A stretch of 63,303 bases of DNA, filler included, from Theionarchaea archaeon (GTDB taxonomy: Archaea > Methanobacteriota_B > Thermococci > Methanofastidiosales > SZ-28-30), in the NCBI GenBank assembly GCA_018992565.1. It is 6 parts of 6 records of this genome, joined end to end, with 100 filler letters (N's around TTAATTAATTAA, not from the genome) between each part and the next. Parts side by side here need not be neighbours in the genome. Positions count along the whole stretch, not along the records: positions 1 to 11,174 come from JACVGW010000084.1; 5 more parts are not named here. The stretch is one strand, 5' to 3'. Below the pieces are notes generated by a model, which saw only the letters and a program-made list of their open reading frames with translations, searched no databases and was not told where the DNA came from. Both the position numbers and the translations under genes were made by a program. Positions 1 through 63,303 of the stretch are shown here, in pieces. Positions within the stretch are counted from its first letter, which is position 1, and each line of letters begins with the position of its first letter.

Positions 1-944
1 ACGGTATCGTCCATGACAATTGAAGACTCCACCTCAGTGTTCTTGATGACAACATTGTTTCCAATTGATGTGAAAGGTCCAATATACGTATTGGGGCCAA
101 TAACACAGTCTTCTCCAATGATGAGGGGCCCTCGTAGCACAGTGCCCTCTTTCACTTGAGTTCTGGGGCCAACCTGGATTCTCCCCCTTACTTCCGCTGT
201 ATCATCAATTTGACCCTGAATATCCCTCTTGATACCATCCAAAACCAGGTGGTTTGCTTCAAGTATGTCATCAGGTTTTCCTGTATCCTTCCACCAATCG
301 CCTGTAATTGACGCATTGACGGGATACCCTTTATCCAGCAACCACTGGATGGCATCAGTAATCTCCAGTTCATTTCGCCAGGAAGGAGTTATACTCCTGA
401 CAGCTTCAAAAATGGTCTTTCTAAACGCATAGATGCCCACGAGAGCCAGATCTGAAGGTGGCTCCTTGGGTTTCTCAATTAATCTAATGATCCCTCCACT
501 ATCATCCAGCTGGGCAACCCCGAACAAGTGGGGATTCTTCACATGGGTCAACAAAATGCTAGCCTCACACTGAGAATTCTGAAAATCTTTCACAAACGCA
601 GTAATTCCTTCCTTAAGGAGGTTATCCCCCAGGTACATAACAAAAGGTTCTTCACCAATGAAATCCTTAGCAATTAAGACAGCGTGAGCCAGTCCTTTAG
701 GATATTCCTGTTCAATGTATGTAATGGAGGCTCCCCATCTCTCCCCTGTTCCAATGGTTGCCATGACCTGGTCTTTATTGGGACCGTAGATAACACCGAT
801 ATCAGTGATGCCTGCTTCCACCAGGTCTTCAATAGCATAGAATACGATGGGCTTATTTGCTATGGGTATCAGCTGCTTCTGGCTGGTATAAGTAATGGGA
901 CGGAGACGGGTTCCAAATCCACCGGTCAGCACTAATCCTTTCAT
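1..944 (-). CDS. rfbA: Glucose-1-phosphate thymidylyltransferase (3' end runs off window)
   Basis: Manual translation from ATG 944: MKGLVLTGGFGTRLRPITYTSQKQLIPIANKP (nucleotidyltransferase GxGTRLxP motif). Start overlaps the rfbD stop (ATGA). Absent from the ORF track because it is open at the window edge. Confidence 0.92.
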   Translation of the reverse strand, partial: MKGLVLTGGFGTRLRPITYTSQKQLIPIANKPIVFYAIEDLVEAGITDIGVIYGPNKDQVMATIGTGERWGASITYIEQEYPKGLAHAVLIAKDFIGEEPFVMYLGDNLLKEGITAFVKDFQNSQCEASILLTHVKNPHLFGVAQLDDSGGIIRLIEKPKEPPSDLALVGIYAFRKTIFEAVRSITPSWRNELEITDAIQWLLDKGYPVNASITGDWWKDTGKPDDILEANHLVLDGIKRDIQGQIDDTAEVRGRIQVGPRTQVKEGTVLRGPLIIGEDCVIGPNTYIGPFTSIGNNVVIKNTEVESSIVMDDT

Positions 945-1765
945 TGGGACACCTTTTTCATTTCCTGTAACCCTTCCTTCACAGATAGCAAAGGTGTATC
1001 TATGATTGCTTTTATCTTTTGTGTTGAGAGGGATGAATCTCTTGGCCGTGGTGCCTTCTGGGCCAGGTCTTCACTTCTTACAGGAGTCATGAAAGAGTCA
1101 TCCAGCCCAAAAATATTGGCTATTTCACGTGCAAAGTCATATCTCGTAATTCGTTCTGTGCCAGTGACGTGATAGAGCCCCATCACATCCTTTTTACAGA
1201 GGTCAAGTAGTACCTCAGCAAAGTTGTCAGCCAGGGTAGGACAGGTATACTGGTCAGTGACGATCCTGATGTGCTTTTCACTCTGTAATTGGCTGAGAAC
1301 CCAGGTGACAAAATTCAGGTGGTGATGCCATCCGTACAAGACGCTGGTTCTCACTATAAGAGAATCATCCATTTCTTGAACGATTCTTTCTCCCTCCAAT
1401 TTTGTCATCCCGTAGTAATTGATGGGATTGGGAGTATCTTCTTCAGTGTACATCTTGCCTGTGCCGTCAAACACGAAATCTGTGGATATATAAACCAATT
1501 TTGCATGAAGGCTTGCGCAGGCTGTCACTACATTTTCCGTTCCCGTGACATTTGTCAGCCAGGCTTTGTCTTTCTGAGTTTCACATAGATCCACATTGGT
1601 GAAAGCTGCACAGTGAATGACCATGTCTGGAGCCACCTCCTGGATGTAGTGGATGATTTCAGGTGTAGTTATGTCTATTCTCCGGTCAGGATATGTCTGA
1701 AACCTGGATTTGGCCAGAATTTTGCTTCCCAGGAGGCCTGTATGTCCAGTAATCATCAACTTCAT
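941..1765 (-). CDS. rfbD: dTDP-4-dehydrorhamnose reductase
   Basis: ITGHTGLLG Rossmann motif, HCAAFTNVDLCE, ISTDFVFDG, YGMTKLEGE (YxxxK), APRPRDSSL. Coupled to rfbA. Confidence 0.93.
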   Translation of the reverse strand: MKLMITGHTGLLGSKILAKSRFQTYPDRRIDITTPEIIHYIQEVAPDMVIHCAAFTNVDLCETQKDKAWLTNVTGTENVVTACASLHAKLVYISTDFVFDGTGKMYTEEDTPNPINYYGMTKLEGERIVQEMDDSLIVRTSVLYGWHHHLNFVTWVLSQLQSEKHIRIVTDQYTCPTLADNFAEVLLDLCKKDVMGLYHVTGTERITRYDFAREIANIFGLDDSFMTPVRSEDLAQKAPRPRDSSLSTQKIKAIIDTPLLSVKEGLQEMKKVSQ

Positions 1766-1851
1766 TGCAGGAACTTATGAAAATGAACTTAAAGGCTTTG
1801 CGCAGAAAGGGCAACTCTCTCGCGTGTCTGGTCTGTCCAGATAACGATGGA

Positions 1852-2973
1852 TTACGCTCGAACGAATATCCTCCCATCCCCCTTCTTGATCACAAACGAT
1901 GTACCAATGATTCCTGTAGTTACATCAGTATATTCTTGATCAAACCTCACTGTAACATCAGCATAAGGGCAGCTCACCACAATCCCCTTTTCGAATTCTC
2001 GCCAGTAAGCATTGTCCCTCAAGTAATAGGAATCAAGTGGAGGCCCCAAATCCACATCATACTCGGGGAACCACCATGCCTGGCCATGGTCTCTGGGACC
2101 AAAATCGTAGGTGAAGTATGTATTATCATTGAGCAGACTCAAGGTGAGCCCCAGTCTCATTTTCGAAAGATCTTTCATTCCGGTATCACTGGTGTCCACA
2201 GCATACACGATGATATACGGGCTCTGGGCAGCTTCCAGGCCTGTCTCATAGTCGGCGCCCCACTCCCCCAGGAAATTTTCCATAACATACCCATCAAAGT
2301 ACTGCGCATAGGGGTCTATGGACTCGAAGTCTTTGCCCGCATTGACGATAATGAGCTTGATGTGGGCATCTGCCATCTCTCTAACATCCTGGAGCAGAGT
2401 CTTGGTGGTTGAAACCCATTCTTCATCACTGATAGCGTCGGGACACCACGACACATCCAGGAGCATATCAATGATGATCCCGTCATGCTGAGGCTGGTCC
2501 AGAATTGCCTTGTAAGCTGCAAGAACGAGAGCTCGCCATCCGGGGTTACGGGGATCCATTGCATAAATCTCCTGATGACCCCACTGTTCTGATGCCCACC
2601 CGAAAGCACACTTCTCATTGTCTGCTTTCAGATACATGTCTTCAGTCACGTTGTGGGGAGTCTCTGCACTGGCTATTGTCTCCAGGAAAGTCATCCATTC
2701 TGGATTATCATACACCCAGTTGAGAGTGATTCCCGCCAGTATTACAACAGAAGGAGCGTTCTCCTTGAGAGCAGTCGCTTCTTCTGGTGTAACCCATCCT
2801 GTCATGACGAGAGTATATGGATGGCCCGACCTGATGAGTTCATCTTTCTTGGAAAGCCAGCTGGCAATGCGAGGAGTACCAGATTCCACGCTCAGAGAAG
2901 GCTGTGGCACTTCAGACTGGTTAAGGCAGCACGAAAGAAGTAGTATGACCATAACCAGGGGGGCTGGTTTCAT
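1852..2973 (-). CDS. Secreted lipoprotein, putative glycoside hydrolase (TIM-barrel, GHL15/GH114-like)
   Basis: Lipobox-like LLLSCC, then MDPRNPGW, DGIIID, DGYVMENF and WWFPEYDVDLGPP motifs typical of these hypothetical hydrolases. Confidence 0.55.
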   Translation of the reverse strand: MKPAPLVMVILLLSCCLNQSEVPQPSLSVESGTPRIASWLSKKDELIRSGHPYTLVMTGWVTPEEATALKENAPSVVILAGITLNWVYDNPEWMTFLETIASAETPHNVTEDMYLKADNEKCAFGWASEQWGHQEIYAMDPRNPGWRALVLAAYKAILDQPQHDGIIIDMLLDVSWCPDAISDEEWVSTTKTLLQDVREMADAHIKLIIVNAGKDFESIDPYAQYFDGYVMENFLGEWGADYETGLEAAQSPYIIVYAVDTSDTGMKDLSKMRLGLTLSLLNDNTYFTYDFGPRDHGQAWWFPEYDVDLGPPLDSYYLRDNAYWREFEKGIVVSCPYADVTVRFDQEYTDVTTGIIGTSFVIKKGDGRIFVRA

Positions 2974-3125
2974 AGGTATTTCTGCTTCTCCAGCTTAATA
3001 AAGCTTCTGATCCGCTCTTTATATGTAGAACGTGTCTCTCCATGAGACCGGCTTCATGTCGATGTTCATGATTATCCCTCCGCAACAGACTAGCCAGTCA
3101 TCAAGCAGAATCAGAGGCTTCGGGA

Positions 3126-3186
3126 GAATAGAAGAGAAACGGGAGAAATCATTGCTGTAGGGACTATCCCGTATTCTCTTCTATTC
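3126..3186. repeat. 19-bp inverted repeat (one bulge, 22-nt loop)
   Basis: GAATAGAAGAGAAACGGGA (3126-3144) pairs with TCCCGTATTCTCTTCTATTC (3167-3186). Confidence 0.7.
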
Positions 3187-3393
3187 AGAAACTGCCCATC
3201 CGGGCAGAGGGAGGTTGAAGTCCACCCAACCCCTGTGGGTTAGCAGGATGTCTACCTCATCTCCTCCTATTCATCACTCTTCTTAAGCTTTTTGCTAAAA
3301 TAATACGCCAAATATCCAAGAAATAGAGAAATAACGAACTTTCATGGCAAACATTTTTATGCAAGTTATCAAATGTGAAATGAGGTGGAAATA

Positions 3394-3600
3394 ATGAACA
3401 AAATACTAGTCTTTCTCTTGATAGCTGGACTTGTGCTGGCAGGAACCGTTTCTGCTGTACAAGAAATCAGTGAACAGGCAAGTACTGAACCTCCTGCCTT
3501 CTCGGGAGAATCCCCCACAACCCTGAGCGATGATGGATCTACAAGTAATCAAGGAACCTCTGGAGGAGGTGGCTCTGGTTCAGCTCCAATACCTGGCTAG
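3394..3600 (+). CDS. Small secreted Ser/Gly-rich peptide (68 aa) ending GGGGSGSAPIPG
   Basis: TTTTTAT box at ~3354-3360, SD GAGGTG at 3382-3387, ATG 3394. Sec signal MNKILVFLLIAGLVLAGTVSA. Stop overlaps the stop of the convergent gene (CTAG 3597-3600). Confidence 0.75.
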   Translation: MNKILVFLLIAGLVLAGTVSAVQEISEQASTEPPAFSGESPTTLSDDGSTSNQGTSGGGGSGSAPIPG

Positions 3601-4559
3601 ATATCCTTTGACCAGTGGCACTCAAAAATCGCATGTCTTTCACTCTTGACAATTCCTTTTTTCTTCATTTTTTCCAGGAGACAGTGTAGTTTCATTTGAG
3701 ATACATCCCATATGATGCCATCTTCCCTCATGGAAGATCTCTCCACGTATGCGTGCACAAGGAGGTAGTCCTCCACTTTTACAAAAAATGTAGAAGTAGG
3801 TAGCTGGGAAAATACTTCAATGACCAAGTCCTCATACTCGGTCTCAATCAGGAACAAATATGGATCATACTCAGACATTCCCTTTGGAAAAAACCTGACA
3901 GCCACCAGACAGCTGTGGGGCAGGAGAGTGAAGAACTCGTCGATCTTGTGCGAAGAGATTTCATGTTCCTTCATGATGGGGGTATAGGCTTTCCGACCGT
4001 CATATTTCAACTCTCTGTACAGGATCTCGAAATCAGGGTCCCACCACTCCAGCACCTCGTTCCAGCGACTTCTCACCAATGTCCGTGGTTCATACTCTCT
4101 CAGAGAACATGTATCGATGCGTTCTCTCATCAACTCAGTTGATTCGTCCCAGGAACCCGTCAGAGAATATGCCACGTGGTAATCAGATCGGGGCCCTTCA
4201 GCCAATATTTCTCCCTTGATGTCCATTTCCTTCTTTGCGATAACCCACAGATTACCAAATCCTCCAAGAACAGCATGATGTACCACATTCGTATCGTCTT
4301 TGTATTTTTTATATACTTCAAATGGATCATCACAGTGCACGAGATACATGTATTCTCTGAAGTTCCTGTAGGAATGTTTTCTCAGTTGAGGAGCAGTCAC
4401 AATCCCTGATTCCAGAACGTCACGTATCCTCTTACTTGCAGTATGTCTGTCAATCCTCAAGGAGCTGGCGACATCCTTGATATTGACACGGAAGTTCTGG
4501 TAGAACTCGTTGTAGATTGTCCAATTATCCTGTAATGTTCTATAGCCAAGGTGTTTCAC
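3597..4559 (-). CDS. Putative transcriptional regulator with two HTH modules (Lrp/AsnC-like duplicated architecture)
   Basis: N-terminal HTH-like NIKDVASSLRIDRHTASKRIRDVLESG and a second module ELKYDGRKAYTPIMKEHEIS (Lrp-like LxxDGR). Confidence 0.55.
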   Translation of the reverse strand: MKHLGYRTLQDNWTIYNEFYQNFRVNIKDVASSLRIDRHTASKRIRDVLESGIVTAPQLRKHSYRNFREYMYLVHCDDPFEVYKKYKDDTNVVHHAVLGGFGNLWVIAKKEMDIKGEILAEGPRSDYHVAYSLTGSWDESTELMRERIDTCSLREYEPRTLVRSRWNEVLEWWDPDFEILYRELKYDGRKAYTPIMKEHEISSHKIDEFFTLLPHSCLVAVRFFPKGMSEYDPYLFLIETEYEDLVIEVFSQLPTSTFFVKVEDYLLVHAYVERSSMREDGIIWDVSQMKLHCLLEKMKKKGIVKSERHAIFECHWSKDI

Positions 4560-4871
4560 AGAATCTCTCCTGTACTTACATTATTATGGAATATATAAAT
4601 CTTTCTCCTCTTTTTCTTCAAAAAATTTCACATAGTTCATTATAATGGTAAAAAAGTTTCAAATAGAATTTTTGCGTCTTATATATTCCATTATTGTGCA
4701 TATTTTTCTGTTAACGGAGGAACTCCGGATGGGTATCTATGATGGTGCGACAGCATCCCGGTTCCAAGAACATTTCAGAATGTCACTCATCCATTATGCG
4801 ATGAAAGCCTGAACCTGCAAAAGAGATTTATACTCCCAACCAGTAGAATGCTGCAACTCAAAGGTGTAAGA

Positions 4872-5705
4872 ATGAGATCGATTTCTTTGACTCCCCTGGA
4901 GATTAAAGCCCTTGTGGAAGAGGTATCACTCCAGAATCTCAGGAAAGATCCTCTGACCAACCCGTATGAATCCTTGAGAGTGAAGGATAGGGATATTTTC
5001 TTCGTCCTGCATACCACAGGGAAGATGGTTTTTCAAGAATCCAAGGGGATGGATGATTTGCTGAATACTATTCTCATTAAAGAGTCCAAGGTCCTCATTG
5101 GCACTGATGAAGCAGGAAAAGGAGAGTGGTACGGCCCTCTGGTAGTAGCGGGAGTGGGGTTGACTCCTGATGAAACCCTTGAACTGAGAAAGCTGGGTGT
5201 TGGTGACAGCAAGGGACTATCATCTTTCAGAATATATGAAATCGGCCAGGTGCTGAGGTTCTCGCACATTGAACGAGAGGTTAGAATTCTCCCGCCTGCA
5301 ACTTACAACAAAGTGTATGAGCAGTTCAAGAAAGAGGGGAAAACACTAAATGATATCTTGTCCTGGGCCCATACAGAGGTAATCCGTGATATACTTGGAA
5401 GGATGAAGCCAGATGCAGCCAGAGTGGTTATCGACAAGTTTGATGTAGGAGAAAAATCCATTGGAGACCGATTGAGCACTTTGGAGAGATTCAACGTCAC
5501 CATCATTGAGAAAACACAGGCCGAATCGGAGGTTGCAGTGGCAGCAGCCAGCGTTCTGGCCAAGTACATTTTTGATGAACAGGTGCGGACGCTCAACGAG
5601 AAGTTTGGCCTTGATCTGAGGACTATGAGTCCTGAAGAAATCCCAGAGAGAGTCTTGCCTTCAGTGGCTAAGCTCCACTTTCGCAATGTGCGGAAACCTG
5701 GCTGA
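4872..5705 (+). CDS. rnhC: Ribonuclease HIII
   Basis: ~75-aa N-terminal (TBP-like) extension, then IGTDEAGKGEWYGPLVVAGV, GVGDSK, VIDKF, AVAAASVLAK and AKLHF motifs of RNase HIII. Confidence 0.8.
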   Translation: MRSISLTPLEIKALVEEVSLQNLRKDPLTNPYESLRVKDRDIFFVLHTTGKMVFQESKGMDDLLNTILIKESKVLIGTDEAGKGEWYGPLVVAGVGLTPDETLELRKLGVGDSKGLSSFRIYEIGQVLRFSHIEREVRILPPATYNKVYEQFKKEGKTLNDILSWAHTEVIRDILGRMKPDAARVVIDKFDVGEKSIGDRLSTLERFNVTIIEKTQAESEVAVAAASVLAKYIFDEQVRTLNEKFGLDLRTMSPEEIPERVLPSVAKLHFRNVRKPG

Positions 5706-5863
5706 TGCAGTGATTCATCCAAAGACAGTAAGTTTCATGTATTACGCACTTCCCAGATTCAAGAGCGGTAGAGGGCTTTCCTCACATTAGGGCCGAAGAG
5801 TGACTGCGGAAAGGGAAAAGACAAAAAGTAAAAAAGAGATCGTTCTGCCCTGATGCAGCTGAA

Positions 5864-5947
5864 CTAGAATGCCATGAAAATGGGGTCGCCACCACCAGTG
5901 GATGCCACACAGGTAGTGTCCCTGTAGTCCTCAACTCGGGGTTCCAT
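5864..5947 (-). CDS. Putative RiPP precursor peptide, copy 4: MEPRVEDYRDTTCVASTGGGDPIFMAF (27 aa)
   Basis: Manual translation. SD GAGGTGA upstream of ATG, TATA (CTTATAT) ~47-53 nt upstream, T-rich tract downstream. Paralogous to three adjacent copies. Confidence 0.88.
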   Translation of the reverse strand: MEPRVEDYRDTTCVASTGGGDPIFMAF

Positions 5948-6292
5948 TTTTCTCACCTCTGTAGATCTTATACCTTTACTTGCACTTTCCTAGATATAAG
6001 CGTATCGAAGTAATACGATTGATCTAATACTCACATGAAGAATAACACATTTCATATAGGAATTATGACTATAAAAAATGTGAACTCCATATCTTCCAGA
6101 TTTCCAAAGAACGGAGACGTACTGATGCACTCTTTAGTAGAGAATATCTGCAATATTGACCAAAAACAACGAAAATAGAAGTAAGATGTACTGCACAGCA
6201 CCATCAGGATCTTCAAACGAACTCTTTGAGAGTCCTATGATATAGTATTAAAGAATAAAAGAGAAATAGACTTAGGAAAGTTGAGAAACAGA

Positions 6293-6367
6293 CTATGCTT
6301 CTAACATGAGTCCGCCAGTGGATGCAACACAGGTAGCATCCAAATAGTCTTCAACTCGGGGTTCCAT
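6293..6367 (-). CDS. Putative RiPP precursor peptide, copy 3: MEPRVEDYLDATCVASTGGLMLEA (24 aa)
   Basis: SD GGAGGTGA, TATA TTTATAT at 6414-6420, T-rich terminator. Synonymous codon differences versus the other copies. Confidence 0.9.
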   Translation of the reverse strand: MEPRVEDYLDATCVASTGGLMLEA

Positions 6368-6708
6368 CTTTTTCACCTCCGTAGATCTTATACCTTTTCT
6401 TGCACTTTCCTAGATATAAACTTACCGGCAGAGTGTGATCGATCACATAGTTACTTGAAAAACAACACATTTTTCATAGATAACCTTGCCTTGGAAAATG
6501 TGAACCAACATGTCTTCCAAATTCCAGAGGATTGAGGATTCATACTAACGCGGTTATTGGCAAAGCACATCTGAATATCAGCCAGAGATAGAAAAGCAGG
6601 ATAGACTACACAGCATCGCCAGGATCTTCATGAGACTCATTGAAAACTCTATGAAGATAATCATTAAAGAATAAAAAAGAAGTAGATACAGAAAATCTGA
6701 GAAACAAC

Positions 6709-6783
6709 TTACGCTTCTCTCATGACTCCACCAGTGGATGCAACACAGGTAGCGTCCAGATAATCCTCAACTCGGGGTTCCAT
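6709..6783 (-). CDS. Putative RiPP precursor peptide, copy 2: MEPRVEDYLDATCVASTGGVMREA (24 aa)
   Basis: SD GGAGGTGA, TATA (AAAGCTTATAA) at ~6830-6840, T-rich terminator. Confidence 0.9.
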   Translation of the reverse strand: MEPRVEDYLDATCVASTGGVMREA

Positions 6784-7034
6784 TTTTCTCACCTCCTTTA
6801 CTGTAGCACATTTTTATTTGGATTGCTTCTTATAAGCTTTTTGGGAAATTGCGATCTTTCCAATGCCTGCTAAGAAAAGCATGAAACGATACATCAATCA
6901 AGACATGGGGTGTTAATTCGACTCACCTTACTTGAGGTGCAAAAACTTCTGGCATCATGAGCCCGCGGCTGCTACCCCCACCAAGAGTCACTATCGTATG
7001 AATAAAAAAAGAGAAAAACGAAGAAACAAGTTAC

Positions 7035-7112
7035 TTATGCCATCAGGACTGCGACGCCAGCTGTGGATGCAACACAGGTAGCATCCAAATAGTCTTCAAC
7101 TCGGGGTTCCAT
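7035..7112 (-). CDS. Putative RiPP precursor peptide, copy 1: MEPRVEDYLDATCVASTAGVAVLMA (25 aa)
   Basis: SD GGAGGTGA, TATA (AAAAACTTATATAT) at ~7157-7170, T-rich terminator at ~7000-7028. Confidence 0.9.
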   Translation of the reverse strand: MEPRVEDYLDATCVASTAGVAVLMA

Positions 7113-7563
7113 CTTTTTCACCTCCTCTTACTTCCTTCCCTTCCATTTGATCCTGGATATATAAGTTTTTTGTAGGATTGCAGTGTTCTTGGTTTTCTCC
7201 TCATGAGTACATCCAGGTCTATTGACTGGTATGGGCCATCAGAATGTGAGAGACGAAAGTGTTTCTTGATATCACCTGAATTTCAACATGTGGGTGAAGA
7301 CCAATCTGGAGGTGAGAGCACACCTGATTCCATCCAGGTGTGGAAAAAGGGAAAAAAATCCTAAATCTGTTCGTACTATGAGGTTTCTTAAAGGTTGGCA
7401 TTTCCATTAGGTTCTTCCATGTACTATGAATCGAAAATAAGGTCTTTCAGATTTAAGGGAGAACTTCTGAAATCCAGACTATTCATGTTTATTTTACGAT
7501 TGTAGATACGAATAAAATAGGGCATCCCACACGCACTAAAACCTGGAATAACGAATTACAACT

Positions 7564-8274
7564 TCACATTTTTCTCATGTCGAGACATACCTTCCACACT
7601 CCTGGAGCATAGGAACCTGCATTTCTCGTATTCAGAATCTCATAGCCCGGGATATTGGCCAACCTGCTCTTGGTGGAAGCCCACGTGCAGTAGTGCAGAT
7701 ACCCACCTGCTTTGACAAAATCTGCACTCGAACAAAACAATTATGATTGCAGGGCTGAGGTACAACCACTCTGTCAGCTTTTCCTCCCTGATACTCATAA
7801 CTATCCCCCAACACTGGAGTGATACTTCCCCTTATCCTGTTCACTTCGATATTCTCCGTCGGGAAGGAGAATACCTTCTCATTTTTCTCCACTGTCACTA
7901 CATTCACATTCTTCTCCATTGCCAAAACCAGAGGTATGATGCCCACTCCTGCAAATAAGACCATAATCTTCACTTTCTCCGTTACTAAAAACTTCATTCG
8001 CTGACGTTCTGTTTTCTCCCTTTCTAAAAAAACAGGTTTCTCCAGCATCCAAGCGAACCTGTATCCCATATTCAGTGTGTACCGTTTCTGTCCTGCTGCC
8101 AACTAGAATTCTCAAGCTCTACTGACGAAACTCCCCACAGCGCCCCAGTCTTCGTACCACCACACTCACACGGGAATCTCTCTGGCAGACAGTCTCAGCG
8201 ATCTCGTGTTCCCTGTGTTCCAGTTCTGCTGGTACATATACAACCGCGATATCTCCAATACAGGTGCACCTCAT
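7564..8274 (-). pseudogene. Disrupted Trm5/Taw2 (Met-10+) family tRNA methyltransferase
   Basis: MRCTCIGDIAVV...GEFRQ, in-frame TAG at 8119-8121, then RILVGSRTETVHTEYG. Frameshift near the T-run at ~8025-8032 to ERQRM...LFAGVG. A second frameshift precedes the C-terminal GSYAPGVWKVCLD. Confidence 0.75.
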
Positions 8275-8621
8275 CTCTTCACGATTTCTTCAAAGAATAT
8301 TTTCAGCCCCGCTTCTGCCTTCTCCTTCTTATCTGCCACCAGAACAACCATGTCGTTGTCCCCACATGCGAATTCCTTTTCTATCTGGTGTCTCTCTCCT
8401 ACAGATATGCCAAAAGAAGGCAGTTCGTCAGTTGTAATGAATCCTTTGACCCCTGTTTTTTTCTCCATCGTCCTGGCAATGTCTTCAGCAAACGCGGGGT
8501 CTTTGGTCAGGACATTCTTGGAATTTTCTACTTTCTCTGCTAAGACCACTCCTCCTCTGGAGATTATTCCCTTTATAAGGCCAGATTTGGTCTCTGAAAA
8601 CAAATCGGTTATATCTTTCAT
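8271..8621 (-). CDS. Standalone GAD/GatE-insertion-domain protein
   Basis: DITDLFSETKSGLIK...GGVVLA...GVKGFITTDELPSFGIS...DMVVLVAD resembles the AspRS-like insertion domain of GatE. No catalytic domains present. Confidence 0.7.
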   Translation of the reverse strand: MKDITDLFSETKSGLIKGIISRGGVVLAEKVENSKNVLTKDPAFAEDIARTMEKKTGVKGFITTDELPSFGISVGERHQIEKEFACGDNDMVVLVADKKEKAEAGLKIFFEEIVKR

Positions 8622-8695
8622 GAATTCAGTGATTCTTTGCTATATTTAAGGTTTATCCCGGTCGATCCAGTGCAGCCCATGAAGACCTGGTCATA

Positions 8696-9319
8696 TCATT
8701 GATAGACAGTGGAGCCAACCTGTGTACTGATGACGTAGAGAATCTCGCAGGCTCCAATACCGTTGTCCGTCAAGGAGGTACTCGTCTTGATATATAATGA
8801 ACCGTCATAATAGATGTCCACCAGAAGCCCCTCTAAAATCACCTTCTGTCCCTTTCTGACATTGTAGAGTGCAGTCAGGACATTTTGGTTGGCAGGAATC
8901 AAATGGATATTGACGAAAGACGTCAGCACTAGAGGATCATCTACAGGGCTATGTGCCTCATACGTGCATATACATACTCTGTTGGTCTGGTTAAAGGTGG
9001 CATACTCGAGATAACGATCTTGGGAAAGCTCTCCCCATACAACACAGAAATCGAGAGGTGCTATATCAGAGTCTTCATCAGTGTAGTGTACAGTAGATAC
9101 CACCAGGACATGGGCTTCATAGGTGGCAACGGGAACGAGGGACACCTCCCGCTCTTTCGTGTGGAGTATGATGGGGGTTCCCTGGTACTGGACCTGAATG
9201 GGTTCTCGAGACGTGTCAATCTGCCCTCCTCTATCTGACTGAGGGTTCATGGCGACATTGACGCACCCTATTACCAGCAAGAGGAGAAGGACAACCCATG
9301 GCCTGGGAAAGAAACTCAT
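8696..9319 (-). CDS. Hypothetical exported/lipoprotein
   Basis: N-terminal hydrophobic segment ending IGC, DIAPLDFCVVWG, NIHLIPAN and GACEILYV conserved-looking motifs. TATA upstream. Confidence 0.65.
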   Translation of the reverse strand: MSFFPRPWVVLLLLLVIGCVNVAMNPQSDRGGQIDTSREPIQVQYQGTPIILHTKEREVSLVPVATYEAHVLVVSTVHYTDEDSDIAPLDFCVVWGELSQDRYLEYATFNQTNRVCICTYEAHSPVDDPLVLTSFVNIHLIPANQNVLTALYNVRKGQKVILEGLLVDIYYDGSLYIKTSTSLTDNGIGACEILYVISTQVGSTVYQ

Positions 9320-9479
9320 ATGCGATACCTCACGAGCACGGATATAAATACTTTGTCTGGGAGTGGCTGGCAGGAGATGGAAGCAGTTACGCAGAGGAGA
9401 AGCTGCAGGATGTGAACGTGAGAGACGTGAAAAAAAAGGGGGGAAAACCTTATATATTGTGTGCCGGAACTAAGTGGCA

Positions 9480-9551
9480 GCGGTTGTAGTGTAGTGGCTA
9501 TCACTCGAGCCTGCCACGCTCGCGACCCGGGTTCGAATCCCGGCAACCGCA
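9480..9551 (+). tRNA. tRNA-Gly (GCC)
   Basis: Acceptor GCGGTTG/CAACCGC+A, anticodon arm CGAGC-CTGCCAC-GCTCG, T arm CCGGG-TTCGAAT-CCCGG. TATA box CTTATATAT ~25-30 nt upstream. No intron. Confidence 0.96.
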
Positions 9552-9699
9552 TGGATTTATAGAGGGACCTGGAGGAGTAGTTACAGTTCTTGAAGATGTC
9601 TTCTTGGTTGTTGTTGTCAGTATTTCAAGAGGTCAATTCCACATACCTCGCAATACTGCGGGGCGTAATTTTCTTAACTTCTCTCCCACTCTTTCCTCT

Positions 9700-11025
9700 A
9701 TGGAACACAGGCTCTATCCAGCTTTACAAGAAGGGTATGGTATATATGTCACTCCTGACGGAGGGTATTTCTTTGAATATGATGTCTGCAGCAAAGCCAA
9801 GAAGCTGATTTCCCAGAGAGAGACCGTGAATGTGGAAGCATGTTCCATTCTAGAACTCTGTTCTGGTCAAAACACTGTGGATGACATTGTTGCTATTTTA
9901 GAGAAGAAATACGAGGATATTCCCGAGGATTTTCCCGTGCAGGTGAGATCATTCCTTGATGGACTGGTCAGCAAAGGTTATATCCAGTATGTTACTACTC
10001 CGGGGGTTCAATCTACCATTAAAGGATGTACTGACTTCTTTGTCCCCACCAGCATTCTCCTGGAGGCAACGCATGAGTGCAATTTACATTGCGAACATTG
10101 TTTGCTGTGTGCAGGCCAGCCCCTCCCTGATGAACTGTCTGTAGAGCAGTACATTCCCATACTGAAATCTCTGGTAGAGATGGGAGTACGAAAAATAAAC
10201 CTCTCAGGGGGAGAATTCCTGCTCAAGGAAGGATGGGAAACCCTTTTCCACTTCTGTGTCAGTAGATGCGTTACCAATGTACTCACCAATGCAACCCTGG
10301 TGACTGATGAAATTGCAGATATGCTTACAGCATGTGATCAGGTGCATGTCAGCCTCTATGGGAGCGCCGGGGCCACCCACGATGAAGTAACAGGACACAA
10401 AGGATCTTTTTACCAGACCATACGTGGTATCACCCAGCTCACTGAACGAGGGAGTTATGTTGGTGCTTCAATTTCCATCATCCCTTCAAATTACAGTGAA
10501 TTCGAGTCAATGATACAGCTATGTACCTCCCTGGGATGTAGTATTGCCAGAGTGGGCATCGTGCTGCCCATGGGGAGAGCTCGGCTGAAACAGTGGACCC
10601 TCACCGGGTCTCAGAAGAGGGTAATTGAAACCAGCATGGAAAAGCTTCAGTGCGATATTGAAGTCACGTGGGAAGAAGAACAGCTTGAACATGGAGGAAC
10701 ATGCGGAGCTGGTGTGTCTACCTGGGTCATAGCTCCTGACGGTACAGTATATCCTTGTGGCGTTCTGAGGATACCCCTTGGGAACGTGATGACTGATACA
10801 GTAGAAGAAATCTGCAGGTCACCTGGTGTGGCTTTCATGCACCAGTTGATTGCCCCTTGTGAAGAGATGTGCGGTGACTGCCCCTATCTGTTCATCTGTC
10901 GGGGATGTCATGCTCGGGCTTTCATGTTTTGTTCGCAGGTGGACACATGTCCATGGACAGAGCAATTTGAGACTGCACCTCATCCTTTCCATGAGTTCAT
11001 TCAGGACGCATCAAAGACTTCCTAG
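9700..11025 (+). CDS. Radical SAM/SPASM peptide maturase with N-terminal PqqD/RRE domain
   Basis: RRE-like ILELCSGQNTVDDIVAILEKKY...VRSFLDGLVSKGYI, CNLHCEHC (CxxxCxxC), SGGE, SPASM CGAG...IAPDGTVYPC and CGDCPYLFICRGC. Probable start ATG 9700 (ORF track starts at 9604). Confidence 0.88.
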   Translation: MEHRLYPALQEGYGIYVTPDGGYFFEYDVCSKAKKLISQRETVNVEACSILELCSGQNTVDDIVAILEKKYEDIPEDFPVQVRSFLDGLVSKGYIQYVTTPGVQSTIKGCTDFFVPTSILLEATHECNLHCEHCLLCAGQPLPDELSVEQYIPILKSLVEMGVRKINLSGGEFLLKEGWETLFHFCVSRCVTNVLTNATLVTDEIADMLTACDQVHVSLYGSAGATHDEVTGHKGSFYQTIRGITQLTERGSYVGASISIIPSNYSEFESMIQLCTSLGCSIARVGIVLPMGRARLKQWTLTGSQKRVIETSMEKLQCDIEVTWEEEQLEHGGTCGAGVSTWVIAPDGTVYPCGVLRIPLGNVMTDTVEEICRSPGVAFMHQLIAPCEEMCGDCPYLFICRGCHARAFMFCSQVDTCPWTEQFETAPHPFHEFIQDASKTS

Positions 11026-11078
11026 GGTTCTAAAAAGAAAAAAAATAGAGGAAATAGTCAATTGGAATCGAGGTCGGG

Positions 11079-11174
11079 TCACGGGTTGGGTCTGTCAGGA
11101 CATTCGATAAACCTGGGCATGCACTCAGTGGGGCGGTATAACCCAGATCCGACCAGTGGTTTTTCCCATTTCAT
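11079..11174 (-). CDS. Putative RiPP precursor MKWEKPLVGSGLYRPTECMPRFIECPDRPNP (31 aa; starts exactly at contig end)
   Basis: Manual translation. WxxP leader-like motif and two EC motifs (CX6C). Convergent with the RRE-rSAM gene, T-rich terminator at ~11031-11050. Upstream SD not visible (contig edge). Confidence 0.6.
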   Translation of the reverse strand: MKWEKPLVGSGLYRPTECMPRFIECPDRPNP

Positions 11175-11274
11175 NNNNNNNNNNNNNNNNNNNNNNNNNN
11201 NNNNNNNNNNNNNNNNNNTTAATTAATTAANNNNNNNNNNNNNNNNNNNNNNNNNNNNNNNNNNNNNNNNNNNN
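11175..11274. other. Artificial contig-join spacer (N-TTAATTAATTAA-N)
   Basis: Six-frame stop linker flanked by Ns. Same pattern at 22001-22100, 32617-32716, 43165-43264 and 53239-53338. Internal contigs decrease in size (10726, 10516, 10448, 9974 bp). Confidence 0.97.
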
Positions 11275-12435
11275 TATGTGTTTAAAGATGGCACCATTCG
11301 ATTTGATGCAACTGATCTCCCGCTAACGCATTTCACCGCCAGGGAAATCGGAGTATCACTGGAGGAATTGAAGAACCTGGGGTACACCACTGATTACCTG
11401 GGAGCTCCCCTGGAAGATGACACCCAGGTAGTAGAACTCCGCGTCCAGGACATTATCATTTCACGGAACGCTGTTCCTTACCTCATCCGGGTAACCCGGT
11501 TCCTGGACCAGCTGCTGGAGAAACACTACGGGCTTCCTCCTTTCTACAATGTTCGATCGGGAAAGGATCTTCTGGGTCACCTGGTCATCGGGCTGGCACC
11601 CCATACCTCTGCAGGTGTTCTGGGGAGAATCATCGGGTTTGTTGATGCAAAAGTGGGGTATGCGCATCCATACTTCCATGCTGCCAAGAGGAGAAACTGT
11701 GATGGAGATGAAGATGCCATCATCATGGCACTGGATGCTCTCCTGAATTTTTCTGTGTACTACCTCCCTGAAAAGAGAGGGGGCAAAATGGATGCACCTC
11801 TGGTCCTGACCACAAAGATTGATCCTCGTGAGGTGGACAAAGAAGCCCATGATCTCGATGTAGTATCACAGTATCCCATGGATCTGTACAGCTCTGAGAT
11901 TGTGTCTCCTTCTGCTGTTCACGTGGAGACAGTCAAAGACAGACTGGGGACCCCTGCCCAGTATCAAGGATTCAAAGTGACGCATCCTACCTCTGACATA
12001 TCACAGGGGCCGCCAGAGAGTTCCTACAAGACATTGGGAGCCATGAAAGACAAGATTTCAGCCCAATTAGAGATTGCACGGCGAGTTCGAGCAGTAGATA
12101 TTGATGATACAGCAGAAAGATTAATAAAATCGCACTTCCTCCCAGATATGATAGGAAATCTGCGTTCTTTCTCCAAACAGGGATTCAGATGTACAACTTG
12201 CAACAAGAGACTCAGGAGAGTTCCTCTCACAGGCGTGTGCCCCCGGTGCAGAGGTAATGTCATTCTCACAATCTCAAAGGGTTCAATTGAGAAGTACTTG
12301 CAGATTTCTCGAGATCTGGCAGAGAAATATGCCATATCTGACTACGTGAAACAGCGAATTGACCTCGTGGAACATGAGATTGAGTTGATGTTCCATGAAA
12401 CCCAGAAACAGCTGCATCTCAGTGACTTCATTTGA
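11275..12435 (+). CDS. polC: DNA polymerase II (PolD) large subunit DP2, C-terminal part (5' truncated)
   Basis: FKDGTIRFDATDLPLTHF, GLAPHTSAG, HAAKRRNCDGDED, CxxC...CPRC zinc finger, C-terminal PIP-like QLHLSDFI. Confidence 0.96.
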   Translation, partial: YVFKDGTIRFDATDLPLTHFTAREIGVSLEELKNLGYTTDYLGAPLEDDTQVVELRVQDIIISRNAVPYLIRVTRFLDQLLEKHYGLPPFYNVRSGKDLLGHLVIGLAPHTSAGVLGRIIGFVDAKVGYAHPYFHAAKRRNCDGDEDAIIMALDALLNFSVYYLPEKRGGKMDAPLVLTTKIDPREVDKEAHDLDVVSQYPMDLYSSEIVSPSAVHVETVKDRLGTPAQYQGFKVTHPTSDISQGPPESSYKTLGAMKDKISAQLEIARRVRAVDIDDTAERLIKSHFLPDMIGNLRSFSKQGFRCTTCNKRLRRVPLTGVCPRCRGNVILTISKGSIEKYLQISRDLAEKYAISDYVKQRIDLVEHEIELMFHETQKQLHLSDFI

Positions 12436-12484
12436 GATTTGAGGCAAGCACAACTCTTTTAATGTGCTGTCCTTTTCTCCATAT

Positions 12485-12967
12485 ATGTACTTCATGGTGA
12501 CCACTCCTGTGAATCGTCAGTATGATGGAATGTGGGAGATTCAGTGGGCAGTTGAGAACTGCAGAATTATCAGGACAAGGTACCGGGGACTCTTTCTCAT
12601 AGAAGCTGGTGAAGAAGCCCTTCAGCTCATAAGATCGTACGATACAACAGCCATATGCAGGGTAATTCCGCTTGATGATCTCATACGTGCTGATCTCACC
12701 ACAATCAGTGAGAGAACACTCTCCATTGCAGAAAAGAAACTAGGTGGAGGAGAGAAGTTTGCAGTGCGCTGTAAGAGACGCGGATTCTCAGTGCCTAGCA
12801 TGGAGATAGAACGGGATATTGGTGCTCAGATCGTAGCAGCAATGGGAAATCCTGTTGATTTGGAAAATCCAGATAAAGTAGTGTTCATTGAGATCATAGA
12901 TAAGAAGGCGGGCATTGCTGTGCTTTCAGAATCCGAAATTGTGGAAAAAGAAATTATAGACCTCTAG
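12485..12967 (+). CDS. THUMP domain RNA-binding protein
   Basis: FAVRCKRRG...EIERDIGAQI...VDLENPDKVVFIEII. Confidence 0.85.
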   Translation: MYFMVTTPVNRQYDGMWEIQWAVENCRIIRTRYRGLFLIEAGEEALQLIRSYDTTAICRVIPLDDLIRADLTTISERTLSIAEKKLGGGEKFAVRCKRRGFSVPSMEIERDIGAQIVAAMGNPVDLENPDKVVFIEIIDKKAGIAVLSESEIVEKEIIDL

Positions 12968-14058
12968 GTCGCGGCTGTTCTGGACTCTATTTTTGCTTCC
13001 TGACGATATGATATAACCCACACTACCAGAGCAGAGAACATGGCAACAATAGCGGTCAGAGACAGCTCATCAAAAGAAATGACTCCCACCACATAGTTGG
13101 CCACCTGGTACAGCAGGAAAAACAGAGAGACAGCAAATCCCCACAATCGCAAGTAGTACCACATGACAGGCCTGGGAGAAGATTCTTCAGACTCGGTGGT
13201 TGCACTGTGAGCATACGCATCTATAGTCTTGCCTGCCAGAGCTACAAAAATGGCTAGGGGAACCCAGGGGTTCGCGTAAATATACAATTGCAGGACTCTG
13301 AAGAGTTGAATCTCCTGCCAGGTACTGGGAGCATGCTGCCACACGTTGGAGATTCCTACAAAGGCCAGGAGAATGGCTGCCAGAAATGTGAAGATGCTGA
13401 ACTTCCCTGGGGCCAGTTCTTCTGACAATACCTTATCAATACCAAATCCCTTAGAGAAAATGTAGAATCCTGTGAACAACCCAATGACGTACAAGATCTC
13501 AAACCGATTGAAATATTTTGCTAGAAAGTAAGCCATAATCCACAATCCTGGAAGGCCAAATACCAGCCCAGAAACCTTCCGATCCTCCATAAGGTTGTGC
13601 AAATATTCTTGTAGTATGAAATACGTGGTTTCAAGTTCGTCAGACTGCTGCACAATAATCCTGTCCACAGACAATATTGGTGTCTTTGATCGTATGACAG
13701 GCTCAATAAACTCATCTTCCTTTCCGTCAGAAACCAGTATGACACCATCTGCCTTGAAAGACGCCAGTATTGTATCCATCTGTTCCCCAATCCTGATATC
13801 AGACGTAATCCCAACCTTCTCGTCTCCCGTGACTGCTGCAACCTCGATTCTCCTGGCAGACTCCGCCCACTCATCTCTGACTCTGACTGCCCTGAGCAGG
13901 ACATTGGTATCAGAATCAGAAGGATCTGCCAGCCCCAGCTTCATGGCAGCATCAAGCACCTTCTCTCTGCCTATCACAGGACCTTCTAACCCTGCCTTTC
14001 TCCCAAGATCGTCGTCCCGATCCACACTTAGAACTAGAATGTCTTTCTTTGCTTTCAC
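12964..14058 (-). CDS. DUF373 family archaeal membrane protein
   Basis: LVLSVDRDDDLGRKAG..GPVIGRE...DPSDSDTN, VSDGKEDE, C-terminal transmembrane helices. Confidence 0.88.
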   Translation of the reverse strand: MKAKKDILVLSVDRDDDLGRKAGLEGPVIGREKVLDAAMKLGLADPSDSDTNVLLRAVRVRDEWAESARRIEVAAVTGDEKVGITSDIRIGEQMDTILASFKADGVILVSDGKEDEFIEPVIRSKTPILSVDRIIVQQSDELETTYFILQEYLHNLMEDRKVSGLVFGLPGLWIMAYFLAKYFNRFEILYVIGLFTGFYIFSKGFGIDKVLSEELAPGKFSIFTFLAAILLAFVGISNVWQHAPSTWQEIQLFRVLQLYIYANPWVPLAIFVALAGKTIDAYAHSATTESEESSPRPVMWYYLRLWGFAVSLFFLLYQVANYVVGVISFDELSLTAIVAMFSALVVWVISYRQEAKIESRTAAT

Positions 14059-14933
14059 AGCAAGCCACCTTCCTGAAGAATACGAAACTCTTCAGTATTC
14101 AGCTTCTTCCCTTTCTTGAATTCTTCATATATTTTTTCAGCCTTACTGCGCAGCAATTCATCGCGCTCCCTGATTGCCTCCACTTTCTTCCTGATCCTCT
14201 CCTCACGGAGCGTGGTCATCATCTCTTCCTTTCTATCCATCTGTTCCCTGTACTCCTTATATACTTTGTCTCGTTCCTCCTTTCTCTCCACAAACTGATT
14301 GTGATAGGAATCTGCTTCTTTCTTGATTTCATTGACTCTCTGGTAAGCGTACAGCATTCGCTGATGGTATTTTTCAGATTCTCCCCTTACCTCTTTTATT
14401 CTCTCATTGAACTCTGTCAGCTTCTTCTTCAGTTCTGATTTCTCTCCATAAATGACTTTCATCTGTTTTCTGATCTTGTCAACCTTCTCCGATAGCTCAA
14501 GTACCTTCCTGTTCTGTTCAATGAGGTCCACCAGTTGATTCTCTTTCTTCAGGCTGAGTACACTAGTCTCCAGTTTCCATTCCATTTTCTCAATTTCCTC
14601 TTGCAGTGCAGTGGGATTCCGAGGCTTCATCTTGCTCTTTTCCATGGTAGCGTAAAGCTCTTCTCTTTCCAATTTAAGCCCTTCCATCTCCTTATTCAAG
14701 CTTCTAATCCTCTCAAGAGCTTCCTTTCTCTGTTCAACGTCCTGCTTGACTTTTTCATTGATGTCGTCTCTCAGTATCTTGTTCTCTTTAGCTTCCTTGG
14801 AAAACTCTGATACTTTGGCATTTCGCTCATCACGTTCTTTTACAAGTTCCCGTATCCCTGCGTTGAGCAATTCCAGCCTTTCGCGCAACTGACGAATAGT
14901 GTTCTCCATGTGCGGAAATTCGGTTTGGTTCAC
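14055..14933 (-). CDS. Conserved archaeal coiled-coil protein (COG1340-like)
   Basis: Continuous heptad charged helix with ERDERN, EWKLETSVLSLKKE and C-terminal FKKGKKLNTEEF. Confidence 0.8.
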   Translation of the reverse strand: MNQTEFPHMENTIRQLRERLELLNAGIRELVKERDERNAKVSEFSKEAKENKILRDDINEKVKQDVEQRKEALERIRSLNKEMEGLKLEREELYATMEKSKMKPRNPTALQEEIEKMEWKLETSVLSLKKENQLVDLIEQNRKVLELSEKVDKIRKQMKVIYGEKSELKKKLTEFNERIKEVRGESEKYHQRMLYAYQRVNEIKKEADSYHNQFVERKEERDKVYKEYREQMDRKEEMMTTLREERIRKKVEAIRERDELLRSKAEKIYEEFKKGKKLNTEEFRILQEGGLL

Positions 14934-14985
14934 AGAAACTACCTCTTCTAGAAAGAGTTATAAATGCTTCTATTTAAAGACATTG

Positions 14986-16344
14986 GTGGTTCCCGTCTAC
15001 GTGATGCTGGGATGCGGCTGGATTGGACGTCTTCTCTTGCAGAAAGAATCACGATTCAGAATTGTAGATGCAGAAGGAGACATACTCAAAAAAGAAGGAT
15101 ATGACGCAGTGAAAGGCGACCCTGGTGATCATGTCTTATGGGAGACTATCAAGTTGCAGGAAGCCACTGTTGTTGTCATTCTGGACAGATCAGTATCCTC
15201 TGAGGTGGTGAGGAACCATACCCCCAGTGCCTACATCATCACTGTCCACGGTGAGAATGGAGGCATTGACCCCGGTGCTGATCATGTCGTACCTGCAGGG
15301 GAAACCCTGGCAAATGAATGTTACAGTCAGATTGAATACGTGGAGAAGAAGAGGAGAAAAGACCTTTTGCGGGATGCCCTCCAATCAGGCACGACCATGG
15401 CTATCATTATGCATGATAATCCAGACCCTGACTGCATATCCTCTGCACTCTCACTAAAGCTCATTGCTCAAAATATGGGAGTGACCTCAGATCTGTACTA
15501 TGGAGGACAGATTGGATTTCTGGAGAACAAAGCTCTGGTAGACCTTCTGGAACTGGGTCTTATACCACCATCTCCTGGTTCTCCTCCTGATTTCTCTCGT
15601 TATGATCTAACAGCTTTTGTGGATCACAGCCCCTGGGATTACACAAGTATTGCACGGGATGTCAACCCAGACATTGTCATTGACCACCATCTCCTTCCTG
15701 AATATCAGGGAAAATTCGTGGATGTGAGAGAGGATGTAGGTGCAACATCCACCATTCTCACCGAGTACCTGGAGCTATTCGATGTTGAGATCACTCCCAG
15801 GCTTGGTACCGCGTTGTTCTATGGAATGCTGGTAGATACCAATGGATTCAGGAGAGGAATATCTAAACAGGACATTAAAGCACTGGATTTTCTGCAAGAC
15901 AAAATTGATACTGAATTTCTCTCACAGATAGAGCGAGCGGGATTAGCCAGGCGGGCAACGCCGAGTCACGAGACGGCTGACTTCTTGAATGTCATGGGAG
16001 AGGCTGTAAAGAATATGCAGGTAAAGGACGGGGTTGTCTTCAGTTTTGTGGGAAAGGTCCAGTACAGAGATGCAGTCTCCAATTCAGCTGATTTTCTCCT
16101 GAAGATGCAGCGTCTGGATGTAGTCATCGTGTACGGGATTATTGGAGATATCCTTTACATTTCAGCTAGATCATGGAATGAAGAGTTACATTTGGGAAAA
16201 TTGCTGAGAAAAGCTTTCCATCAGCTGGGACGCGCAGGAGGACACCCACTGAGTGGAGGTGCTGCTATTCCACTGAGTAGACTTCCTGAGAACTTTGGGG
16301 ACGAGATTATTACAAGATTCATGCAGGCGTACACTCAACCCTAG
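14986..16344 (+). CDS. DHH/DHHA1 phosphoesterase with N-terminal TrkA-N-like domain
   Basis: LGCGWIG Rossmann-like start, HDNPDPDC, IDHH, VDT and AGGH motifs. Start codon approximate. Confidence 0.85.
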   Translation: MVPVYVMLGCGWIGRLLLQKESRFRIVDAEGDILKKEGYDAVKGDPGDHVLWETIKLQEATVVVILDRSVSSEVVRNHTPSAYIITVHGENGGIDPGADHVVPAGETLANECYSQIEYVEKKRRKDLLRDALQSGTTMAIIMHDNPDPDCISSALSLKLIAQNMGVTSDLYYGGQIGFLENKALVDLLELGLIPPSPGSPPDFSRYDLTAFVDHSPWDYTSIARDVNPDIVIDHHLLPEYQGKFVDVREDVGATSTILTEYLELFDVEITPRLGTALFYGMLVDTNGFRRGISKQDIKALDFLQDKIDTEFLSQIERAGLARRATPSHETADFLNVMGEAVKNMQVKDGVVFSFVGKVQYRDAVSNSADFLLKMQRLDVVIVYGIIGDILYISARSWNEELHLGKLLRKAFHQLGRAGGHPLSGGAAIPLSRLPENFGDEIITRFMQAYTQP

Positions 16345-16557
16345 TTATTCCTGGCCCTTTGCCCTGACAATGATTATGTCGCCCACTGCTACAACATCCT
16401 TAAAGGGAACGGCAGTGTTCTGAACTCCAGCTTCCTGCCCTACTGCCAGCCCGAATACTTCTCCGTGGTCAAAATCCAGCACCACATCATTAACGATGCC
16501 CACATATTCGGCCTTTGAGTTGTAGATTGCCAGTCCGTAGAATCTGGAGATTCGCAT
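16345..16557 (-). CDS. PRC-barrel domain protein (archaeal CdpB-like)
   Basis: MRISRFYGLAIYNSKAEYVGIVNDVVLD...VPFKDVVAVGDIIIV. Confidence 0.85.
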   Translation of the reverse strand: MRISRFYGLAIYNSKAEYVGIVNDVVLDFDHGEVFGLAVGQEAGVQNTAVPFKDVVAVGDIIIVRAKGQE

Positions 16558-16836
16558 GTGTTGGTAGAGGTGACTTCCTATTTAAGGTTTGTGCTCACAA
16601 CCCATGTAGTCTGACTGAAGAAGGGGGGCTCTTTTTGAGGTTCTTTCCTTGAAACCTTTTTGTTACAGGCATAGATACTGCATTGAGAAGTTCCACTGCA
16701 CCTCCAGAATAGGAATCCTGTCATACTCTCTGCTGCAGGCTGTCTGCCCTGCAAAGGCCTGTGACTGAAGTTGCATTCAAGAAGAAACAAAAAAGAACAA
16801 AAAACTCACATAGAGAATGAGAATCAGCTAATTACA

Positions 16837-16890
16837 TTAGCATTTCTTTTTTTCTTTCCCTGTCTTCTTCTCAGGCTTCTTGCTGGACAT
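16837..16890 (-). CDS. Tiny Lys-rich peptide MSSKKPEKKTGKEKKKC (17 aa)
   Basis: SD GAGGTGA at 16897-16903 with 6-nt spacing, tandem stops, long T-rich terminator (~16779-16803), TATA GTTTATAT at ~17013-17020. Confidence 0.55.
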   Translation of the reverse strand: MSSKKPEKKTGKEKKKC

Positions 16891-17338
16891 TTTTTATCAC
16901 CTCGATTTTCCAGTGATGCATGTCCTTTCTGGCTTGATTGCAGTTTGAAGTGATGATTGTCCTTCTATCTGCCCTTGGCCATAGAGTGACAACCTTTTAT
17001 CATATTGGGGGTATATAAACTTTTCTATACTGATTTAAATTGTCATTGTTACTTAATACTATATTTAAGAGGTATTTATACAACTATTTCCTTTTTAAGT
17101 ATCTTTTGTTTATTTTAGTAAATAGTAAGTCCTATTGGTTTAGTATAGGAAGATAATAAACAGATGATCCTATTCAATGCCACCTCTCTGTCACTTGGGT
17201 TGAAATCTCCTGAAATAGAGAGGACAGCCCAAACGACTCATCATGAATCCTCCAGGAAGCAAGAAGTCCGTCTTTTACTTACTTTCAGGAAAATGCATCG
17301 TTTGTCCCAAAGGTGTTCACGGAGAATGAAAACGAGGA

Positions 17339-19417
17339 TTACCCCTTCCATAAAACCAGGAGTCCGCTCATGAAGACGAGCGCTCCTACCAGGAAACAAA
17401 CCCAGAGTACCCCCAGTACTGGTACCAGTAATGCGCTGACTACAAGGGCCCCCAGACATCCTCCCAGAAGATCCGCACTGTATAAGGTTGCTGCTGTGAC
17501 CTGGATATCCCTGTAATACAGCCGGGAGGCCAGAGGAAATTCAGCGCCGACAAAGGCCCCCAATACCCCTATCACCATGGGAAAAAAGGCTTGTGTCATG
17601 TGAGGAAGGATAATCCCTGTGAAGACAGCAAAGCCAGCCAGTAGTCCCTCCATAATAACCAAAGAGTGTTTATGACAAATCTTCTGGGTTCTATTGATAT
17701 AGAAAGCGCCTAAAACTAATCCTATCAGAAACGAAGTGACCAAGATTCCTATCTGGGAATAGACATACCCATACAGAATCTGGAATCCCAGGACCAGGAC
17801 CACTTCCAGTGATGTCCCCGCAAACCCTGTGGTTACCAGAGCAAGGGGAACAGGGTGAGGAGCAATGCGTATAGCGAGGACCACCACAAGCAGGGCTATC
17901 ACCACCAGGAACACAAGGAAATGACTGCGAAACTGGCTCATCCAGAACAGGAGGTAGTAGTAGTATGCCTGAGGGTTAAAATCTGTATTTTCAGCCACCG
18001 TTTCTGTTGCAGAGGCCTGGACCATTTCAATTCGATCCTCAGTTATGGTACCTGACAGATAATATTTGTTGACATACTGGGTGGGAATGGCTTTTTCTTC
18101 AATTACCTGGGCAATATTATAAGTTAGATTGCCATCAGATGCAAGAAAATAGATGCTTCTACCAGGAATAATAATAACATTCTTAAAAATAGATTTTAAG
18201 CTACGATATAAAGAAGAGTTGAGCTGTCGAGTAGATTCTCCCATGTAATTAGGTGATGCACTCACACTGGTGCTGAATATGCCATTTTCTGCAAGGATTC
18301 TCTTTGCCTCTTCAAAGAATTCTACTGTGTATAACCTGTTGATCTGCGCTGAATCGGGATCGGGGACATCTACAATGATGACATCATATACCGTACTGGC
18401 TTCTTTAACGTACTTTCTGGCATCCATTTCGAAAATGTTGGCACCAGAAAGGTTTTTGGTATATGTTTGTGATATGGCAATGATTGAAGGGTCTAATTCC
18501 ACGTAGTCTACTGCTGCAGGATACTTGAGGACTTCCTGTATAGTACCTGAAGCTCCACCACCCAGGAGCAGGACAGTAGAGAAGGGTTCATCTCGCTGAA
18601 CCATGGGGTAGTGGACAGTTTCTTCACGGGCTATCACATCTCCCGTTGAGAAAAAGGGAGTGCCATTCTCGTATATGGTGATCTGGCTATCCAGCCTTGT
18701 AACCACAATGTTGCCGTACAGTGAAGATTCCTGGTGGAGGACAGACTGCCCCGGGTATAGTGTCTGGACAGTCCCATAGTTGAGATCAATACCTGTTGTA
18801 ATTGCCCCCAGACCCACCAGAATTACTGCACAGACTACAACCAACCTTGATTTCAAAGAAAAGGACGTAGTGAGAGCCATACTCACATTTGCTACCAAGA
18901 GAATGTAGGCAATCTGAACCTGGCTGAAAACGTACACCAGGAGAAAACTGAAAAGTGCTCCACCTGCAATGTCGCCCAGGCTGTCAATAATGTACACATC
19001 CCCAATGTCTGAAGGCTGTTTCTTCTGTGCAAAAAGTGAGCAGGCCACAATGAGAAACCCACCTGATATGAGACAGAAGGGAGCCAATAGTATAAATGAC
19101 CAGGCAAAGAGTTCTGCGGGGTCAGCAACTTCTCCCGAAATGAAAAGCATGGTCTTGGTCACCCTCAAGAGCACGAGCTGGGTCAGTGGGAGAACACCCA
19201 GGCCTATATGCAGAAATATCAGTGTGCGGCGAGAGGGTGTTATTTTTCTCCCCAGATAACTTCCAATTCCAGTTAGTAGGGTCCAGTTGGCCAGAATTAT
19301 CCCAAATGTGAGCTCATTTCCTCCAAAAACTGCCAGGAACTCTCTCACCACTACCAACTGAGAAACCACTGATGAGATTCCCAGAATGAGAATAGAAGTT
19401 GTGAGGAGTCTTCTCAT
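17339..19417 (-). CDS. Membrane-fused spermidine synthase-like protein
   Basis: N- and C-terminal transmembrane bundles around a VLLLGGG...VELDP...DARKY...YDVIIVD aminopropyltransferase domain. Confidence 0.85.
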   Translation of the reverse strand: MRRLLTTSILILGISSVVSQLVVVREFLAVFGGNELTFGIILANWTLLTGIGSYLGRKITPSRRTLIFLHIGLGVLPLTQLVLLRVTKTMLFISGEVADPAELFAWSFILLAPFCLISGGFLIVACSLFAQKKQPSDIGDVYIIDSLGDIAGGALFSFLLVYVFSQVQIAYILLVANVSMALTTSFSLKSRLVVVCAVILVGLGAITTGIDLNYGTVQTLYPGQSVLHQESSLYGNIVVTRLDSQITIYENGTPFFSTGDVIAREETVHYPMVQRDEPFSTVLLLGGGASGTIQEVLKYPAAVDYVELDPSIIAISQTYTKNLSGANIFEMDARKYVKEASTVYDVIIVDVPDPDSAQINRLYTVEFFEEAKRILAENGIFSTSVSASPNYMGESTRQLNSSLYRSLKSIFKNVIIIPGRSIYFLASDGNLTYNIAQVIEEKAIPTQYVNKYYLSGTITEDRIEMVQASATETVAENTDFNPQAYYYYLLFWMSQFRSHFLVFLVVIALLVVVLAIRIAPHPVPLALVTTGFAGTSLEVVLVLGFQILYGYVYSQIGILVTSFLIGLVLGAFYINRTQKICHKHSLVIMEGLLAGFAVFTGIILPHMTQAFFPMVIGVLGAFVGAEFPLASRLYYRDIQVTAATLYSADLLGGCLGALVVSALLVPVLGVLWVCFLVGALVFMSGLLVLWKG

Positions 19418-20119
19418 GATGGGACTTCTATGGCAGAGTATAAATGATTTTGCAGTGACCACAGTGTCTATCAAGTGATTCTCATACTTGATGTGGAGCA
19501 TTCAGGGGCCCTCAAACCCTGGAAAGGTCTTCACTGACTTCTTTCTAGTTCATGCATCCCTTATCAGGTCCTTCTCTGGCGGGCAGTCATTCCATTCTTC
19601 AAAGGGTTGCATCATGATGATTGAATGGTATCTTGAAGTCCCACGCTCCTCACACATGACGAACACACTTTTATGTTCACATAGACATGCCTGCATTGAG
19701 ATAACCATAAAGTACGTGAGATGAAAAAGGCAGGCCTGCCATAGAAGCTCCATTTATTTCTATAGACTATACTTTCACATGAGTCGAATAGAACTGACCA
19801 AAGATTCTTAAACAACAACAACGCAACGAGATCATGGATTGCAGAAAAGTCATTATCGCCATGATGGCTTTCCCTTTCCTGTACGAAAGAATAGAAGAGA
19901 AGGGGGAACAACTCTGAAAACGATTTCTTGGGGAGAAAAGAACGTATTTCAGCCAGATATTGAGAATCCTATGAGCATAGTCAAGAACGTGGCTTTTGAA
20001 ATGAAAAAAAGATCCCTTCNNNNNNNNNNNNNNNNNNNNNNNNNNNNNNNNNNNNNNNNNNNNNNNNNNNNNNNNNNNNNNNNNNNNNNNNNNNNNNNNN
20101 NNNNNNNNNNNNNNNNNNN

Positions 20120-20405
20120 CAGAGTCGCAGGAGAAGTAAAAAGAGTGTTGAGACCACAAGGCCTGTTTGTTGCCATTGAACGATCTCTAAAAGATCCAAT
20201 GTATGGAAAAGGGAAGGAAGTCGAACATAATAGTTATTTGTTTCAGGGTACTGTGCTCCATTTTTTTCCCTTAGATGAATTGAAAGCTTTGCTCTCACCC
20301 ATGGAGATTGTAGTCTTACATGAGAACAGATCAATCGACGCATCGCATGGTCAACCTCATGTTCATGGGACGTGGACTATTGTAGCATCCAACTGCAAAG
20401 AATAG
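20120..20405 (+). CDS. Class I SAM-dependent methyltransferase, C-terminal part (after scaffold gap 20020-20119)
   Basis: EVKRVLRPQGLFV motif and HFFPLDELKALL. The 5' part is lost in the gap. Confidence 0.7.
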
Positions 20406-20411
20406 CTGAGA

Positions 20412-21623
20412 TCATGTTGAGCTACGTCCGGCTAACGCATCTTTCTTCTTGTACTCTTGAAAAATCCTGTCAACCCTCTCGGTTACGTCTTCTGCTTCAG
20501 TCTCTGGGTCAAAAGAGCACTGTGGATCCGGCATGAAGGGATCTCCATAGGTCCCATAGGAAATGCAGGATGCGCCTCCCATACAGGTGAAATTGAGTCT
20601 GTTATCTACGTTGAACGGGCATTTTTGACACTTCCCCTTCATGTACACATTTTTCCTCCTCATTTTCCACAAGAAAGGATGGTTCCATATTTCTTCAAAG
20701 TTCTGGGTCAATAAATTACCTACAACAACAGGCATCCTTCTGCAGGCATAACACGTGCCATCAGACATGACTGCTATGTACCGTCTTCCCACCTGGCAGT
20801 GATTTCCATTCTTGTTAACCAGTTGAGCCATAGATGAGAGACACTCTCCCGTGCAGATGACTGGCCAATCACACCTCAACCTGTTTACATGAACGACTGG
20901 GTTGCCTGAGCCCATGTGCTCAAGTGCGAAATCTGCATCTATTCCTAATTTGGTGTACAATTCTCTGACCTCTTCGGGTGTCAACATCAATGTCTCCATT
21001 TCCTTTCCCCTTCCAAAGGGGACTAATCGAGTAATCAGAAGACATCCACCACCCAGTTCCCTGACAAAATCGGTCATCTCAAATGCTTCTTCATAGTTCT
21101 GTCTGTGAACTACATAGTGGATATGAGTGGGAATTCCCGCATCTCGCAATGCTGAAACAGCCTGCAAGGACTTTTCAAAGGTACCTTTCCCCCTTGCTTT
21201 CTCATGAGTCTTAGAAGTGGCTCCATCGAGACTGATCTGAACAAAATCCAGAGTCCTGTATGTGGATAGTCTCTCAGCAAGTTCGCGGTCAACGAGTGTT
21301 CCATTTGAGAGAACGGATGTCAATATCTCCCTATCATTGCCATATTCCTCAATGTGATCGAGGAGAGGCCAGAAACTGGGACTTAGCAAAGGTTCTCCTC
21401 CACTCAATGGTACGATCGGCGTAACACTCCACTTCTCTGTGGTTTCCAGAAACCTGTTCAGTATCATGATCAGCTCATCAGTTGATGCCTCAGATGTAAT
21501 AGAATCATCATCGTAACAGTGAGCACATCGCAGATTGCATTTTTCTGTAATTTGGTACTGGAATGTGAAAAACCGTGACATATCTTCCGCTTTTCGTAGT
21601 CCACTATCTTCAGCTGCTTTCAC
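20412..21623 (-). CDS. Radical SAM/SPASM domain protein (no RRE)
   Basis: CNLRCAHC, SGGEPL, QISLDG, SPASM CQVG...DGTCYAC, CQKC...CMGGASC and DPQC. Confidence 0.88.
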   Translation of the reverse strand: MKAAEDSGLRKAEDMSRFFTFQYQITEKCNLRCAHCYDDDSITSEASTDELIMILNRFLETTEKWSVTPIVPLSGGEPLLSPSFWPLLDHIEEYGNDREILTSVLSNGTLVDRELAERLSTYRTLDFVQISLDGATSKTHEKARGKGTFEKSLQAVSALRDAGIPTHIHYVVHRQNYEEAFEMTDFVRELGGGCLLITRLVPFGRGKEMETLMLTPEEVRELYTKLGIDADFALEHMGSGNPVVHVNRLRCDWPVICTGECLSSMAQLVNKNGNHCQVGRRYIAVMSDGTCYACRRMPVVVGNLLTQNFEEIWNHPFLWKMRRKNVYMKGKCQKCPFNVDNRLNFTCMGGASCISYGTYGDPFMPDPQCSFDPETEAEDVTERVDRIFQEYKKKDALAGRSST

Positions 21624-21730
21624 ATGATCACTCTTCTTTTGCCAAACAGATAGTTATATAGTTATCCTAGGATTTAGATGCTGGCAACTGGTTACTTGTA
21701 ACCTGAAAATTCCTCATCTCCAACATTCCA

Positions 21731-22000
21731 TCAGACTTGCTTTTTTCCGCCACAAAACGTGCCAATGTATTCTTCAGCCACTTGCTGAGCCTTTTTTAAC
21801 GTCTCCAAAGGTATGCCAGGAGCTCCACATACCACAATTAGTACATCCTGAGTTGAAAGAGTTATCTTACTCTTATCTGCATCCCGATGCGGGTACATGG
21901 CAATTAATTCGTCTCCCGCCTCAATTACCAGTTCATTCCCTTCTAATAGAACCGGGCTCTTCATGCCGATGCCAGAGAATTCTTCTCCAGGTTCAGCAAA
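21731..22000 (-). CDS. B3/B4 (PheRS-like editing) domain protein, C-terminal part
   Basis: GEEFSGIGM...LIAMYPHRDADKSKIT...VLIVVCGAPGI. Truncated by the contig end. Confidence 0.75.
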   Translation of the reverse strand, partial: FAEPGEEFSGIGMKSPVLLEGNELVIEAGDELIAMYPHRDADKSKITLSTQDVLIVVCGAPGIPLETLKKAQQVAEEYIGTFCGGKKQV

Positions 22001-22100
22001 NNNNNNNNNNNNNNNNNNNNNNNNNNNNNNNNNNNNNNNNNNNNTTAATTAATTAANNNNNNNNNNNNNNNNNNNNNNNNNNNNNNNNNNNNNNNNNNNN

Positions 22101-24547
22101 TCAATGTTCTTGTCTACACGGGTGTGGAGCACTCTGTCATTGGCCAAGAGCCACTGCTGTGCTGGCTCTGCTTGCATCCCCAGACTCGTGAGGGCACACA
22201 CAGTGAAAAAAGCATCTCGAGGAGTCAGCGTTCTCTCGAACTTCACAGCAATCCACTGCTTCAGGCGTGCTGTATCAATTTTCTCTAACCCACCCAGCAC
22301 CTTCAAGACGTGTACAGCCCAGCATGTTTGAAGGATGGCTGGAGCTGTGTCATACTCAAAACAGAAGGACTGGCCGTTGAAATGGGAAATGACCCACTCT
22401 CTATGCACACGCTTTTGCATGGATCCATCCAGGTGGAGCAGTATTGAGGTGCAAAGTGCATAGTATAGCCCCTCTATTCTTGGCTTTCCTCCAGCAAACA
22501 AGGCAGCTCCTCCTGTCTGGATTTCTGTGGATTTAATCCAGGTCTCCACCCTGTGCATATCTACGTGGATGTGCAGGGTTTCAGCTGTCTTGACGAAGTG
22601 ATAGGTATCTTTCTGGTTGGAGAACCCAATTCCTGCATAATCAAATCCCCCATCTGATGACTGATATTCCTCAACTATGTGGCCAATGAATTCTTTGTCA
22701 GCATGGCCAATGCCTTTTTCAGACAGAATATCTACCAGAAACGCCAGCTTGCTGAAGTACAGTATATCTGCATTTTTAAGCCCATAGGCGCCCAAGACCA
22801 CAATAACACTGTATATGACCACATTCCTAATGGGAAGAAGATTCATTCCATCCACAAAACAGGATAGTGCACATGTTCCAAAAGCAAAGACTCCAGGGAC
22901 GAACAAAACGAGAACTACCAGCGGGATAAAGAGGAAATTATTCATTTCAGGAAATTCCTTTGTCTTTTTGAAAAGCATGAGAATTCTCTCATTTCTTTCC
23001 ATGAGAAGCATACCCTTCACCATAAGGATAATCACCAGCACCAGCGACAGAACTAAGACAGCCAGCAGAGAACCGTAGAAATGTATGTCAGGCTGGATTC
23101 CAGCAAGAGAATATACCTTCTTCAAAGGAACCCAGAAGATGAGTGCCTGTGTTATGGGGGCAAGCACCAGGTAGGAGTCCCCGTGACTGAAATCCGTTCT
23201 GCGTGCCCCTGCAAATCCTAAAACCCAGAAAAGGAACCCGCCCACCACCCCGGATACGATGCTGCTGGTGTACTGTGTAGATAGGGAGAGGACATACCCG
23301 GTAGCTACAGCAGCTGCCAGGGTGATCGCCATGTTTCTCACAAGTGGTGCAACAAAGTCCATGCGACCTAAATCCAAGAACAGGGCTGAAGCTTTCGAGG
23401 CTGGAAACACATATGAGGCTCCCACTACATTTACCAGGGATAAGAACAGGACAACCCACACGATTTCAGAGAGTGTATCAGAGGGAAGCGAGTCTCCAAA
23501 CCCAGCAATTACGTAAATGAAGCTGCGAGCCATGCAGTGGAAGAGGAATGCTGCAGCGATGCCTGTCCACAAGGCGACTTCAGCTGATAGGTTGGTGCGT
23601 GGTTCGATGAGATATGCTCTTTCTCTGATGTTATGCAGCCTTCTGAGAAGAGGGGGATGGCTTGCCGCAAGTCTTGAGGTAGTCGCACCATATAAGGAGA
23701 GACTGTGACCTCTTTTCTTCGACGTTTCAAGAGCAGCATACTTGATCAATGCTCTCTCCAGGGGGTTTCCCATACCGTGGAGGACTACATATGCATCGGC
23801 TATAGATTCTCTGATTCTGAAAAGAGAGCTCTTGAGAAGAAAGAGCAGCACGAATAAAACAGGGACAAAAACAACAAATCCTGAGGTCTCAATTGCGAAA
23901 AGAGGGGGAATTGTATATCTGAAGTAGACTGCTGCAGGATACAAGAGCATCCAGAAAGATAATCCTCTCAGGAGCAGAGTAAGCCAGGTGTAAAACCCAA
24001 TGTCTCCCTGATTTATATGAGATAATTCGTGAGCAATGACTGCGTTCTGTTCCTCTTCAGTAAGGAAATGCATATCCCCGAGCGTGAGGACTGAATCTCT
24101 TGCATTCCTTCCATATGCTGCGGGAGAACCAATTGAAGATGACTTCTTGATGCGAGGTATAGTCTCGAGACCCAGAAGCCCGCTCAGGGCAATAATGGAC
24201 TCTGATGCAGGTACTTCCTGTGAAGAGGTAGATCTTCCGTATATCCGGGGCAGGAAGAGATACAGGAGAATTCCCAGGAGAGGGGGAGACAAGAAGTAAA
24301 ATGAACATATCAAATACTTGAATTCACCGGAATTTATAAATACTCTGATCTGGAACAGTGAAATACAAGAGAATAACATATAAGAGCCAAATATAACTAC
24401 AAAAACAAGCAAAATTCGTATATCACTTTCAAATTGATCAATTACCTTATTCCTCCTGCCCAATCGTAAATAAACTATCTCAAGTGCAATCAAGAGTACA
24501 ATGGTCCCCAGCGCAACATACATACAGACTTTTGGAATGAGCTGCAC
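22101..24547 (-). CDS. M48/HtpX-type membrane zinc metalloprotease fused to multi-TM region and C-terminal prenyltransferase/squalene-oxidase-like repeats (3' truncated)
   Basis: AVIAHELSH (HEXXH), RESIAD and SHPPLLRR, many TM helices, then YQSSDGGF...TYH and related repeats. Confidence 0.7.
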
Positions 24548-24573
24548 AAAAATCTTTCCTTTACAGCCTTTGG

Positions 24574-25113
24574 TTAAGCGCTCCCTGCAGTAACAAACTC
24601 CCTGACAACTTCTTTATTTCTCACTTCTGGATGGAAGAGCACTCCATAAAGGTCTCGGCGGGCGTGTTTTACCACCTGGACACACAGGGTTGACCTGGCC
24701 AGTACATCAAAATCACTGCTGGGGATTATGCCGTACCTGTGAAGTGAGTAGGCAGAAAAAGAGGAAGAAACTAATGCATTCTCCTTCAAAGTCGTAACGT
24801 GTGTCATCCCAATTTCCAGACAGGGAACGAGAGAAGAGCCAAAGACCAGCCCCATGACCTGCATACCAGCACAGATACCCAGAACAGGAATAGTGCAGCT
24901 CTTGAGCCATTGAAAATCCTCAATACTATTCAGGTATTCGTTATCCATTAAGGGAGTGCCAGACAGGATGATTCTACTGAAAGATGATGAAACCTTGGCA
25001 CTGGTGTAGTGCTGAATTGTGCATTCCTCTATCTTGCTGACAATATCGTATACAGGTAAACAGAATTCGTTGAATCCCAAATTTCCCTGATTTAGATTTA
25101 TGATTAAGATCAT
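24574..25113 (-). CDS. Class I glutamine amidotransferase (GuaA-A-like)
   Basis: PVLGICAGMQ nucleophile elbow and FHPE triad motif. Confidence 0.88.
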   Translation of the reverse strand: MILIINLNQGNLGFNEFCLPVYDIVSKIEECTIQHYTSAKVSSSFSRIILSGTPLMDNEYLNSIEDFQWLKSCTIPVLGICAGMQVMGLVFGSSLVPCLEIGMTHVTTLKENALVSSSFSAYSLHRYGIIPSSDFDVLARSTLCVQVVKHARRDLYGVLFHPEVRNKEVVREFVTAGSA

Positions 25114-25790
25114 TTTTCCACCAGGTGAGCTTCTCTTATAATGAATTTTCCTGAATACTTGTCGAAGACTATTTCAAAATCTGTAACTTCAATTCTCTTC
25201 CTGAAGAAAGGGGCGTCCAAGACGGTGGTCTCAATTTCTCCCCCTTCTCCAGAGGGACTGATGCCGTGGAGTTTCTGCAGCTCTACCAATTGACGGATGA
25301 CAGCTCTGTCCAGTACCCTCCCCAGCCATTCCTCGCTCAAAGGATAGGCAAAGACTCCAGAGATAATTACATGAAATCCAGCCTCAACAATTTCATAGAG
25401 AAGGGCTTCCTGATTTCTCAGCCATAGAGGATTAAAACACCATACATCTAGGTTATGACATATTCTCTGCACTCTTTCTGCCTGATACACTGATTCCACG
25501 GCTCCTGTTGCCACACCCTCAATACTGTATATAATTTTCGCCTTTTCTATGGCTCTTTCCAGATCTATCAACTCCTCTTCTTTTACTCCGTCAGTAGTCT
25601 CTTGAATCAGAGGCAATTCCATGGCCTCCGCCTGTAATCGGACGATATCAATATTCGGTGTGTGAAACATGTAGCTCTCCTCGTTTCTGGACAACACGGA
25701 TATGAGGCATGTAACAGTATCAGTCTGTCGAGCTTTCCATAGAGCCAGAGTGGAGTCTTTACCACCGGAGAACAGAACGCCGAGGTTCAT
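25110..25790 (-). CDS. dph6: Diphthine--ammonia ligase (ATP pyrophosphatase family)
   Basis: LFSGGKDS PP-loop, SYMFH, PLW, GEGGEIETTVLDAPFF. Confidence 0.85.
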   Translation of the reverse strand: MNLGVLFSGGKDSTLALWKARQTDTVTCLISVLSRNEESYMFHTPNIDIVRLQAEAMELPLIQETTDGVKEEELIDLERAIEKAKIIYSIEGVATGAVESVYQAERVQRICHNLDVWCFNPLWLRNQEALLYEIVEAGFHVIISGVFAYPLSEEWLGRVLDRAVIRQLVELQKLHGISPSGEGGEIETTVLDAPFFRKRIEVTDFEIVFDKYSGKFIIREAHLVEK

Positions 25791-26121
25791 GTGCTCTTTT
25801 CACGTGGTAATTCATAAACATTTTTATAGATAGGCTCCGGTGTATGGGTTGCGTGCTTGCACCTGGTACCAGGGGTAGTCTTCTCCCATTTCTTCACAAC
25901 ACTTAAGAGTGAAGATGACAAATATACTTCATGCTTAGGCATGAGATTCCCATTCATGATGGAAAAGAGGTGCCAGATGTGACTATTCGGAGTCCTGTCT
26001 GGCACAGTAAAGAGGAGAGTAGCATGAGAATGACTGAGAAGAGAGGACAACAGGAGAAATCAGGTCAAAGAAAGGACCTTAGGAAACATGAATTGCACCA
26101 TCACATAAGGAGGGGGATTTC

Positions 26122-26850
26122 ATGTTGAAAGACTCCGAGGATGCATATGGACACGCCTTATATGACCACTTCAACGGGCGGGGCGGGTATGAGATTACAG
26201 AACGAGATGATGGCTTTTTTGATGTATCCCTGGGGCCTGATCTGTACTTCTCCGAATACGAAACCTGGAGCAACCGCGAAAAAGAGGCCATAGCCCATGC
26301 TGAGGGACGTGTCCTAGACATAGGATGCGGAGCAGGAAGACATTCACTGTATCTGCAGGAACATGGACACGAGGTGGTGGGCGTTGATATCTCTCCACTG
26401 GCCATCAGGACATGCAGGCTCCGAGGATTGAGAAACGCAGAAGTAAAGTCTATCTCTGAGATTGGACCAGAATTGGGAATATTTGACACCATTATTATGT
26501 TTGGGAATAATTTCGGGCTCTTGCAGGGCTATGAGCCAGCCAAAGCGTACTTAAGGAAGTTTTCAATCATGACCAGTGATACGGCACGAATCCTTGCAGA
26601 AAGCAGAGACCCATACCGGACTGAAGTTCCCGAACACCTGGAGTATCACGAGTTCAATAGAAAGAGAGGGAGAATGGCGGGGCAGATGAGCTTGAGGGTA
26701 CACTACAAGAAATTTGTCACCCCCTGGTTTGACTATCTCATAGTCTCCAAAGAAGAGATGCAGGACATTGTTTCAGGTACAGGGTGGGTTATCAGTCGAT
26801 GTTTCGAAGAGAGCCAGGGCATCTACAGTGTGGTCATTGAGAAGGAATAG
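26122..26850 (+). CDS. Class I SAM-dependent methyltransferase
   Basis: VLDIGCGAGRH, GVDISP, FDTIIMFGNN. Confidence 0.9.
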   Translation: MLKDSEDAYGHALYDHFNGRGGYEITERDDGFFDVSLGPDLYFSEYETWSNREKEAIAHAEGRVLDIGCGAGRHSLYLQEHGHEVVGVDISPLAIRTCRLRGLRNAEVKSISEIGPELGIFDTIIMFGNNFGLLQGYEPAKAYLRKFSIMTSDTARILAESRDPYRTEVPEHLEYHEFNRKRGRMAGQMSLRVHYKKFVTPWFDYLIVSKEEMQDIVSGTGWVISRCFEESQGIYSVVIEKE

Positions 26851-26932
26851 CTGCAGTTCGCGATTCGAGATCAGGAGCAGCTACCATGAGCCCAGGAGGA
26901 AGACATCTTTATAGCTGGGAGACCATTTTTAT

Positions 26933-27607
26933 GTGGTGAGATTGATGATGCTGGAGTATAAGAACGCTCAAGTTGATCTGGCCCCTACCAAGATAGTAGC
27001 AGTGGCCAGAAACTACAGAGCTCATGCAGAGGAGATGGGATCCCCCGTGCCTGAGATTCCAACCATTTTCTTGAAACCACCTTCCTCTCTGATAGGAGAT
27101 GATGGTGTCATTGTGCTACCTGCTGCATCCCAGCGGGTGGATCATGAGGTGGAATTGGCAGTCGTCATGAAAGATCGATGTAAGAATGTGTCTGCGCGCG
27201 AGGCTCTGGATTTTGTTATGGGGTACACAGTTTTTATTGATGTGACAGCACGTGATTTGCAGGCTGAAGCCAGAAAAAAGGGCTTGTCCTGGGCGGTCTC
27301 AAAGGGATTTGACACATTTGCCCCAATCGGACCGAAAATTGTGGCCAAAGATGAGATTGATCCTCACAGCCTGGACATCTGGCTGAAAATAAATGGGGTT
27401 TACAGGCAAAATGGTACGACGCAGGACATGTTGTTCCCGGTGGATGAATTGATCTCTCATATAACTGGGATCATGACGTTGGAACCTATGGATATCATAG
27501 CCACGGGCACTCCTGAAGGTGTTGGCCCTATGGTAGAAGGAGACGTTGTTGAAGCAGGTATAGAAGGGATTGGGGTCTTGACAGCTGCTGTGCAAAGAGA
27601 TAGGTGA
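26933..27607 (+). CDS. Fumarylacetoacetate hydrolase family protein
   Basis: RNYRAHAEE, FLKP, HEVELAV, DVTARDLQ, KGFDTFAPIGP, TGTPEGVG. Confidence 0.93.
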   Translation: MVRLMMLEYKNAQVDLAPTKIVAVARNYRAHAEEMGSPVPEIPTIFLKPPSSLIGDDGVIVLPAASQRVDHEVELAVVMKDRCKNVSAREALDFVMGYTVFIDVTARDLQAEARKKGLSWAVSKGFDTFAPIGPKIVAKDEIDPHSLDIWLKINGVYRQNGTTQDMLFPVDELISHITGIMTLEPMDIIATGTPEGVGPMVEGDVVEAGIEGIGVLTAAVQRDR

Positions 27608-27657
27608 CTCTTGACTCCTATCTTGTCCAGGGCCACCTACAATCAGCTGACATTTAT

Positions 27658-29424
27658 TCAGTCATGAAAGAACAGGGTCTTGAGGAATTCAAGTTCAAAC
27701 ACAGATATCCTGACCAGGCTGGAAAGGTGAGATCCTATGTGGCCTTCCTCTTCCAAGACCTTTAACTCCACAGGTAGATGCAATTGAGTTGCTCTTTCAT
27801 GGAATTTCTGGATGAGTTCCAGAGGGCAGCGGGAGTCATTTTCACCAGCCAATATCAGGACAGGCCTTTTCAGCTTTTCTATATGGTTAATGGGGGATCG
27901 TTCCCTGTAAAGATCTCTTTTTTCTTCTGGAGTTCCCCCCAGCAAGTAAATCATCAAAGCCCTGTAGTGGGCATCGACCATTTCGTAGGTTTCCAGGAGA
28001 TCGACCCAGGGGACAAGAGCCACTCCGCCAGCCCATTTCTCAGGCTGAGTAGCCAAGGCCTGCAACGTCAGGTATCCACCATAGCTTCCACCCGCAATGG
28101 CAGGGTTCCCCTCCACTCCAAGTAACTCGCGTGCGTATTTTGCACCATATAACACATCTTTGATGTCTCCTCCCCCAATGTCCCCAATATTTCGATTCTT
28201 GAAGGCAGAACCAAAGGTAGTGCTGCCCCTGAAGTTAGGAGCAAAGACGTGGTAGCCCGCCTTTACAAGTGCTTGCAGTTCAGGGTCCCATATATTCAAC
28301 GTTGCGAAATTCGGTCCTCCATGGCAGTAAACTACCAGTGGTGCTTTCTCCTTTTTGCTTTTCACCAGCCACCCTTGAACCAGGTTGTCATCAAATGAAT
28401 GATACCAGTGAGATTCACCGGAGCTGTAGCCACTGGCATGTGATCGGACTAGGGCAGTAGCCCTTCCCTTCTTGAAAAACTGGATAGCAGGGGGATCAGA
28501 CAGGCTGCTCCCTACCCACACAACACCTTCTCCACCCTGTGTAGAGCCAATGACTGACATCTTGGTCAGGGGATCAGAACACACCTTCTTCTCAATATCC
28601 AACAACCGAGGAGACAACTCAGCGTCAATGCCCGGGGCCACAAACAGAGTGGTTTTATCCAACCACTCCAGGATGCCTCTGCCAGGCAAGACTTGAATAT
28701 CACCACGAAAAAAGACCCGACTGACTACTTCCTGAGTGTCCACGCGCCGCACAACGATCTCAGATTCACCTTTAACATCAGTTACGTAAGCATAATATCC
28801 TTTCTCAGGAAATATCCTTGGGAACGTGTCCTCAGATGTGTCAGATTCAGAAATCCAGACAATATTCCTTTTTCTGATGTTCATCAAAGCTATCCTGCTG
28901 CCTGGTCCTCTCCCCACGGCCGCTACCACCAGTTCTCTGCTGTCATCATAATCTGCGACCATGATCTGTGCATCAGTAGTATACAGGTTGGATCGAGTTC
29001 CATCCCTCTGCAGCAGCGAGATGAAGTATTCCTGGTCATTACATCCAATCACCAGCCATTCGTCATCTGAAACCCAGAATAGCTCTGTCAGCCGGCCGAT
29101 ACCCTCTTCTGTTGCCCTATCCATCTCATGCGTTTCGTAATCCACTACATACACAGTAAAGTCTTCATTCCCTTTCTCATCTCTGCCGAAAACAACCCAG
29201 GGGTTCACATGGTGGAGGGCACATAACCCTGTCACAGGATTATTGTCAGGCAGAACTGGCAAGCATTCACCTTTATCCCACAGGTATAGCATCGGCACCC
29301 CTGACCTCGTATCTGTGAAAAGGAATTCAGTACGAGTTCTCGTCCCTGCAACATTTGAGATACGGGGAACAGACCACAGAGATTCTACCATATTGTAATA
29401 TTCGCTATCTTCCACAGATTTCAT
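27658..29424 (-). CDS. S9 family (acylaminoacyl/prolyl oligo-) peptidase
   Basis: Beta-propeller N-terminus, HGGP, NFRGS, GGSYGG (catalytic Ser), GENDSRC, EEGH. Confidence 0.92.
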   Translation of the reverse strand: MKSVEDSEYYNMVESLWSVPRISNVAGTRTRTEFLFTDTRSGVPMLYLWDKGECLPVLPDNNPVTGLCALHHVNPWVVFGRDEKGNEDFTVYVVDYETHEMDRATEEGIGRLTELFWVSDDEWLVIGCNDQEYFISLLQRDGTRSNLYTTDAQIMVADYDDSRELVVAAVGRGPGSRIALMNIRKRNIVWISESDTSEDTFPRIFPEKGYYAYVTDVKGESEIVVRRVDTQEVVSRVFFRGDIQVLPGRGILEWLDKTTLFVAPGIDAELSPRLLDIEKKVCSDPLTKMSVIGSTQGGEGVVWVGSSLSDPPAIQFFKKGRATALVRSHASGYSSGESHWYHSFDDNLVQGWLVKSKKEKAPLVVYCHGGPNFATLNIWDPELQALVKAGYHVFAPNFRGSTTFGSAFKNRNIGDIGGGDIKDVLYGAKYARELLGVEGNPAIAGGSYGGYLTLQALATQPEKWAGGVALVPWVDLLETYEMVDAHYRALMIYLLGGTPEEKRDLYRERSPINHIEKLKRPVLILAGENDSRCPLELIQKFHERATQLHLPVELKVLEEEGHIGSHLSSLVRISVFELEFLKTLFFHD

Positions 29425-29572
29425 ATTATAGATATATTTTCCAACTTCTTAAGACTATGCATTATCTCATCTCGCATTGAGATCAAAAGGTTCTTATCAG
29501 TACTCCATGAACCCTGGTTAACCCCATCGCGTTCTATTTACCCACCGCAAATCGAACACGTCTGAAGTAACC

Positions 29573-29605
29573 TTTATATAGTCCATATTTGAACTGTTCA
29601 GATAT
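29573..29605 (+). promoter_or_regulatory. TATA box plus inverted-repeat operator in front of PadR gene
   Basis: TTTATATA at 29573-29580, then ATATTTGAAC-T-GTTCAGATAT (29585-29605, 9/10 symmetric) overlapping the start codon. Confidence 0.6.
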
Positions 29606-30068
29606 GACCCTTTTGGACAGAGCGTCTGTAGGGAAAGAACACAAATTCCTGGAATTCTTCACACTGAGGGTTCTGTCACAGACTCCAAGTGCAGGATACG
29701 ATCTCATAAAAAAAGTCGAGGAAAAGACTGATGGGAGGTGGGTGCCATCCAAGGGGATGGTGTATCCTTTGCTGGACAGGATGGAACAAAAGGGATTGAT
29801 CAAAGTCCAGGAAATTGGAGAACGCTCCAAGAAGCTCTACACCATCACTGAGAAAGGGGAGAGGGAGTTGGAACACATAGAAGAACATCACAAAGAGATT
29901 AATGAACGCTTCAATATCTTCCGGAAGCTGTTTCTTGAAACCCTCTTTCCTTCAGAGGAAGCTGAATTGGCTGAGCTCTTTCTTGCACTGAGGAAGAAAG
30001 TGATGGAAGCACCAGATAAGGAAAGGGCAAAAGAATCATTACAGAAGTTCATGGAGGAATTTTCATGA
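29604..30068 (+). CDS. PadR family transcriptional regulator
   Basis: GYDLIKKVEEKTDGRWVPSKGMVYPLLDRMEQKGLI...KKLYTITEKG. Confidence 0.92.
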   Translation: MTLLDRASVGKEHKFLEFFTLRVLSQTPSAGYDLIKKVEEKTDGRWVPSKGMVYPLLDRMEQKGLIKVQEIGERSKKLYTITEKGERELEHIEEHHKEINERFNIFRKLFLETLFPSEEAELAELFLALRKKVMEAPDKERAKESLQKFMEEFS

Positions 30069-31033
30069 TCGAAACTACTGACTTGTGCAAACATTTTGAT
30101 GGGACAAAAGCAGTAGACGGTGTCACTTTCTCAGTGGATAAGGGCGAGATATTTGGATTTCTTGGGCCCAATGGAGCTGGAAAGACCACCACCATCAACA
30201 TTTTGTGCACATTATTGACTCCTACATCTGGGGAGGCCCGGGTGAATGGATATGATGTCAGCAAGAATCCCAATGAGGTGAGAAAATCCATTGGATTAAT
30301 ATTCCAGGAACCATCTCTGGATGATCGGCTGACTGCAGAGGAGAACCTTGATTTCCATGGTATGATCTATGATGTACCCAAGGGAATCAGGAAAGAAAGA
30401 AAGAAAGAACTGCTTGACATGGTGGACCTGTGGGACAGGAGGAAAGATGTGGTGAAAACATATTCGGGAGGTATGAAGCGTCGGTTAGAGATTGCACGAG
30501 GACTGCTTCACCACCCCAAGATCCTCTTCCTGGATGAGCCCACTCTGGGTCTTGATCCCCAAACAAGGAGCCATATCTGGAGATATATTAATAAACTGAG
30601 GGAAGAGCAGGGTATCACTATTTTCATGACCACTCACTACATGGATGAAGCAGAAAATTGCGATCGTATCGCTATCATTGACTACGGGAAGGTTGTTGCT
30701 CTGGATACTCCAGATAATCTAAAAAGATTTGTCGGAGGAGATGTTATTACTATTAAAACTACTGATGATGAGAAGGCGGAAAAGGAAATAGGTGAACAGT
30801 ACAACCTGCACGTCAGGAGAGATGCAGGCGGCATTCACCTGGAGATTGAGAATAGTGAAGAATTCATTCCGCAGTTCATTTCATCCTTTTCTACCAAGAT
30901 CAACTCAATTCATCTGAGGAGGCCAACTCTGGATGATGTTTTCTTGAAGTTGACCGGGCATGAGATCAGGACAGAGGAAGCTTCTGTCAGAGACAGGATG
31001 AAAGCTGGAATGAGGATGAGAGGTGGGCATTAA
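30065..31033 (+). CDS. ABC exporter ATP-binding protein (DrrA-like)
   Basis: GPNGAGKTT, YSGGMKRRLE, LFLDEPT. Confidence 0.95.
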   Translation: MIETTDLCKHFDGTKAVDGVTFSVDKGEIFGFLGPNGAGKTTTINILCTLLTPTSGEARVNGYDVSKNPNEVRKSIGLIFQEPSLDDRLTAEENLDFHGMIYDVPKGIRKERKKELLDMVDLWDRRKDVVKTYSGGMKRRLEIARGLLHHPKILFLDEPTLGLDPQTRSHIWRYINKLREEQGITIFMTTHYMDEAENCDRIAIIDYGKVVALDTPDNLKRFVGGDVITIKTTDDEKAEKEIGEQYNLHVRRDAGGIHLEIENSEEFIPQFISSFSTKINSIHLRRPTLDDVFLKLTGHEIRTEEASVRDRMKAGMRMRGGH

Positions 31034-31779
31034 TGTTCTGGAAAGCTGTTTACGTGATTTGTCTCCGGGACATCCGTCGGTTCTTCAGGGAAAAATCCCA
31101 GGTAATCGGATCGATTGCGCGGCCTGCGCTGTGGCTGGCAATTATGGGAACGGGATTTAACACAGTCTTTTCTTCATCTGGATCGGATAATTATGCTCAA
31201 TTTCTGTTTCCGGGAATTATTGGCATGACTGTGCTATTTACCAGTGTGTTTTCTGCAGTTTCAGTGATATGGGACCGCCAGTTCGGATTCCTGCGGGAGA
31301 TGCTCGTTGCTCCCGTCTCTCGAACCTCTATTGCTGTAGGGAAGACCCTGTCCGGATGTTTCCAGTCTTTGATACAAGGCTCAATAATCATGGTGCTGTC
31401 CTTCATCGTGGATGTGCATTTAAGCCCCCTCATTATCGTACAGGTGCTGGCAATCATCCTCCTGGCATCCTTTGCCTTGACTTCCATGGGATTATTGATA
31501 GCATCCCGGATGCCGTCATTTGAAGGGTTCAATCTCATCATGAATTTCCTTGTCATGCCCATGTTTCTCATGAGCGGTGCTTTCTTTCCCATTTCGGGCC
31601 TGCCAGCCTGGATGAAGTCCATAGTGACAATCAATCCATTGAGCTATGGAGTGGATGCACTGCGAGGTGTTATCCTGGGCTTCCATGAACATGCACTCAC
31701 CACCGATATCCTTTTTATGGCTGGGTTCGCAATTATCATGACAGCTGTTGCAGTGACAGCCTTCAACAAGGCGGAATAG
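31033..31779 (+). CDS. ABC-2 type permease
   Basis: DRQFGFLREMLVAPVSR, SGAFFP, NPLSYGVDALR. Confidence 0.93.
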   Translation: MFWKAVYVICLRDIRRFFREKSQVIGSIARPALWLAIMGTGFNTVFSSSGSDNYAQFLFPGIIGMTVLFTSVFSAVSVIWDRQFGFLREMLVAPVSRTSIAVGKTLSGCFQSLIQGSIIMVLSFIVDVHLSPLIIVQVLAIILLASFALTSMGLLIASRMPSFEGFNLIMNFLVMPMFLMSGAFFPISGLPAWMKSIVTINPLSYGVDALRGVILGFHEHALTTDILFMAGFAIIMTAVAVTAFNKAE

Positions 31780-31888
31780 GAAGTGGTATCATACGTAGTC
31801 CTCTCCTTCAGGTTAAGAAACCATTTCAGATGGTGGGACCAGAGAATATGGATGGCTGCACTGCTGCTGGTAAGCTGGCAGGAGGTAC

Positions 31889-32578
31889 ATGATGTTAGCT
31901 GTGAAGACTGAAAACCTTGAAATGCAGTTTACCATGGGTGACACAGTGGTCAACGCTCTGCGGGGAGTAACCCTAACCATGGACGAGGGTGAATTCATTT
32001 CTATTGTTGGCACCAGTGGTTCCGGGAAGTCCACTCTGTTGAACCTGGTGGGAGGGTTGATGAAACCCAGCGGAGGCAAGGTATTCGTAAAGGGGGAAGA
32101 TCTATCCGTCATGAACGAGAACAACCTTGCTCTATTCAGGAGAAAGTATATTGGATTCGTGTTCCAGTCTTTTAACCTGGTCAGCACTCTGACTGCTGTG
32201 GAGAATGTGGAGCTCCCATTGATATTCAGCAATTCATCTGCATCTGAGAGGGAAAAAAAAGTGACAGCTCTCCTCACTGAACTTGGGTTGGAGGACAGAC
32301 TGCACCACAAACCTACGGAATTGTCAGGAGGGCAGCAGCAGCGAGTATCCATAGCCAGAGCCATCATCAACAACCCTGAAATTATCCTTGCTGATGAACC
32401 TACAGGCAACCTGGATTCAAAGACCTCTCAGGAGATAATGGACGTCCTCTATGCACTCAATAGAAAGGGCCAGACCTTCCTGGTAGTCACCCATGATATG
32501 AATGTGGCCCACTACGGCAATCGGATTATCTACCTGACTGATGGGCAGGTCACGAGAATTGAAGAGGTTAGAACGTGA
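31889..32578 (+). CDS. ABC transporter ATP-binding protein (LolD/MacB-like)
   Basis: [29 protein letters not shown]. Confidence 0.95.
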
Positions 32579-33152
32579 AGACACTGTGGCCGGGTATCGT
32601 CCTTGTGCTCTTGCTTNNNNNNNNNNNNNNNNNNNNNNNNNNNNNNNNNNNNNNNNNNNNTTAATTAATTAANNNNNNNNNNNNNNNNNNNNNNNNNNNN
32701 NNNNNNNNNNNNNNNNATCAGACACTGGAAATAAGAAATTTCCACCTCTTTGACTCGGTAGACTGCCATATCAAAGACGCTGTAGTCACAGAATTACAGC
32801 GATTTCTGGAATACCTGGGGGGGCAGCATATTGAAGCCAAAAATGGACCAGAGTGGCTTCAGCCAGGATGTTGACTCTCCCTCTTTCTGGAGTCACGTGT
32901 ACTGTGATCCTGATCCTCTGGGTATAGACCTCAATCCAGGCCACGTGTCTCAGGGTTGTACCATATCCTTCCAAAGGCGTTGCATCACGACGCAGTTCTT
33001 CTACAGAAAAAGAATATAAGGATGAGAACGAAACTATAATGAGAACACGATGGAATGAGTGAAAAACGAATATTCCAGACCGCAACTGAGCAATGTATGC
33101 CAGATAGAGGAACATACAGCCGTATGCGTGAACACCTGACGGAGGGAAGAGA

Positions 33153-33842
33153 ATGAATCAACAATCCCTGGTGAGACAGATATTTGCCTCCACAGGAAGA
33201 TCATACGATCGTATGGTGAAGGTTACCACACTGTGGCAGGACAACATGTGGAAGAAAAGAATCCTTACAATAGCAGAACAGACTACTCCACAGACCATTC
33301 TGGATTTAGCATGCGGTACAGGGATACTGACCTTCGCACTGGCAGAAAGATTTCCTGAGAGCACGGTGGTGGGTATAGATCTTCAGCAGGAATACCTCCA
33401 GTATGCCAGAGCCAAGCAAAGGAAGAAGGATGTGAAGAATGTCAAATTCCTGCAAAAGAATGCTGAAGATGTCAGTGAAGGCCACTATGATCTCATAACT
33501 GCAAGCTATCTTCCCAAGTACATAACTATAGACGTAGTGATCAGCAACTGCTCCAGAATCCTCACTCCTCAGGGGCTGCTGATATTCCATGACTTTATAT
33601 ACCCAGAAAAGGCTGCCTTCAGGTTCTTCTACAACGTGTACTGGGTCTTCCTCAAAGCACTTCTGGGAATGTCTGATCCATGGAAAGGGATGAGCAGAGA
33701 ACTGAAGCACATAATCGTTGAAACAACCTGGGTGAATGATATGAAAGATGCACTTGAACTATATGGATTCACCAACATACAGGTAGAACCACAGCCATTG
33801 GAGGTGGCAGCTATCGTGTATGCTGTGAAGTGCAATTCATAA
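33153..33842 (+). CDS. UbiE/MenG-like SAM-dependent methyltransferase
   Basis: IFASTGRSYDRM, ILDLACGTG. Confidence 0.8.
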   Translation: MNQQSLVRQIFASTGRSYDRMVKVTTLWQDNMWKKRILTIAEQTTPQTILDLACGTGILTFALAERFPESTVVGIDLQQEYLQYARAKQRKKDVKNVKFLQKNAEDVSEGHYDLITASYLPKYITIDVVISNCSRILTPQGLLIFHDFIYPEKAAFRFFYNVYWVFLKALLGMSDPWKGMSRELKHIIVETTWVNDMKDALELYGFTNIQVEPQPLEVAAIVYAVKCNS

Positions 33843-33895
33843 GGATACCTCAATGTTTTTATAGGACTGCAGGAAGTACCTGCATGGACGCCAGG

Positions 33896-35002
33896 ATGAA
33901 AAGAGTAGTTGCTGCAACATTCATGGGACATTTTGTGGACGATGGACTCGTTCTCATGCTCCCTTTGCTTATTCCATACATAGCGCATGATTTCAATCTC
34001 TCATATACGCAAATAGGGATTTTTGGAGGTTCTCTGGTGTTGACTCTCGGATTTGGCCAGATCCTTGCTGGATATGTGTCTGATTTCTCCAAAGTGAAGT
34101 GGCCCTTCATATCTTTTGGTCTAGCTGTCCTATCTTTGAGCCTTTTTGCCATGTCATTCTGCTCATCGTACAACTGCCTCATTTTGTTGAATCTTCTGGC
34201 CGGATTCGGAGCGAGCTTCTATCATCCCTGCGGCATTGCCCTCCTGGTAAAATCCATGAAAGAAAAGATAAGGGGGAAGATCCTGGGTGTCCATGGCGTG
34301 GGTGGAGGCATAGGAATACTCATGTATCCTGTATGTGCGGGAATAATCCTGAACACGTGGGGATGGCACGAGGTACTCTTCATTTTGCCATTGACAGGGC
34401 TGGTGTCTGCAGTACTCTTTTTCTTTGTGAAGGAAGAACCCTCCTCTCATAGAGGAAGAAAGCAATTCCCCTTAATACAGAAAGAATCAATACTCATGTG
34501 TATTCTCTTTGGGTGTTTTGCCATGTTCTTCAGGGGGTTTGTGACATTTCTGCCTGTCCAGTTGGAGGAGATAGGATTTTCCACATCATCTGTGACAGGT
34601 GCTATCACGCTTTTCTATGCGACAGGGATCATTGCAGAACTCCTGGCCGGCATTCTAACTGACATGTACAGCAGGAAGAAGATAATATGTGTGTCAATGC
34701 TGGCAGCTTCTGTTCTGGTACTGGTGCTCTTCCATTCTGTGTGGGTATTTCTTGTTCCTCTGGGATTCGTCCTGTATGTCGTGTGGGTTCCAGCCACTGC
34801 TTCCTATGTCGAAGGAATACCTGAAGCATGGTATGGGACTGCACTGGGGCTGGTCCAGGGACTGGGTGGACTGATGGCTGCCTCAAGCCCTGTTATCATG
34901 GGAGTCATAGCAGAACGGAACGGAGTCCCTGCATCATTCTTTTTACTCGTCGCTATTGGTGTGGTGGGTGCAATTGTTGCCCTGAAGTTGAAGAGTGACT
35001 GA
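33896..35002 (+). CDS. MFS transporter (Fsr-like)
   Basis: ~12 hydrophobic helices, GHFVDD, GASFYHP, GILTDMYSRK. Confidence 0.88.
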   Translation: MKRVVAATFMGHFVDDGLVLMLPLLIPYIAHDFNLSYTQIGIFGGSLVLTLGFGQILAGYVSDFSKVKWPFISFGLAVLSLSLFAMSFCSSYNCLILLNLLAGFGASFYHPCGIALLVKSMKEKIRGKILGVHGVGGGIGILMYPVCAGIILNTWGWHEVLFILPLTGLVSAVLFFFVKEEPSSHRGRKQFPLIQKESILMCILFGCFAMFFRGFVTFLPVQLEEIGFSTSSVTGAITLFYATGIIAELLAGILTDMYSRKKIICVSMLAASVLVLVLFHSVWVFLVPLGFVLYVVWVPATASYVEGIPEAWYGTALGLVQGLGGLMAASSPVIMGVIAERNGVPASFFLLVAIGVVGAIVALKLKSD

Positions 35003-35077
35003 CCATTGGATTTTCACGTAGGGCTCTGAAACCATATACTCATGAGAAGGGAGATCTACGAGGGAGAAGCCGTATAG

Positions 35078-36373
35078 CTACATGCTGTTGGTGACAAACC
35101 GTTTGAGATTCTCTTCCAACATCTTGTAAAACCCTGATTTTCTGCATACGTACCCATGAGTTGTTCCCTGCGTCTCGTACACCTCAGCAGGGCACCCGCC
35201 CCTGCAGACAGGCACTATTCGACATTTCCTGCACTCATCCAGCATCACGGGATCACGGGACATGAAATCAACGTTAACATAATTGAAAACAGCTCTCCCC
35301 TCATCATTGACAACCCCAACAGCATTTTTCTCATACGGGGGGAGAATCGCACACTTGAACAGCCTCAGGTGCGGATCTATGGTAAAATAGGAAGCCCTCT
35401 GCGCGGAACACGCTCCCTGAGGAGTAGGTCTTTCAGGTTCCTCTGCTCTGAATCCCATCTTCCGAGCAACAGCATACAATTCATTCACAATGCCCAGCCC
35501 TTCCACGTCAGGCATGCAATACCCATAGGACATGCAGGCAGGAGAGGTATTGAACACAGGCTTGATGGAGATTATTACTTTGTCCAGTCCTCCTCCCTTC
35601 AATTCTTCGAACAGTGCCACAATGTCATTCTTGTTGCCTTCGTCCACGTTGATTCGTATCATGGTCCCCAGGTCATTGTCTCTGATCCGGTAGAGCCCTT
35701 CCATGATGTCTCTGAAGGTGCCCTTCCCATTCTTGTACACTCGTCTCTGATCATGGACTTTCTCTGGACCGTCCACTGTCACCAGAAAACTGCATCCATA
35801 CTGGCCCAGGGTTTCAACATTCTCCTCACTGCACAACGTGCCATTTGTGATGGCATTCACGGAAAAATCAAGTCCACCCTCTTCACACCACCTACTCAGA
35901 TCTCCGACGATTCCTTCATTTATGGGCATGTTCAGCAAAGGCTCTCCTCCAAATAATTCAATGCCGAGTGCTTTGCTGTTATAGCTGTCCGTGAGATCCT
36001 TGATGAACTGAATAGCCCGGTTACTTGTCTTTTCATCCATAACTTTGTGTTCAAGTTCACCTTTCCCTTCATAACAGTAAACACAGGAGAGGTTGCAGGC
36101 GTACGTGGTAATAACATGGAGACTGGTTGAGAGAGCATTGTATTTAGATCCATTATACGTCATGCTGTACATGTCCTGCTCATTGAGGTTGTCCTCCACA
36201 ATAATTCCGCTCTTCTTGAACCCATCTTCAAGGTCTCCAAGAGCCTCCAGGTTGCCAGTTTCCAGCACGGTTTTGACCTCCTCATCCACCACAAAGATGG
36301 CTCCTCTCAGGGAGTTGAAGAGGATGTACATAGTTTTAAAGGGGAAGAAGCAATTATAGTAGGATGGTTTCAT
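35078..36373 (-). CDS. Radical SAM/SPASM peptide maturase-like protein 2
   Basis: MKPSYYN...ILFNSL N-terminal RRE-like domain, CNLSCVYC, FGGEPL, SPASM CSA...LFKC and CRKCRIVPVCRGGC...C. Overlaps the upstream gene's 3' end. Confidence 0.88.
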   Translation of the reverse strand: MKPSYYNCFFPFKTMYILFNSLRGAIFVVDEEVKTVLETGNLEALGDLEDGFKKSGIIVEDNLNEQDMYSMTYNGSKYNALSTSLHVITTYACNLSCVYCYEGKGELEHKVMDEKTSNRAIQFIKDLTDSYNSKALGIELFGGEPLLNMPINEGIVGDLSRWCEEGGLDFSVNAITNGTLCSEENVETLGQYGCSFLVTVDGPEKVHDQRRVYKNGKGTFRDIMEGLYRIRDNDLGTMIRINVDEGNKNDIVALFEELKGGGLDKVIISIKPVFNTSPACMSYGYCMPDVEGLGIVNELYAVARKMGFRAEEPERPTPQGACSAQRASYFTIDPHLRLFKCAILPPYEKNAVGVVNDEGRAVFNYVNVDFMSRDPVMLDECRKCRIVPVCRGGCPAEVYETQGTTHGYVCRKSGFYKMLEENLKRFVTNSM

Positions 36374-37682
36374 AGGAACACCCCTCAAAGAGCTCCGGGT
36401 ATCTCAACATGATGAAGGTCCTTACGATTTCTCCCAGCTCTTCATCCTTGCACCCAGGCGAGAGCAAGGAGCCGTTCTTAGAATATGCTGCCAGTGCACA
36501 CCCACCTCCACAGATAGGCGAGAATTTGCATTCTCTGCATTCTTTAATATGCAACGGGTCTCTGAGAGTCCAGGCACAGTATGATTCATAGTTCATGTTT
36601 GTAAGGTTCCCTTCTGCATCCAGGGTACCGATTCTATGTTCCTGGTAGTTGGGAGCTGCAATGCATTTGTACACATCTCCGTGAGGATCAATGGCCAGAA
36701 AGCCATCAATGAGAGCGCTGCACCCTTCTACGAAATTGTGTATGTAGATGGGATTGGTTTTAAATCCCATGTCATGGGCCAGCTTCGACAACCTGGCCAG
36801 AGATGCAGGATCAATTTCTGAGCTCTCCCTCTCTATTTCTGTATAGCAAATATCCTTTCCTATGGGGCAAAATCCCATGTATGTCCCTTCAAATCCTCTC
36901 TTCTTGAGATCCTCCAGCAGAGACGTAATGGTGTCGTAATTATCCAGATCGACATCAACTCGTATATGGAATTTTACATCATTCTCCCGAAAGAGAGAGA
37001 TAACATCCATCAATCTCTCGTAGGTGCCCCTCCCCTTCTTGTCTACCCGTATCGTGTCATGGACAGCTCTGGGCCCGCACAGAGTTATCTGAACTTCGTA
37101 GTTGTAATCCTTCAATCTGTCGACAATCTCCTGGGTGAATAGGGTTCCATTGGAGGTGAAGGTAGTCGAGAACTGCATCTCATGTTCGTCGGCAAAGGCT
37201 TTCACCTCTTTGAGCACCTGGAATATCACTTCTGGATACAGGAGTGGCTCTCCACCGTAGAAATTTATTCCCAGAGATCTTCGCCCTCCTGCACTCTTCT
37301 TGATGAATTCAACAGTCTTTCTTATAACATCCTGTGACATGGTCTCGCTCAACACGTCTCCATGTCCCTGGTAGCAGTACGTGCAGGCCAGGTTGCAGAC
37401 ATGGGTGGGGATAATAGTAAATCCAATGGATGATGTACTGAATTTGATCCTGCAGAACATGATCTTGAGAATGTCCAGCTCGTTGAGGTTGTTGTCCACC
37501 ACAATATTTCCCTTCGTGAGGACATCAAGGACATCCTGGTCAATCTTATCAATTTGATTGTCTTTTATGAGGTTATATACCTCATCATCTATCTGGACAA
37601 TAGATCTTTTCATGGTATTAAACACAAGGCCTTTTTTCTCCTTTTCATCCAGGAGATATACATTATATGCAGATTCTTTCAT
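36354..37682 (-). CDS. Radical SAM/SPASM peptide maturase-like protein 1
   Basis: MKESAYN...LVFNTM N-terminal RRE-like domain, CNLACTYC, YGGEPL, CSA...GDVYKC and CRECKFSPICGGGC...C. SD GGAGGTGG at 37687-37694. Confidence 0.88.
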   Translation of the reverse strand: MKESAYNVYLLDEKEKKGLVFNTMKRSIVQIDDEVYNLIKDNQIDKIDQDVLDVLTKGNIVVDNNLNELDILKIMFCRIKFSTSSIGFTIIPTHVCNLACTYCYQGHGDVLSETMSQDVIRKTVEFIKKSAGGRRSLGINFYGGEPLLYPEVIFQVLKEVKAFADEHEMQFSTTFTSNGTLFTQEIVDRLKDYNYEVQITLCGPRAVHDTIRVDKKGRGTYERLMDVISLFRENDVKFHIRVDVDLDNYDTITSLLEDLKKRGFEGTYMGFCPIGKDICYTEIERESSEIDPASLARLSKLAHDMGFKTNPIYIHNFVEGCSALIDGFLAIDPHGDVYKCIAAPNYQEHRIGTLDAEGNLTNMNYESYCAWTLRDPLHIKECRECKFSPICGGGCALAAYSKNGSLLSPGCKDEELGEIVRTFIMLRYPELFEGCSYETILL

Positions 37683-37928
37683 AGTTCCACCTCCTTTTTA
37701 GGCATTGCAGGTCAGTTGTTCCTGAGATGAACCTGTATTGCACCTTTGGTCTTGTACGCTGGGCTATGTAAGACTGTATCAGGTTTTTTTCACATTGACT
37801 ATATAAATCCTCCTCTTCCAGACTATCGTGATGGGTTCTTATTTCTGTGTGTTTCCCTCGATCATTCCGTCACAGACAGCTCACATCTTTTGAAAAAAAA
37901 TGAAAAGAAAAAAACATGCCATGTAGAG

Positions 37929-38081
37929 CTACATCCACGGGAAGTTCCCCAGATAACAGTGCAAGTAGGGGACTTTTCCTGTCCTGCATTCCCCAGGTTC
38001 TGCAGGGGAGTATCCATTTCTACAATTTCCCAGGATTCCTCCAGAACTATCCACCTCTTCACTTATGAGCTTGGCATACAC
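37929..38081 (-). CDS. Putative RiPP precursor (50 aa): MYAKLISEEVDSSGGILGNCRNGYSPAEPGECRTGKVPYLHCYLGNFPWM
   Basis: SD GAGGAGGTGA 5 nt before GTG 38081, three CxxGxxP motifs, T-rich terminator (~37892-37914). Lies directly upstream of two rSAM/SPASM genes on the same strand. Confidence 0.85.
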   Translation of the reverse strand: MYAKLISEEVDSSGGILGNCRNGYSPAEPGECRTGKVPYLHCYLGNFPWM

Positions 38082-38105
38082 TATTGTCACCTCCTCACTG
38101 GTTTA

Positions 38106-38247
38106 CCACTGACTCCTGAATTTCACTTTTCTCTGTCTTGGACAGAATCTAGCCAAATCAGTCTCTGGCAGAATATAAGACCATTGTAGTGAACAGAAAT
38201 TCCGTTTAACGTGGAGTCAGTAGAGAATTATGATACATATATATAAA
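38106..38247 (-). promoter_or_regulatory. TATA box and structured ~140-nt 5' leader of the CxxGxxP peptide gene
   Basis: TTTATATATAT at 38237-38247. 38108-38116 pairs with 38213-38221 (9 bp) and 38118-38124 with 38196-38202 (7 bp). Internal hairpins at 38132-38146 and 38152-38169. Confidence 0.55.
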
Positions 38248-38323
38248 TCTTTCCAGTTTGCTGATATGGGATACTACTGTGTGAGATAGCTTCCAGAAAG
38301 GTAAAAAGATAAGAGACAGCAGT

Positions 38324-39307
38324 CTATACTGCAGGCTTTCTGCTGCTCTTCCTGTAGTATGCTGATCTATTCAAAAGGTAGAGTCTTGCAGCCCAAGATA
38401 CCGGGCGCATCAACCATCTCCTGACCCCCACTACCTTTCTCACTTCCGTATAGTAGTCTTCAAGAGTGTGGTGCTGGTATTTCAACAATGCCTGGCTTCT
38501 GGTGGTATCCATGAATCCACAGTGGAATTTCCCCGTGCTGAAGGCTTCTTCAGGCAGGCATGTACTCCCCAGCCCGAATATATCCATCATACACCGTATA
38601 TACTCCCTATACGTTGTTCTGCATCTTTCTCCTCCTGCAATGTGATAGATTCCTCCCCAGATTTCGTCACATACCACAGCATTAGCCAGGGCAACTCCGA
38701 CATCTTTCGTGTGGCAGATTTCAATGGAGGTTTCCAGTGGCATGTGAAACATGAGCGGGTCCATTTCCAGCTTGTCTGGAGAAACAATGTAGGTCAATCT
38801 GAAGATAGCCCATTCAACATGTGACTGTGTAATGCGGTTCTCTGCTTCGATTTTAGTTTTCGCATAGTCATCATCATCGTTGGGGGCTACAGCATCTGTG
38901 ACTTGTATGAACGGGGTTTGTACCCGATCTCCATAAACGGCTATCGAGGACGTGTATATCAGCCTGGGTCTTTTCTCCCGGGATTCCATGGCAGCGAGAA
39001 TATTCTCTGTTCCACCCACATTCACGGCTCTTGCCAGCCCTGGGTTTCTGTCCGCGAGGGGTGGAATAATGGCTGCCACATGAATGACTACATCAATAGT
39101 CTCATCAATTGCTTCAAAAACTTTCTCTCTACTGCGTAAATCCCCCCAGAATATCTCCACCAGGGGATGATCCTCAAATGCCTGTGCACGGGTCCTGTTT
39201 TGACCCGTTTGAACATCAAAGACTCTAACAGAATATCCTCTAGCAACAAGCTCCTCAAGTGTACTCATTCCCACGTTGCCAAAGGCACCAGTTAATAACA
39301 CTTTCAT
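38324..39307 (-). CDS. NAD-dependent epimerase/dehydratase (extended SDR)
   Basis: VLLTGAFGNVG, YTSSIAVYG, YAKTK (YxxxK). Confidence 0.88.
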   Translation of the reverse strand: MKVLLTGAFGNVGMSTLEELVARGYSVRVFDVQTGQNRTRAQAFEDHPLVEIFWGDLRSREKVFEAIDETIDVVIHVAAIIPPLADRNPGLARAVNVGGTENILAAMESREKRPRLIYTSSIAVYGDRVQTPFIQVTDAVAPNDDDDYAKTKIEAENRITQSHVEWAIFRLTYIVSPDKLEMDPLMFHMPLETSIEICHTKDVGVALANAVVCDEIWGGIYHIAGGERCRTTYREYIRCMMDIFGLGSTCLPEEAFSTGKFHCGFMDTTRSQALLKYQHHTLEDYYTEVRKVVGVRRWLMRPVSWAARLYLLNRSAYYRKSSRKPAV

Positions 39308-39506
39308 CGACAAAACCTCACTGTGTATGTTCTCTCCTTGCATTCTCTACATACGTAGAATTTCTATGTACGTAGTATGTCTATACACTTATAAAGGTTT
39401 CGACAGTGATTGTGATGTGATAGCAGTCCTGTTGCAGCTACCCTCTGCACTTCCCGCACACTTTGAGGAGGAGAACCCCCAACATCAGCAATCTCATCTT
39501 CCGACA

Positions 39507-40382
39507 TCAACCCATTTTCATTAAGTACTCGGCAATTCCGTACCCTTTCTCTGTTCCACACGTGAATGCAGTCAAGTTTTCATTGAGTACAGATATTCCA
39601 GTTCCTCTATAAGGAATCTGTGCTGTATTGAGAACATCCCCAGTCAGGGTGAAGTCCCTTCCTTTAACGTCTCTGATACAGTATGTGACTCTCTTCTGCC
39701 TCCCCTTCTCAGTGATAGTCTCTGTTCTTACGTCCCGTACAGGAGTATTCTCTCCATTTTTCATGATGAATCCTGTGCTGATTTCTTCCCTCTTGAGAAG
39801 CATCTGAGCAATATTAATCCCAAATTCAGGGCTAAAGGGGGCAGTCGCATATATCCAGAGATCGGGAGCATTCCAGTCACGTTCCCCCCAGCTGTGGTCT
39901 CTCTCTCCCAGAGCCGAAATGTCATGCGAATGGGAATCCACCGTTATGTGCCCTGTCACCAGGCCCATCTGCTCGTAATGGTCCTCACACACCACTCTAC
40001 CGATCTCATGCTGTTGAGGGGTGACGCACTCTAGATAGCTGAACTCTGTATGGAGGGGTGAGTATCCCAGTTCCACAGAGACCTTTCTGATAGTTGACTT
40101 CTCACCTGCCATATTACCTGAAAACGTTAGAGTCCATTCTGGAAGATACCGTAGAGAGCCTACCTCTATTCTTTCTGGAACGGTTTCAACTTCTTCCCGG
40201 AAGATGACTTTCAGGATCTCATCCTTATAGAACAGGAACATATACCCGACTGCCTCCCTCTTGTTGGGTTTGAACCCTATCCGGGTGAATCCACCAACAC
40301 GGTTCCTGGGATCATAGAAGTTGAAATAGTAGCTCTCATTCCATTCAATTTCCGGGCCAGGTGGATGTTGAAGATGTTCCAT
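39507..40382 (-). CDS. Hypothetical beta-barrel protein (tocopherol cyclase/AttH-like)
   Basis: WNESYYFNFYD, HYEQMG, GERDHSWGERDW, GYGIAEY motifs. Confidence 0.6.
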   Translation of the reverse strand: MEHLQHPPGPEIEWNESYYFNFYDPRNRVGGFTRIGFKPNKREAVGYMFLFYKDEILKVIFREEVETVPERIEVGSLRYLPEWTLTFSGNMAGEKSTIRKVSVELGYSPLHTEFSYLECVTPQQHEIGRVVCEDHYEQMGLVTGHITVDSHSHDISALGERDHSWGERDWNAPDLWIYATAPFSPEFGINIAQMLLKREEISTGFIMKNGENTPVRDVRTETITEKGRQKRVTYCIRDVKGRDFTLTGDVLNTAQIPYRGTGISVLNENLTAFTCGTEKGYGIAEYLMKMG

Positions 40383-40383
40383 G

Positions 40384-42855
40384 CTACTTCACCCATACTT
40401 CTCCTGTGTTGCCATTCACAGTGACAGTATCCCCATCCTTGAGGTACTGCATGGCATTCTTTACACCTGTGACAGCAGGTATTCCATACTCCCTTGAAAC
40501 CACAGCCCCATGAGAGAGTATTCCCCCTGTCTCTGTGATGACTCCCTTGATCTTGATGAAGACAGGAGTCCACCCGGGGTCTGTACATGTTGCCACCAGA
40601 ATCTCATCCTTCTGGATAGTATGAAGCTCCTCAATGTTCTGTATGAGCCTCACAGTGCCTGTGACCACACCTGGACTTGATGCAACACCTGTGAGGGCTT
40701 TGTGATAGGACACATCCTCGTCAAATTCCAGGTTGCCCTGGAGGAACTTGGGGGGAAGTGTGTGCTGGTATTCGTGAAAATCTGCTTTTCTCCTGGCCAA
40801 AAGATCAGCAGGTAGCTCCCCTGTCTGCAGGGCTGTGAACACCTCCTCCTTGAACAGGAAGAACACATCATCTCTATCCTGTACCACGCCTTTCTGAACC
40901 AGCCTCTTTCCAATTTCCAGGAACACGGTCCTGAACCTGTAATCCTGGTGATCTAGAAAGAACCTCTGGTTCTCTCTGAACCCGATATATACCTGAGCGT
41001 ACTTCAATATCATCTTGAACACCTGCTTCTTAATCAGGCCAAATTGCAGGGTTTCAATTTCATTCAGGACACTCTCTGTGAGTTCTTCTCTCTGGGCTTT
41101 CTTCTCCGTTTCAATCTGCTGGACATCTCTCTCATTTTCTGCCAGCGAATCCACAATGTCGATAATGAGCTGAGGCTTTTCCCGCCAGGTGGGGAAGATA
41201 ATGTCTCTGGAATAGGAACGATGACCATACTGATTCAAAAATTTCTGGAGTTCAACATCGAAATCGACCTTTTTTCTGGGTCCCACCAGGTTGTATATGG
41301 CGATATTGGTCTCTGTGGCCTTATTGTGTGGGAGACCTGATACCAGAGTATTGTAGGTCTGGTCAGGATCGCCATGGTACCATGACATGAGTAATCGCTT
41401 CAGTATCATATTCATGCCCATATTGTGGGTGGCAATTCCCCACCGTACCAGGCGGTAGTGTTTCAAACACAGGTTGTAGAGATACCAGAATGTCTCTATG
41501 AGTTGCTCATCTGTCAGAGCTTCAAGGTTAATGCCATCATGCTCTATCAAGTCTTCAAGGTAGTTCTTGGAGAATTCATTGTACTTCGCATACGTGTTGA
41601 AGATGGTGCCATCCCAGTCTAAGAGAGCGATACGCAGCTCAGCCAGAATGCGCTTCCGCAGATTGAAGGGTAAATCTCTCATGGTCTGGCGTTCATGTTC
41701 TGGAAAGTAGTCCAGCAATTCTTTCACCCTGCTCCACCGTGGATTGTACTTGAACACTTCACGCAAGACGGTGGTATTGAAATACGCATGTGCTTTGTGG
41801 TACCGGAGCAAGGGGACACCTTCCAGCTCAGTGTAGCCCATGATCCTGTTGCCTTCCTGGTTAACATATACATCAAGAAATTCACCCAGTACTGAAAAGT
41901 ACAGAGGAGAGGTTACACCTGTCCAGTAGTCATCGCTGTATCCCCTGGTCCACACATCTTCTTTTCGGGTGGTGATAGGTCGTGCCTGGAAGATATGGAT
42001 CTCGCCCTCATAGATGCCAAATTCCACGTCCTGAGGTGCACCTAGCTGGGCCTCTATATCAAGACAGGTCCTGCAGAGTTCAGTGAGGACGACATCATCC
42101 AGACACAGACTGCGCTTACAGGGAACAGCCCGAATACCTGAGGGCGACAGCACTTTCTGGTAATTCTGGTCAGATAGCTCCCTGGAAGTGACTTTCAAGG
42201 TACGTGTGAGAACGTACCGATCTGGTGTTATCTCTCCTGCAACCAGTGACTCTCCCAGACCGTGCACTGCTTCTACCACAATCTCTTCACGTGACGTGAG
42301 AGGGTTCCAGGTGAATACCACACCTGAGACTTCACAGGGCACAGCTTCCTGAATAATCACTGCCATCTTGGGTGGGGTTTCGCCCACTCGTGAATGGCGG
42401 TATGCCAGGGCCCGTTCATTCCAGAGACTGGCCCAACACTGCTTGACTCCCTTTTCCAGGGTTTCTGGGTTGAAAAATGTCTCTTGCTGGCCCGCAAAGC
42501 TTGCGTGAGGGAGGTCTTCCAATGTAGCAGAGGACCTCACTATCACATTCTTGTAAGAGACAGTATTCAATACTCCCCTTATTTCTTCAGGCATTTCGCC
42601 CTCCATGATTAAATTCTTGATAGTGTCTGCTGTTTCTCTGAGATGTTCTGGACTCTCGTAGTCTGCAGTGGTGGCTATGGTGTTAAGGTGAGTACTGAGA
42701 CTATTATGTCTGCAGAAGAGGTCGTATGCCTCTGTGGTCAGGCATATACCATCAGGAACATGCATATTGTGGAGTTTCATCAGATTGAAAGCTTTTCCTC
42801 CCACCAGGGTGATTTCTGGAGCTGGTTCTCCAAGAGATACCATAATCATAGACAT
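40384..42855 (-). CDS. PEP-utilizing dikinase-family phosphotransferase (rifampin phosphotransferase-like architecture)
   Basis: VGGKA, VRSSATLED...SFAGQ and FQARPIT ATP-grasp domain, long central domain, C-terminal swivel domain TDPGWTP...GGILSHGAVVSREYGIP. Confidence 0.85.
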   Translation of the reverse strand: MSMIMVSLGEPAPEITLVGGKAFNLMKLHNMHVPDGICLTTEAYDLFCRHNSLSTHLNTIATTADYESPEHLRETADTIKNLIMEGEMPEEIRGVLNTVSYKNVIVRSSATLEDLPHASFAGQQETFFNPETLEKGVKQCWASLWNERALAYRHSRVGETPPKMAVIIQEAVPCEVSGVVFTWNPLTSREEIVVEAVHGLGESLVAGEITPDRYVLTRTLKVTSRELSDQNYQKVLSPSGIRAVPCKRSLCLDDVVLTELCRTCLDIEAQLGAPQDVEFGIYEGEIHIFQARPITTRKEDVWTRGYSDDYWTGVTSPLYFSVLGEFLDVYVNQEGNRIMGYTELEGVPLLRYHKAHAYFNTTVLREVFKYNPRWSRVKELLDYFPEHERQTMRDLPFNLRKRILAELRIALLDWDGTIFNTYAKYNEFSKNYLEDLIEHDGINLEALTDEQLIETFWYLYNLCLKHYRLVRWGIATHNMGMNMILKRLLMSWYHGDPDQTYNTLVSGLPHNKATETNIAIYNLVGPRKKVDFDVELQKFLNQYGHRSYSRDIIFPTWREKPQLIIDIVDSLAENERDVQQIETEKKAQREELTESVLNEIETLQFGLIKKQVFKMILKYAQVYIGFRENQRFFLDHQDYRFRTVFLEIGKRLVQKGVVQDRDDVFFLFKEEVFTALQTGELPADLLARRKADFHEYQHTLPPKFLQGNLEFDEDVSYHKALTGVASSPGVVTGTVRLIQNIEELHTIQKDEILVATCTDPGWTPVFIKIKGVITETGGILSHGAVVSREYGIPAVTGVKNAMQYLKDGDTVTVNGNTGEVWVK

Positions 42856-43012
42856 CCTTGCTGCAGGGGATTTATAAGGTTTATCGGAAGAATAGAGGGC
42901 TCAAACCAGATTGCATATAGAACACTGCTCAAGATAGGAAGAATAATGGTACTCATGGTCTCCCGGGACTTTTTTCCATGGATTCTTCACATGATCGGGA
43001 GAAGACCTGCTC

Positions 43013-43164
43013 TTATCCACCATTTTGCGGGGAGGTGTCTGTTCTCGCTTCTCTCAGGAGCGCTGAGGCTTTCTCCTGGAGTGCTCTGCACTTTTCTTCT
43101 GAAGCCCCTCTCGCGCAACAGAGATGTCCAAACAGGAGGAGACTCTTTCCGAGCTCGTACCTGT
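43013..43164 (-). CDS. C-terminal fragment of a probable TPR-like protein (5' truncated)
   Basis: Manual translation RYELGKSLLLFGHLCCARGASEEKCRALQEKASALLREA...GG*, an amphipathic helix pair. Confidence 0.35.
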
Positions 43165-43264
43165 NNNNNNNNNNNNNNNNNNNNNNNNNNNNNNNNNNNN
43201 NNNNNNNNTTAATTAATTAANNNNNNNNNNNNNNNNNNNNNNNNNNNNNNNNNNNNNNNNNNNN

Positions 43265-43535
43265 AAAGAGCGATGTCATCGTCAATGCTACTCCCATAGG
43301 GATGGTTCCTCATGTGGAAGAGACTCCTGTACCAAAACGGTTATTGAAAAGCCAGCATATTGTTTTCGATACAGTCTACAATCCCCCCATAACTCGATTG
43401 CTCAGGGATGCTGACTCAAAAGGGGCCACCATATTGTCGGGCATGGAGATGTTCCTTCACCAGGCCTTGAAGAGTTTCCAGATGTGGACAGGGATTCTTC
43501 CTGATTGCGATGATTCACGGAGGGTGGTATGGTGA
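43265..43535 (+). CDS. aroE: Shikimate dehydrogenase, C-terminal part (5' truncated)
   Basis: DVIVNATPIGM, VFDTVYNP..TRLL, GMEMFLHQALKSFQMWTG. Confidence 0.92.
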
Positions 43536-44386
43536 GAGGATATGGGAAAAGCTATGGTGCGATCAGCATCATTACAGCCTTTGCCTCGGGAAAAGGGTGT
43601 GCGCTGGGTATTGATTTGCCTGTAGAGGTAGCAATTGAATTCAAGAGAGGATTATGTGAAAAGAACACGTTTCTTGATCAGTGCATAGCAGAAGTTTTCA
43701 CCCACCTCTCTATGGAGATGGACTATATCCCTCATCTCTCCATTCAATCTGATATACCTGCTTCGAGAGGATTGAAATCCAGCAGTGCAGTAGCAAATGC
43801 AGTTATCTGTGCTACCCTTGATGCTCTGAATGAATCCTTACCTCCTGAGGACATCCTACAGATAAATGCACACATTTCAAAGCGTGTGGGAATCAGTGTC
43901 ACCGGTTCTCTGGACGATGCAGCAGCCAGTTTATGGGGGGGTGTGGTTTTCACCGATAACTGGCACAACAAGATATTGAAGAGGGAACACTTCTCTGAAA
44001 AGGTGCAGGCGGTGTTGTATGTACCGGAAGAGACACGCTCCTCTCTTGATGTGCACCCATTGATGGATCAAATCAACCTATATTCATTTATTATGGATTC
44101 TATATTTTCTATGGCCTATGAGGGTCATATCTATGAAGCTATGACCCTCAATGGATTGGTGTATGCTTCATTGTTTGGTTACGCTTCAAATAAGATTACA
44201 GACGCCATCATTGCAGGAGCTAAAGGAGCTTCCCTATCAGGAAAAGGATCAGCAGTAGCTGCCCTGGTTCCCACCCCTCAAGTGGAAGATGTAGTGGTAG
44301 CATGGGGTATAGATAATGTCAGAGTGGTGGAGGTCAGGAGGGGGGAGGTAGGAGATAGAACCCCACAGTCTGGAGAGATCATATGA
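43529..44386 (+). CDS. aroK: Archaeal shikimate kinase (GHMP family)
   Basis: GAISIITAFASGKG, IPASRGLKSSSA, SVTGSLDDA, SLSGKG. Confidence 0.92.
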   Translation: MVRGYGKSYGAISIITAFASGKGCALGIDLPVEVAIEFKRGLCEKNTFLDQCIAEVFTHLSMEMDYIPHLSIQSDIPASRGLKSSSAVANAVICATLDALNESLPPEDILQINAHISKRVGISVTGSLDDAAASLWGGVVFTDNWHNKILKREHFSEKVQAVLYVPEETRSSLDVHPLMDQINLYSFIMDSIFSMAYEGHIYEAMTLNGLVYASLFGYASNKITDAIIAGAKGASLSGKGSAVAALVPTPQVEDVVVAWGIDNVRVVEVRRGEVGDRTPQSGEII

Positions 44387-45627
44387 ATATGACAATACAT
44401 CATGGTATTTCAGGAGGAACAGTCTATGCACCTCCTTCTAAGAGCTATACCCACAGGGCAATTCTCATGAGTGCGCTGGCAGAGGGAACATCGTTGTTAA
44501 TCAACCCCTTACACAGTCAGGATACACAGAGGACGTTCTCAGCAGTTCAGGCATTGGGAGCGTATGTTTCAGGAAATACCATTACAGGCAATCTGTTGAA
44601 AGCAAATGGAGAAATAATCGATTGTGGTGGTTCAGGAACAACATTGAGACTTCTCATGGGAGTAACATCTCTCCTAGATGGAAAAACATGTTTCACCGGA
44701 AATCAATCGTTACGTAGAAGACCAATGGAACCGTTACTGACTGCCCTGAAATCACTGGGAGCCCACATTCTGTCCACTCATGGGACACTTCCTATAGTAA
44801 CTTGCGGTGGATTGACTGGAGGAGCAGTAACAGTGAATTGTGAGAAGAGCTCCCAATTTCTCTCCTCTCTTCTCCTCAGTCTTCCTCTGGCCGCTGAAGA
44901 TTCAGTCGTCACAGCCGAATCTCTCAGATCACGTCCGTATGTTGATATTACCCTTGAAATGCTTGCAGAATTTGGAATTAGAATTGAGAAGGAAGCGAAT
45001 ATCTACTATGTTCCGGGAAATCAGTCCTATCGATCGCAATCAATCTGTATCAGTGGAGATTTTTCTTCAGCAGCGTATTTCATGACTGCTGGAGCTATCA
45101 CGGGCGCACCTGTGAGAATAGAAAATATTGACTTGAATTCAGCACAGGGGGATACCTATATTCTGGAGGTCATGAAAAAAATGGGTGCAGACGTCACTAG
45201 TATTCCATCTCAACGTGCAGTGGTTGTTGCAGGGGGAGAATTGAGGGGAATTCCTATCGATTGCTCTGATATTCCTGATCTCTTTCCTGTGCTCTGTGTT
45301 CTGGGTATGTGTGCAGAAGGAACAACCACTCTGTATAATGCTCCTCATCTCCATTACAAGGAATCTGATCGGATTGCTAACATGGCCCTTGAGTTGACTG
45401 CCCTAGGTATTACAACCCAGGTACTGGAGGATGGTCTCATAATTCAGGGAGGAATTCCCAAGAAATGGGTCACAGTACATTCTCACCGTGATCATCGTGT
45501 TTGCATGGCGTTGAGTATTGCAGCCCTGGTTTCTGACGGAATTACTATTACGGATACAGCGTGTATTTCGGAGTCCTATCCTGCATTTTTTGACGATATA
45601 AAAGCAATAGGAGGTCACGTAGAATGA
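44383..45627 (+). CDS. aroA: 3-phosphoshikimate 1-carboxyvinyltransferase (EPSP synthase)
   Basis: PPSKSYTHRA, SGTTLR, SSQFLS, KESDRI, DHRVCM. Confidence 0.95.
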   Translation: MNMTIHHGISGGTVYAPPSKSYTHRAILMSALAEGTSLLINPLHSQDTQRTFSAVQALGAYVSGNTITGNLLKANGEIIDCGGSGTTLRLLMGVTSLLDGKTCFTGNQSLRRRPMEPLLTALKSLGAHILSTHGTLPIVTCGGLTGGAVTVNCEKSSQFLSSLLLSLPLAAEDSVVTAESLRSRPYVDITLEMLAEFGIRIEKEANIYYVPGNQSYRSQSICISGDFSSAAYFMTAGAITGAPVRIENIDLNSAQGDTYILEVMKKMGADVTSIPSQRAVVVAGGELRGIPIDCSDIPDLFPVLCVLGMCAEGTTTLYNAPHLHYKESDRIANMALELTALGITTQVLEDGLIIQGGIPKKWVTVHSHRDHRVCMALSIAALVSDGITITDTACISESYPAFFDDIKAIGGHVE

Positions 45628-46823
45628 TAGTGGTCAAATTTGGTGGAACTAGTGTTGGAACCACCGAGAAAATAAATCATTGTGCACAAATGATAAAGTC
45701 CCAAGTTGATAAGGGAGAAAAAGTCGTGGTAGTAGTCTCTGCTATGGCGGGAGACACAGATCGCCTTTCACGAATGGCAGAAGAACTCAAGGTTTCACAG
45801 GATTCTGCCGATGAAATTATGTCCATGGGAGAGAGGATATCCATGAGGTTGATGTGTGCAGCATTAAACTCCCTGGATGTTTCCTCCCAGTTCATCGATC
45901 CCATTCAAGAAGAGTGGCCTGTGCTCACTGATGCAAACCACGGCATAGCAGATGTCATCTTGAAGGAGACCACACGAAGGGTCCGCGATGTGATTGAACC
46001 TCTCCTGCAGAAAGGGATAATCCCCGTGCTGGGTGGATTTATCGGGAAAAGTCAGGAAGGAAAGGTTACCACATTAGGGAGAGGAGGATCAGATATCACC
46101 GGAGTACTCCTGGGTCACTGTCTGGACGCAGATGTGTATATTGTAACAGACGTGAAAGGTGTCTATTCAGCAGATCCTACCACTATAGAAAATGCACAGC
46201 TTATACCGTGTATCAGGATTGAAGAATTATGGGATTTAGGAATCCACGGAGCAAAGGTAATGCACCCACGGTCTCTCATCTACAAGACAGAAAATATGAC
46301 ACTGAAAATCCTTTCTAATGAGGGGTTGCTAGAAACCCCTGGAACTGAGATTGTTGGGTTCCTCGATTCAGATATACAGGTCTGCTGTGATGAAAAAGAA
46401 AAATCGATGGTATCTGTTGTGGGAGAAACCATGTCCTCCGCACCGGGGTTATTGAGACAGTTTTCTGAAGCACTGGAGGCAATCAACGTCTATTCTATTT
46501 CAGCTTCCACGTTTTCCATTACCTTCATAGTGGACACTGACCAAGAAGTGAGTGCAGTTCAGGCCCTTCATGAGGTGATCTGTGACCATCCTTTGCTACG
46601 AGCTGTCACTTCAAAGAATGGTGTTGCTCTCATTACTATTATCGGACGGAAATTCCCTCAGGAAAAGGGAGTAATCAGGAAAATCGGAGAAGCACTGGAA
46701 AATGAAACTGTAACCATTATCAACATTACCACGAGTTCCTGTGAAGTCAATGTTTTTGTGGACTGGAACGATCGGAAAAGAGCTTTGATGTGTCTGGATC
46801 GAAAATTGAAGGTGGAATCATGA
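45624..46823 (+). CDS. lysC: Aspartate kinase
   Basis: VKFGGTSV, VVSAM, TTLGRGGSD, TDVKGVYSADP, two ACT domains. Confidence 0.92.
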   Translation: MIVVKFGGTSVGTTEKINHCAQMIKSQVDKGEKVVVVVSAMAGDTDRLSRMAEELKVSQDSADEIMSMGERISMRLMCAALNSLDVSSQFIDPIQEEWPVLTDANHGIADVILKETTRRVRDVIEPLLQKGIIPVLGGFIGKSQEGKVTTLGRGGSDITGVLLGHCLDADVYIVTDVKGVYSADPTTIENAQLIPCIRIEELWDLGIHGAKVMHPRSLIYKTENMTLKILSNEGLLETPGTEIVGFLDSDIQVCCDEKEKSMVSVVGETMSSAPGLLRQFSEALEAINVYSISASTFSITFIVDTDQEVSAVQALHEVICDHPLLRAVTSKNGVALITIIGRKFPQEKGVIRKIGEALENETVTIINITTSSCEVNVFVDWNDRKRALMCLDRKLKVES

Positions 46824-47797
46824 ATACCCTGGGGAGAGTATTTCGGGTGACTAGTTTCGGAGAAAGTCATGGACTTGGCATTGGATGTGTCGTCGATGGA
46901 TGTCCTCCTGGTATATCGGTGCATCTTCCTGATCTCCAGAAGGAGATTAATAGACGGATGGCCACATCAGTTCAACACACTCCCAGACAGGAGGCTGACA
47001 GAGTGGAAGTGTTGTCGGGAGTCTTTGAAGGAAAGACCACTGGTGCTCCCATTGTCTGTTTCATAGAAAACAGGGATGTAGACTCCTCTTCTTATGATGA
47101 ATTCAGATATACTCCACGTCCCTCTCATGCAGATTATCCTCGATATGTGAAGTATCAGGGGTATGCTGATCATCGTGGCGGGGGACGGTTTTCAGGGAGA
47201 ATCACAGCAGGATTTGTGGCTGCTGGGTACTTTGCCAGAATGATCATCAAAAACAGACAGGATATACAGATATCCAGTTCCATTGTGGAGATAGGGGGTT
47301 CACCCCCTGAACAGATGGATTGTACGTCACTTCATGGAGATTCTATTGGAGGAATAATCGAGTGTAGAACACACAATCTCCCTGTAGGGCTGGGTGAGCC
47401 TGTCTTTGACACAGTTGAAGGAGAACTGGCAAAAGCCCTTTTTGCCATTCCTGGTATCAAGGGGATTGAATTTGGAGCAGGATTCGCACTGGCCAGGATG
47501 AAAGGTTCCCAAGCGAATGATCAATTCTGTAAGCAAGGGGAAAAGGTTGCAACGGTAACCAACCACTCAGGAGGAATTCTCGGAGGAATGACCTCTGGTA
47601 TGGAACTCATTTTCAGGGTGGCTTTGAAACCCACACCCTCTATTTCACTTCCCCAGGGAAGCGTGGATTTGAGAACGGGAGAAGAGAAGTCTATCACTAT
47701 CCAGGGGAGACATGATCCCTGTATTGTCTTCAGGGCATTGCCGGTGGTGGAAGCTGTCACCGCCATTGTGCTGGCAGATTTGAGACTTCGTATGTAA
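46820..47797 (+). CDS. aroC: Chorismate synthase
   Basis: FGESHG, RPSHAD, GGGRFSGR, NHSGGILGG, GRHDPC. Confidence 0.96.
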   Translation: MNTLGRVFRVTSFGESHGLGIGCVVDGCPPGISVHLPDLQKEINRRMATSVQHTPRQEADRVEVLSGVFEGKTTGAPIVCFIENRDVDSSSYDEFRYTPRPSHADYPRYVKYQGYADHRGGGRFSGRITAGFVAAGYFARMIIKNRQDIQISSSIVEIGGSPPEQMDCTSLHGDSIGGIIECRTHNLPVGLGEPVFDTVEGELAKALFAIPGIKGIEFGAGFALARMKGSQANDQFCKQGEKVATVTNHSGGILGGMTSGMELIFRVALKPTPSISLPQGSVDLRTGEEKSITIQGRHDPCIVFRALPVVEAVTAIVLADLRLRM

Positions 47798-47809
47798 GGA
47801 GTGATCTCA

Positions 47810-48061
47810 ATGACATTAAAAGAACTGAGAGAAAAAATAGATGAAATAGATAGACAGCTCTTACTGCTGCTTGAACAGAGAATGGTGGTTGTGGATGATG
47901 TCAGAAGAATAAAACACGAGCAGGGACTTCCCATAGAGGACCCGGAGAGGGAAAAGAAGGTGAAAAATAAAAAAAGCTCGGTGCTGTCCCCATCAGATAT
48001 TGAACAGATATTCGATGTCATCATGTCCATCGCCAAGCATCGGCAGCAGGAGGGACTGTAA
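47810..48061 (+). CDS. Chorismate mutase (AroQ)
   Basis: LKELREKIDEIDRQLLLLLEQR...IEDPERE. Confidence 0.9.
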   Translation: MTLKELREKIDEIDRQLLLLLEQRMVVVDDVRRIKHEQGLPIEDPEREKKVKNKKSSVLSPSDIEQIFDVIMSIAKHRQQEGL

Positions 48062-48906
48062 TGCGTGTAGGTATTGTTGGCGGCTATGGAAAAATGGGAC
48101 AGTGGTTCTGCAGGAATCTCTCTGATTGTGATATAGCTATATATGGAAGAGACAGTACAAAGACCCGGCAATGTGCTCAGAAATTGGGGGTGCGCCCCAT
48201 GGAAGATATAAAATCTCTTCTTGATTATGCTGAAATGATCATAGTATCAGTCCCCCTGAGTGAGACTGCTTCCATGCTGGAAAGAATAAAGGACTTCGTT
48301 CCCGCTGGAAAGAAGATCTGTGACATTGCTTCTCTGAAATCAAAGGCTGTTCAAGTATTATCTACCTATCCACAGCACATCGCAGTGTCCAGCGTTCATC
48401 CCCTGTTCGGTCCAGGATCTCCTGGATTCAACCGAAAAAAAGTAATCATCGTTCCTGTAGAGTCAAGGAAGAAGGAATCTGATTTTTTCTGCACATTTTT
48501 CAAAGAACAGGGAGCATCGGTCATGGTTTCTGACGCGGTCAGTCACGACAGGATGATGGCTCTGACTCTTTCACTTCCTCATTTCCTTGGATATCTCTTT
48601 TCTTCAATGATTCTTCATCATCCATCTGAAGCCATACATCAATTCGAAGGGACTTCCTTCAAATATCTGTTCACCTTTTCGAAAGCAGTATTACAGGAAG
48701 ACCCCCTTTTCTATTTTGAGCTTATGCAGAATCCTCAGGTCATTCCAGTGTTGGATAGCCTGATTGACAGAGCTGAAACCCTCAAAGCTCTCATTGCCAC
48801 CGGGGATAGGTCGGCCTTTCTTCAATGTGTCGGAGAGCTCCACAGAAAGCTGACAGAAAAGGACCTTTCCGAGGCCTATGCACTGTTCAACCGTCTGACA
48901 CACTAA
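48061..48906 (+). CDS. tyrA: Prephenate dehydrogenase
   Basis: IVGGYGKMGQW, DIASLK, HPLFGP, HDRMMA..LPH. Confidence 0.92.
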   Translation: MRVGIVGGYGKMGQWFCRNLSDCDIAIYGRDSTKTRQCAQKLGVRPMEDIKSLLDYAEMIIVSVPLSETASMLERIKDFVPAGKKICDIASLKSKAVQVLSTYPQHIAVSSVHPLFGPGSPGFNRKKVIIVPVESRKKESDFFCTFFKEQGASVMVSDAVSHDRMMALTLSLPHFLGYLFSSMILHHPSEAIHQFEGTSFKYLFTFSKAVLQEDPLFYFELMQNPQVIPVLDSLIDRAETLKALIATGDRSAFLQCVGELHRKLTEKDLSEAYALFNRLTH

Positions 48907-49204
48907 CCAAGACTTTCAGCCACACATGGGGCACAGAGGTTCCTGAGAGGAAGAGGGTTCAAATCCCCCAGGCCCTCATCCTCTGGGGTTCAATCCCTTT
49001 TCCTTTTCGTGTGAATTTCAGGGCCAATGTCAGGGCGAGATAAGGTATCCACGAGCTTCGGACTCAACCACATTGTTTCACGGTGGATAATCAGAGATAC
49101 AGCAGTGTAGCTGTTGATAGGATTCAGTGATACAGGTGGTTTCTTGATGGAAAGTTCCTATCGCAGTAGAAAGTTTTATATGGATGAAAGGGGAAAGACT
49201 AGTT

Positions 49205-51361
49205 ATGGAGCTTTCACCAAACGCACGAAAAGTCCTGGAAAGGCGATATCTCAAGAAAGATGAACAGGGAACCCCTGCGGAGACCCCAGAAGAGCTTTTC
49301 AGAAGAGTGGCAGAGGCGGTGGCAGAGGCGGATCTCCTCTATGATGAGAATGCAGATTGTGAAAAAGTCGCTCACGAGTTCTATACTCTCATGACATCCC
49401 TTACTTTTCTGCCCAATTCTCCCACTCTCATGAACGCAGGAAGAAAGCTCCAGCAGCTGTCTGCATGTTTTGTGTTACCTATAGAAGACAGCATGGAGAG
49501 TATCTTCCAGACCGTAAAAGATACCGCCCTCATTCACAAGTCAGGTGGCGGAACAGGGTTTTCCTTCTCTCAGTTGAGACCCAAGGGAGATGTTGTACAT
49601 TCCACTGATGGGAAAGCATCAGGACCTGTCTCATTCATGCGGGTGATCGATACAGCCACTGATGTGGTGGTTCAGGGGGGGAAGAGAAGAGGGGCCAATA
49701 TGGGCATCCTGCGTGTGGATCATCCAGACATTCTGGAATTCATCACCTGCAAAGAGGATGAGGGGGCTTTCAGGAATTTTAACATATCTGTGGCTGCAAC
49801 CAATGAGTTCATGAAAGCTCTGGAGGACAAAGAAGACATCGACCTCATCAACCCCAGAACCAGAGACCCTGTAGAAAAAATCAAGGCAGAGGAAATCTTC
49901 AATGTAATTGTAGAACAGGCATGGAAGAATGGGGAACCAGGGTTGGTTTTTATCGATAAAATAAACGAAACCCAGCCCACACCTCAACTGGGGGAGATTG
50001 AGTCTACAAACCCCTGTGGAGAGCAGCCCTTGCTCCCCTATGAGTCCTGTAACCTGGGATCTATAAATGTGGCAGAGATGGTCATACTGGATGAGAAAAC
50101 AGGTGGACTACAGGTGGATTGGGAGAAGCTGGGGAACATAGTGAGAACAGCTATTCATTTTTTGGATAATGTCATTGACGTGAACAGGGTTCCTCTCAAG
50201 AAGATTGAGCGCATAACCAAAGGCAATAGAAAAGTCGGATTGGGAATCATGGGGTTTGCTGATTTGCTCGTGCAGCTCAAAGTTCCATATGATTCTGAAG
50301 AAGGACTTGAGACTGCAGAGGCAATCATGCAATTCATTCAGGCCCAATCTAAGAAAGCTTCACGGGATCTGGCAGAAAAAAGAGGCTCTTTTCCCAATAT
50401 AGAAAAATCTGTGTATTCTACTCCCATGAGAAATGCTACCACCACCACGGTTGCTCCCACCGGTTCTCTCAGCATCATTGCTGACTGTTCTTCCGGGATA
50501 GAGCCATACTACGCCCTGGCGTATATCAGAAAGGCAGTGGATGAAGACCTCCCAGTGGTGAACTCCTATCTAGAAGAGATTGCCAAAAGAGAAGGATTCT
50601 ATTCTGATGAGATAATGGAGGAAGTCGCAGAAAAAGGTACAGTCCAGGACAATGACAGAGTACCCGGACATGTGCAGAACTTGTTCAAAACCGCCCTTGA
50701 AATTGACTACCCATGGCACGTGAAAATGCAGGCGGCCTTCCAGAAGCACACAGACAATGCGGTCTCCAAGACCATCAACTTGCCCCATTCTGCTACCAGG
50801 GAGGATGTGGAGGGCGCCTTTCTTCTGGCCTACACCCTGGGATGCAAGGGAATCACAGTATACAGAGATAGAAGTAGGCTGGAACAAGTGCTGATGTCAG
50901 GTAAAACCCCCAGAAAACGGCCCCACGTTATGCATGGTACTACCACCAAGTTCAAGATTGGTAACTGCGGGAACCTGTATGTCACAGTGAATGAAGATGA
51001 ACAGGGTGTATGCGAGGTATTCGTCAATATTGGAGGCGAAGGATGTCCTCCCCTCAGTGAAGCTGTTGGGCGGTTGATCAGCCTGGCCCTCAGGTCGGGG
51101 ATCGAAATCGATGCTGTGCTGAAGCAAATTCAGGGTATCAGATGCATAGGCTGTGTTTCTGATGAAGATACTGTGGTGCTTTCCTGTCCTGAAGCCATAT
51201 CGAGAGCAATTGAAGCCCAGTTGAAAGGGTCCGGAACCTTCACCCCCAAGGTTGGACCCATGCCGAAACCAGTAGCCATTTGTCCCCTCTGCAAGAGTGT
51301 CATGCACCAAGAAGAAGGATGCATGGTATGTCCACAATGCGGATATACCCAGTGTGAGTGA
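49205..51361 (+). CDS. nrdJ: Class II (B12-dependent) ribonucleotide reductase with C-terminal TSCPD-like domain
   Basis: PNSPTLMNAG, LSACFV, TNPCGEQ, APTGS, SKTIN, KGITVYRD, SCPEAI and terminal CPLC...CPQC. No intein seen. Confidence 0.95.
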   Translation: MELSPNARKVLERRYLKKDEQGTPAETPEELFRRVAEAVAEADLLYDENADCEKVAHEFYTLMTSLTFLPNSPTLMNAGRKLQQLSACFVLPIEDSMESIFQTVKDTALIHKSGGGTGFSFSQLRPKGDVVHSTDGKASGPVSFMRVIDTATDVVVQGGKRRGANMGILRVDHPDILEFITCKEDEGAFRNFNISVAATNEFMKALEDKEDIDLINPRTRDPVEKIKAEEIFNVIVEQAWKNGEPGLVFIDKINETQPTPQLGEIESTNPCGEQPLLPYESCNLGSINVAEMVILDEKTGGLQVDWEKLGNIVRTAIHFLDNVIDVNRVPLKKIERITKGNRKVGLGIMGFADLLVQLKVPYDSEEGLETAEAIMQFIQAQSKKASRDLAEKRGSFPNIEKSVYSTPMRNATTTTVAPTGSLSIIADCSSGIEPYYALAYIRKAVDEDLPVVNSYLEEIAKREGFYSDEIMEEVAEKGTVQDNDRVPGHVQNLFKTALEIDYPWHVKMQAAFQKHTDNAVSKTINLPHSATREDVEGAFLLAYTLGCKGITVYRDRSRLEQVLMSGKTPRKRPHVMHGTTTKFKIGNCGNLYVTVNEDEQGVCEVFVNIGGEGCPPLSEAVGRLISLALRSGIEIDAVLKQIQGIRCIGCVSDEDTVVLSCPEAISRAIEAQLKGSGTFTPKVGPMPKPVAICPLCKSVMHQEEGCMVCPQCGYTQCE

Positions 51362-51497
51362 GCTTTTGCCTATCTTGAGCTTCATGTAATGGGTTTCTCT
51401 CTCTTTCTTATCAATTTATTTAGATCAGGTGAAATTCTGATGCGAGTGATGGAAACAGTTATAAGTGAGAGCCGACAGAAACCAGCGCATGCATGAA

Positions 51498-52157
51498 ATG
51501 CAAATCTATCTAAAAAAGGCAGATATCTTGACAATTCTCAATATCTCTCTAGGGTTCATTGCGATAGTCTTTTTGATAAACAACAATATTGACATGGCTG
51601 CCCGATTAATCCTGGCTGCCATAGTAGCAGATGGATTTGACGGATATTTTGCTCGAAAATCCAATACTGAATCTGAATTTGGCATGAATTTTGATTCCCT
51701 TTCAGACTGTGTGTCTTTTGGAGTAGCACCTGCACTTCTCATCTATTCATTTGTGGACTACTGGTGGATCATCGCAGTATCAGTGGTATACTTGACTGCG
51801 GGTATCATGAGGCTGGCCCGGTACAATGTCAGTTTCAAAGAAACGGAGGAAGGAACCTTTGTGGGCATGCCTATTCCCATTGGTGCATTACTGCTGGTGT
51901 TCGCTGTAACCGGCCATCTGCCTGAGATTCTTGTGATTGGTGCAGCCCTCTTGGTCTCCTATCTGATGGTGTGTTCCATTACTTTCAAAAAAATTGCATC
52001 AGGGCGATTCCCCGTCCAGAACCTGGCTGTACTTCTGCTGGCGGCTTTTCCTGTGTCCTATTTTGTGCCTGCCGCCCGGATAGCATTTGCTGGCTGCATG
52101 GGTGGGTTATTCATTAAGAAGAGGAGAGAGAATAGCCACCTATCTTCGAGCAAATAA
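51498..52157 (+). CDS. pssA: Archaetidylserine synthase (CDP-alcohol phosphatidyltransferase)
   Basis: DGFDGYFAR...FGMNFDSLSDCVSFGVAP, RLARYN, FVGMPIP. Start approximate. Confidence 0.88.
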   Translation: MQIYLKKADILTILNISLGFIAIVFLINNNIDMAARLILAAIVADGFDGYFARKSNTESEFGMNFDSLSDCVSFGVAPALLIYSFVDYWWIIAVSVVYLTAGIMRLARYNVSFKETEEGTFVGMPIPIGALLLVFAVTGHLPEILVIGAALLVSYLMVCSITFKKIASGRFPVQNLAVLLLAAFPVSYFVPAARIAFAGCMGGLFIKKRRENSHLSSSK

Positions 52158-53234
52158 CTCCGTTTTCACTCCCCTTTCATTCAGGAATTCTCTTGTTTTT
52201 CCTGTTATCACGACGGGTGCTCTCTTCAGGTGCTCAAGAGTCCTGCATCCACATAGAAACATGGCAATTTTCAGTTCTCTTATCAAACGGTTCAGCATCT
52301 CCTCCAGAGCCCCCTCTTTTTCCACAGCCGCCTTCAGTGCAGGCAGAGCAATACCACAGCAATCTGCACCCAGAGCTATAGCCTTGGCAATGTCGATGCC
52401 TGTACGGATTCCTCCGGATGCTATCAAGGTACGAGCTCCAGCGCACTCCACAATGCTGACTGCAGTGGGTATGCCCCAGTTCCAGAACTGGGCTGCAATC
52501 TCCCTGTCTTCTTCTGAATTCCGGTAATATTCAACTGCTGAAAAGGAGGTACCTCCCAGCCCACCTACATCCAACCCATCCAGAAACGACAGTCTCTGTG
52601 CCACTTCTCGGCACATGCCCCCTCCAGTTTCCTTGGCAATTATGGGAATATCCACCTCTTCTTTCAATGATTCTAATGCTTTCACTCCCAGTTCAAAGTT
52701 GTGATCCCCTTCTGGCTGGACAGCTTCCTGCAACGGATTAAGATGAACAGCCAGGACATCTGCCCCTATGGCAGTGACTGCATGCCGGGCCTCACTACCA
52801 GAATATCCCAGAATGAACTGAGGAAGCCCCAGGTTGCCAATAAGCAGAATGTCAGGAGCACTCTCTCTCACCATGTATGAAGAGGAGAGTGAGGGATCTT
52901 CTATCATGGCCCGCTGACTGCCCACCCCCATGCCCAGTTCCAGTCGCTGGCATGCCGCTGCTATGGCATGGTTGAGGCTTTTCGATTTCGGCGTTCCTCC
53001 AGTCATTCCCTCCACCAGTAGAGGAGCACCCAACTTCCTGTTAAAGAGAGTGACTTCTGTAGAAATACGAGAAAAATCTATCTCCGGCACTGATCTGTGG
53101 ATCAAGAAAATATCATCAAACCCGGGTCCAATCTGAGATTCGACATGTTGCTGAAGACAAATGTTGATGTGATCCTCTTTTCTCTTCTCAGTTACCGATG
53201 AGTCATCCGCCCGGTAAGAACCACGCTGTTCCAT
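52140..53234 (-). CDS. fni: Type 2 isopentenyl-diphosphate delta-isomerase
   Basis: RKEDHI, GMTGG, MGVGSQR, HLNPLQE..QPEGD, KETGGG, GGTS, ASGGIR. The frame is open to the contig edge, so the start is uncertain. Confidence 0.94.
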   Translation of the reverse strand: MEQRGSYRADDSSVTEKRKEDHINICLQQHVESQIGPGFDDIFLIHRSVPEIDFSRISTEVTLFNRKLGAPLLVEGMTGGTPKSKSLNHAIAAACQRLELGMGVGSQRAMIEDPSLSSSYMVRESAPDILLIGNLGLPQFILGYSGSEARHAVTAIGADVLAVHLNPLQEAVQPEGDHNFELGVKALESLKEEVDIPIIAKETGGGMCREVAQRLSFLDGLDVGGLGGTSFSAVEYYRNSEEDREIAAQFWNWGIPTAVSIVECAGARTLIASGGIRTGIDIAKAIALGADCCGIALPALKAAVEKEGALEEMLNRLIRELKIAMFLCGCRTLEHLKRAPVVITGKTREFLNERGVKTELFARR

Positions 53235-53378
53235 GAAGNNNNNNNNNNNNNNNNNNNNNNNNNNNNNNNNNNNNNNNNNNNNTTAATTAATTAANNNNNN
53301 NNNNNNNNNNNNNNNNNNNNNNNNNNNNNNNNNNNNNNAACCTTCAACCTTTTTAAACACGCGGAAAGACACGTATTC

Positions 53379-54368
53379 ATGATTATTAAGAAAGAGCACG
53401 GTGCAGGCGGGGAAGAGATGGATAAGTTCCTTCACACCACTGTTCTCAAGAACCTCCTTCACAAGAAATACAAGACAGGACTGGGCCTTGACGAACTTGA
53501 TGACGCAGGTACCCTTCCCTTTAATGGTACCACTCTCGTTTTTACCACAGATGCACACACTGTGGATCCCACGTTCTTTCCAGGCGGCGACATTGGGAAA
53601 CTCGCAGTCTGCGGGACTATAAATGATCTTGCAGTCATGGGAGCCACTCCTCTGGCACTATCAAATGCCATGGTTCTTCCAGAAGGGATTGAGGTGTCTC
53701 ATATTGACAGAATTCTCCAGTCAATGGATGCAATATGTGAAGAGGCCGGAGTCTCCATTATCTGTGGGGATACGAAAGTCGCAGGAGACTTTGTCATCGT
53801 CACCACTGCAGGTATTGGTGTAGCAGAAAAAGTCATCTCTGATGCTGGTGTCAAAGTAGGAGATGCAATAATTGTTTCAGGTACCATAGGAGATCACGGA
53901 ATAGCTATCATGTCTCACAGGGAAGGAATCAGTTTTGAAACAGCTTTACAGTCGGACGTAGCTCCTTTGAATGGTATGATCTCCAAGATTCTCTGCTATG
54001 ATATTCATGCTATGAAAGACCCCACCAGAGGGGGACTGGCCAAGACTCTCAATGAATTCAGTGAGAAGTCAGGGGTGGGTATGCAGATCAATGAGGAGAC
54101 AATCCCGGTACGACGTGAAGTTAGAGCAGCTTCTGAAATGCTGGGGTTGAATTACTATGAGATTGCCTGTGAGGGGAAAGCGGTCATTGCCTGTGCCCCA
54201 CAGGATGCAGAAGAGGTTGTCAAGGCACTGAGAAGTCATGCATACGGGAGAAATGCTTCCATCATTGGTGAGGTCATGAAAGGGGATAAGGTGTTATTAA
54301 AGACTCGCGTGGGAGGAAGGCGAGTTCTGGAAAAGCCTGTGGCAGACCCTGTTCCCAGAGTATGTTGA
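53379..54368 (+). CDS. hypE: Hydrogenase maturation carbamoyl dehydratase
   Basis: HGAGG, FFPGGDIGKLAVCGTINDL, GDTKV, DPTRGG, C-terminal PRVC. Confidence 0.96.
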   Translation: MIIKKEHGAGGEEMDKFLHTTVLKNLLHKKYKTGLGLDELDDAGTLPFNGTTLVFTTDAHTVDPTFFPGGDIGKLAVCGTINDLAVMGATPLALSNAMVLPEGIEVSHIDRILQSMDAICEEAGVSIICGDTKVAGDFVIVTTAGIGVAEKVISDAGVKVGDAIIVSGTIGDHGIAIMSHREGISFETALQSDVAPLNGMISKILCYDIHAMKDPTRGGLAKTLNEFSEKSGVGMQINEETIPVRREVRAASEMLGLNYYEIACEGKAVIACAPQDAEEVVKALRSHAYGRNASIIGEVMKGDKVLLKTRVGGRRVLEKPVADPVPRVC

Positions 54369-54420
54369 TTACCAGGTCAAAATCTACACATCTGCCAGGG
54401 TTGTGTCTTGAACTGATGGT

Positions 54421-55473
54421 CTAATCCCGCCTCCGGGCCACAGTATACATGTGAATCTTCTTTATCCTGGCCAGGTTCAGCACCTTGGTGAAATCATCAA
54501 ACCCAATCTCTTCCATGGTGATCCATCCATCATCAGAAGCTTCCCTCACTATCTCATCACCAATGTTGCTCCGGGTTATCACAGTAGTATACCCGGGAGG
54601 TGATCCCACTCCCCCGAAAGACAGATCAGAGCTTTCGGCTGTCAGATCAGTACAGAAATAGCATGACGACGAGCGATAATCATCCAGCTCACGGACCCTG
54701 AATTTTGTCATTGAATTATCATAGTACACGTGCAAATACCCTGCTTTGATCTCCATCTTCGCTATCTTCTCCAGATCAACGCCCTTGGTTTCAATGAAAT
54801 GTCTTAGTCCTTCATACGTGAAACTGTCCATGCAGAACAGCCCGAATCGCAAAATGTTGACCTTTATCATCAGATTGAACAGCCGGGAAGGTGATTTCTG
54901 CATTTTATAGACTGCATCAATATTACAGGGAGTCCCTACAAACCCAATGGAATGATGTCCTTCTTCTACTGCTTCAACCAGGGCGGGCATGGTTAGACTG
55001 TGGCAGTAGATGGAACCTGAGGACTTCCGTATTTCAGGTATCTTGGTGACAAAGGTGGGATGTGGTTTCCAGTGCTCTTTCTCATCCTTCTGGGTGACCA
55101 CAGCAGCATCAATCAAATTCTCTTTCATGCAGTAGCACAGTAATGAGGTGACAACACCCCCATCCTGTCCCTTAATTGTACTGTACTTGCTTTTACAGGT
55201 GTATGCAGCTATGTAATTCCCCACCAGCCCCTCTTCCGTTATAATAGTCCGTGGGCACTGGGCATAGCACACTCCACACCTTTCACACGATCCCTCCAGG
55301 ACAGGTACTCCATCTGTGATAACAATCTTCTCACAGAAAGCAGCACATGCTCCACACTGGGTACATACCCCTGTATCAATGATATCCTCTTTCAGCTGAG
55401 AGAAGTTAAAAGCCATCCTTTCCTTCAATTTCTTTTCAATATGCCTGAATCCCAGTTTCATTTCCTGTGCCAT
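54421..55473 (-). CDS. Coenzyme F420 hydrogenase/dehydrogenase beta-subunit (FrhB/FdhB) family protein with ferredoxin domain
   Basis: CTQCGACAAFC, CERCGVCYAQCP, GQDGGVVT, VGTPC, GLFCM, CYFCTD, GGVGSPPG. Confidence 0.88.
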   Translation of the reverse strand: MAQEMKLGFRHIEKKLKERMAFNFSQLKEDIIDTGVCTQCGACAAFCEKIVITDGVPVLEGSCERCGVCYAQCPRTIITEEGLVGNYIAAYTCKSKYSTIKGQDGGVVTSLLCYCMKENLIDAAVVTQKDEKEHWKPHPTFVTKIPEIRKSSGSIYCHSLTMPALVEAVEEGHHSIGFVGTPCNIDAVYKMQKSPSRLFNLMIKVNILRFGLFCMDSFTYEGLRHFIETKGVDLEKIAKMEIKAGYLHVYYDNSMTKFRVRELDDYRSSSCYFCTDLTAESSDLSFGGVGSPPGYTTVITRSNIGDEIVREASDDGWITMEEIGFDDFTKVLNLARIKKIHMYTVARRRD

Positions 55474-55474
55474 G

Positions 55475-55714
55475 TCAGATCACAATGCCATTCTGTATTA
55501 TATTGGTCTTGGTTTCTTTGACCCCTGGAATTGTCCTCACTTTCAATGTCATAAACTCAAAAAGTGCCTTTTCATTTTCCAATTCCACAATCAGAGCTAA
55601 ATTAAACCTGCTCAGTAATTCATAGATGGCCAGAACATACTCCATTTCAGTCAACCTTTCCTTCACAGATTCTGTATTTTCTGCTCGGATTTCAACTAAA
55701 GCCAGGACTGACAC
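55475..55714 (-). CDS. Standalone Lrp/AsnC ligand-binding (RAM) domain protein
   Basis: Beta-alpha-beta pattern ending VRTIPGVKETKT. Confidence 0.75.
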   Translation of the reverse strand: MSVLALVEIRAENTESVKERLTEMEYVLAIYELLSRFNLALIVELENEKALFEFMTLKVRTIPGVKETKTNIIQNGIVI

Positions 55715-55723
55715 ATTTCTCCC

Positions 55724-55990
55724 TCACTTTCTAATGAGCGTGGTCTTGGTATCCACTACTCCCTTTAACTTCCTCACATTTTCAACAACAAATTCAGTTA
55801 ATTCCCTGGAATCTTCAACGCTGAGCAATGCAATAATGTCATAGTCACCCAAGGACTTGTAGACTGCAGCAACGTGTGGATAGGCCTCCAGTTCTTTGAT
55901 AACGGCAGGTTCAGTTCCCGGTTCAACCTTTATCCCGAGAATTTCGTGTACATCTTCAAAACACTTTGCCACAAAACTCAATCTGGTCAC
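55724..55990 (-). CDS. Standalone Lrp/AsnC ligand-binding (RAM) domain protein
   Basis: KVEPG...GDYDIIA...VRKLKGVVDTKT. Confidence 0.8.
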   Translation of the reverse strand: MTRLSFVAKCFEDVHEILGIKVEPGTEPAVIKELEAYPHVAAVYKSLGDYDIIALLSVEDSRELTEFVVENVRKLKGVVDTKTTLIRK

Positions 55991-56310
55991 CTCACCTTCA
56001 CTATTACCTTATCGTATATAAAACTTTCTGTCTGCAGATAAAAGGGAGTTTGCGTGAGTAAATAGCAGTATTTACATATGTAATTTGTTCATAAATGTAT
56101 GCAATGTAGGAAAAATGAGAGAAAAAAGGAACACTTAAACGGAGAGTGACCACATGGTGTCTGTATATAGAGAGTTTTGAGAGTAGGGGCAAAAAATTTT
56201 TGCACTATGTGAAATACTCTGGAATACTTCTGACGATAACACCCGGTGCTTTTGACTGAAAAGGGAAGCACGTCACTCAATCGTATGAATGAGATGACTT
56301 TTCGACGCTG

Positions 56311-57264
56311 TTATCTCGTTCTCACATAGAGGACCAGGCTTTCAATTCCACATAAAACAGCCAATACAAAGGTCAGAACCTGGTAGATATCTCGTCTTGA
56401 TCTCTCTTTCTCCAGTTCTTTCTCCAGTGTGGAGATTGTCTGCTTCTCCTCTTGATATTCCTGTACAGCAGTGAGCAGCTGGCGTGCGTTGTACTCAATC
56501 ATGTCAGCGAGAGTATCTGTTTCAGGAACAGCATGGGGGAAATTGGTGAGGATGACGTGGTATGCCCCGATCTCTGATGCAATTCGAGATCCAATGTCAG
56601 TTCCACTCTGCAAGTTGTCAATGACCAATATGGCACCTGCTTTTTCACCTGTCTCAATCAGTTGGTTCACGTCCTTCACAGATAATGTTTCTGGAGGAGA
56701 GTACGTACCAGCAATTGAAAACCCCATCCACTCTACAATATATTGCTGCCATTCCATACACAATACAGACACATTTCCCGTATCCAGAGATTCAGCCTCT
56801 TCTTTTATTGAGTCAGCCAGGGTTTCCAGCTCAGATACTGCTCTCTGTGCATTCTCTGTGTAGTAGGATGCATTGTCAGGATCTATCTGTGTCAAAGCAT
56901 CTCTAATCATCACTATTTTCTGTGAGGCCATCTCTGGAGTGTTCCAGGGACCTGTCACTTTGACTGTTTGGAGCGATTCACTACCTGCAGCCTCCACCAG
57001 TCCTTCCAGCCATGGCTCGACTCCATGGTACAAGACCAAGGAAGCCTGTTCGACTTCAGAAACATGAGAGGGTCGTACATCAAAGTGAGAAGGGCACACC
57101 CCAGGCTGCACAAGGGAGACAACGTCTAATCTATCGCCACCCACTGTTTCAACCAAAGCTTGGAGGGCTGTTGTGGTACAAACCACGGTAGGGTTCTCTT
57201 TAGCTGCAACGAGGTTTCCCGCCACGAGGGCACTGATGAGAACAATTACACCTATTTTGTTCAT
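56311..57264 (-). CDS. Metal ABC transporter substrate-binding protein (ZnuA/TroA-like) with C-terminal membrane anchor
   Basis: Signal peptide, VVCTT..L..LVETVGGD, PGVCPSHFD, DPDNASYYTENA, C-terminal coiled coil and TM helix. Confidence 0.85.
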   Translation of the reverse strand: MNKIGVIVLISALVAGNLVAAKENPTVVCTTTALQALVETVGGDRLDVVSLVQPGVCPSHFDVRPSHVSEVEQASLVLYHGVEPWLEGLVEAAGSESLQTVKVTGPWNTPEMASQKIVMIRDALTQIDPDNASYYTENAQRAVSELETLADSIKEEAESLDTGNVSVLCMEWQQYIVEWMGFSIAGTYSPPETLSVKDVNQLIETGEKAGAILVIDNLQSGTDIGSRIASEIGAYHVILTNFPHAVPETDTLADMIEYNARQLLTAVQEYQEEKQTISTLEKELEKERSRRDIYQVLTFVLAVLCGIESLVLYVRTR

Positions 57265-57489
57265 GGTTCCACCTTGGTAACACGATTTTCTGATTTGTGC
57301 TACCAACAGGAGCTTATATAGTTATGGGTTAGACTGTCCTGGAGCTGGATTCATCAATTCTTGGAGGCCTCCCCCAGAACCCTGTGCCTGAACCATGAAA
57401 CAGCAAAGAGGACACTGCTCATAGTACATCAGTAATGGGAGCAACAGGTAACTGATAAAGATTGATAAGGGCTGCTATCATCAAAGAGT

Positions 57490-58068
57490 ATGCACTATGG
57501 AATTGAGGTTGTCCCTTTTGGGGAGTTTGGAGATCCCNNNNNNNNNNNNNNNNNNNNNNNNNNNNNNNNNNNNNNNNNNNNNNNNNNNNNNNNNNNNNNN
57601 NNNNNNNNNNNNNNNNNNNNNNNNNNNNNNNNNNNNNTGCTTGTCAAGGTGTGGTCAGGGAACCCTGTAACGTATGAGGGAAACCACTACACTGTCAAAG
57701 GCATGACTGCTGTTTCCACACCGATACAGACCACGATTCCCGTGTGGATTGGGGGTGAAAGCAGGGCTGCGCTGCGCAGAGCAGCTCACTGGGATGGCTG
57801 GATCATAGGAACCATCAATGAGAAGTGCGAGATCATAAGGTCGCCAGAAAAGCTCAGAGAAGAGATTTCGCATATTCAAGAATATCGCGCTCGCGATGCT
57901 ACATTTGATGTGGCCATTGATGGGATATCCAGGCCCGGCAATAAAGATATTGAACTCGTGCACCAGTATGAGGAGGCGGGTGCCACATGGTGGTTCGAGG
58001 GGATCTTCGGGCTGCGGGGAAGCAAGGAAGAGATGCTAGATCGCATCATCGCTGGACCACCCACGTGA
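57490..58068 (+). CDS. Luciferase-like (LLM) flavin/F420-dependent oxidoreductase, interrupted by scaffold gap 57538-57637
   Basis: VTYEGNHY, PVWIGGESRAALRRAAHWDGW, EAGATWW. Confidence 0.8.
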   Translation: MHYGIEVVPFGEFGDPXXXXXXXXXXXXXXXXXXXXXXXXXXXXXXXXXXLVKVWSGNPVTYEGNHYTVKGMTAVSTPIQTTIPVWIGGESRAALRRAAHWDGWIIGTINEKCEIIRSPEKLREEISHIQEYRARDATFDVAIDGISRPGNKDIELVHQYEEAGATWWFEGIFGLRGSKEEMLDRIIAGPPT

Positions 58069-58160
58069 TCCATAGAATGACGTGTTCAAAAAGATTCAGG
58101 CGCAGGGTGTCAACACGAAACCCCCTGACTTGAAGTTTTCCTGGTAGAAGGAGATGGGGA

Positions 58161-58961
58161 TTACCCTCTTTTCCTCTTGGGGGATAGAACCACTGCTGCT
58201 CCGAAGATTGCTGAAGACACAAGTGCAATAGAGGAACCTACGGGAAGATCAGCCAGAAAAGAGATTGCTATTCCTGAGATACAGCATAGTACTCCAATGA
58301 TGGGCGAGACAATGGTGATTTTCTTCATATCATAGGAGAACTGGTATGCAGAGGAGGCAGGGTTAACCATCAATGCGAACACCAGCAGTCCTCCCACCAG
58401 TTTCAATGAGAAAGCTACTGTAATCCCTGTCAAGAACAAGATGAGATAGTAGAATGGTCTCGTATTGATGCCTGACGCTTCTGCCAGTTTCCTGGAAAAC
58501 ATGATAGCCTGGAATTCCTTGAAAAATAGCCAGTATATCAGGACTATTCCCACAGACAGCACTAATAGCCTCAGGACACTGGTCACTGTCATTCCCAGAA
58601 TACTTCCCCATAAAATGGAGAGAGCAACAGAACTCATGGCAGTTTGAGGGATCAAATTGAGGAATACTAACCCTAGAGAGATCATCAAGGAAAAAATAAC
58701 ACCCAGAATGACATTGGTGGGCAGGTTTGCTTTTTCTGCTAATGGTCCTAGGAGGAGAGCCACACCAATGGAGAATACAATGGCCAGTCCCAGAGGGTCC
58801 AGTGACAGCACAAGTCCCAAAGCAGCTCCTGCAAACGCTGCGTGAGACATGGCGAACCCTAATGAAGACAGGTTCATGCGTACCACAAAAGAGCCCACCA
58901 GTGAACAGGAAACCCCTGTTAGAATGGCCCCAGAAACAGCCAGTATCAAAAGCTCACTCAT
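58161..58961 (-). CDS. Metal ABC transporter permease (ZnuB-like)
   Basis: MSHAAFAGAALG, ILWGSIL, AEASGIN, VGGLLVFALMVNP. Confidence 0.92.
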   Translation of the reverse strand: MSELLILAVSGAILTGVSCSLVGSFVVRMNLSSLGFAMSHAAFAGAALGLVLSLDPLGLAIVFSIGVALLLGPLAEKANLPTNVILGVIFSLMISLGLVFLNLIPQTAMSSVALSILWGSILGMTVTSVLRLLVLSVGIVLIYWLFFKEFQAIMFSRKLAEASGINTRPFYYLILFLTGITVAFSLKLVGGLLVFALMVNPASSAYQFSYDMKKITIVSPIIGVLCCISGIAISFLADLPVGSSIALVSSAIFGAAVVLSPKRKRG

Positions 58962-59650
58962 GGCATCACCTTGAAGTGTTTGTCAGACACAATTTTTCCC
59001 TGTTCCATGGTGATAATTCGCCTGCAGGCAGGAGGAATGGAACTTCTGTCATGAATCACCATTAGAATTGTCAATCCGTTCTCATTCAAGGTGGTGAGCT
59101 TCTCAGCAAGTTCAGAGCGAGATTTCATGTCCAGGTTGCTGAAGGGCTCATCCAGGAGGAGCATTTCAGGTTCTGAAGCCAGAGCTCTGGCAATCATGAC
59201 CTTCTGGAGCTGCCCTCCGGAAAGTTTCCCCACAGGGGTGCGTCTTAACACATCCACAGAAAGAAACAACATGGCCTCCTGCACAATATAACGATCCTTC
59301 CGTGTTGGAGACTTGAACAGACCTATCTTACCATAGCGACCCATCATGACAACATCTTCCACGATAAAAGGGGTCAGAGAATCACAGATGAACTCCTGGG
59401 GCACATATCCAATTCTCTTCCTGATTCGTGTACCGTCCGTTTTCAGGTTCATATCCCCCACAGTAATGACACCTTCAGAAGGGAGTAACCCATTGATTGT
59501 TTCCAGAAGAGTCGTTTTCCCGGCCCCATTGGGTCCTACTATGGTGATAAATTCACCTGGTTGTATTCTTAGGGTTATATTCTTGATGGAGGGGACTTTT
59601 GCACCCTCGTATACTGTGGATACGGTTTTCAGTTCAATCAGGGGACACAT
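58958..59650 (-). CDS. Metal ABC transporter ATP-binding protein (ZnuC-like)
   Basis: GPNGAGKTT, IGYVPQ, LSGGQLQ, LLDEPF. Confidence 0.93.
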   Translation of the reverse strand: MCPLIELKTVSTVYEGAKVPSIKNITLRIQPGEFITIVGPNGAGKTTLLETINGLLPSEGVITVGDMNLKTDGTRIRKRIGYVPQEFICDSLTPFIVEDVVMMGRYGKIGLFKSPTRKDRYIVQEAMLFLSVDVLRRTPVGKLSGGQLQKVMIARALASEPEMLLLDEPFSNLDMKSRSELAEKLTTLNENGLTILMVIHDRSSIPPACRRIITMEQGKIVSDKHFKVMP

Positions 59651-60044
59651 CAAATAACTCCTCATCTTTTCTGGTAAAGAGAGCCCGAGCAAAGGGTTCC
59701 AGTTCTTCTCTGGCAGCATGTGGAATACTGCTCAAGACCTCTTTTTTCATACTCAGTTTCACAGATTCTGCATCCGTGGAAAAGATCCCATACATCTCCT
59801 CATCTTCAGCCAGAGTGATATTCCCTTTTCCCATGGTGCACCCCGTGGCGAGCTGGATGCCATCCACAAGACATGAGTGCGGAGGGTTCCCCGGGGTGTG
59901 GATTTCAGCCTGAAGCTCAAAATGGGACTTTTTCAAGAGCGTGGTGGCCAGAAGACCCATTCTCAATCCCAGTACCAGGTACGGGCCGAGGTGCCCATGA
60001 AAAGCTTTTGCCTGATTGAGATATGATTCAGCAGACATGTGCAT
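59634..60044 (-). CDS. FmdE family protein
   Basis: FHGHLGPYLVLGLR, SCLVDGIQLATGCTMGKGN. Confidence 0.9.
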   Translation of the reverse strand: MHMSAESYLNQAKAFHGHLGPYLVLGLRMGLLATTLLKKSHFELQAEIHTPGNPPHSCLVDGIQLATGCTMGKGNITLAEDEEMYGIFSTDAESVKLSMKKEVLSSIPHAAREELEPFARALFTRKDEELFDVSPD

Positions 60045-60635
60045 GGTATCACGAACTGTAAATTTGTGCTACCCTTAAATGGTTTTGGGTTCTGCACGGG
60101 CGGGATTCTTGCAGACTTCCTTGGATACTTGGTATTAGTGGCTATTCCTGCTCTCACAATAGATGTAGTTCTAAGCTGCATTATGGCAATCCCAGCTAGT
60201 GCTTCCTGACCCAGAGAGGTGATTCCATGATGGGATGTCGACTGTCAACGCCTGAAGGTATAGAGGATATGCTAGGAATTCTGAAAAGAGACAGAGGGTT
60301 TCATCATTGACTCACATGAGGTGGAAACTGGATGATGCTGCACTGATTCCACGTGAGTACACGGTGATCCTGGCATGACAGATTAGATAACTTCATGCTG
60401 TGGACAGTTTTTCTGAGTTATATAGTCCTCATATATACTCTAGTTGAGTTATCATTTGAATGGAGGAGCGAAATACCTGTGCCAAGATAATTGGTTCGTT
60501 ACCGAATATATCTGGAAATTTGAGTCATCATGTGGCATTAATGGGTTTTTTCAGCCAAGAAGGAACATATTACTGTGAATGCTTTACCATTTTTCAACAG
60601 ATACCTTTATAAGACCGATTCATCTAACAACCTCC

Positions 60636-61082
60636 ATGACTAAAAGGAGGATGTTGTTGCTCACAGGGATTCTGGTTTCAGTGTGTGCCTGCATGGGTCA
60701 GAATGGTGGTGGTGTTCCACCCATGCCAGCTGATGTTCTGGGAGTCGATGCGACTCTGAAAATTACAGCACAAGATGCGGCAACGAATGATGTTACCATG
60801 CAATATACTCTGTTCTTCACTAACAACGGAGATACTGCCCTTGAAAAGGTCATACTAAAAGACTTCATACTTCCCAATGATGTCGTCATGGAGAAAGACC
60901 GGTTTGAGATTACCAATCTGAAACCTGGTGAACAGAAACCTGTCACCTTCACCGTCATTGTCAAGAGCTGGAGTGGGCAGGAGCAAGGATGGGAAGTCGA
61001 TTTCACTGTACGAATAGAAAGTGGGAATGCATTTACAGAACAGGATGTGTTCTACTATCAGATCCATCTCTCCCCTACCTAG
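60636..61082 (+). CDS. Hypothetical lipoprotein with Ig-like (DUF11/CARDB-like) domain
   Basis: Signal/lipobox LVSVCAC, then YTLFFTNNGDT and NLKPGEQKPVTFTV. Confidence 0.7.
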   Translation: MTKRRMLLLTGILVSVCACMGQNGGGVPPMPADVLGVDATLKITAQDAATNDVTMQYTLFFTNNGDTALEKVILKDFILPNDVVMEKDRFEITNLKPGEQKPVTFTVIVKSWSGQEQGWEVDFTVRIESGNAFTEQDVFYYQIHLSPT

Positions 61083-61123
61083 GCTCACTTTTCCCTTTTC
61101 CCTTTTTTAGCTGATTGTGAGGA

Positions 61124-62767
61124 ATGAGGATGGACCAAGCAACAAAGAGAGCCGGGAGTGTGATACTAGCAGCTGTTTTCTTTGCAGTAGGCGTTACAGG
61201 GTTACATACTCCCCCTGTCTTGCATTCTACCCACACTACCTGGACGTCTGATACTGTCTCAATTTGCTATGATTTATATCAGCCGAGGTCTGGACCTGCC
61301 AGCCCAGAACCGCATCCAGTGGTTTTCATTGGCCACGGAATTATGGTCAACAAGGAAATGATGACTAATTTTGCTTTGGAACTCGCTTCTCAAGGATATA
61401 TTGTGGCTAACATTGATTGGAGAGGTCACGGCCAGAGCACAGGAGACCTTGCAGCAGAAGGACTTATGAGAGACCTGGAAGCTGTCCTCAGTGATGTTGC
61501 AGCTCGATCACCTTCAGATATGAACAGAATGGCTCTCCTGGGATATTCCATGGGTGGGTTTCCCACCTTTCAGTATGCAGTGGAAAATCCTGCAGTCAGA
61601 GCATGGGTAGGGGTGGGAACAGCCCCCGATGAAAGCGTGTGCAGTCCAGAAGTTCCAAAAAATGTGTTGATTCTCATCGCACGGTATGATGAGGCCTTTT
61701 CACCCGAAGAAGCAAAAGTGTCTATGTCGGCCTTGACAGGAGTTCCCGTTGAGGAGATTCAGTATGGGAAAGTCTATGGAGACTATGATGAGGGGACAGC
61801 GCGGAGTCTCGATATTGTGGAAAGGGCAGACCACCTCACCACCCCATGGAATTCTGACTTCATTGTCACTGCCACCTCCTGGATTTCGAAGGCATTTGGA
61901 GAGTCATACGAGCCAACCTCACTATTCCATGAAAGAGTCTTATACCTCGTTCTGGGAGTCACAGGGTTTATGGGGTTACTGGTGGCATTGTGTTACCTTC
62001 TCTCCCATTGGGTTGATCTGAAGCCCGCCACTCCTGTGAGTATTCCCATGTCACTGCCCCGATTTGCTGGGGGGTACTATGTGGTCACCCTGCTACTCGT
62101 GTTTACGGTGGTAGTATTTGCACCATTGGTTTTGACTCCTCTTCCCTTCACTGCAATGCTCACCATGCTCACAGGGGGATTGGGTGTGAATATGCTCTTC
62201 TACTCCTGGGTGATCTACAGAAAAAAGAACATATCTCTCTTCAATACTGTTAATGAAAGTCTATCTCGGGGTTTCAGAATCTGGATATTCTCTGGAGCAG
62301 TCACCCTGGTCTTTGTTGTAGGATACTACCTTCTTGTAGGGTCACAGTTTCTTGGGATGATCCCTTCCCGACCCAGAATCGTGTATTTGGGATTATACAT
62401 TGTCATTCTGTTCTGGATATTTTTGTCCTACTCGTTATTTATCCAGAAGTGTTCTCTCCCCATTCTCTCCCGGCTGAGCTTTGATAGCCGCATTCTCAGA
62501 TTCTCTGTTGCTGCACTCTTGAATTTTCTTTTGATCTATTCCTGGTTCGCCATCGTTATCATGAGCATCTGTGTCATACTGGGGAGTTTCTTCTTTGCCA
62601 TGGTACTGATCTTGATGGTGCCAATTTTCCTGTTCTTGACGTTCTTCAGTGTGTTCATGGAGAGGTTGACTGGTTCGATAGTCCCCAATGCAGTTCTTCA
62701 GGCAGTATGGTTGGGATTGGTCATAACGACACTGTCACCTTTTGGGGCAGGTGCGGGTATTCTGTAA
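61124..62767 (+). CDS. Alpha/beta hydrolase fused to multi-pass membrane domain
   Basis: FIGHG, DWRGHGQS, LGYSMGG (GxSxG), DH, followed by ~8 TM helices. Confidence 0.85.
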   Translation: MRMDQATKRAGSVILAAVFFAVGVTGLHTPPVLHSTHTTWTSDTVSICYDLYQPRSGPASPEPHPVVFIGHGIMVNKEMMTNFALELASQGYIVANIDWRGHGQSTGDLAAEGLMRDLEAVLSDVAARSPSDMNRMALLGYSMGGFPTFQYAVENPAVRAWVGVGTAPDESVCSPEVPKNVLILIARYDEAFSPEEAKVSMSALTGVPVEEIQYGKVYGDYDEGTARSLDIVERADHLTTPWNSDFIVTATSWISKAFGESYEPTSLFHERVLYLVLGVTGFMGLLVALCYLLSHWVDLKPATPVSIPMSLPRFAGGYYVVTLLLVFTVVVFAPLVLTPLPFTAMLTMLTGGLGVNMLFYSWVIYRKKNISLFNTVNESLSRGFRIWIFSGAVTLVFVVGYYLLVGSQFLGMIPSRPRIVYLGLYIVILFWIFLSYSLFIQKCSLPILSRLSFDSRILRFSVAALLNFLLIYSWFAIVIMSICVILGSFFFAMVLILMVPIFLFLTFFSVFMERLTGSIVPNAVLQAVWLGLVITTLSPFGAGAGIL

Positions 62768-62917
62768 TGACGACTGTCTTCTGCTGTCAGACGGAGAACC
62801 ATCACCTGGACAATATGCTGGTTCTCACATGTAAAAGCTCCATTGCCGCACATTCAGGACCATGTCTTTCCGTGATTACATGCAAAATTTTAAATAGTGG
62901 TATCGTGAAGTAATACC

Positions 62918-63303
62918 ATGAATACAAAGGTGGTCTTCACGTTAATTCTTCTCATCATCGGTTCACTCGAAGTGGTAAACTCCCAGGGAGCCACATTCAA
63001 CCAGATGTCTTCACTTTTTTCTTCATACACATTCATGGTTGCAGGAGACCAGGCCTACTGCACTGATGTCATGGGGTCATCAAAGATTTCATATGGGCTG
63101 GCATACAGTGGTGTAACACAGAATCCAGAAGGAAGAACTGATCTCATTCTGACCCAGATGGAACATGATACTGGCAACCTGGTTATCGTGGGAGGTCCTG
63201 CAGTCAACCCTGTAGCCACTGAATTTGACGCAGTGTTTGGTGTAACCTATAACAACAACCCGGGTGTCTCCTTTGAGATTTTTGCTGATGGGTACTCCAT
63301 CTT
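62918..63303 (+). CDS. S-layer-like secreted protein (3' end runs off window)
   Basis: Manual translation: signal MNTKVVFTLILLIIGSLEVVNS, then GNLVIVGGPAVNP, matching the NLILVGGPxAN motif of euryarchaeal S-layer proteins. Confidence 0.7.
   Translation, partial: MNTKVVFTLILLIIGSLEVVNSQGATFNQMSSLFSSYTFMVAGDQAYCTDVMGSSKISYGLAYSGVTQNPEGRTDLILTQMEHDTGNLVIVGGPAVNPVATEFDAVFGVTYNNNPGVSFEIFADGYSI

What the first reader, a model, noticed from the sequence alone, without database searches (positions are those of the whole stretch)
5864..7170. Array of four unannotated paralogous micro-peptide genes (MEPRVEDYxDxTCVAST + variable tail): candidate new archaeal RiPP precursor family
Seen: a stretch that is empty in the ORF track holds four minus-strand ORFs: MEPRVEDYLDATCVASTAGVAVLMA, ...TCVASTGGVMREA, ...TCVASTGGLMLEA and MEPRVEDYRDTTCVASTGGGDPIFMAF. 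Each has a GAGGTGA SD, a TATA box at the same distance (~47-53 nt upstream of ATG) and a T-rich terminator. In the conserved 17 codons most differences are synonymous (GAG/GAA, GAC/GAT, TAC/TAT, TTG/CTG, GTG/GTT, ACT/ACA), which indicates selection on the peptide, while the C-terminal tails differ in sequence and length. Established: a constant leader with a hypervariable core in multiple copies is the hallmark of combinatorial RiPP precursors, and Cys is the donor in radical SAM thioether (sacti/ranthipeptide) crosslinks. Inference: these are substrates of a maturase making a small library of modified peptides such as signals or antimicrobials. I do not recognise the family.
Basis: partly seen in the sequence, partly recalled or inferred. 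Interest (0 to 1): 0.92.

Follow-up and report, generated by a model that had tools for sequence, protein, structure and literature searches.

The report
Archaeal Cys–Met mini-peptide gene family
Four tiny neighbouring genes in an uncultured sediment archaeon belong to an undescribed family of 22-32-residue peptides with one fixed cysteine and one fixed methionine, and they are most likely raw material for enzyme-modified peptides, although the enzyme has not been pinned down.

Summary
Four minus-strand ORFs of 24-27 codons (ATG at 7112, 6783, 6367 and 5947) share a 17-codon head, a ribosome-binding site, a TATA element 52 nt upstream and T-rich tails. Changes in the head are mostly synonymous.

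Database searches add 47 more distinct peptides of the same type. The four that carry an organism name come from Theionarchaea and Methanofastidiosia MAGs. No Pfam model, NCBIfam model or paper covers the family.

A new point is that 47 of 47 normal-length members have exactly one Met in the otherwise variable tail, 8-14 residues after the invariant Cys. The commonest spacing is 8.

The enzyme 2.6 kb away has an RRE, a radical SAM core and a SPASM domain. Its nearest solved relative is SkfB, which links Cys4 to Met12 in its substrate. This fits a sactipeptide-like Cys-Met ring.

The enzyme-peptide link is not shown:
- Only 4 close homologues of the enzyme exist in 5.8 billion proteins.
- None of them shares a contig length with a called peptide gene.
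- Unrelated genes lie between the enzyme and the peptide array.
- A second small Cys ORF (11079-11174) sits right beside the enzyme.

Verdict: a real, new peptide family. RiPP precursor is the best reading (about 0.45), and the maturase is unproven.

The parts
7001..7164 (-). Peptide gene copy 1 as a unit. TTATATAT 7157-7164, SD GGAGGTGA 7118-7125, CDS 7035-7112 (25 aa, tail AGVAVLMA), T-rich tract 7001-7027.
6668..6835 (-). Peptide gene copy 2. TTATA 6831-6835, SD 6789-6796, CDS 6709-6783 (24 aa, tail GGVMREA), T-rich tract about 6668-6705.
   Evidence: A second allele or paralogue in three metagenomes differs at 6760, 6763 and 6766, all synonymous.
6251..6419 (-). Peptide gene copy 3. TTATA 6415-6419, SD 6373-6380, CDS 6293-6367 (24 aa, tail GGLMLEA), T-rich tract about 6251-6290.
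5811..5999 (-). Peptide gene copy 4. TTATA 5995-5999, SD GAGGTGA 5953-5959, CDS 5864-5947 (27 aa, tail GGGDPIFMAF), T-rich tract about 5811-5840.
   Evidence: A 188-nt contig of a metatranscriptome run lies on 5765-5952.
9700..11025 (+). Candidate maturase (link unproven). N-terminal PqqD-like RRE (about 9838-9984), radical SAM core with C159-x3-C163-x2-C166 (about 10066-10521), and a SPASM domain with 7 invariant Cys (about 10702-10950). The likely start is ATG 9700; the ORF opens at TTG 9604.
   Evidence: Pfam. NCBIfam best hits AlbA and SkfB, both far below cut-off. Homologue alignment and invariant Cys. PDB best hit SkfB.
11079..11174 (-). Rival small ORF of 31 aa with two Cys, convergent with the radical SAM gene and 54 nt from its stop. 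Its ATG is the last three bases of the contig.
   Evidence: An RNA-run contig covers 11051-11174 and runs on upstream with GGAGGTGA four bases before the ATG (loose end read by hand). No family hit.

Best explanation
The four ORFs are separately promoted genes of an undescribed peptide family found in Theionarchaea and Methanofastidiosia. The family has an acidic head (M-E/N/T-P-R/K-V/I-E-D/E-Y-x-D), an invariant block (S/T/A)-T-C-V/I-A-S-T/S-G/A-G, and then a tail of 6-15 variable residues that always holds one Met. The most likely function is as precursors of ribosomally made, enzymatically modified peptides. In this reading the head docks on the recognition (RRE) domain of a radical SAM enzyme. 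The enzyme takes a hydrogen from a tail residue, most likely the conserved Met, and the Cys13 sulfur closes a thioether ring of 8-14 residues. Several gene copies with different tails then give a small library of ring sizes and sequences. In this genome the SkfB/AlbA-like RRE-radical SAM-SPASM enzyme at 9700-11025 is the candidate. What is shown: the genes, the selection on the peptide, the family, the Cys and Met invariance, and the enzyme's domains and nearest relatives. What is inferred: binding, the cross-link, its partner residue, leader removal, export, and the enzyme-substrate pairing itself.
For: - Coding and selection: synonymous bias in the head, and three of three population variants in the copy-2 head are synonymous.
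- Family: 32 hits at E<=1e-3 in 1.84 billion representatives, 31 of them with the motif, and 48 hits in the 5.8-billion set. Together with the window these give 51 distinct peptides.
- Paralogues share contigs elsewhere too: P0027 with P0059, P0044 with P0071, P0039 with P0072.
- Of the 47 peptides with tails of 16 residues or fewer, 47 have exactly one tail Met and 46 have no second Cys. Cys-to-Met spacing is 8 in 21 of them, 9-10 in 5, and 11-14 in 21.
- Enzyme: PqqD/RRE, radical SAM and SPASM domains, with 13 invariant Cys including CxxxCxxC and the 7 of the SPASM motif. The best solved relative is SkfB (9e-43 by profile, 5e-35 by single sequence), with PqqE next at 2e-13.
- SkfB makes the Cys4 to Met12 alpha-carbon thioether of SKF, a spacing of 8 (PMC8172795, passages). 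RRE domains bind leaders as an added beta-strand (PMC6231123, passages).
- The N-terminal domain of the enzyme family is as conserved as its core (0.43-0.50 against 0.48-0.52 identity).
- An RNA-library contig lies on copy 4, while the enzyme gene and the other genes of the 6.2-kb stretch have none.
Against: - No co-occurrence is shown. The enzyme has only 4 close homologues (46-47% identity), all from unnamed metagenome contigs of 2-17 kb. None comes from the named NCBI MAGs that carry peptides.
- No contig length is shared between any enzyme hit and any peptide hit, including at least 16 peptide contigs over 20 kb. This is indirect: the search uses a word index, only the longest contig of a cluster is given, and MAGs are incomplete.
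- The enzyme is on the other strand, 2.6 kb away, beyond a frameshifted Trm5/TYW2-like gene, a lipoprotein gene and tRNA-Gly.
- The contig holds no protease or exporter.
- A 31-aa two-Cys ORF lies next to the enzyme and also has an RNA-library contig.
- The enzyme scores far below the AlbA and SkfB family cut-offs (134 against 850 bits, 130 against 300 bits).
- Sactisynthases are paraphyletic with C-C and C-O forming enzymes, so likeness to SkfB does not fix the chemistry (PMC10288494, passages).
- The RNA evidence is two low-depth unstranded contigs, and DNA carry-over cannot be excluded.
Confidence: 0.45

Rival explanations
1. The peptides are real but are not substrates of the neighbouring radical SAM enzyme. 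A different, unseen enzyme elsewhere in the genome matures them, or they are cut behind the conserved G/A-G pair and exported as short Met-containing signal peptides. On this view the radical SAM enzyme acts on the 31-aa ORF at 11079-11174 or on something beyond the contig end.
For: - The peptide family (51 distinct members, named lineages Theionarchaea and Methanofastidiosia) looks much wider than the enzyme family (5 members).
- No contig length is shared between the two families.
- One MAG has peptide genes on two different long contigs (PVF58_01700 and PVF58_05080), so the genes are scattered.
- The tail begins GG in 38, AG in 7, GS in 1 and GA in 1 of 47. These are the pairs I recall as tolerated at double-glycine leader cleavage sites.
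- The 31-aa ORF is adjacent to the enzyme, has an SD, and has an RNA-library contig.
Against: - An invariant Cys inside a leader that is simply discarded would be unexplained.
- No C39 peptidase or exporter, and no other modifying enzyme, lies on the contig.
- The match between the Cys/Met pair and an SkfB-like neighbour would be coincidence.
Confidence: 0.3
2. The peptides are unmodified small cytoplasmic proteins. Their Cys and Met act directly, for example as soft-metal or sulfur ligands or as partners of a larger protein. The tandem copies are simple duplications.
For: - The block around the Cys is very strongly conserved across two archaeal classes.
- Cys thiolate and Met thioether are classic soft-metal ligands (own knowledge).
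- No dedicated enzyme has been shown.
- The peptides have no signal peptide.
Against: - A fixed cellular partner does not explain tails that vary in length and sequence between paralogues of one genome, while the head evolves almost only synonymously.
- Each copy keeps its own promoter and SD.
- The Met sits at spacings from 8 to 14, which suits a flexible loop closed by chemistry better than a fixed binding site.
Confidence: 0.15
3. The ORFs are not translated. The repeats are small RNA genes or decaying tandem duplications that happen to stay open.
For: The units are tandem repeats of 329-420 nt, and gene callers skipped them.
Against: - Variation falls at third positions.
- About 50 homologues keep the protein sequence and its stop position in other lineages.
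- An SD lies 5 nt before every ATG.
- Rfam gives no match.
Confidence: 0.02

Closest known systems
SkfA / SkfB, sporulation killing factor of Bacillus subtilis (sactipeptide)
   Same: The enzyme's best solved relative is SkfB. Both enzymes have an N-terminal RRE and a radical SAM core. SkfB links one Cys sulfur to the alpha carbon of a Met 8 residues downstream (PMC8172795). The family here has one invariant Cys, one invariant Met, and a modal spacing of 8.
   Different: - The enzyme scores 130 bits against the SkfB family cut-off of 300.
- It has a full 7-Cys SPASM motif where SkfB has a Twitch domain (PMC6231123).
- The peptides are 22-32 aa against a 55-mer SkfA, and no NCBIfam model hits them.
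- No protease, thioredoxin or exporter genes lie alongside.
- The organism is an archaeon, there are several precursor copies, and the Cys-Met spacing varies.
SboA / AlbA, subtilosin A (sactipeptide)
   Same: AlbA is the best NCBIfam hit, aligned over nearly the full length including the N-terminal domain (residues 39-440). It has the same RRE + radical SAM + SPASM layout.
   Different: The score is 134 bits against a cut-off of 850. Subtilosin has three Cys donors (own knowledge); here there is one.
CrpA / CrpC of Methanococcus voltae (archaeal radical SAM thioether system)
   Same: An archaeal RRE + radical SAM + SPASM enzyme that installs Cys thioethers on a neighbouring gene product. One modified motif there narrows to the residues CAGM (PMC13692751, abstract and passages).
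   Different: The substrate there is a large Cys-rich protein with ranthionine (non-alpha) links. Here the candidates are 24-27-aa peptides with a single Cys. Homology between the two enzymes was not tested here.
Combinatorial precursor sets with a constant leader and variable core, such as prochlorosins (recalled, not tested here)
   Same: Many paralogous precursor genes, some scattered over the genome, with a conserved N-terminal part and a variable C-terminal part.
   Different: Those are lanthipeptides made by one LanM enzyme with long Nif11-type leaders. No such leader or enzyme is seen here.

Membership tests
Sactipeptide system (precursor plus sactisynthase) | A radical SAM enzyme with CxxxCxxC, a SPASM or Twitch auxiliary-cluster domain and an RRE, encoded near the precursor | tested here: met
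   Pfam PqqD, Radical_SAM and SPASM domains. Invariant C159/C163/C166 plus 7 SPASM Cys. The enzyme is on the same contig, 2.6 kb from copy 1, on the opposite strand.
Sactipeptide system (precursor plus sactisynthase) | Sulfur-to-alpha-carbon thioether in the product (mass spectrometry or NMR) | not testable with these tools
   Needs co-expression and mass spectrometry.
Sactipeptide system (precursor plus sactisynthase) | Precursor and maturase co-occur across genomes | tested here: inconclusive
   Only an indirect test was possible. None of the enzyme hits shares a contig length with any of the 48 peptide hits, and no enzyme homologue comes from the named peptide-bearing MAGs. Gene neighbourhoods could not be fetched.
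Sactipeptide system (precursor plus sactisynthase) | Leader peptidase and exporter in the cluster | tested here: not met
   None among the genes of contig 1-11174. The contig ends 149 nt after the enzyme gene.
SkfB family (NCBIfam TIGR04403) and AlbA family (NF012164) | Score above the curated cut-off | tested here: not met
   130.2 bits against 300, and 134.2 bits against 850.
Known precursor families (SkfA, SCIFF, other NCBIfam and Pfam peptide models) | A match to any curated peptide model | tested here: not met
   0 families at E<=10 for the 4 window peptides and for 4 database members.
Double-glycine-leader peptides | A GG, GA, GS or AG pair at the end of the conserved part | tested here: met
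   47 of 47 tails begin GG (38), AG (7), GS (1) or GA (1). That these are the tolerated pairs is recalled.
Double-glycine-leader peptides | A C39 peptidase-containing exporter nearby | tested here: not met
   No such domain on the contig. The rest of the genome is not held.

The most novel reading that the evidence does not exclude
This is the first archaeal sactipeptide-type family. It would be a lineage-wide (Theionarchaea and Methanofastidiosia) set of very short precursors in which one Cys is tied to one Met across a loop of freely variable length (8-14 residues) and sequence. That amounts to a natural ring-size library made by an SkfB-like enzyme, or by a still unknown Cys-Met cross-linking enzyme in the lineages that lack it.
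Probability: 0.35. Interest if true: 0.8.

Novelty: new variant of a known kind. Interest (0 to 1): 0.62.

Why it matters
Modified peptides of archaea are almost unstudied. A genome-mining paper I read in passages says radical SAM RiPP clusters are predicted in archaea but that few products have been identified (PMC12144867). This family is small, easy to synthesise and comes with a built-in hypothesis: one donor Cys, one acceptor Met, and a candidate enzyme that can be co-expressed. If the hypothesis holds, it extends sactipeptide chemistry to uncultured sediment archaea and offers an enzyme that tolerates many loop lengths. If the enzyme link fails, a conserved Cys...Met peptide family with no known partner remains as a defined open problem.

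Tried and rejected
- Own genome is not held, so no genome-wide search could be run.
- The two genome-contig scans found nothing. One used the enzyme. The other used the peptides, with patterns built from the window copies alone; these would miss the commoner D-S-T-C form.
- The metagenome scan with the enzyme alignment returned one close relative, on a 1467-nt contig without flanks (L001). The other 7 loci are 24-33% identical. The peptide profile finds nothing in any of L001-L010.
- A viral-contig scan with the peptide alignment found none.
- tblastn of P0036 against plasmids found none.
- The search for homologous proteins refuses queries under 40 aa. I then used an alignment led by a 44-aa over-called member.
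- The genome search could not reach archaeal genomes. Metagenome loci are not held, and a viral locus gave a handle without kin and controls without handles.
- The AlphaFold2 model of the enzyme from 5 sequences was poor (mean pLDDT 45.9). I ran no fold search on it.
- Earlier notes of this scan hold nothing on these sequences.
- No RNA-run contig lies on copies 1-3 or on the enzyme gene. Absence of contigs proves nothing.
- Plus-strand ORFs in two spacers both begin MKNNTF. They diverge with many amino-acid changes and different stops, so I read them as duplicated non-coding DNA.
- A shared operator upstream of the peptides and the enzyme: none is evident.
- Catalytic-site proximity profiling (PMC10288494) was not applied, because the reference residue tables sit in figures and supplements that I did not see.
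Full report
**1. The observation**

The minus strand of 5864-7112 holds four ORFs of 24-27 codons:
- 7035-7112: MEPRVEDYLDATCVASTAGVAVLMA
- 6709-6783: tail GGVMREA
- 6293-6367: tail GGLMLEA
- 5864-5947: MEPRVEDYRDTTCVASTGGGDPIFMAF

A profile built from the four and run over all 2765 six-frame fragments of the window finds these four only (E about 1e-19). The next hit has E 0.58.

The 90 nt upstream of the four copies align without gaps. TTATA, GAGGTGA and ATG are invariant columns. This places a TATA-like element 52 nt and a Shine-Dalgarno sequence 5-12 nt before each ATG. Runs of T follow each stop codon.

The units repeat at 420, 416 and 329 nt. Rfam has no match in 5600-7600.

**2. Selection on the peptide**

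Nine nucleotide positions vary in the 17 shared codons, and six of them are third positions.
- Copies 1-3 differ from one another by 1-5 synonymous and 0 non-synonymous changes.
- Copy 4 adds Leu9Arg and Ala11Thr.
- Counting minimum events, 7 synonymous against 3 non-synonymous has a binomial p of 0.0027 under neutrality.
- The head is 84-98% identical between copies. Most flanks are 52-77% identical and the tails 45-75%. The one exception is the 60 nt upstream of copies 3 and 4, at 88%.

**3. The setting, corrected**

The window is eight contigs of a metagenome-assembled genome, joined by 100-nt N linkers that start at 11175, 20020, 22001, 32617, 43165, 53239 and 57538. Only 1-11174 is real context. 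The 'DNA polymerase DP2' ORF at 11278 is a fragment at a contig edge.

The genes of contig 1-11174 are:
- two sugar-nucleotide genes
- a GHL15-like gene
- a weak-HTH protein of 320 aa
- RNase HII (4848-5705, +)
- the four peptide genes (-)
- a Trm5/TYW2-like methyltransferase gene broken over at least three frames (7564-8621, -)
- a 207-aa protein with a lipoprotein-like signal and no family (8696-9319, -)
- tRNA-Gly (9480-9551, +)
- the radical SAM gene (9700-11025, +)

**4. The family**

A profile of the four ORFs, searched against 1.84 billion cluster representatives, gave 32 proteins at E<=1e-3. Thirty-one carry the motif. One, P0047, is an unrelated 472-aa repeat protein.

A second search of the 5.8-billion set with a 30-sequence alignment gave 48 hits.

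Many hits are over-called upstream. The extra residues read GGEK, EVKK and the like, which is the translated SD.

After trimming to the shared start Met, 54 rows (50 database proteins plus the 4 window copies) give 51 distinct peptides.

In the 30-sequence alignment, the start M, P, D, T, C, A, S and the second G are invariant. E, Y, V and T are kept in at least 90%.

Four of the 48 hits carry an organism name. One is from a Theionarchaea archaeon, held under three NCBI accessions. Three are from Candidatus Methanofastidiosia archaeon. Earlier unchecked notes of this scan also call this genome Theionarchaea and describe other radical SAM-peptide cassettes in it.

Paralogues share contigs in other assemblies too, and one MAG has members on two different long contigs.

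No description of the family was found:
- No Pfam or NCBIfam model matches the window peptides or four database members.
- No paper in the library holds any of four motif strings.
- The two papers that hold both 'Theionarchaea' and 'radical SAM' are, by title and abstract, on methanogenesis evolution and annotation pipelines.

**5. A new feature: one Met**

I set four rows aside because their tails exceed 16 residues:
- P0037 and P0042 have a Met at the usual place followed by a long extension.
- P0043 reads like a frameshift of the AGAGGLAMAP type.
- P0053 has Ser in place of the Cys.

Of the remaining 47 distinct peptides:
- 47 have exactly one Met in the tail.
- 46 have no second Cys.
- The Cys-to-Met distance is 8 in 21, 9 in 4, 10 in 1, 11 in 8, 12 in 9, 13 in 2 and 14 in 2.
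- The Met lies 0-11 residues, mostly 1-5, from the C-terminus.
- The tail opens with GG (38), AG (7), GS (1) or GA (1).

At 2.5% Met per residue and independent tails, the chance of this would be about 1e-33. The sequences are related, so that figure overstates the case. Even so, the residues around the Met are otherwise free.

Short matches with loose ends in three metagenomes add further tails when read by hand: AGAGALAMA, AGDSTVRMAF and GGKM... Each again has one Met.

**6. The neighbouring enzyme**

The ORF at 9604/9700-11025 has PqqD (RRE), Radical_SAM and SPASM domains.
- Thirteen Cys are invariant among its five family members. They include C159-x3-C163-x2-C166 and the seven Cys of a SPASM motif.
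- Its best NCBIfam matches are AlbA (134 bits, cut-off 850) and SkfB (130 bits, cut-off 300), so it belongs to no curated family.
- Among solved structures SkfB is far ahead: 9e-43 by profile and 5e-35 by single sequence, aligned over residues 107-375 of 441. PqqE follows at 2e-13, and CteB reaches only 1e-3.

SkfB installs the thioether between Cys4 and the alpha carbon of Met12 of its substrate. It is strict for the Cys and tolerant at the acceptor (PMC8172795, passages). Its RRE is expected to bind the leader as an added strand (PMC6231123, passages).

So two independent facts point the same way. The peptide family keeps one Cys and one Met, most often 8 residues apart. The adjacent enzyme's nearest characterised relative makes exactly such a Cys-Met link.

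**7. Why the pairing is still unproven**

(a) In 5.8 billion proteins the enzyme has only four close homologues (46-47% identity), whether searched alone or as a profile. All are from unnamed metagenome contigs of 2-17 kb. None comes from the named MAGs that carry peptides.

(b) No enzyme hit shares a contig length with any peptide hit, although at least 16 peptide contigs exceed 20 kb. This is an indirect test. The search depends on shared 5-residue words, only the longest contig of a cluster is reported, small genes are often not called, and MAGs are incomplete.

(c) The two are on opposite strands, with a broken gene, a lipoprotein gene and a tRNA gene between them.

(d) A 31-aa ORF with two Cys (11079-11174, -) starts at the very end of the contig, 54 nt from the enzyme's stop codon. 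It is a rival substrate.

(e) Sactisynthases are paraphyletic. AlbA and SkfB sit in a clade with C-C and C-O forming enzymes, so likeness does not fix chemistry (PMC10288494, passages).

(f) No protease or exporter lies on the contig.

The complex predictor was unavailable.

**8. Occurrence and expression**

The stretch 5800-7250 is held almost word for word (share 0.86-0.96) by 19 DNA runs of 7 studies of marine, estuarine, mangrove, soil and sediment metagenomes.

Contigs of three such runs confirm the order of the locus. One 3748-nt contig spans 7434-11174. Contigs break at the repeated heads.

Three variants in the copy-2 head (6760, 6763, 6766) are all synonymous by my reading of the codons.

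One metatranscriptome run gave two contigs on the 6.2-kb stretch:
- The first is 188 nt on 5765-5952. It covers copy 4 from 5 nt before its ATG to 99 nt past its stop, and carries Thr11Ala, the residue of copies 1-3.
- The second is 224 nt, of which 124 lie on 11051-11174 over the 31-aa ORF. It continues upstream with GGAGGTGA four bases before the ATG.

Nothing lay on the other genes. This is a weak hint of transcription of the two small genes. The contigs are unstranded and low-depth, the first was found by selection, and DNA carry-over cannot be excluded.

**9. Reading**

The genes are real (about 0.95). The architecture fits RiPP precursors best: a constant acidic head, an invariant Cys block, a variable loop with one fixed Met, several separately promoted copies, and scattered paralogues.

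I put this reading, with a Cys-to-tail thioether and the SkfB-like neighbour as this genome's candidate enzyme, at 0.45. The rivals are:
- a different maturase, or export after cleavage behind the G/A-G pair (0.30)
- unmodified small proteins that use the Cys and Met directly (0.15)
- non-coding repeats (0.02)

**10. Novelty**

Archaeal radical SAM thioether chemistry has one worked example that I found: CrpC acting on the large protein CrpA in Methanococcus voltae (PMC13692751, abstract and passages). Archaeal radical SAM RiPP clusters are otherwise predictions (PMC12144867, passages).

A short single-Cys, single-Met precursor family in Theionarchaea and Methanofastidiosia is not in the libraries or papers I could search. 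I rate it a new variant of a known kind.

Noticed in passing
window 11175-11274, 20020-20119, 22001-22100, 32617-32716, 43165-43264, 53239-53338, 57538-57637: 100-nt N runs with a TTAATTAATTAA stop linker. The window is eight MAG contigs glued together, so gene order across these points is artificial.
   Followed up: yes
window 11079-11174 (-): A 31-aa ORF with two Cys, convergent with the radical SAM gene. Its ATG is the last three bases of the contig. An RNA-run contig covers it and shows an SD upstream. No family hit.
   Followed up: partly
window 7564-8621 (-): A Trm5/TYW2-like tRNA methyltransferase gene split over at least three reading frames. The pieces hit GAD, TYW2_N_2 and the TRM5-TYW2 MTase domain. 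One metagenome contig has an extra C behind 7721, so some strains may differ in frame.
   Followed up: partly
window 8696-9319 (-): A 207-aa protein with a lipoprotein-like N-terminus (hydrophobic stretch ending in Cys) and no Pfam or NCBIfam family. It lies between the peptide array and the radical SAM gene.
   Followed up: no
window 4848-5705 (+): RNase HII whose Pfam domain starts at residue 84, so it carries an N-terminal extension of about 83 residues with no family.
   Followed up: no
window 20412-21623 (-); 35078-36388 and 36354-37682 (-): Three more radical SAM genes on other contigs of the MAG: one with a SPASM domain and one overlapping tandem pair. Earlier notes of this scan describe other radical SAM-peptide cassettes in this genome.
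   Followed up: no
window 6035-6178 (+) and 6455-6535 (+): Plus-strand ORFs in two spacers both start MKNNTF. They then diverge with many amino-acid changes and end at different places. I read this as duplicated non-coding spacer.
   Followed up: partly
runs X17-X19 laid on window 5898-5948, 6727-6801, 7057-7131: Other organisms or loci in the same metagenomes carry family members with different flanks. One example is an 11,676-nt contig that matches only the 51-nt head. One mosaic contig encodes the insertion-type head (I-P-Y-V-E-E-Y) by my hand translation.
   Followed up: partly

Follow-up and report, generated by a model that had tools for sequence, protein, structure and literature searches.

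Cysteine-repeat peptides dispersed in Theionarchaea genomes and the paired radical SAM/SPASM enzymes that may cross-link them

The question raised by this locus of a Theionarchaea archaeon is whether a short open reading frame (ORF) upstream of two radical SAM/SPASM genes encodes the precursor of a modified peptide, and whether the two enzymes, here called B1 and B2, are the ones that modify it. Radical SAM-modified peptides are, to our knowledge, well studied in bacteria and scarcely in archaea. The sole biochemically tested archaeal thioether case found in a literature search dates from 2026 and concerns a large protein (PMC13692751). The window, meaning the whole stretch of 63,303 nucleotides that was analysed, consists of several contigs with runs of N between them. 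The finding lies on a contig of 10.4 kb (window 32717-43164), and the ABC-transporter genes at 30065-32578 belong to another contig and are therefore not neighbours of the peptide locus. The features of the locus are collected in Table 1.

Table 1. Features at the peptide locus, in positions of the window
Feature	Position	Strand	Basis or remark
Class I SAM methyltransferase	33153..33842	+	Family match; upstream of the MFS gene, overlapping it
MFS transporter	33830..35002	+	Pfam MFS_1 E 2.5e-44; convergent with B2
B2, paralogous radical SAM/SPASM enzyme, 431 aa	35078..36373	-	Pfam Radical_SAM E 1.2e-15
B1, radical SAM/SPASM peptide-maturase-like enzyme, 442 aa	36354..37682	-	Pfam Radical_SAM E 1.9e-21
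Candidate B1-B2 promoter TTTATATA	37800..37807	-	About 120 nt upstream of B1; from sequence reading
T-rich tract, candidate archaeal terminator	37893..37914	-	Directly after the peptide stop codon
Precursor-peptide gene (putative precursor), 50 codons and stop	37929..38081	-	Translation; identical 50-aa protein on record (P0004)
Ribosome-binding site GAGGAGGTGA	38087..38096	-	5 nt before the GTG start of the 50-aa ORF
Candidate archaeal TATA box TTTATATA	38240..38247	-	166 nt upstream of the peptide start; from sequence reading

A sequence-only reading of this DNA had proposed a 50-aa ORF with three C-x-x-G-x-x-P motifs, starting at GTG 38081 behind GAGGAGGTGA, and the sequence agrees with it. 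Translated from GTG 38081-38079 on the minus strand the product is MYAKLISEEVDSSGGILGNCRNGYSPAEPGECRTGKVPYLHCYLGNFPWM, in which residues 1 to about 17 are the leader and the core is made of three G-x-C-x-x-G-x-x-P units, so that Cys20, Cys32 and Cys42 each lie inside a C-x-x-G-x-x-P. The mechanical ORF list places the start 9 nt earlier, at a GTG (38090) within the ribosome-binding site itself. GTG 38081 is the better start, since the seven paralogues of this genome all begin with M-x-A-[KRAE]-L-[IV], 5-6 nt after GGAGGTG (7/7). The ORF sits 247 nt upstream of the overlapping B1 and B2. Around it the box TTTATATA is found twice, as a candidate TATA box for the peptide gene and as a candidate promoter that B1 and B2 would have for themselves, and the T-rich tract behind the stop codon may act as an archaeal terminator. 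TATA-like boxes at variable distance precede seven of the 14 family genes (those inspected), and several paralogues have comparable T runs downstream.

Being short, starting with GTG and matching no family, such an ORF could be an accidental frame between genes, in which case any true gene would be the 147-aa frame on the opposite strand. This explanation is already refuted and its probability is negligible. Fourteen paralogues in two genomes share the ribosome-binding site and the start, and a profile of the family matches proteins far beyond this genome, as described below. Strain variants point the same way: in one run (X18) all four changes within the ORF are silent, one of them turning TAG into TAA, and in another (X17) one is silent and the other is D11G, in the leader. 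Only one of the six changes therefore alters a residue, while the adjoining spacer of 246 nt carries eight changes in the same strain as the ORF variants compared. Moreover, the real genome holds six stop-to-stop segments with at least three C-x(2,3)-G-x-x-P in about 45 aa, five of them with the family leader, whereas three codon-shuffled genomes gave 0, 0 and 0 such segments. Neither of the overlapping frames (37746-38189, plus strand, 147 aa; 37862-38062, minus strand, 66 aa) has a Pfam match. The 50-aa ORF is a real gene, and chance is excluded.

Seven copies of the gene, this one included, are present in the genome (G000) and have ribosome-binding site, start and leader in common. A congeneric genome (G002) has seven members as well, six of them preceded by GGAGGT. 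A profile search of 1.84 billion proteins returned 156 matches at E<=1e-3, 14 of which reach E<=1e-10; among the 150 matches listed, 135 do not exceed 100 aa and the leader is present in 132. The peptides of the family are 43-90 aa long. Their leader is nearly fixed (M-[FYH]-A-[KRE]-L-[IV]-x-x-G), their first Cys falls at residue 19-21, and their core consists of two to five tandem G-x-C-x(2,3)-G-x-x-P units of 10-13 residues each. Among the matches listed, 359 of 445 Cys belong to a C-x(2,3)-G-x-x-P and a further 66 to a C-x(2,3)-G that lacks the Pro, 62 of these 66 being the last Cys of their peptide; 276 of the 313 intervals between Cys measure 10-13 residues. The scaffold, M-x-A-x-L-I-x-x-G together with the C, G and P of the units, is nearly invariant and the remaining positions are hypervariable: M1 and the unit Cys, Gly and Pro have column entropies of about 0 bits, A3, L5, I6 and G9 of 0.2-1.0 bits, and the rest of the core of 3.4-4.0 bits. 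The suggestion that the leader ends near a GG did not survive the alignment, the GG at residues 14-15 not being conserved; what is conserved is G9 and a Gly two residues before every Cys. A conserved leader joined to a variable core is the anatomy of a modified-peptide precursor, and the alignment supports this assignment. The paralogues, the profile matches and the entropy bear out the earlier view that the gene is genuine and conserved and that its repeated Cys motif is an unfamiliar one.

The family has no match among Pfam or NCBIfam models, its members are called "hypothetical protein" in the source annotations consulted, and a literature search on the motif, and on the lineage with 'RiPP', found nothing relevant. 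The SynChlorMet system was considered and rejected: the 50-aa peptide scores 16.2 bits (E 0.009) with the precursor model ScmA (TIGR04252; cut-off 35 bits), a weak match of a type seen in three of the 14 family members, and B2 scores 58.5 bits with ScmE (TIGR04250; cut-off 400 bits). Two larger proteins, P0005 and P0007, repeat the same motif about 30 times after an N-terminal PqqD domain (23.9 and 23.6 bits with the Pfam model, whose cut-off is 23.4), a fusion which ties the motif to peptide-maturation machinery. The family is large, archaeal, unnamed and undescribed, belongs to Theionarchaea, and most probably consists of precursor peptides.

As had been noticed from the DNA, the two downstream genes are on the same strand as the peptide gene and overlap, by 20 nt, and their products share an MKxSxYN..FN type of N-terminus (MKESAYN..VFN in B1, MKPSYYN..LFN in B2). 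The two proteins are about 29-30% identical. The CX3CX2C of radical SAM enzymes is present as C96/C100/C103 in B1 (invariant in 11 orthologues) and C93/C97/C100 in B2 (invariant in 10 orthologues). Beyond these, the B1 orthologues retain nine Cys without exception or nearly so, and the B2 orthologues have ten more that are invariant. In both clades the CX2CX5CX3C and flanking Cys expected of a SPASM domain with two auxiliary clusters are invariant; the Cys of this region are 279, 321, 340, 369, 382, 385, 391, 395 and 411 in B1 and 280, 286, 322, 341, 381, 384, 390, 394 and 410 in B2. The Pfam SPASM model gives 18.1 bits for B1 against a cut-off of 21.5 and is unreported for B2. Ahead of the core the predicted model of B1 has three strands followed by three helices, the order expected of a leader-binding domain, at low confidence (pLDDT 31-61 there, and a poor mean of 60.5 overall); a search with residues 1-88 (B1) and 1-85 (B2) gave no PqqD match at E<=10. 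In the tree B2 forms a clade separate from B1 (support 100/100), the two clades co-diverge, their named members come from Theionarchaea only, and they are always found as one B1 with one B2. Three such pairs are present in the 2.8-Mb genome, in which B1 has 51 matches at E<=1e-10 and 28 places with at least 250 residues aligned. A 224-nt contig from an RNA library maps to 37090-37313, within B1, which is a weak hint of transcription with DNA carry-over as a possible source.

The best NCBIfam matches of B1 and B2 are all maturases of Cys-containing peptides (CefB, TIGR04463, Clo7bot and PapB), each scoring under its cut-off. The nearest solved structure, by sequence and by full-length fold, is CteB of the CteB/CteA system (thermocellin, SCIFF; 5WGG/5WHY): the sequence match to 5WGG has E 3.7e-25 for B1 and 4.6e-20 for B2, and the best Foldseek match of the B1 model is 5WHY (E 7.7e-16, 444 columns, reaching the C-terminus). 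CteB has the same three-part build, in which a radical SAM core stands between an N-terminal domain, one that binds leaders in CteB, and a SPASM domain carrying two auxiliary clusters; its substrate is likewise a small Cys-containing peptide, although identity is only about 20%. Membership among SCIFF maturases (TIGR03974) was rejected at 121 bits for B1 and 90 for B2 against a cut-off of 425. The SCIFF core has six Cys in about 45 residues and a Thr acceptor, unlike G-x-C-x-x-G-x-x-P, and SCIFF systems have one enzyme where a pair is found here. The best-scoring curated family, aligned nearly end to end, is the 'Cys-every-fifth' maturase CefB (NF038107), for whose name the literature search found nothing; membership was likewise rejected (284.4 bits for B1 and 313.3 for B2, cut-off 600; Cys spacing of 10-13 and not 5). 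The proposed comparison with PapB stands as a resemblance. PapB/freyrasin-type enzymes (NF047865) close several small thioether rings in a short peptide, unnested and each at its own copy of a repeated Cys motif, which is Cys-X3-Asp (CX3D). Membership in the PapB family does not stand, with 166.6 and 148.9 bits against a cut-off of 340 and no conserved Asp after the Cys. With every cluster-binding Cys kept and CteB as the nearest structure, the assignment of B1 and B2 as thioether-synthase-like, CteB-like radical SAM/SPASM proteins is supported.

Two further systems come close in other respects. CrpC of the methanogen Methanococcus voltae (TIGR04463) is also an archaeal SPASM radical SAM enzyme, of the family that ranks second for both B1 (220.5 bits) and B2 (182.1 bits; cut-off 525, so that membership was rejected). 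CrpC puts thioethers on repeated C-x-x-acceptor motifs (CAGM, CAVD, PCAGD, CPLVL), tolerates varied acceptor residues, and has substrates whose N-terminal part is conserved and whose C-terminal part is repetitive and bears the Cys (PMC13692751). CrpA is large, repeating a stretch of 17 residues ten times, in contrast to the peptides of 43-90 aa described here, and has no G..P scaffold; there is no enzyme pair, and the substrate genes stand beside the enzyme and are not dispersed (PMC13692751). Streptosactin (GggA/GggB) is comparable in its rings: it has S-to-alpha-carbon bonds Cys31-Gly34 and Cys25-Ser28 in unnested four-residue rings, the former closing a Cys-x-x-Gly as proposed for the present units (PMC8172795). 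Non-hairpin sactisynthases such as that of streptosactin resemble ranthisynthases in sequence, more so than they do the hairpin sactisynthases (PMC10288494). The GggB model (NF050038) was rejected, giving 65 bits for B2 against a cut-off of 650 and being absent from the best 25 families listed for B1. Streptosactin also differs in being bacterial, regulated by quorum sensing and made by one enzyme with a cluster protease, with neither a Pro scaffold nor a multi-copy library.

The link between enzymes and peptides is only partly supported when loci and genomes are compared. In this genome four of the seven peptides lie 147-777 nt from two of the three B1/B2 pairs, on the same strand and at two independent loci (C52 and C105), and the enrichment of peptides beside B1/B2 is non-random. 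The sequence-only reading had named in advance the presence of the peptide beside orthologous pairs as one of the observations on which it would stand or fall, and the result goes partly against it. Among 15 B1-orthologue loci, not all independent (L040 and L042 are near-identical), a canonical peptide was found in the fetched DNA at three, namely the window, C105 and L043, where it is 1.6 kb from the pair; at L045 and L046 the pair is adjoined by a peptide that has the leader but another core, making five of 15 with variants. The expectation failed at the other loci, five of which (L041, L044, L031, L048, L049) have no peptide within the 1.8-3.5 kb fetched on either side, and it failed in the two congeners. 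All seven peptides of G002 are orphans amid housekeeping genes, and a scan of 22 ORFs next to them found neither a radical SAM nor a PqqD gene. The third congener (G001, 91% complete) has a pair of a distinct subclade in the order B2-then-B1, and yielded no family peptide at a threshold as permissive as E<=5. The two genomes in which B1 comes before B2 (G000 and G002) carry peptides and the one with only B2-then-B1 carries none. Since B1 loci are mostly without a peptide, G002 has only orphans and G001 has none, the locus is best regarded as one site among those of a precursor family that is dispersed in multiple copies. Its genes are stand-alone and chromosomally scattered, each with its own strong ribosome-binding site; some adjoin the enzyme pair, and three of seven copies in G000 and seven of seven in G002 are away from any. 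The three traits of a dispersed library, many precursor genes, a conserved leader and a hypervariable core, are all seen, with seven copies in each of the two genomes.

The explanation that we hold as probable, with some reserve, is that this library is served in trans by B1 and B2, CteB-like enzymes that would cross-link the peptides with one small ring per unit; B1 and B2 are the most likely enzymes to cross-link the family of the 50-aa peptide. Their N-terminal domain probably binds the leader, and by recognising this common leader B1 and B2 would act on nearby and remote precursors alike. Each Cys would then form a thioether to a carbon within the unit to which it belongs. The product would be a row of small rings, none nested in another, which for the 50-aa peptide means three rings and a loss of 2 Da per ring. 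Both enzymes are probably required, as a complex or sequentially, and leader removal and export would presumably follow. In characterised ranthipeptides the acceptors are Asp, Thr or Asn; the family alignment contains no conserved acceptor residue in the units other than Gly or Pro, which counts against the proposal. The most economical choice would be the invariant Gly (+3 or +4), bonded at its alpha-carbon in the way that streptosactin closes its Cys-x-x-Gly ring, a variable neighbour or the Pro being other candidates. Prochlorosins offer a parallel for service in trans: in cyanobacteria many ProcA precursor genes per genome, several distant from the enzyme gene, combine a conserved leader with a hypervariable core, and one enzyme system, ProcM, a class II lanthipeptide synthetase acting by dehydration and Michael addition, is presumed to serve them all. 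The likeness lies in the number of precursors and the layout of leader and core; service in trans was shown there and is only inferred here.

It is also conceivable, though rather unlikely, that the peptides are true radical SAM substrates of some other maturase set, the adjacency to B1/B2 reflecting a general clustering of maturation genes or local duplication. The copy on C97 adjoins a full alternative set, with a discrete PqqD, another radical SAM/SPASM enzyme, a B12-radical SAM enzyme, a methyltransferase and a DUF3795 gene, and the 51 B1 matches in the genome offer other SPASM enzymes as well. Ten of the 15 B1 loci have no peptide (12 of 15 for the canonical core), and the orphans of G002 and the peptide-free pair of G001 fit this alternative too. 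Against it are the close, same-strand placement of the peptides at C52 and C105 and the leader-bearing peptides by the pair in other populations (L043, L045, L046). Moreover, with no radical SAM or PqqD gene among the neighbours of the G002 peptides, any enzyme there must work in trans.

That the family is not cross-linked at all, being composed of small unmodified Cys/Gly/Pro peptides for metal or sulfur binding, redox or signalling, with an N-terminus serving another purpose, seems distinctly improbable. The genes are scattered amid housekeeping genes, the family is without annotation, no dedicated protease or exporter was found consistently near the family or enzyme loci, and the name Theionarchaea, given for a predicted sulfur metabolism, was counted on the same side. 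However, a conserved leader, an invariant scaffold and hypervariable loops are the pattern of a precursor library, and 79 of 132 members (among the matches listed) have three Cys, which argues against simple disulfide pairing. The fusion of the motif to PqqD in larger proteins and the non-random enrichment beside B1/B2 in G000 also speak for cross-linked precursors.

A more daring form of the preferred explanation, which we regard as speculative and doubtful, is a genome-wide combinatorial library in which one co-evolving enzyme pair reads the M-F-A-K-L-I-x-x-G leader and staples every G-x-C-x-x-G-x-x-P, in scattered precursors with free loops and about thirty times over in the PqqD-fused proteins, by an S-to-alpha-carbon bond on the invariant Gly. 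If true, this would be the first archaeal sactipeptide-type family and a radical SAM counterpart of the prochlorosins. The anatomy is unusual in any case, with only Gly, Cys, Gly and Pro fixed per unit and with multi-copy, dispersed genes. Should the enzymes act as proposed, the products would be compact, leader-addressed strings of rings with free loops, attractive for peptide engineering; they would also offer a natural setting in which to study how one substrate is shared by two paralogous maturases, and a first view of peptide use in uncultured sediment archaea. Otherwise a function for the family has still to be found.

Of the other genes at the locus, the MFS transporter is a possible exporter, and an MFS gene is also found downstream of B2 in L043, with none at the remaining loci. 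A methyltransferase gene, like the one preceding the MFS gene here, also lies downstream of the family peptide on C97.

The small ORF that precedes B1 and B2, the two paralogous radical SAM/SPASM genes of the window, is a gene. Its reading frame, opened by GTG and closed by TAG, follows a ribosome binding site, and its three cysteines (Cys20, Cys32 and Cys42) all fall within C-x-x-G-x-x-P units. The sequence was re-read and translated, and the coordinates, sequence and start codon proposed for this peptide in the sequence-only reading were all right. B1 starts 247 nt downstream of the peptide gene and shares a 20-nt overlap with B2. The window is made of contigs C47, C50, C51, C52, C53 and C54 chained via runs of N, with two 100-N gaps within contigs, and since separate contigs are joined at these runs the gene neighbourhood is not readable across them.

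Main features of the peptide locus and of related loci (G000, the genome of the window; L numbers, other fetched loci and metagenome contigs)
Feature	Location	Strand	Remarks
Ribosome binding site GAGGAGGTGA	window 38096-38087	-	5 nt ahead of GTG 38081
Peptide gene	window 38081-37929	-	50 codons; stop TAG 37931-37929
B1	window 37682-36354	-	442 aa
B2	window 36373-35078	-	431 aa
Contig with peptide gene, B1 and B2	window 32717-43164		G000:C52, 10.4 kb
Methyltransferase and MFS transporter genes	G000:C52		convergent with B2
SDR epimerase-like, DUF7065/DUF7064 and PEP-utilising enzyme genes	G000:C52, upstream	-	same strand as peptide gene, B1 and B2
ABC-transporter genes	window 30065-32578		different contig from the peptide locus
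N runs	window 11175-11274, 20020-20119, 22001-22100, 32617-32716, 43165-43264, 53239-53338, 57538-57637
Variant peptide	L045:7556 onward	+	leader M-R-A-T-L-I-Q-P-G; beside B1 orthologue
Variant peptide	L046:1416 onward	+	leader M-F-A-E-L-I; beside B1 orthologue
Peptidase_M29 aminopeptidase genes	L044:6564-7502, L045:6175-7251, L031:6211-7155, L049:5635-6723
Family peptide, then methyltransferase, DUF3795 protein, 204-aa PqqD protein, radical SAM/SPASM (448 aa) and B12-binding radical SAM (606 aa)	G000:C97 = L010:464-6082		all on same strand
Cys-rich ORF, 38 aa	G000:C154		about 170 nt upstream of 3359
Cys-rich ORF, 36 aa	G000:C71		about 140 nt upstream of 19926

Two other strains of the organism, represented in public metagenomes, carry six changes within the peptide ORF in total. 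Five of these changes are silent, TAG to TAA included, and the sixth (D11G) is in the leader; in one of the two strains the adjoining spacer of 246 nt has eight changes. DNA near-identical to window 35078-38300 (84-99% of sampled words) was found in 19 metagenome runs of seven studies, whose labels read marine sediment, estuary, mangrove, soil or sediment. Of these runs 16 carry a flag as possible sources of the assembly; the set therefore says nothing independent about the range of habitats. One metatranscriptome run contained 6% of the words; its sole contig, of 224 nt, falls on B1, and the lack of cover on the peptide gene is proof neither for nor against transcription.

The peptide belongs to a family. 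A six-frame motif scan of the G000 assembly (2.8 Mb in 154 contigs, completeness 88%) gave six further ORFs with this architecture, on contigs C1, C97, C105 (three) and C106. All seven members have GGAGGTG 5-6 nt ahead of an ATG or GTG and the N-terminus M-x-A-[KRAE]-L-[IV]. Segments with at least three motifs numbered six in the real genome, five of them family members, against 0, 0 and 0 in three codon-shuffled copies. A profile built from the seven sequences recovered seven more members, all from the congeneric genome G002; the remaining 59 relatives yielded nothing bar one weak match from G053 (Thermococcales, E 4.3e-4), which was taken as chance as no leader was seen on reading. With a 14-sequence profile the outcome was the same, the family being found in two of the 34 genomes searched for the order.

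When run against 1.84 billion representative proteins, the profile produced 156 matches at E<=1e-3, and 14 of these reached E<=1e-10. Among the 150 matches listed, 135 have at most 100 aa and 132 carry the leader. The long matches P0006, P0048, P0082, P0103 and P0107, which resemble unrelated low-complexity repeats or eukaryote-like proteins, were set aside. In a word-based search the peptide on its own returned only itself, and the ESM Atlas gave no usable match. No Pfam or NCBIfam family was matched by any member, apart from a sub-threshold resemblance to the precursor ScmA in three of 14, and for ten clusters looked up the source name, wherever given, was 'hypothetical protein'.

Positions 1-9 of the leader read M, F/Y/H, A, K/R/E, L, I/V, S/T/A, P/S/A and G, and the first Cys stands at residue 19-21 in 117 of the 132 leader-bearing members. 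Members have two to five cysteines (three in 79 of 132), spaced 10-13 residues apart in 276 of 313 intervals. Most cysteines (359 of 445) are held in C-x(2,3)-G-x-x-P; 66 more are in C-x(2,3)-G lacking the Pro, in 62 cases as the final cysteine of the peptide. Moreover, a Gly lies two residues ahead of 139 of the 226 C-x-x-G-x-x-P units. The columns of M1 and of the unit's Cys, Gly and Pro have an entropy of about 0 bits; at A3, L5, I6 and G9 it is 0.2-1.0 bits, and elsewhere in the core it rises to 3.4-4.0 bits. The pattern is that of a precursor library, with a constant address, constant scaffold atoms and free loops. Four metagenome proteins of 202-514 aa (P0005, P0007, P0008 and P0143) have an N-terminal PqqD-like domain, scoring 23.9 and 23.6 bits in two of them (Pfam cut-off 23.4), and behind it up to about 30 C-x-x-G-x-x-P units in tandem. 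These proteins look like giant relatives of the family that bring their own peptide-binding domain.

Both B1 and B2 contain a Radical_SAM domain, and their best curated matches are Cys-peptide maturases, with every score far under the cut-off: CefB (B1 284, B2 313 bits; cut-off 600), TIGR04463, the CrpC family (220 and 182; 525), Clo7bot (193 and 161; 600) and PapB (167 and 149; 340). Among solved structures the thioether synthase CteB comes nearest, in sequence for both enzymes and in fold for B1 (E 7.7e-16 over 444 columns, from a poor model with mean pLDDT 60.5 and a 5-sequence alignment). At the six positions used for catalytic-site proximity profiling (PMC10288494), the alignment to CteB places Y104, Y142, T176, T200, I341 and A342 of B1 against F, F, T, S, H and Q. 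All of the 11 B1 and 10 B2 orthologues compared keep the CX3CX2C and SPASM cysteines, so neither enzyme looks like a dead copy. The two share about 29-30% identity and form two clades (support 100/100), and one B1 together with one B2 was seen at 10 of 15 loci. Pairs in the order B2-then-B1 (G000:C64, the congener G001 and L048) group in a separate subclade (100/99).

The B1 orthologues are a discrete set of 62 clusters with 52-89% identity, the next step falling to 39%. Those with a name are all 'Theionarchaea archaeon' (NCBI class Theionarchaea); the record of a G002-like contig says 'uncultured Thermococci archaeon'. A contig-level search with B1 gave one orthologue, one 32% relative from Lachnospiraceae and nothing else.

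The evidence on whether peptide and enzymes belong together is mixed. Of the seven peptide genes of G000, four are on the same strand as a B1/B2 pair and 147-777 nt from it, two of the three pairs having such neighbours; on metagenome contig L043 a canonical member is 1.6 kb from the pair. At L045 and L046 the peptide immediately next to the pair has the family leader but another Cys core, and in one of the two a 15-residue C-F-V-S-G-C-Y unit occurs three times. The leader may address several core types. Peptides are present in both genomes with a B1-then-B2 pair (G000 and G002), whereas G001, which has the B2-then-B1 subclade only, gave none even at E<=5. Against this, no leader-bearing peptide was found at 10 of the 15 B1 loci within the DNA fetched. 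For five of these (L041, L044, L031, L048 and L049) 1.8-3.5 kb was fetched on both sides; at the other five, contig ends shorten the flanks. A scan of the B2-then-B1 loci (C64, G001:C33 and L048) and of L049 for small ORFs with a ribosome binding site gave no credible Cys peptide. Moreover, all seven G002 peptides lie among ordinary genes (Phe-tRNA synthetase, CoA transferase, chloride channel, ThyX and others), with no radical SAM enzyme in the 22 neighbours scanned. The C97 peptide of G000 also counts against the link, as a different enzyme set follows it.

The system is therefore read as dispersed precursors served in trans, for which B1 and B2 are the best, but unproven, candidate enzymes. 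The observation of the sequence-only reading is confirmed and its interpretation, a three-ring peptide possibly modified by the two enzymes, is partly supported: the gene is real and the enzymes are maturase-like, but at most B1 loci no leader-bearing peptide was found in the DNA fetched. The set behind the C97 peptide is possibly an alternative or additional tailoring set for the family. An M29 gene lies directly downstream of the pair at four of 15 loci (at L049, of B1 alone), and its product is a candidate leader-trimming enzyme; G000 has nine M29-like genes, none on the contigs bearing its B1/B2 pairs.

CteB and its relatives abstract hydrogen from a peptide carbon, which is then joined to the sulfur of a Cys held at an auxiliary cluster. 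In the present family the sole constant residues near each Cys are a Gly at +3 or +4 and a Pro three residues on. The most likely product would have one ring per unit, giving three rings in the 50-aa peptide. The archaeal relative CrpC forms thioethers within C-x-x-acceptor motifs and tolerates various acceptors (PMC13692751), and in streptosactin Cys-x-x-Gly can be closed on the Gly alpha-carbon to give unnested rings (PMC8172795). The enzymes making such rings are ranthisynthase-like in sequence (PMC10288494), so sequence cannot decide the acceptor carbon; the Gly alpha-carbon is the leading but weakly supported candidate. B1 and B2 are strictly paired and diverge together, which suggests that both are required for modification; they could work jointly as a complex or in two successive steps.

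A radical SAM/SPASM maturase with a Cys-repeat precursor is already known in kind. The precursor family and its scaffold, the family size and hypervariability, the dispersed multi-copy arrangement, the obligate enzyme pair and the archaeal lineage are new. In the main texts of the open papers searched, no description was found of the motif, of RiPP or radical SAM systems in Theionarchaea/Methanofastidiosa, or under the nearest family names, SynChlorMet and Cys-every-fifth among them.

G000 is also unusually rich in radical SAM/SPASM maturase-like genes for a 2.8-Mb archaeal genome, with 51 matches to B1 at E<=1e-10 and 28 places where at least 250 residues align to B1 or B2. Short Cys-rich ORFs lie directly upstream of distant B1/B2 relatives (33-35% identity) on contigs C154 and C71.
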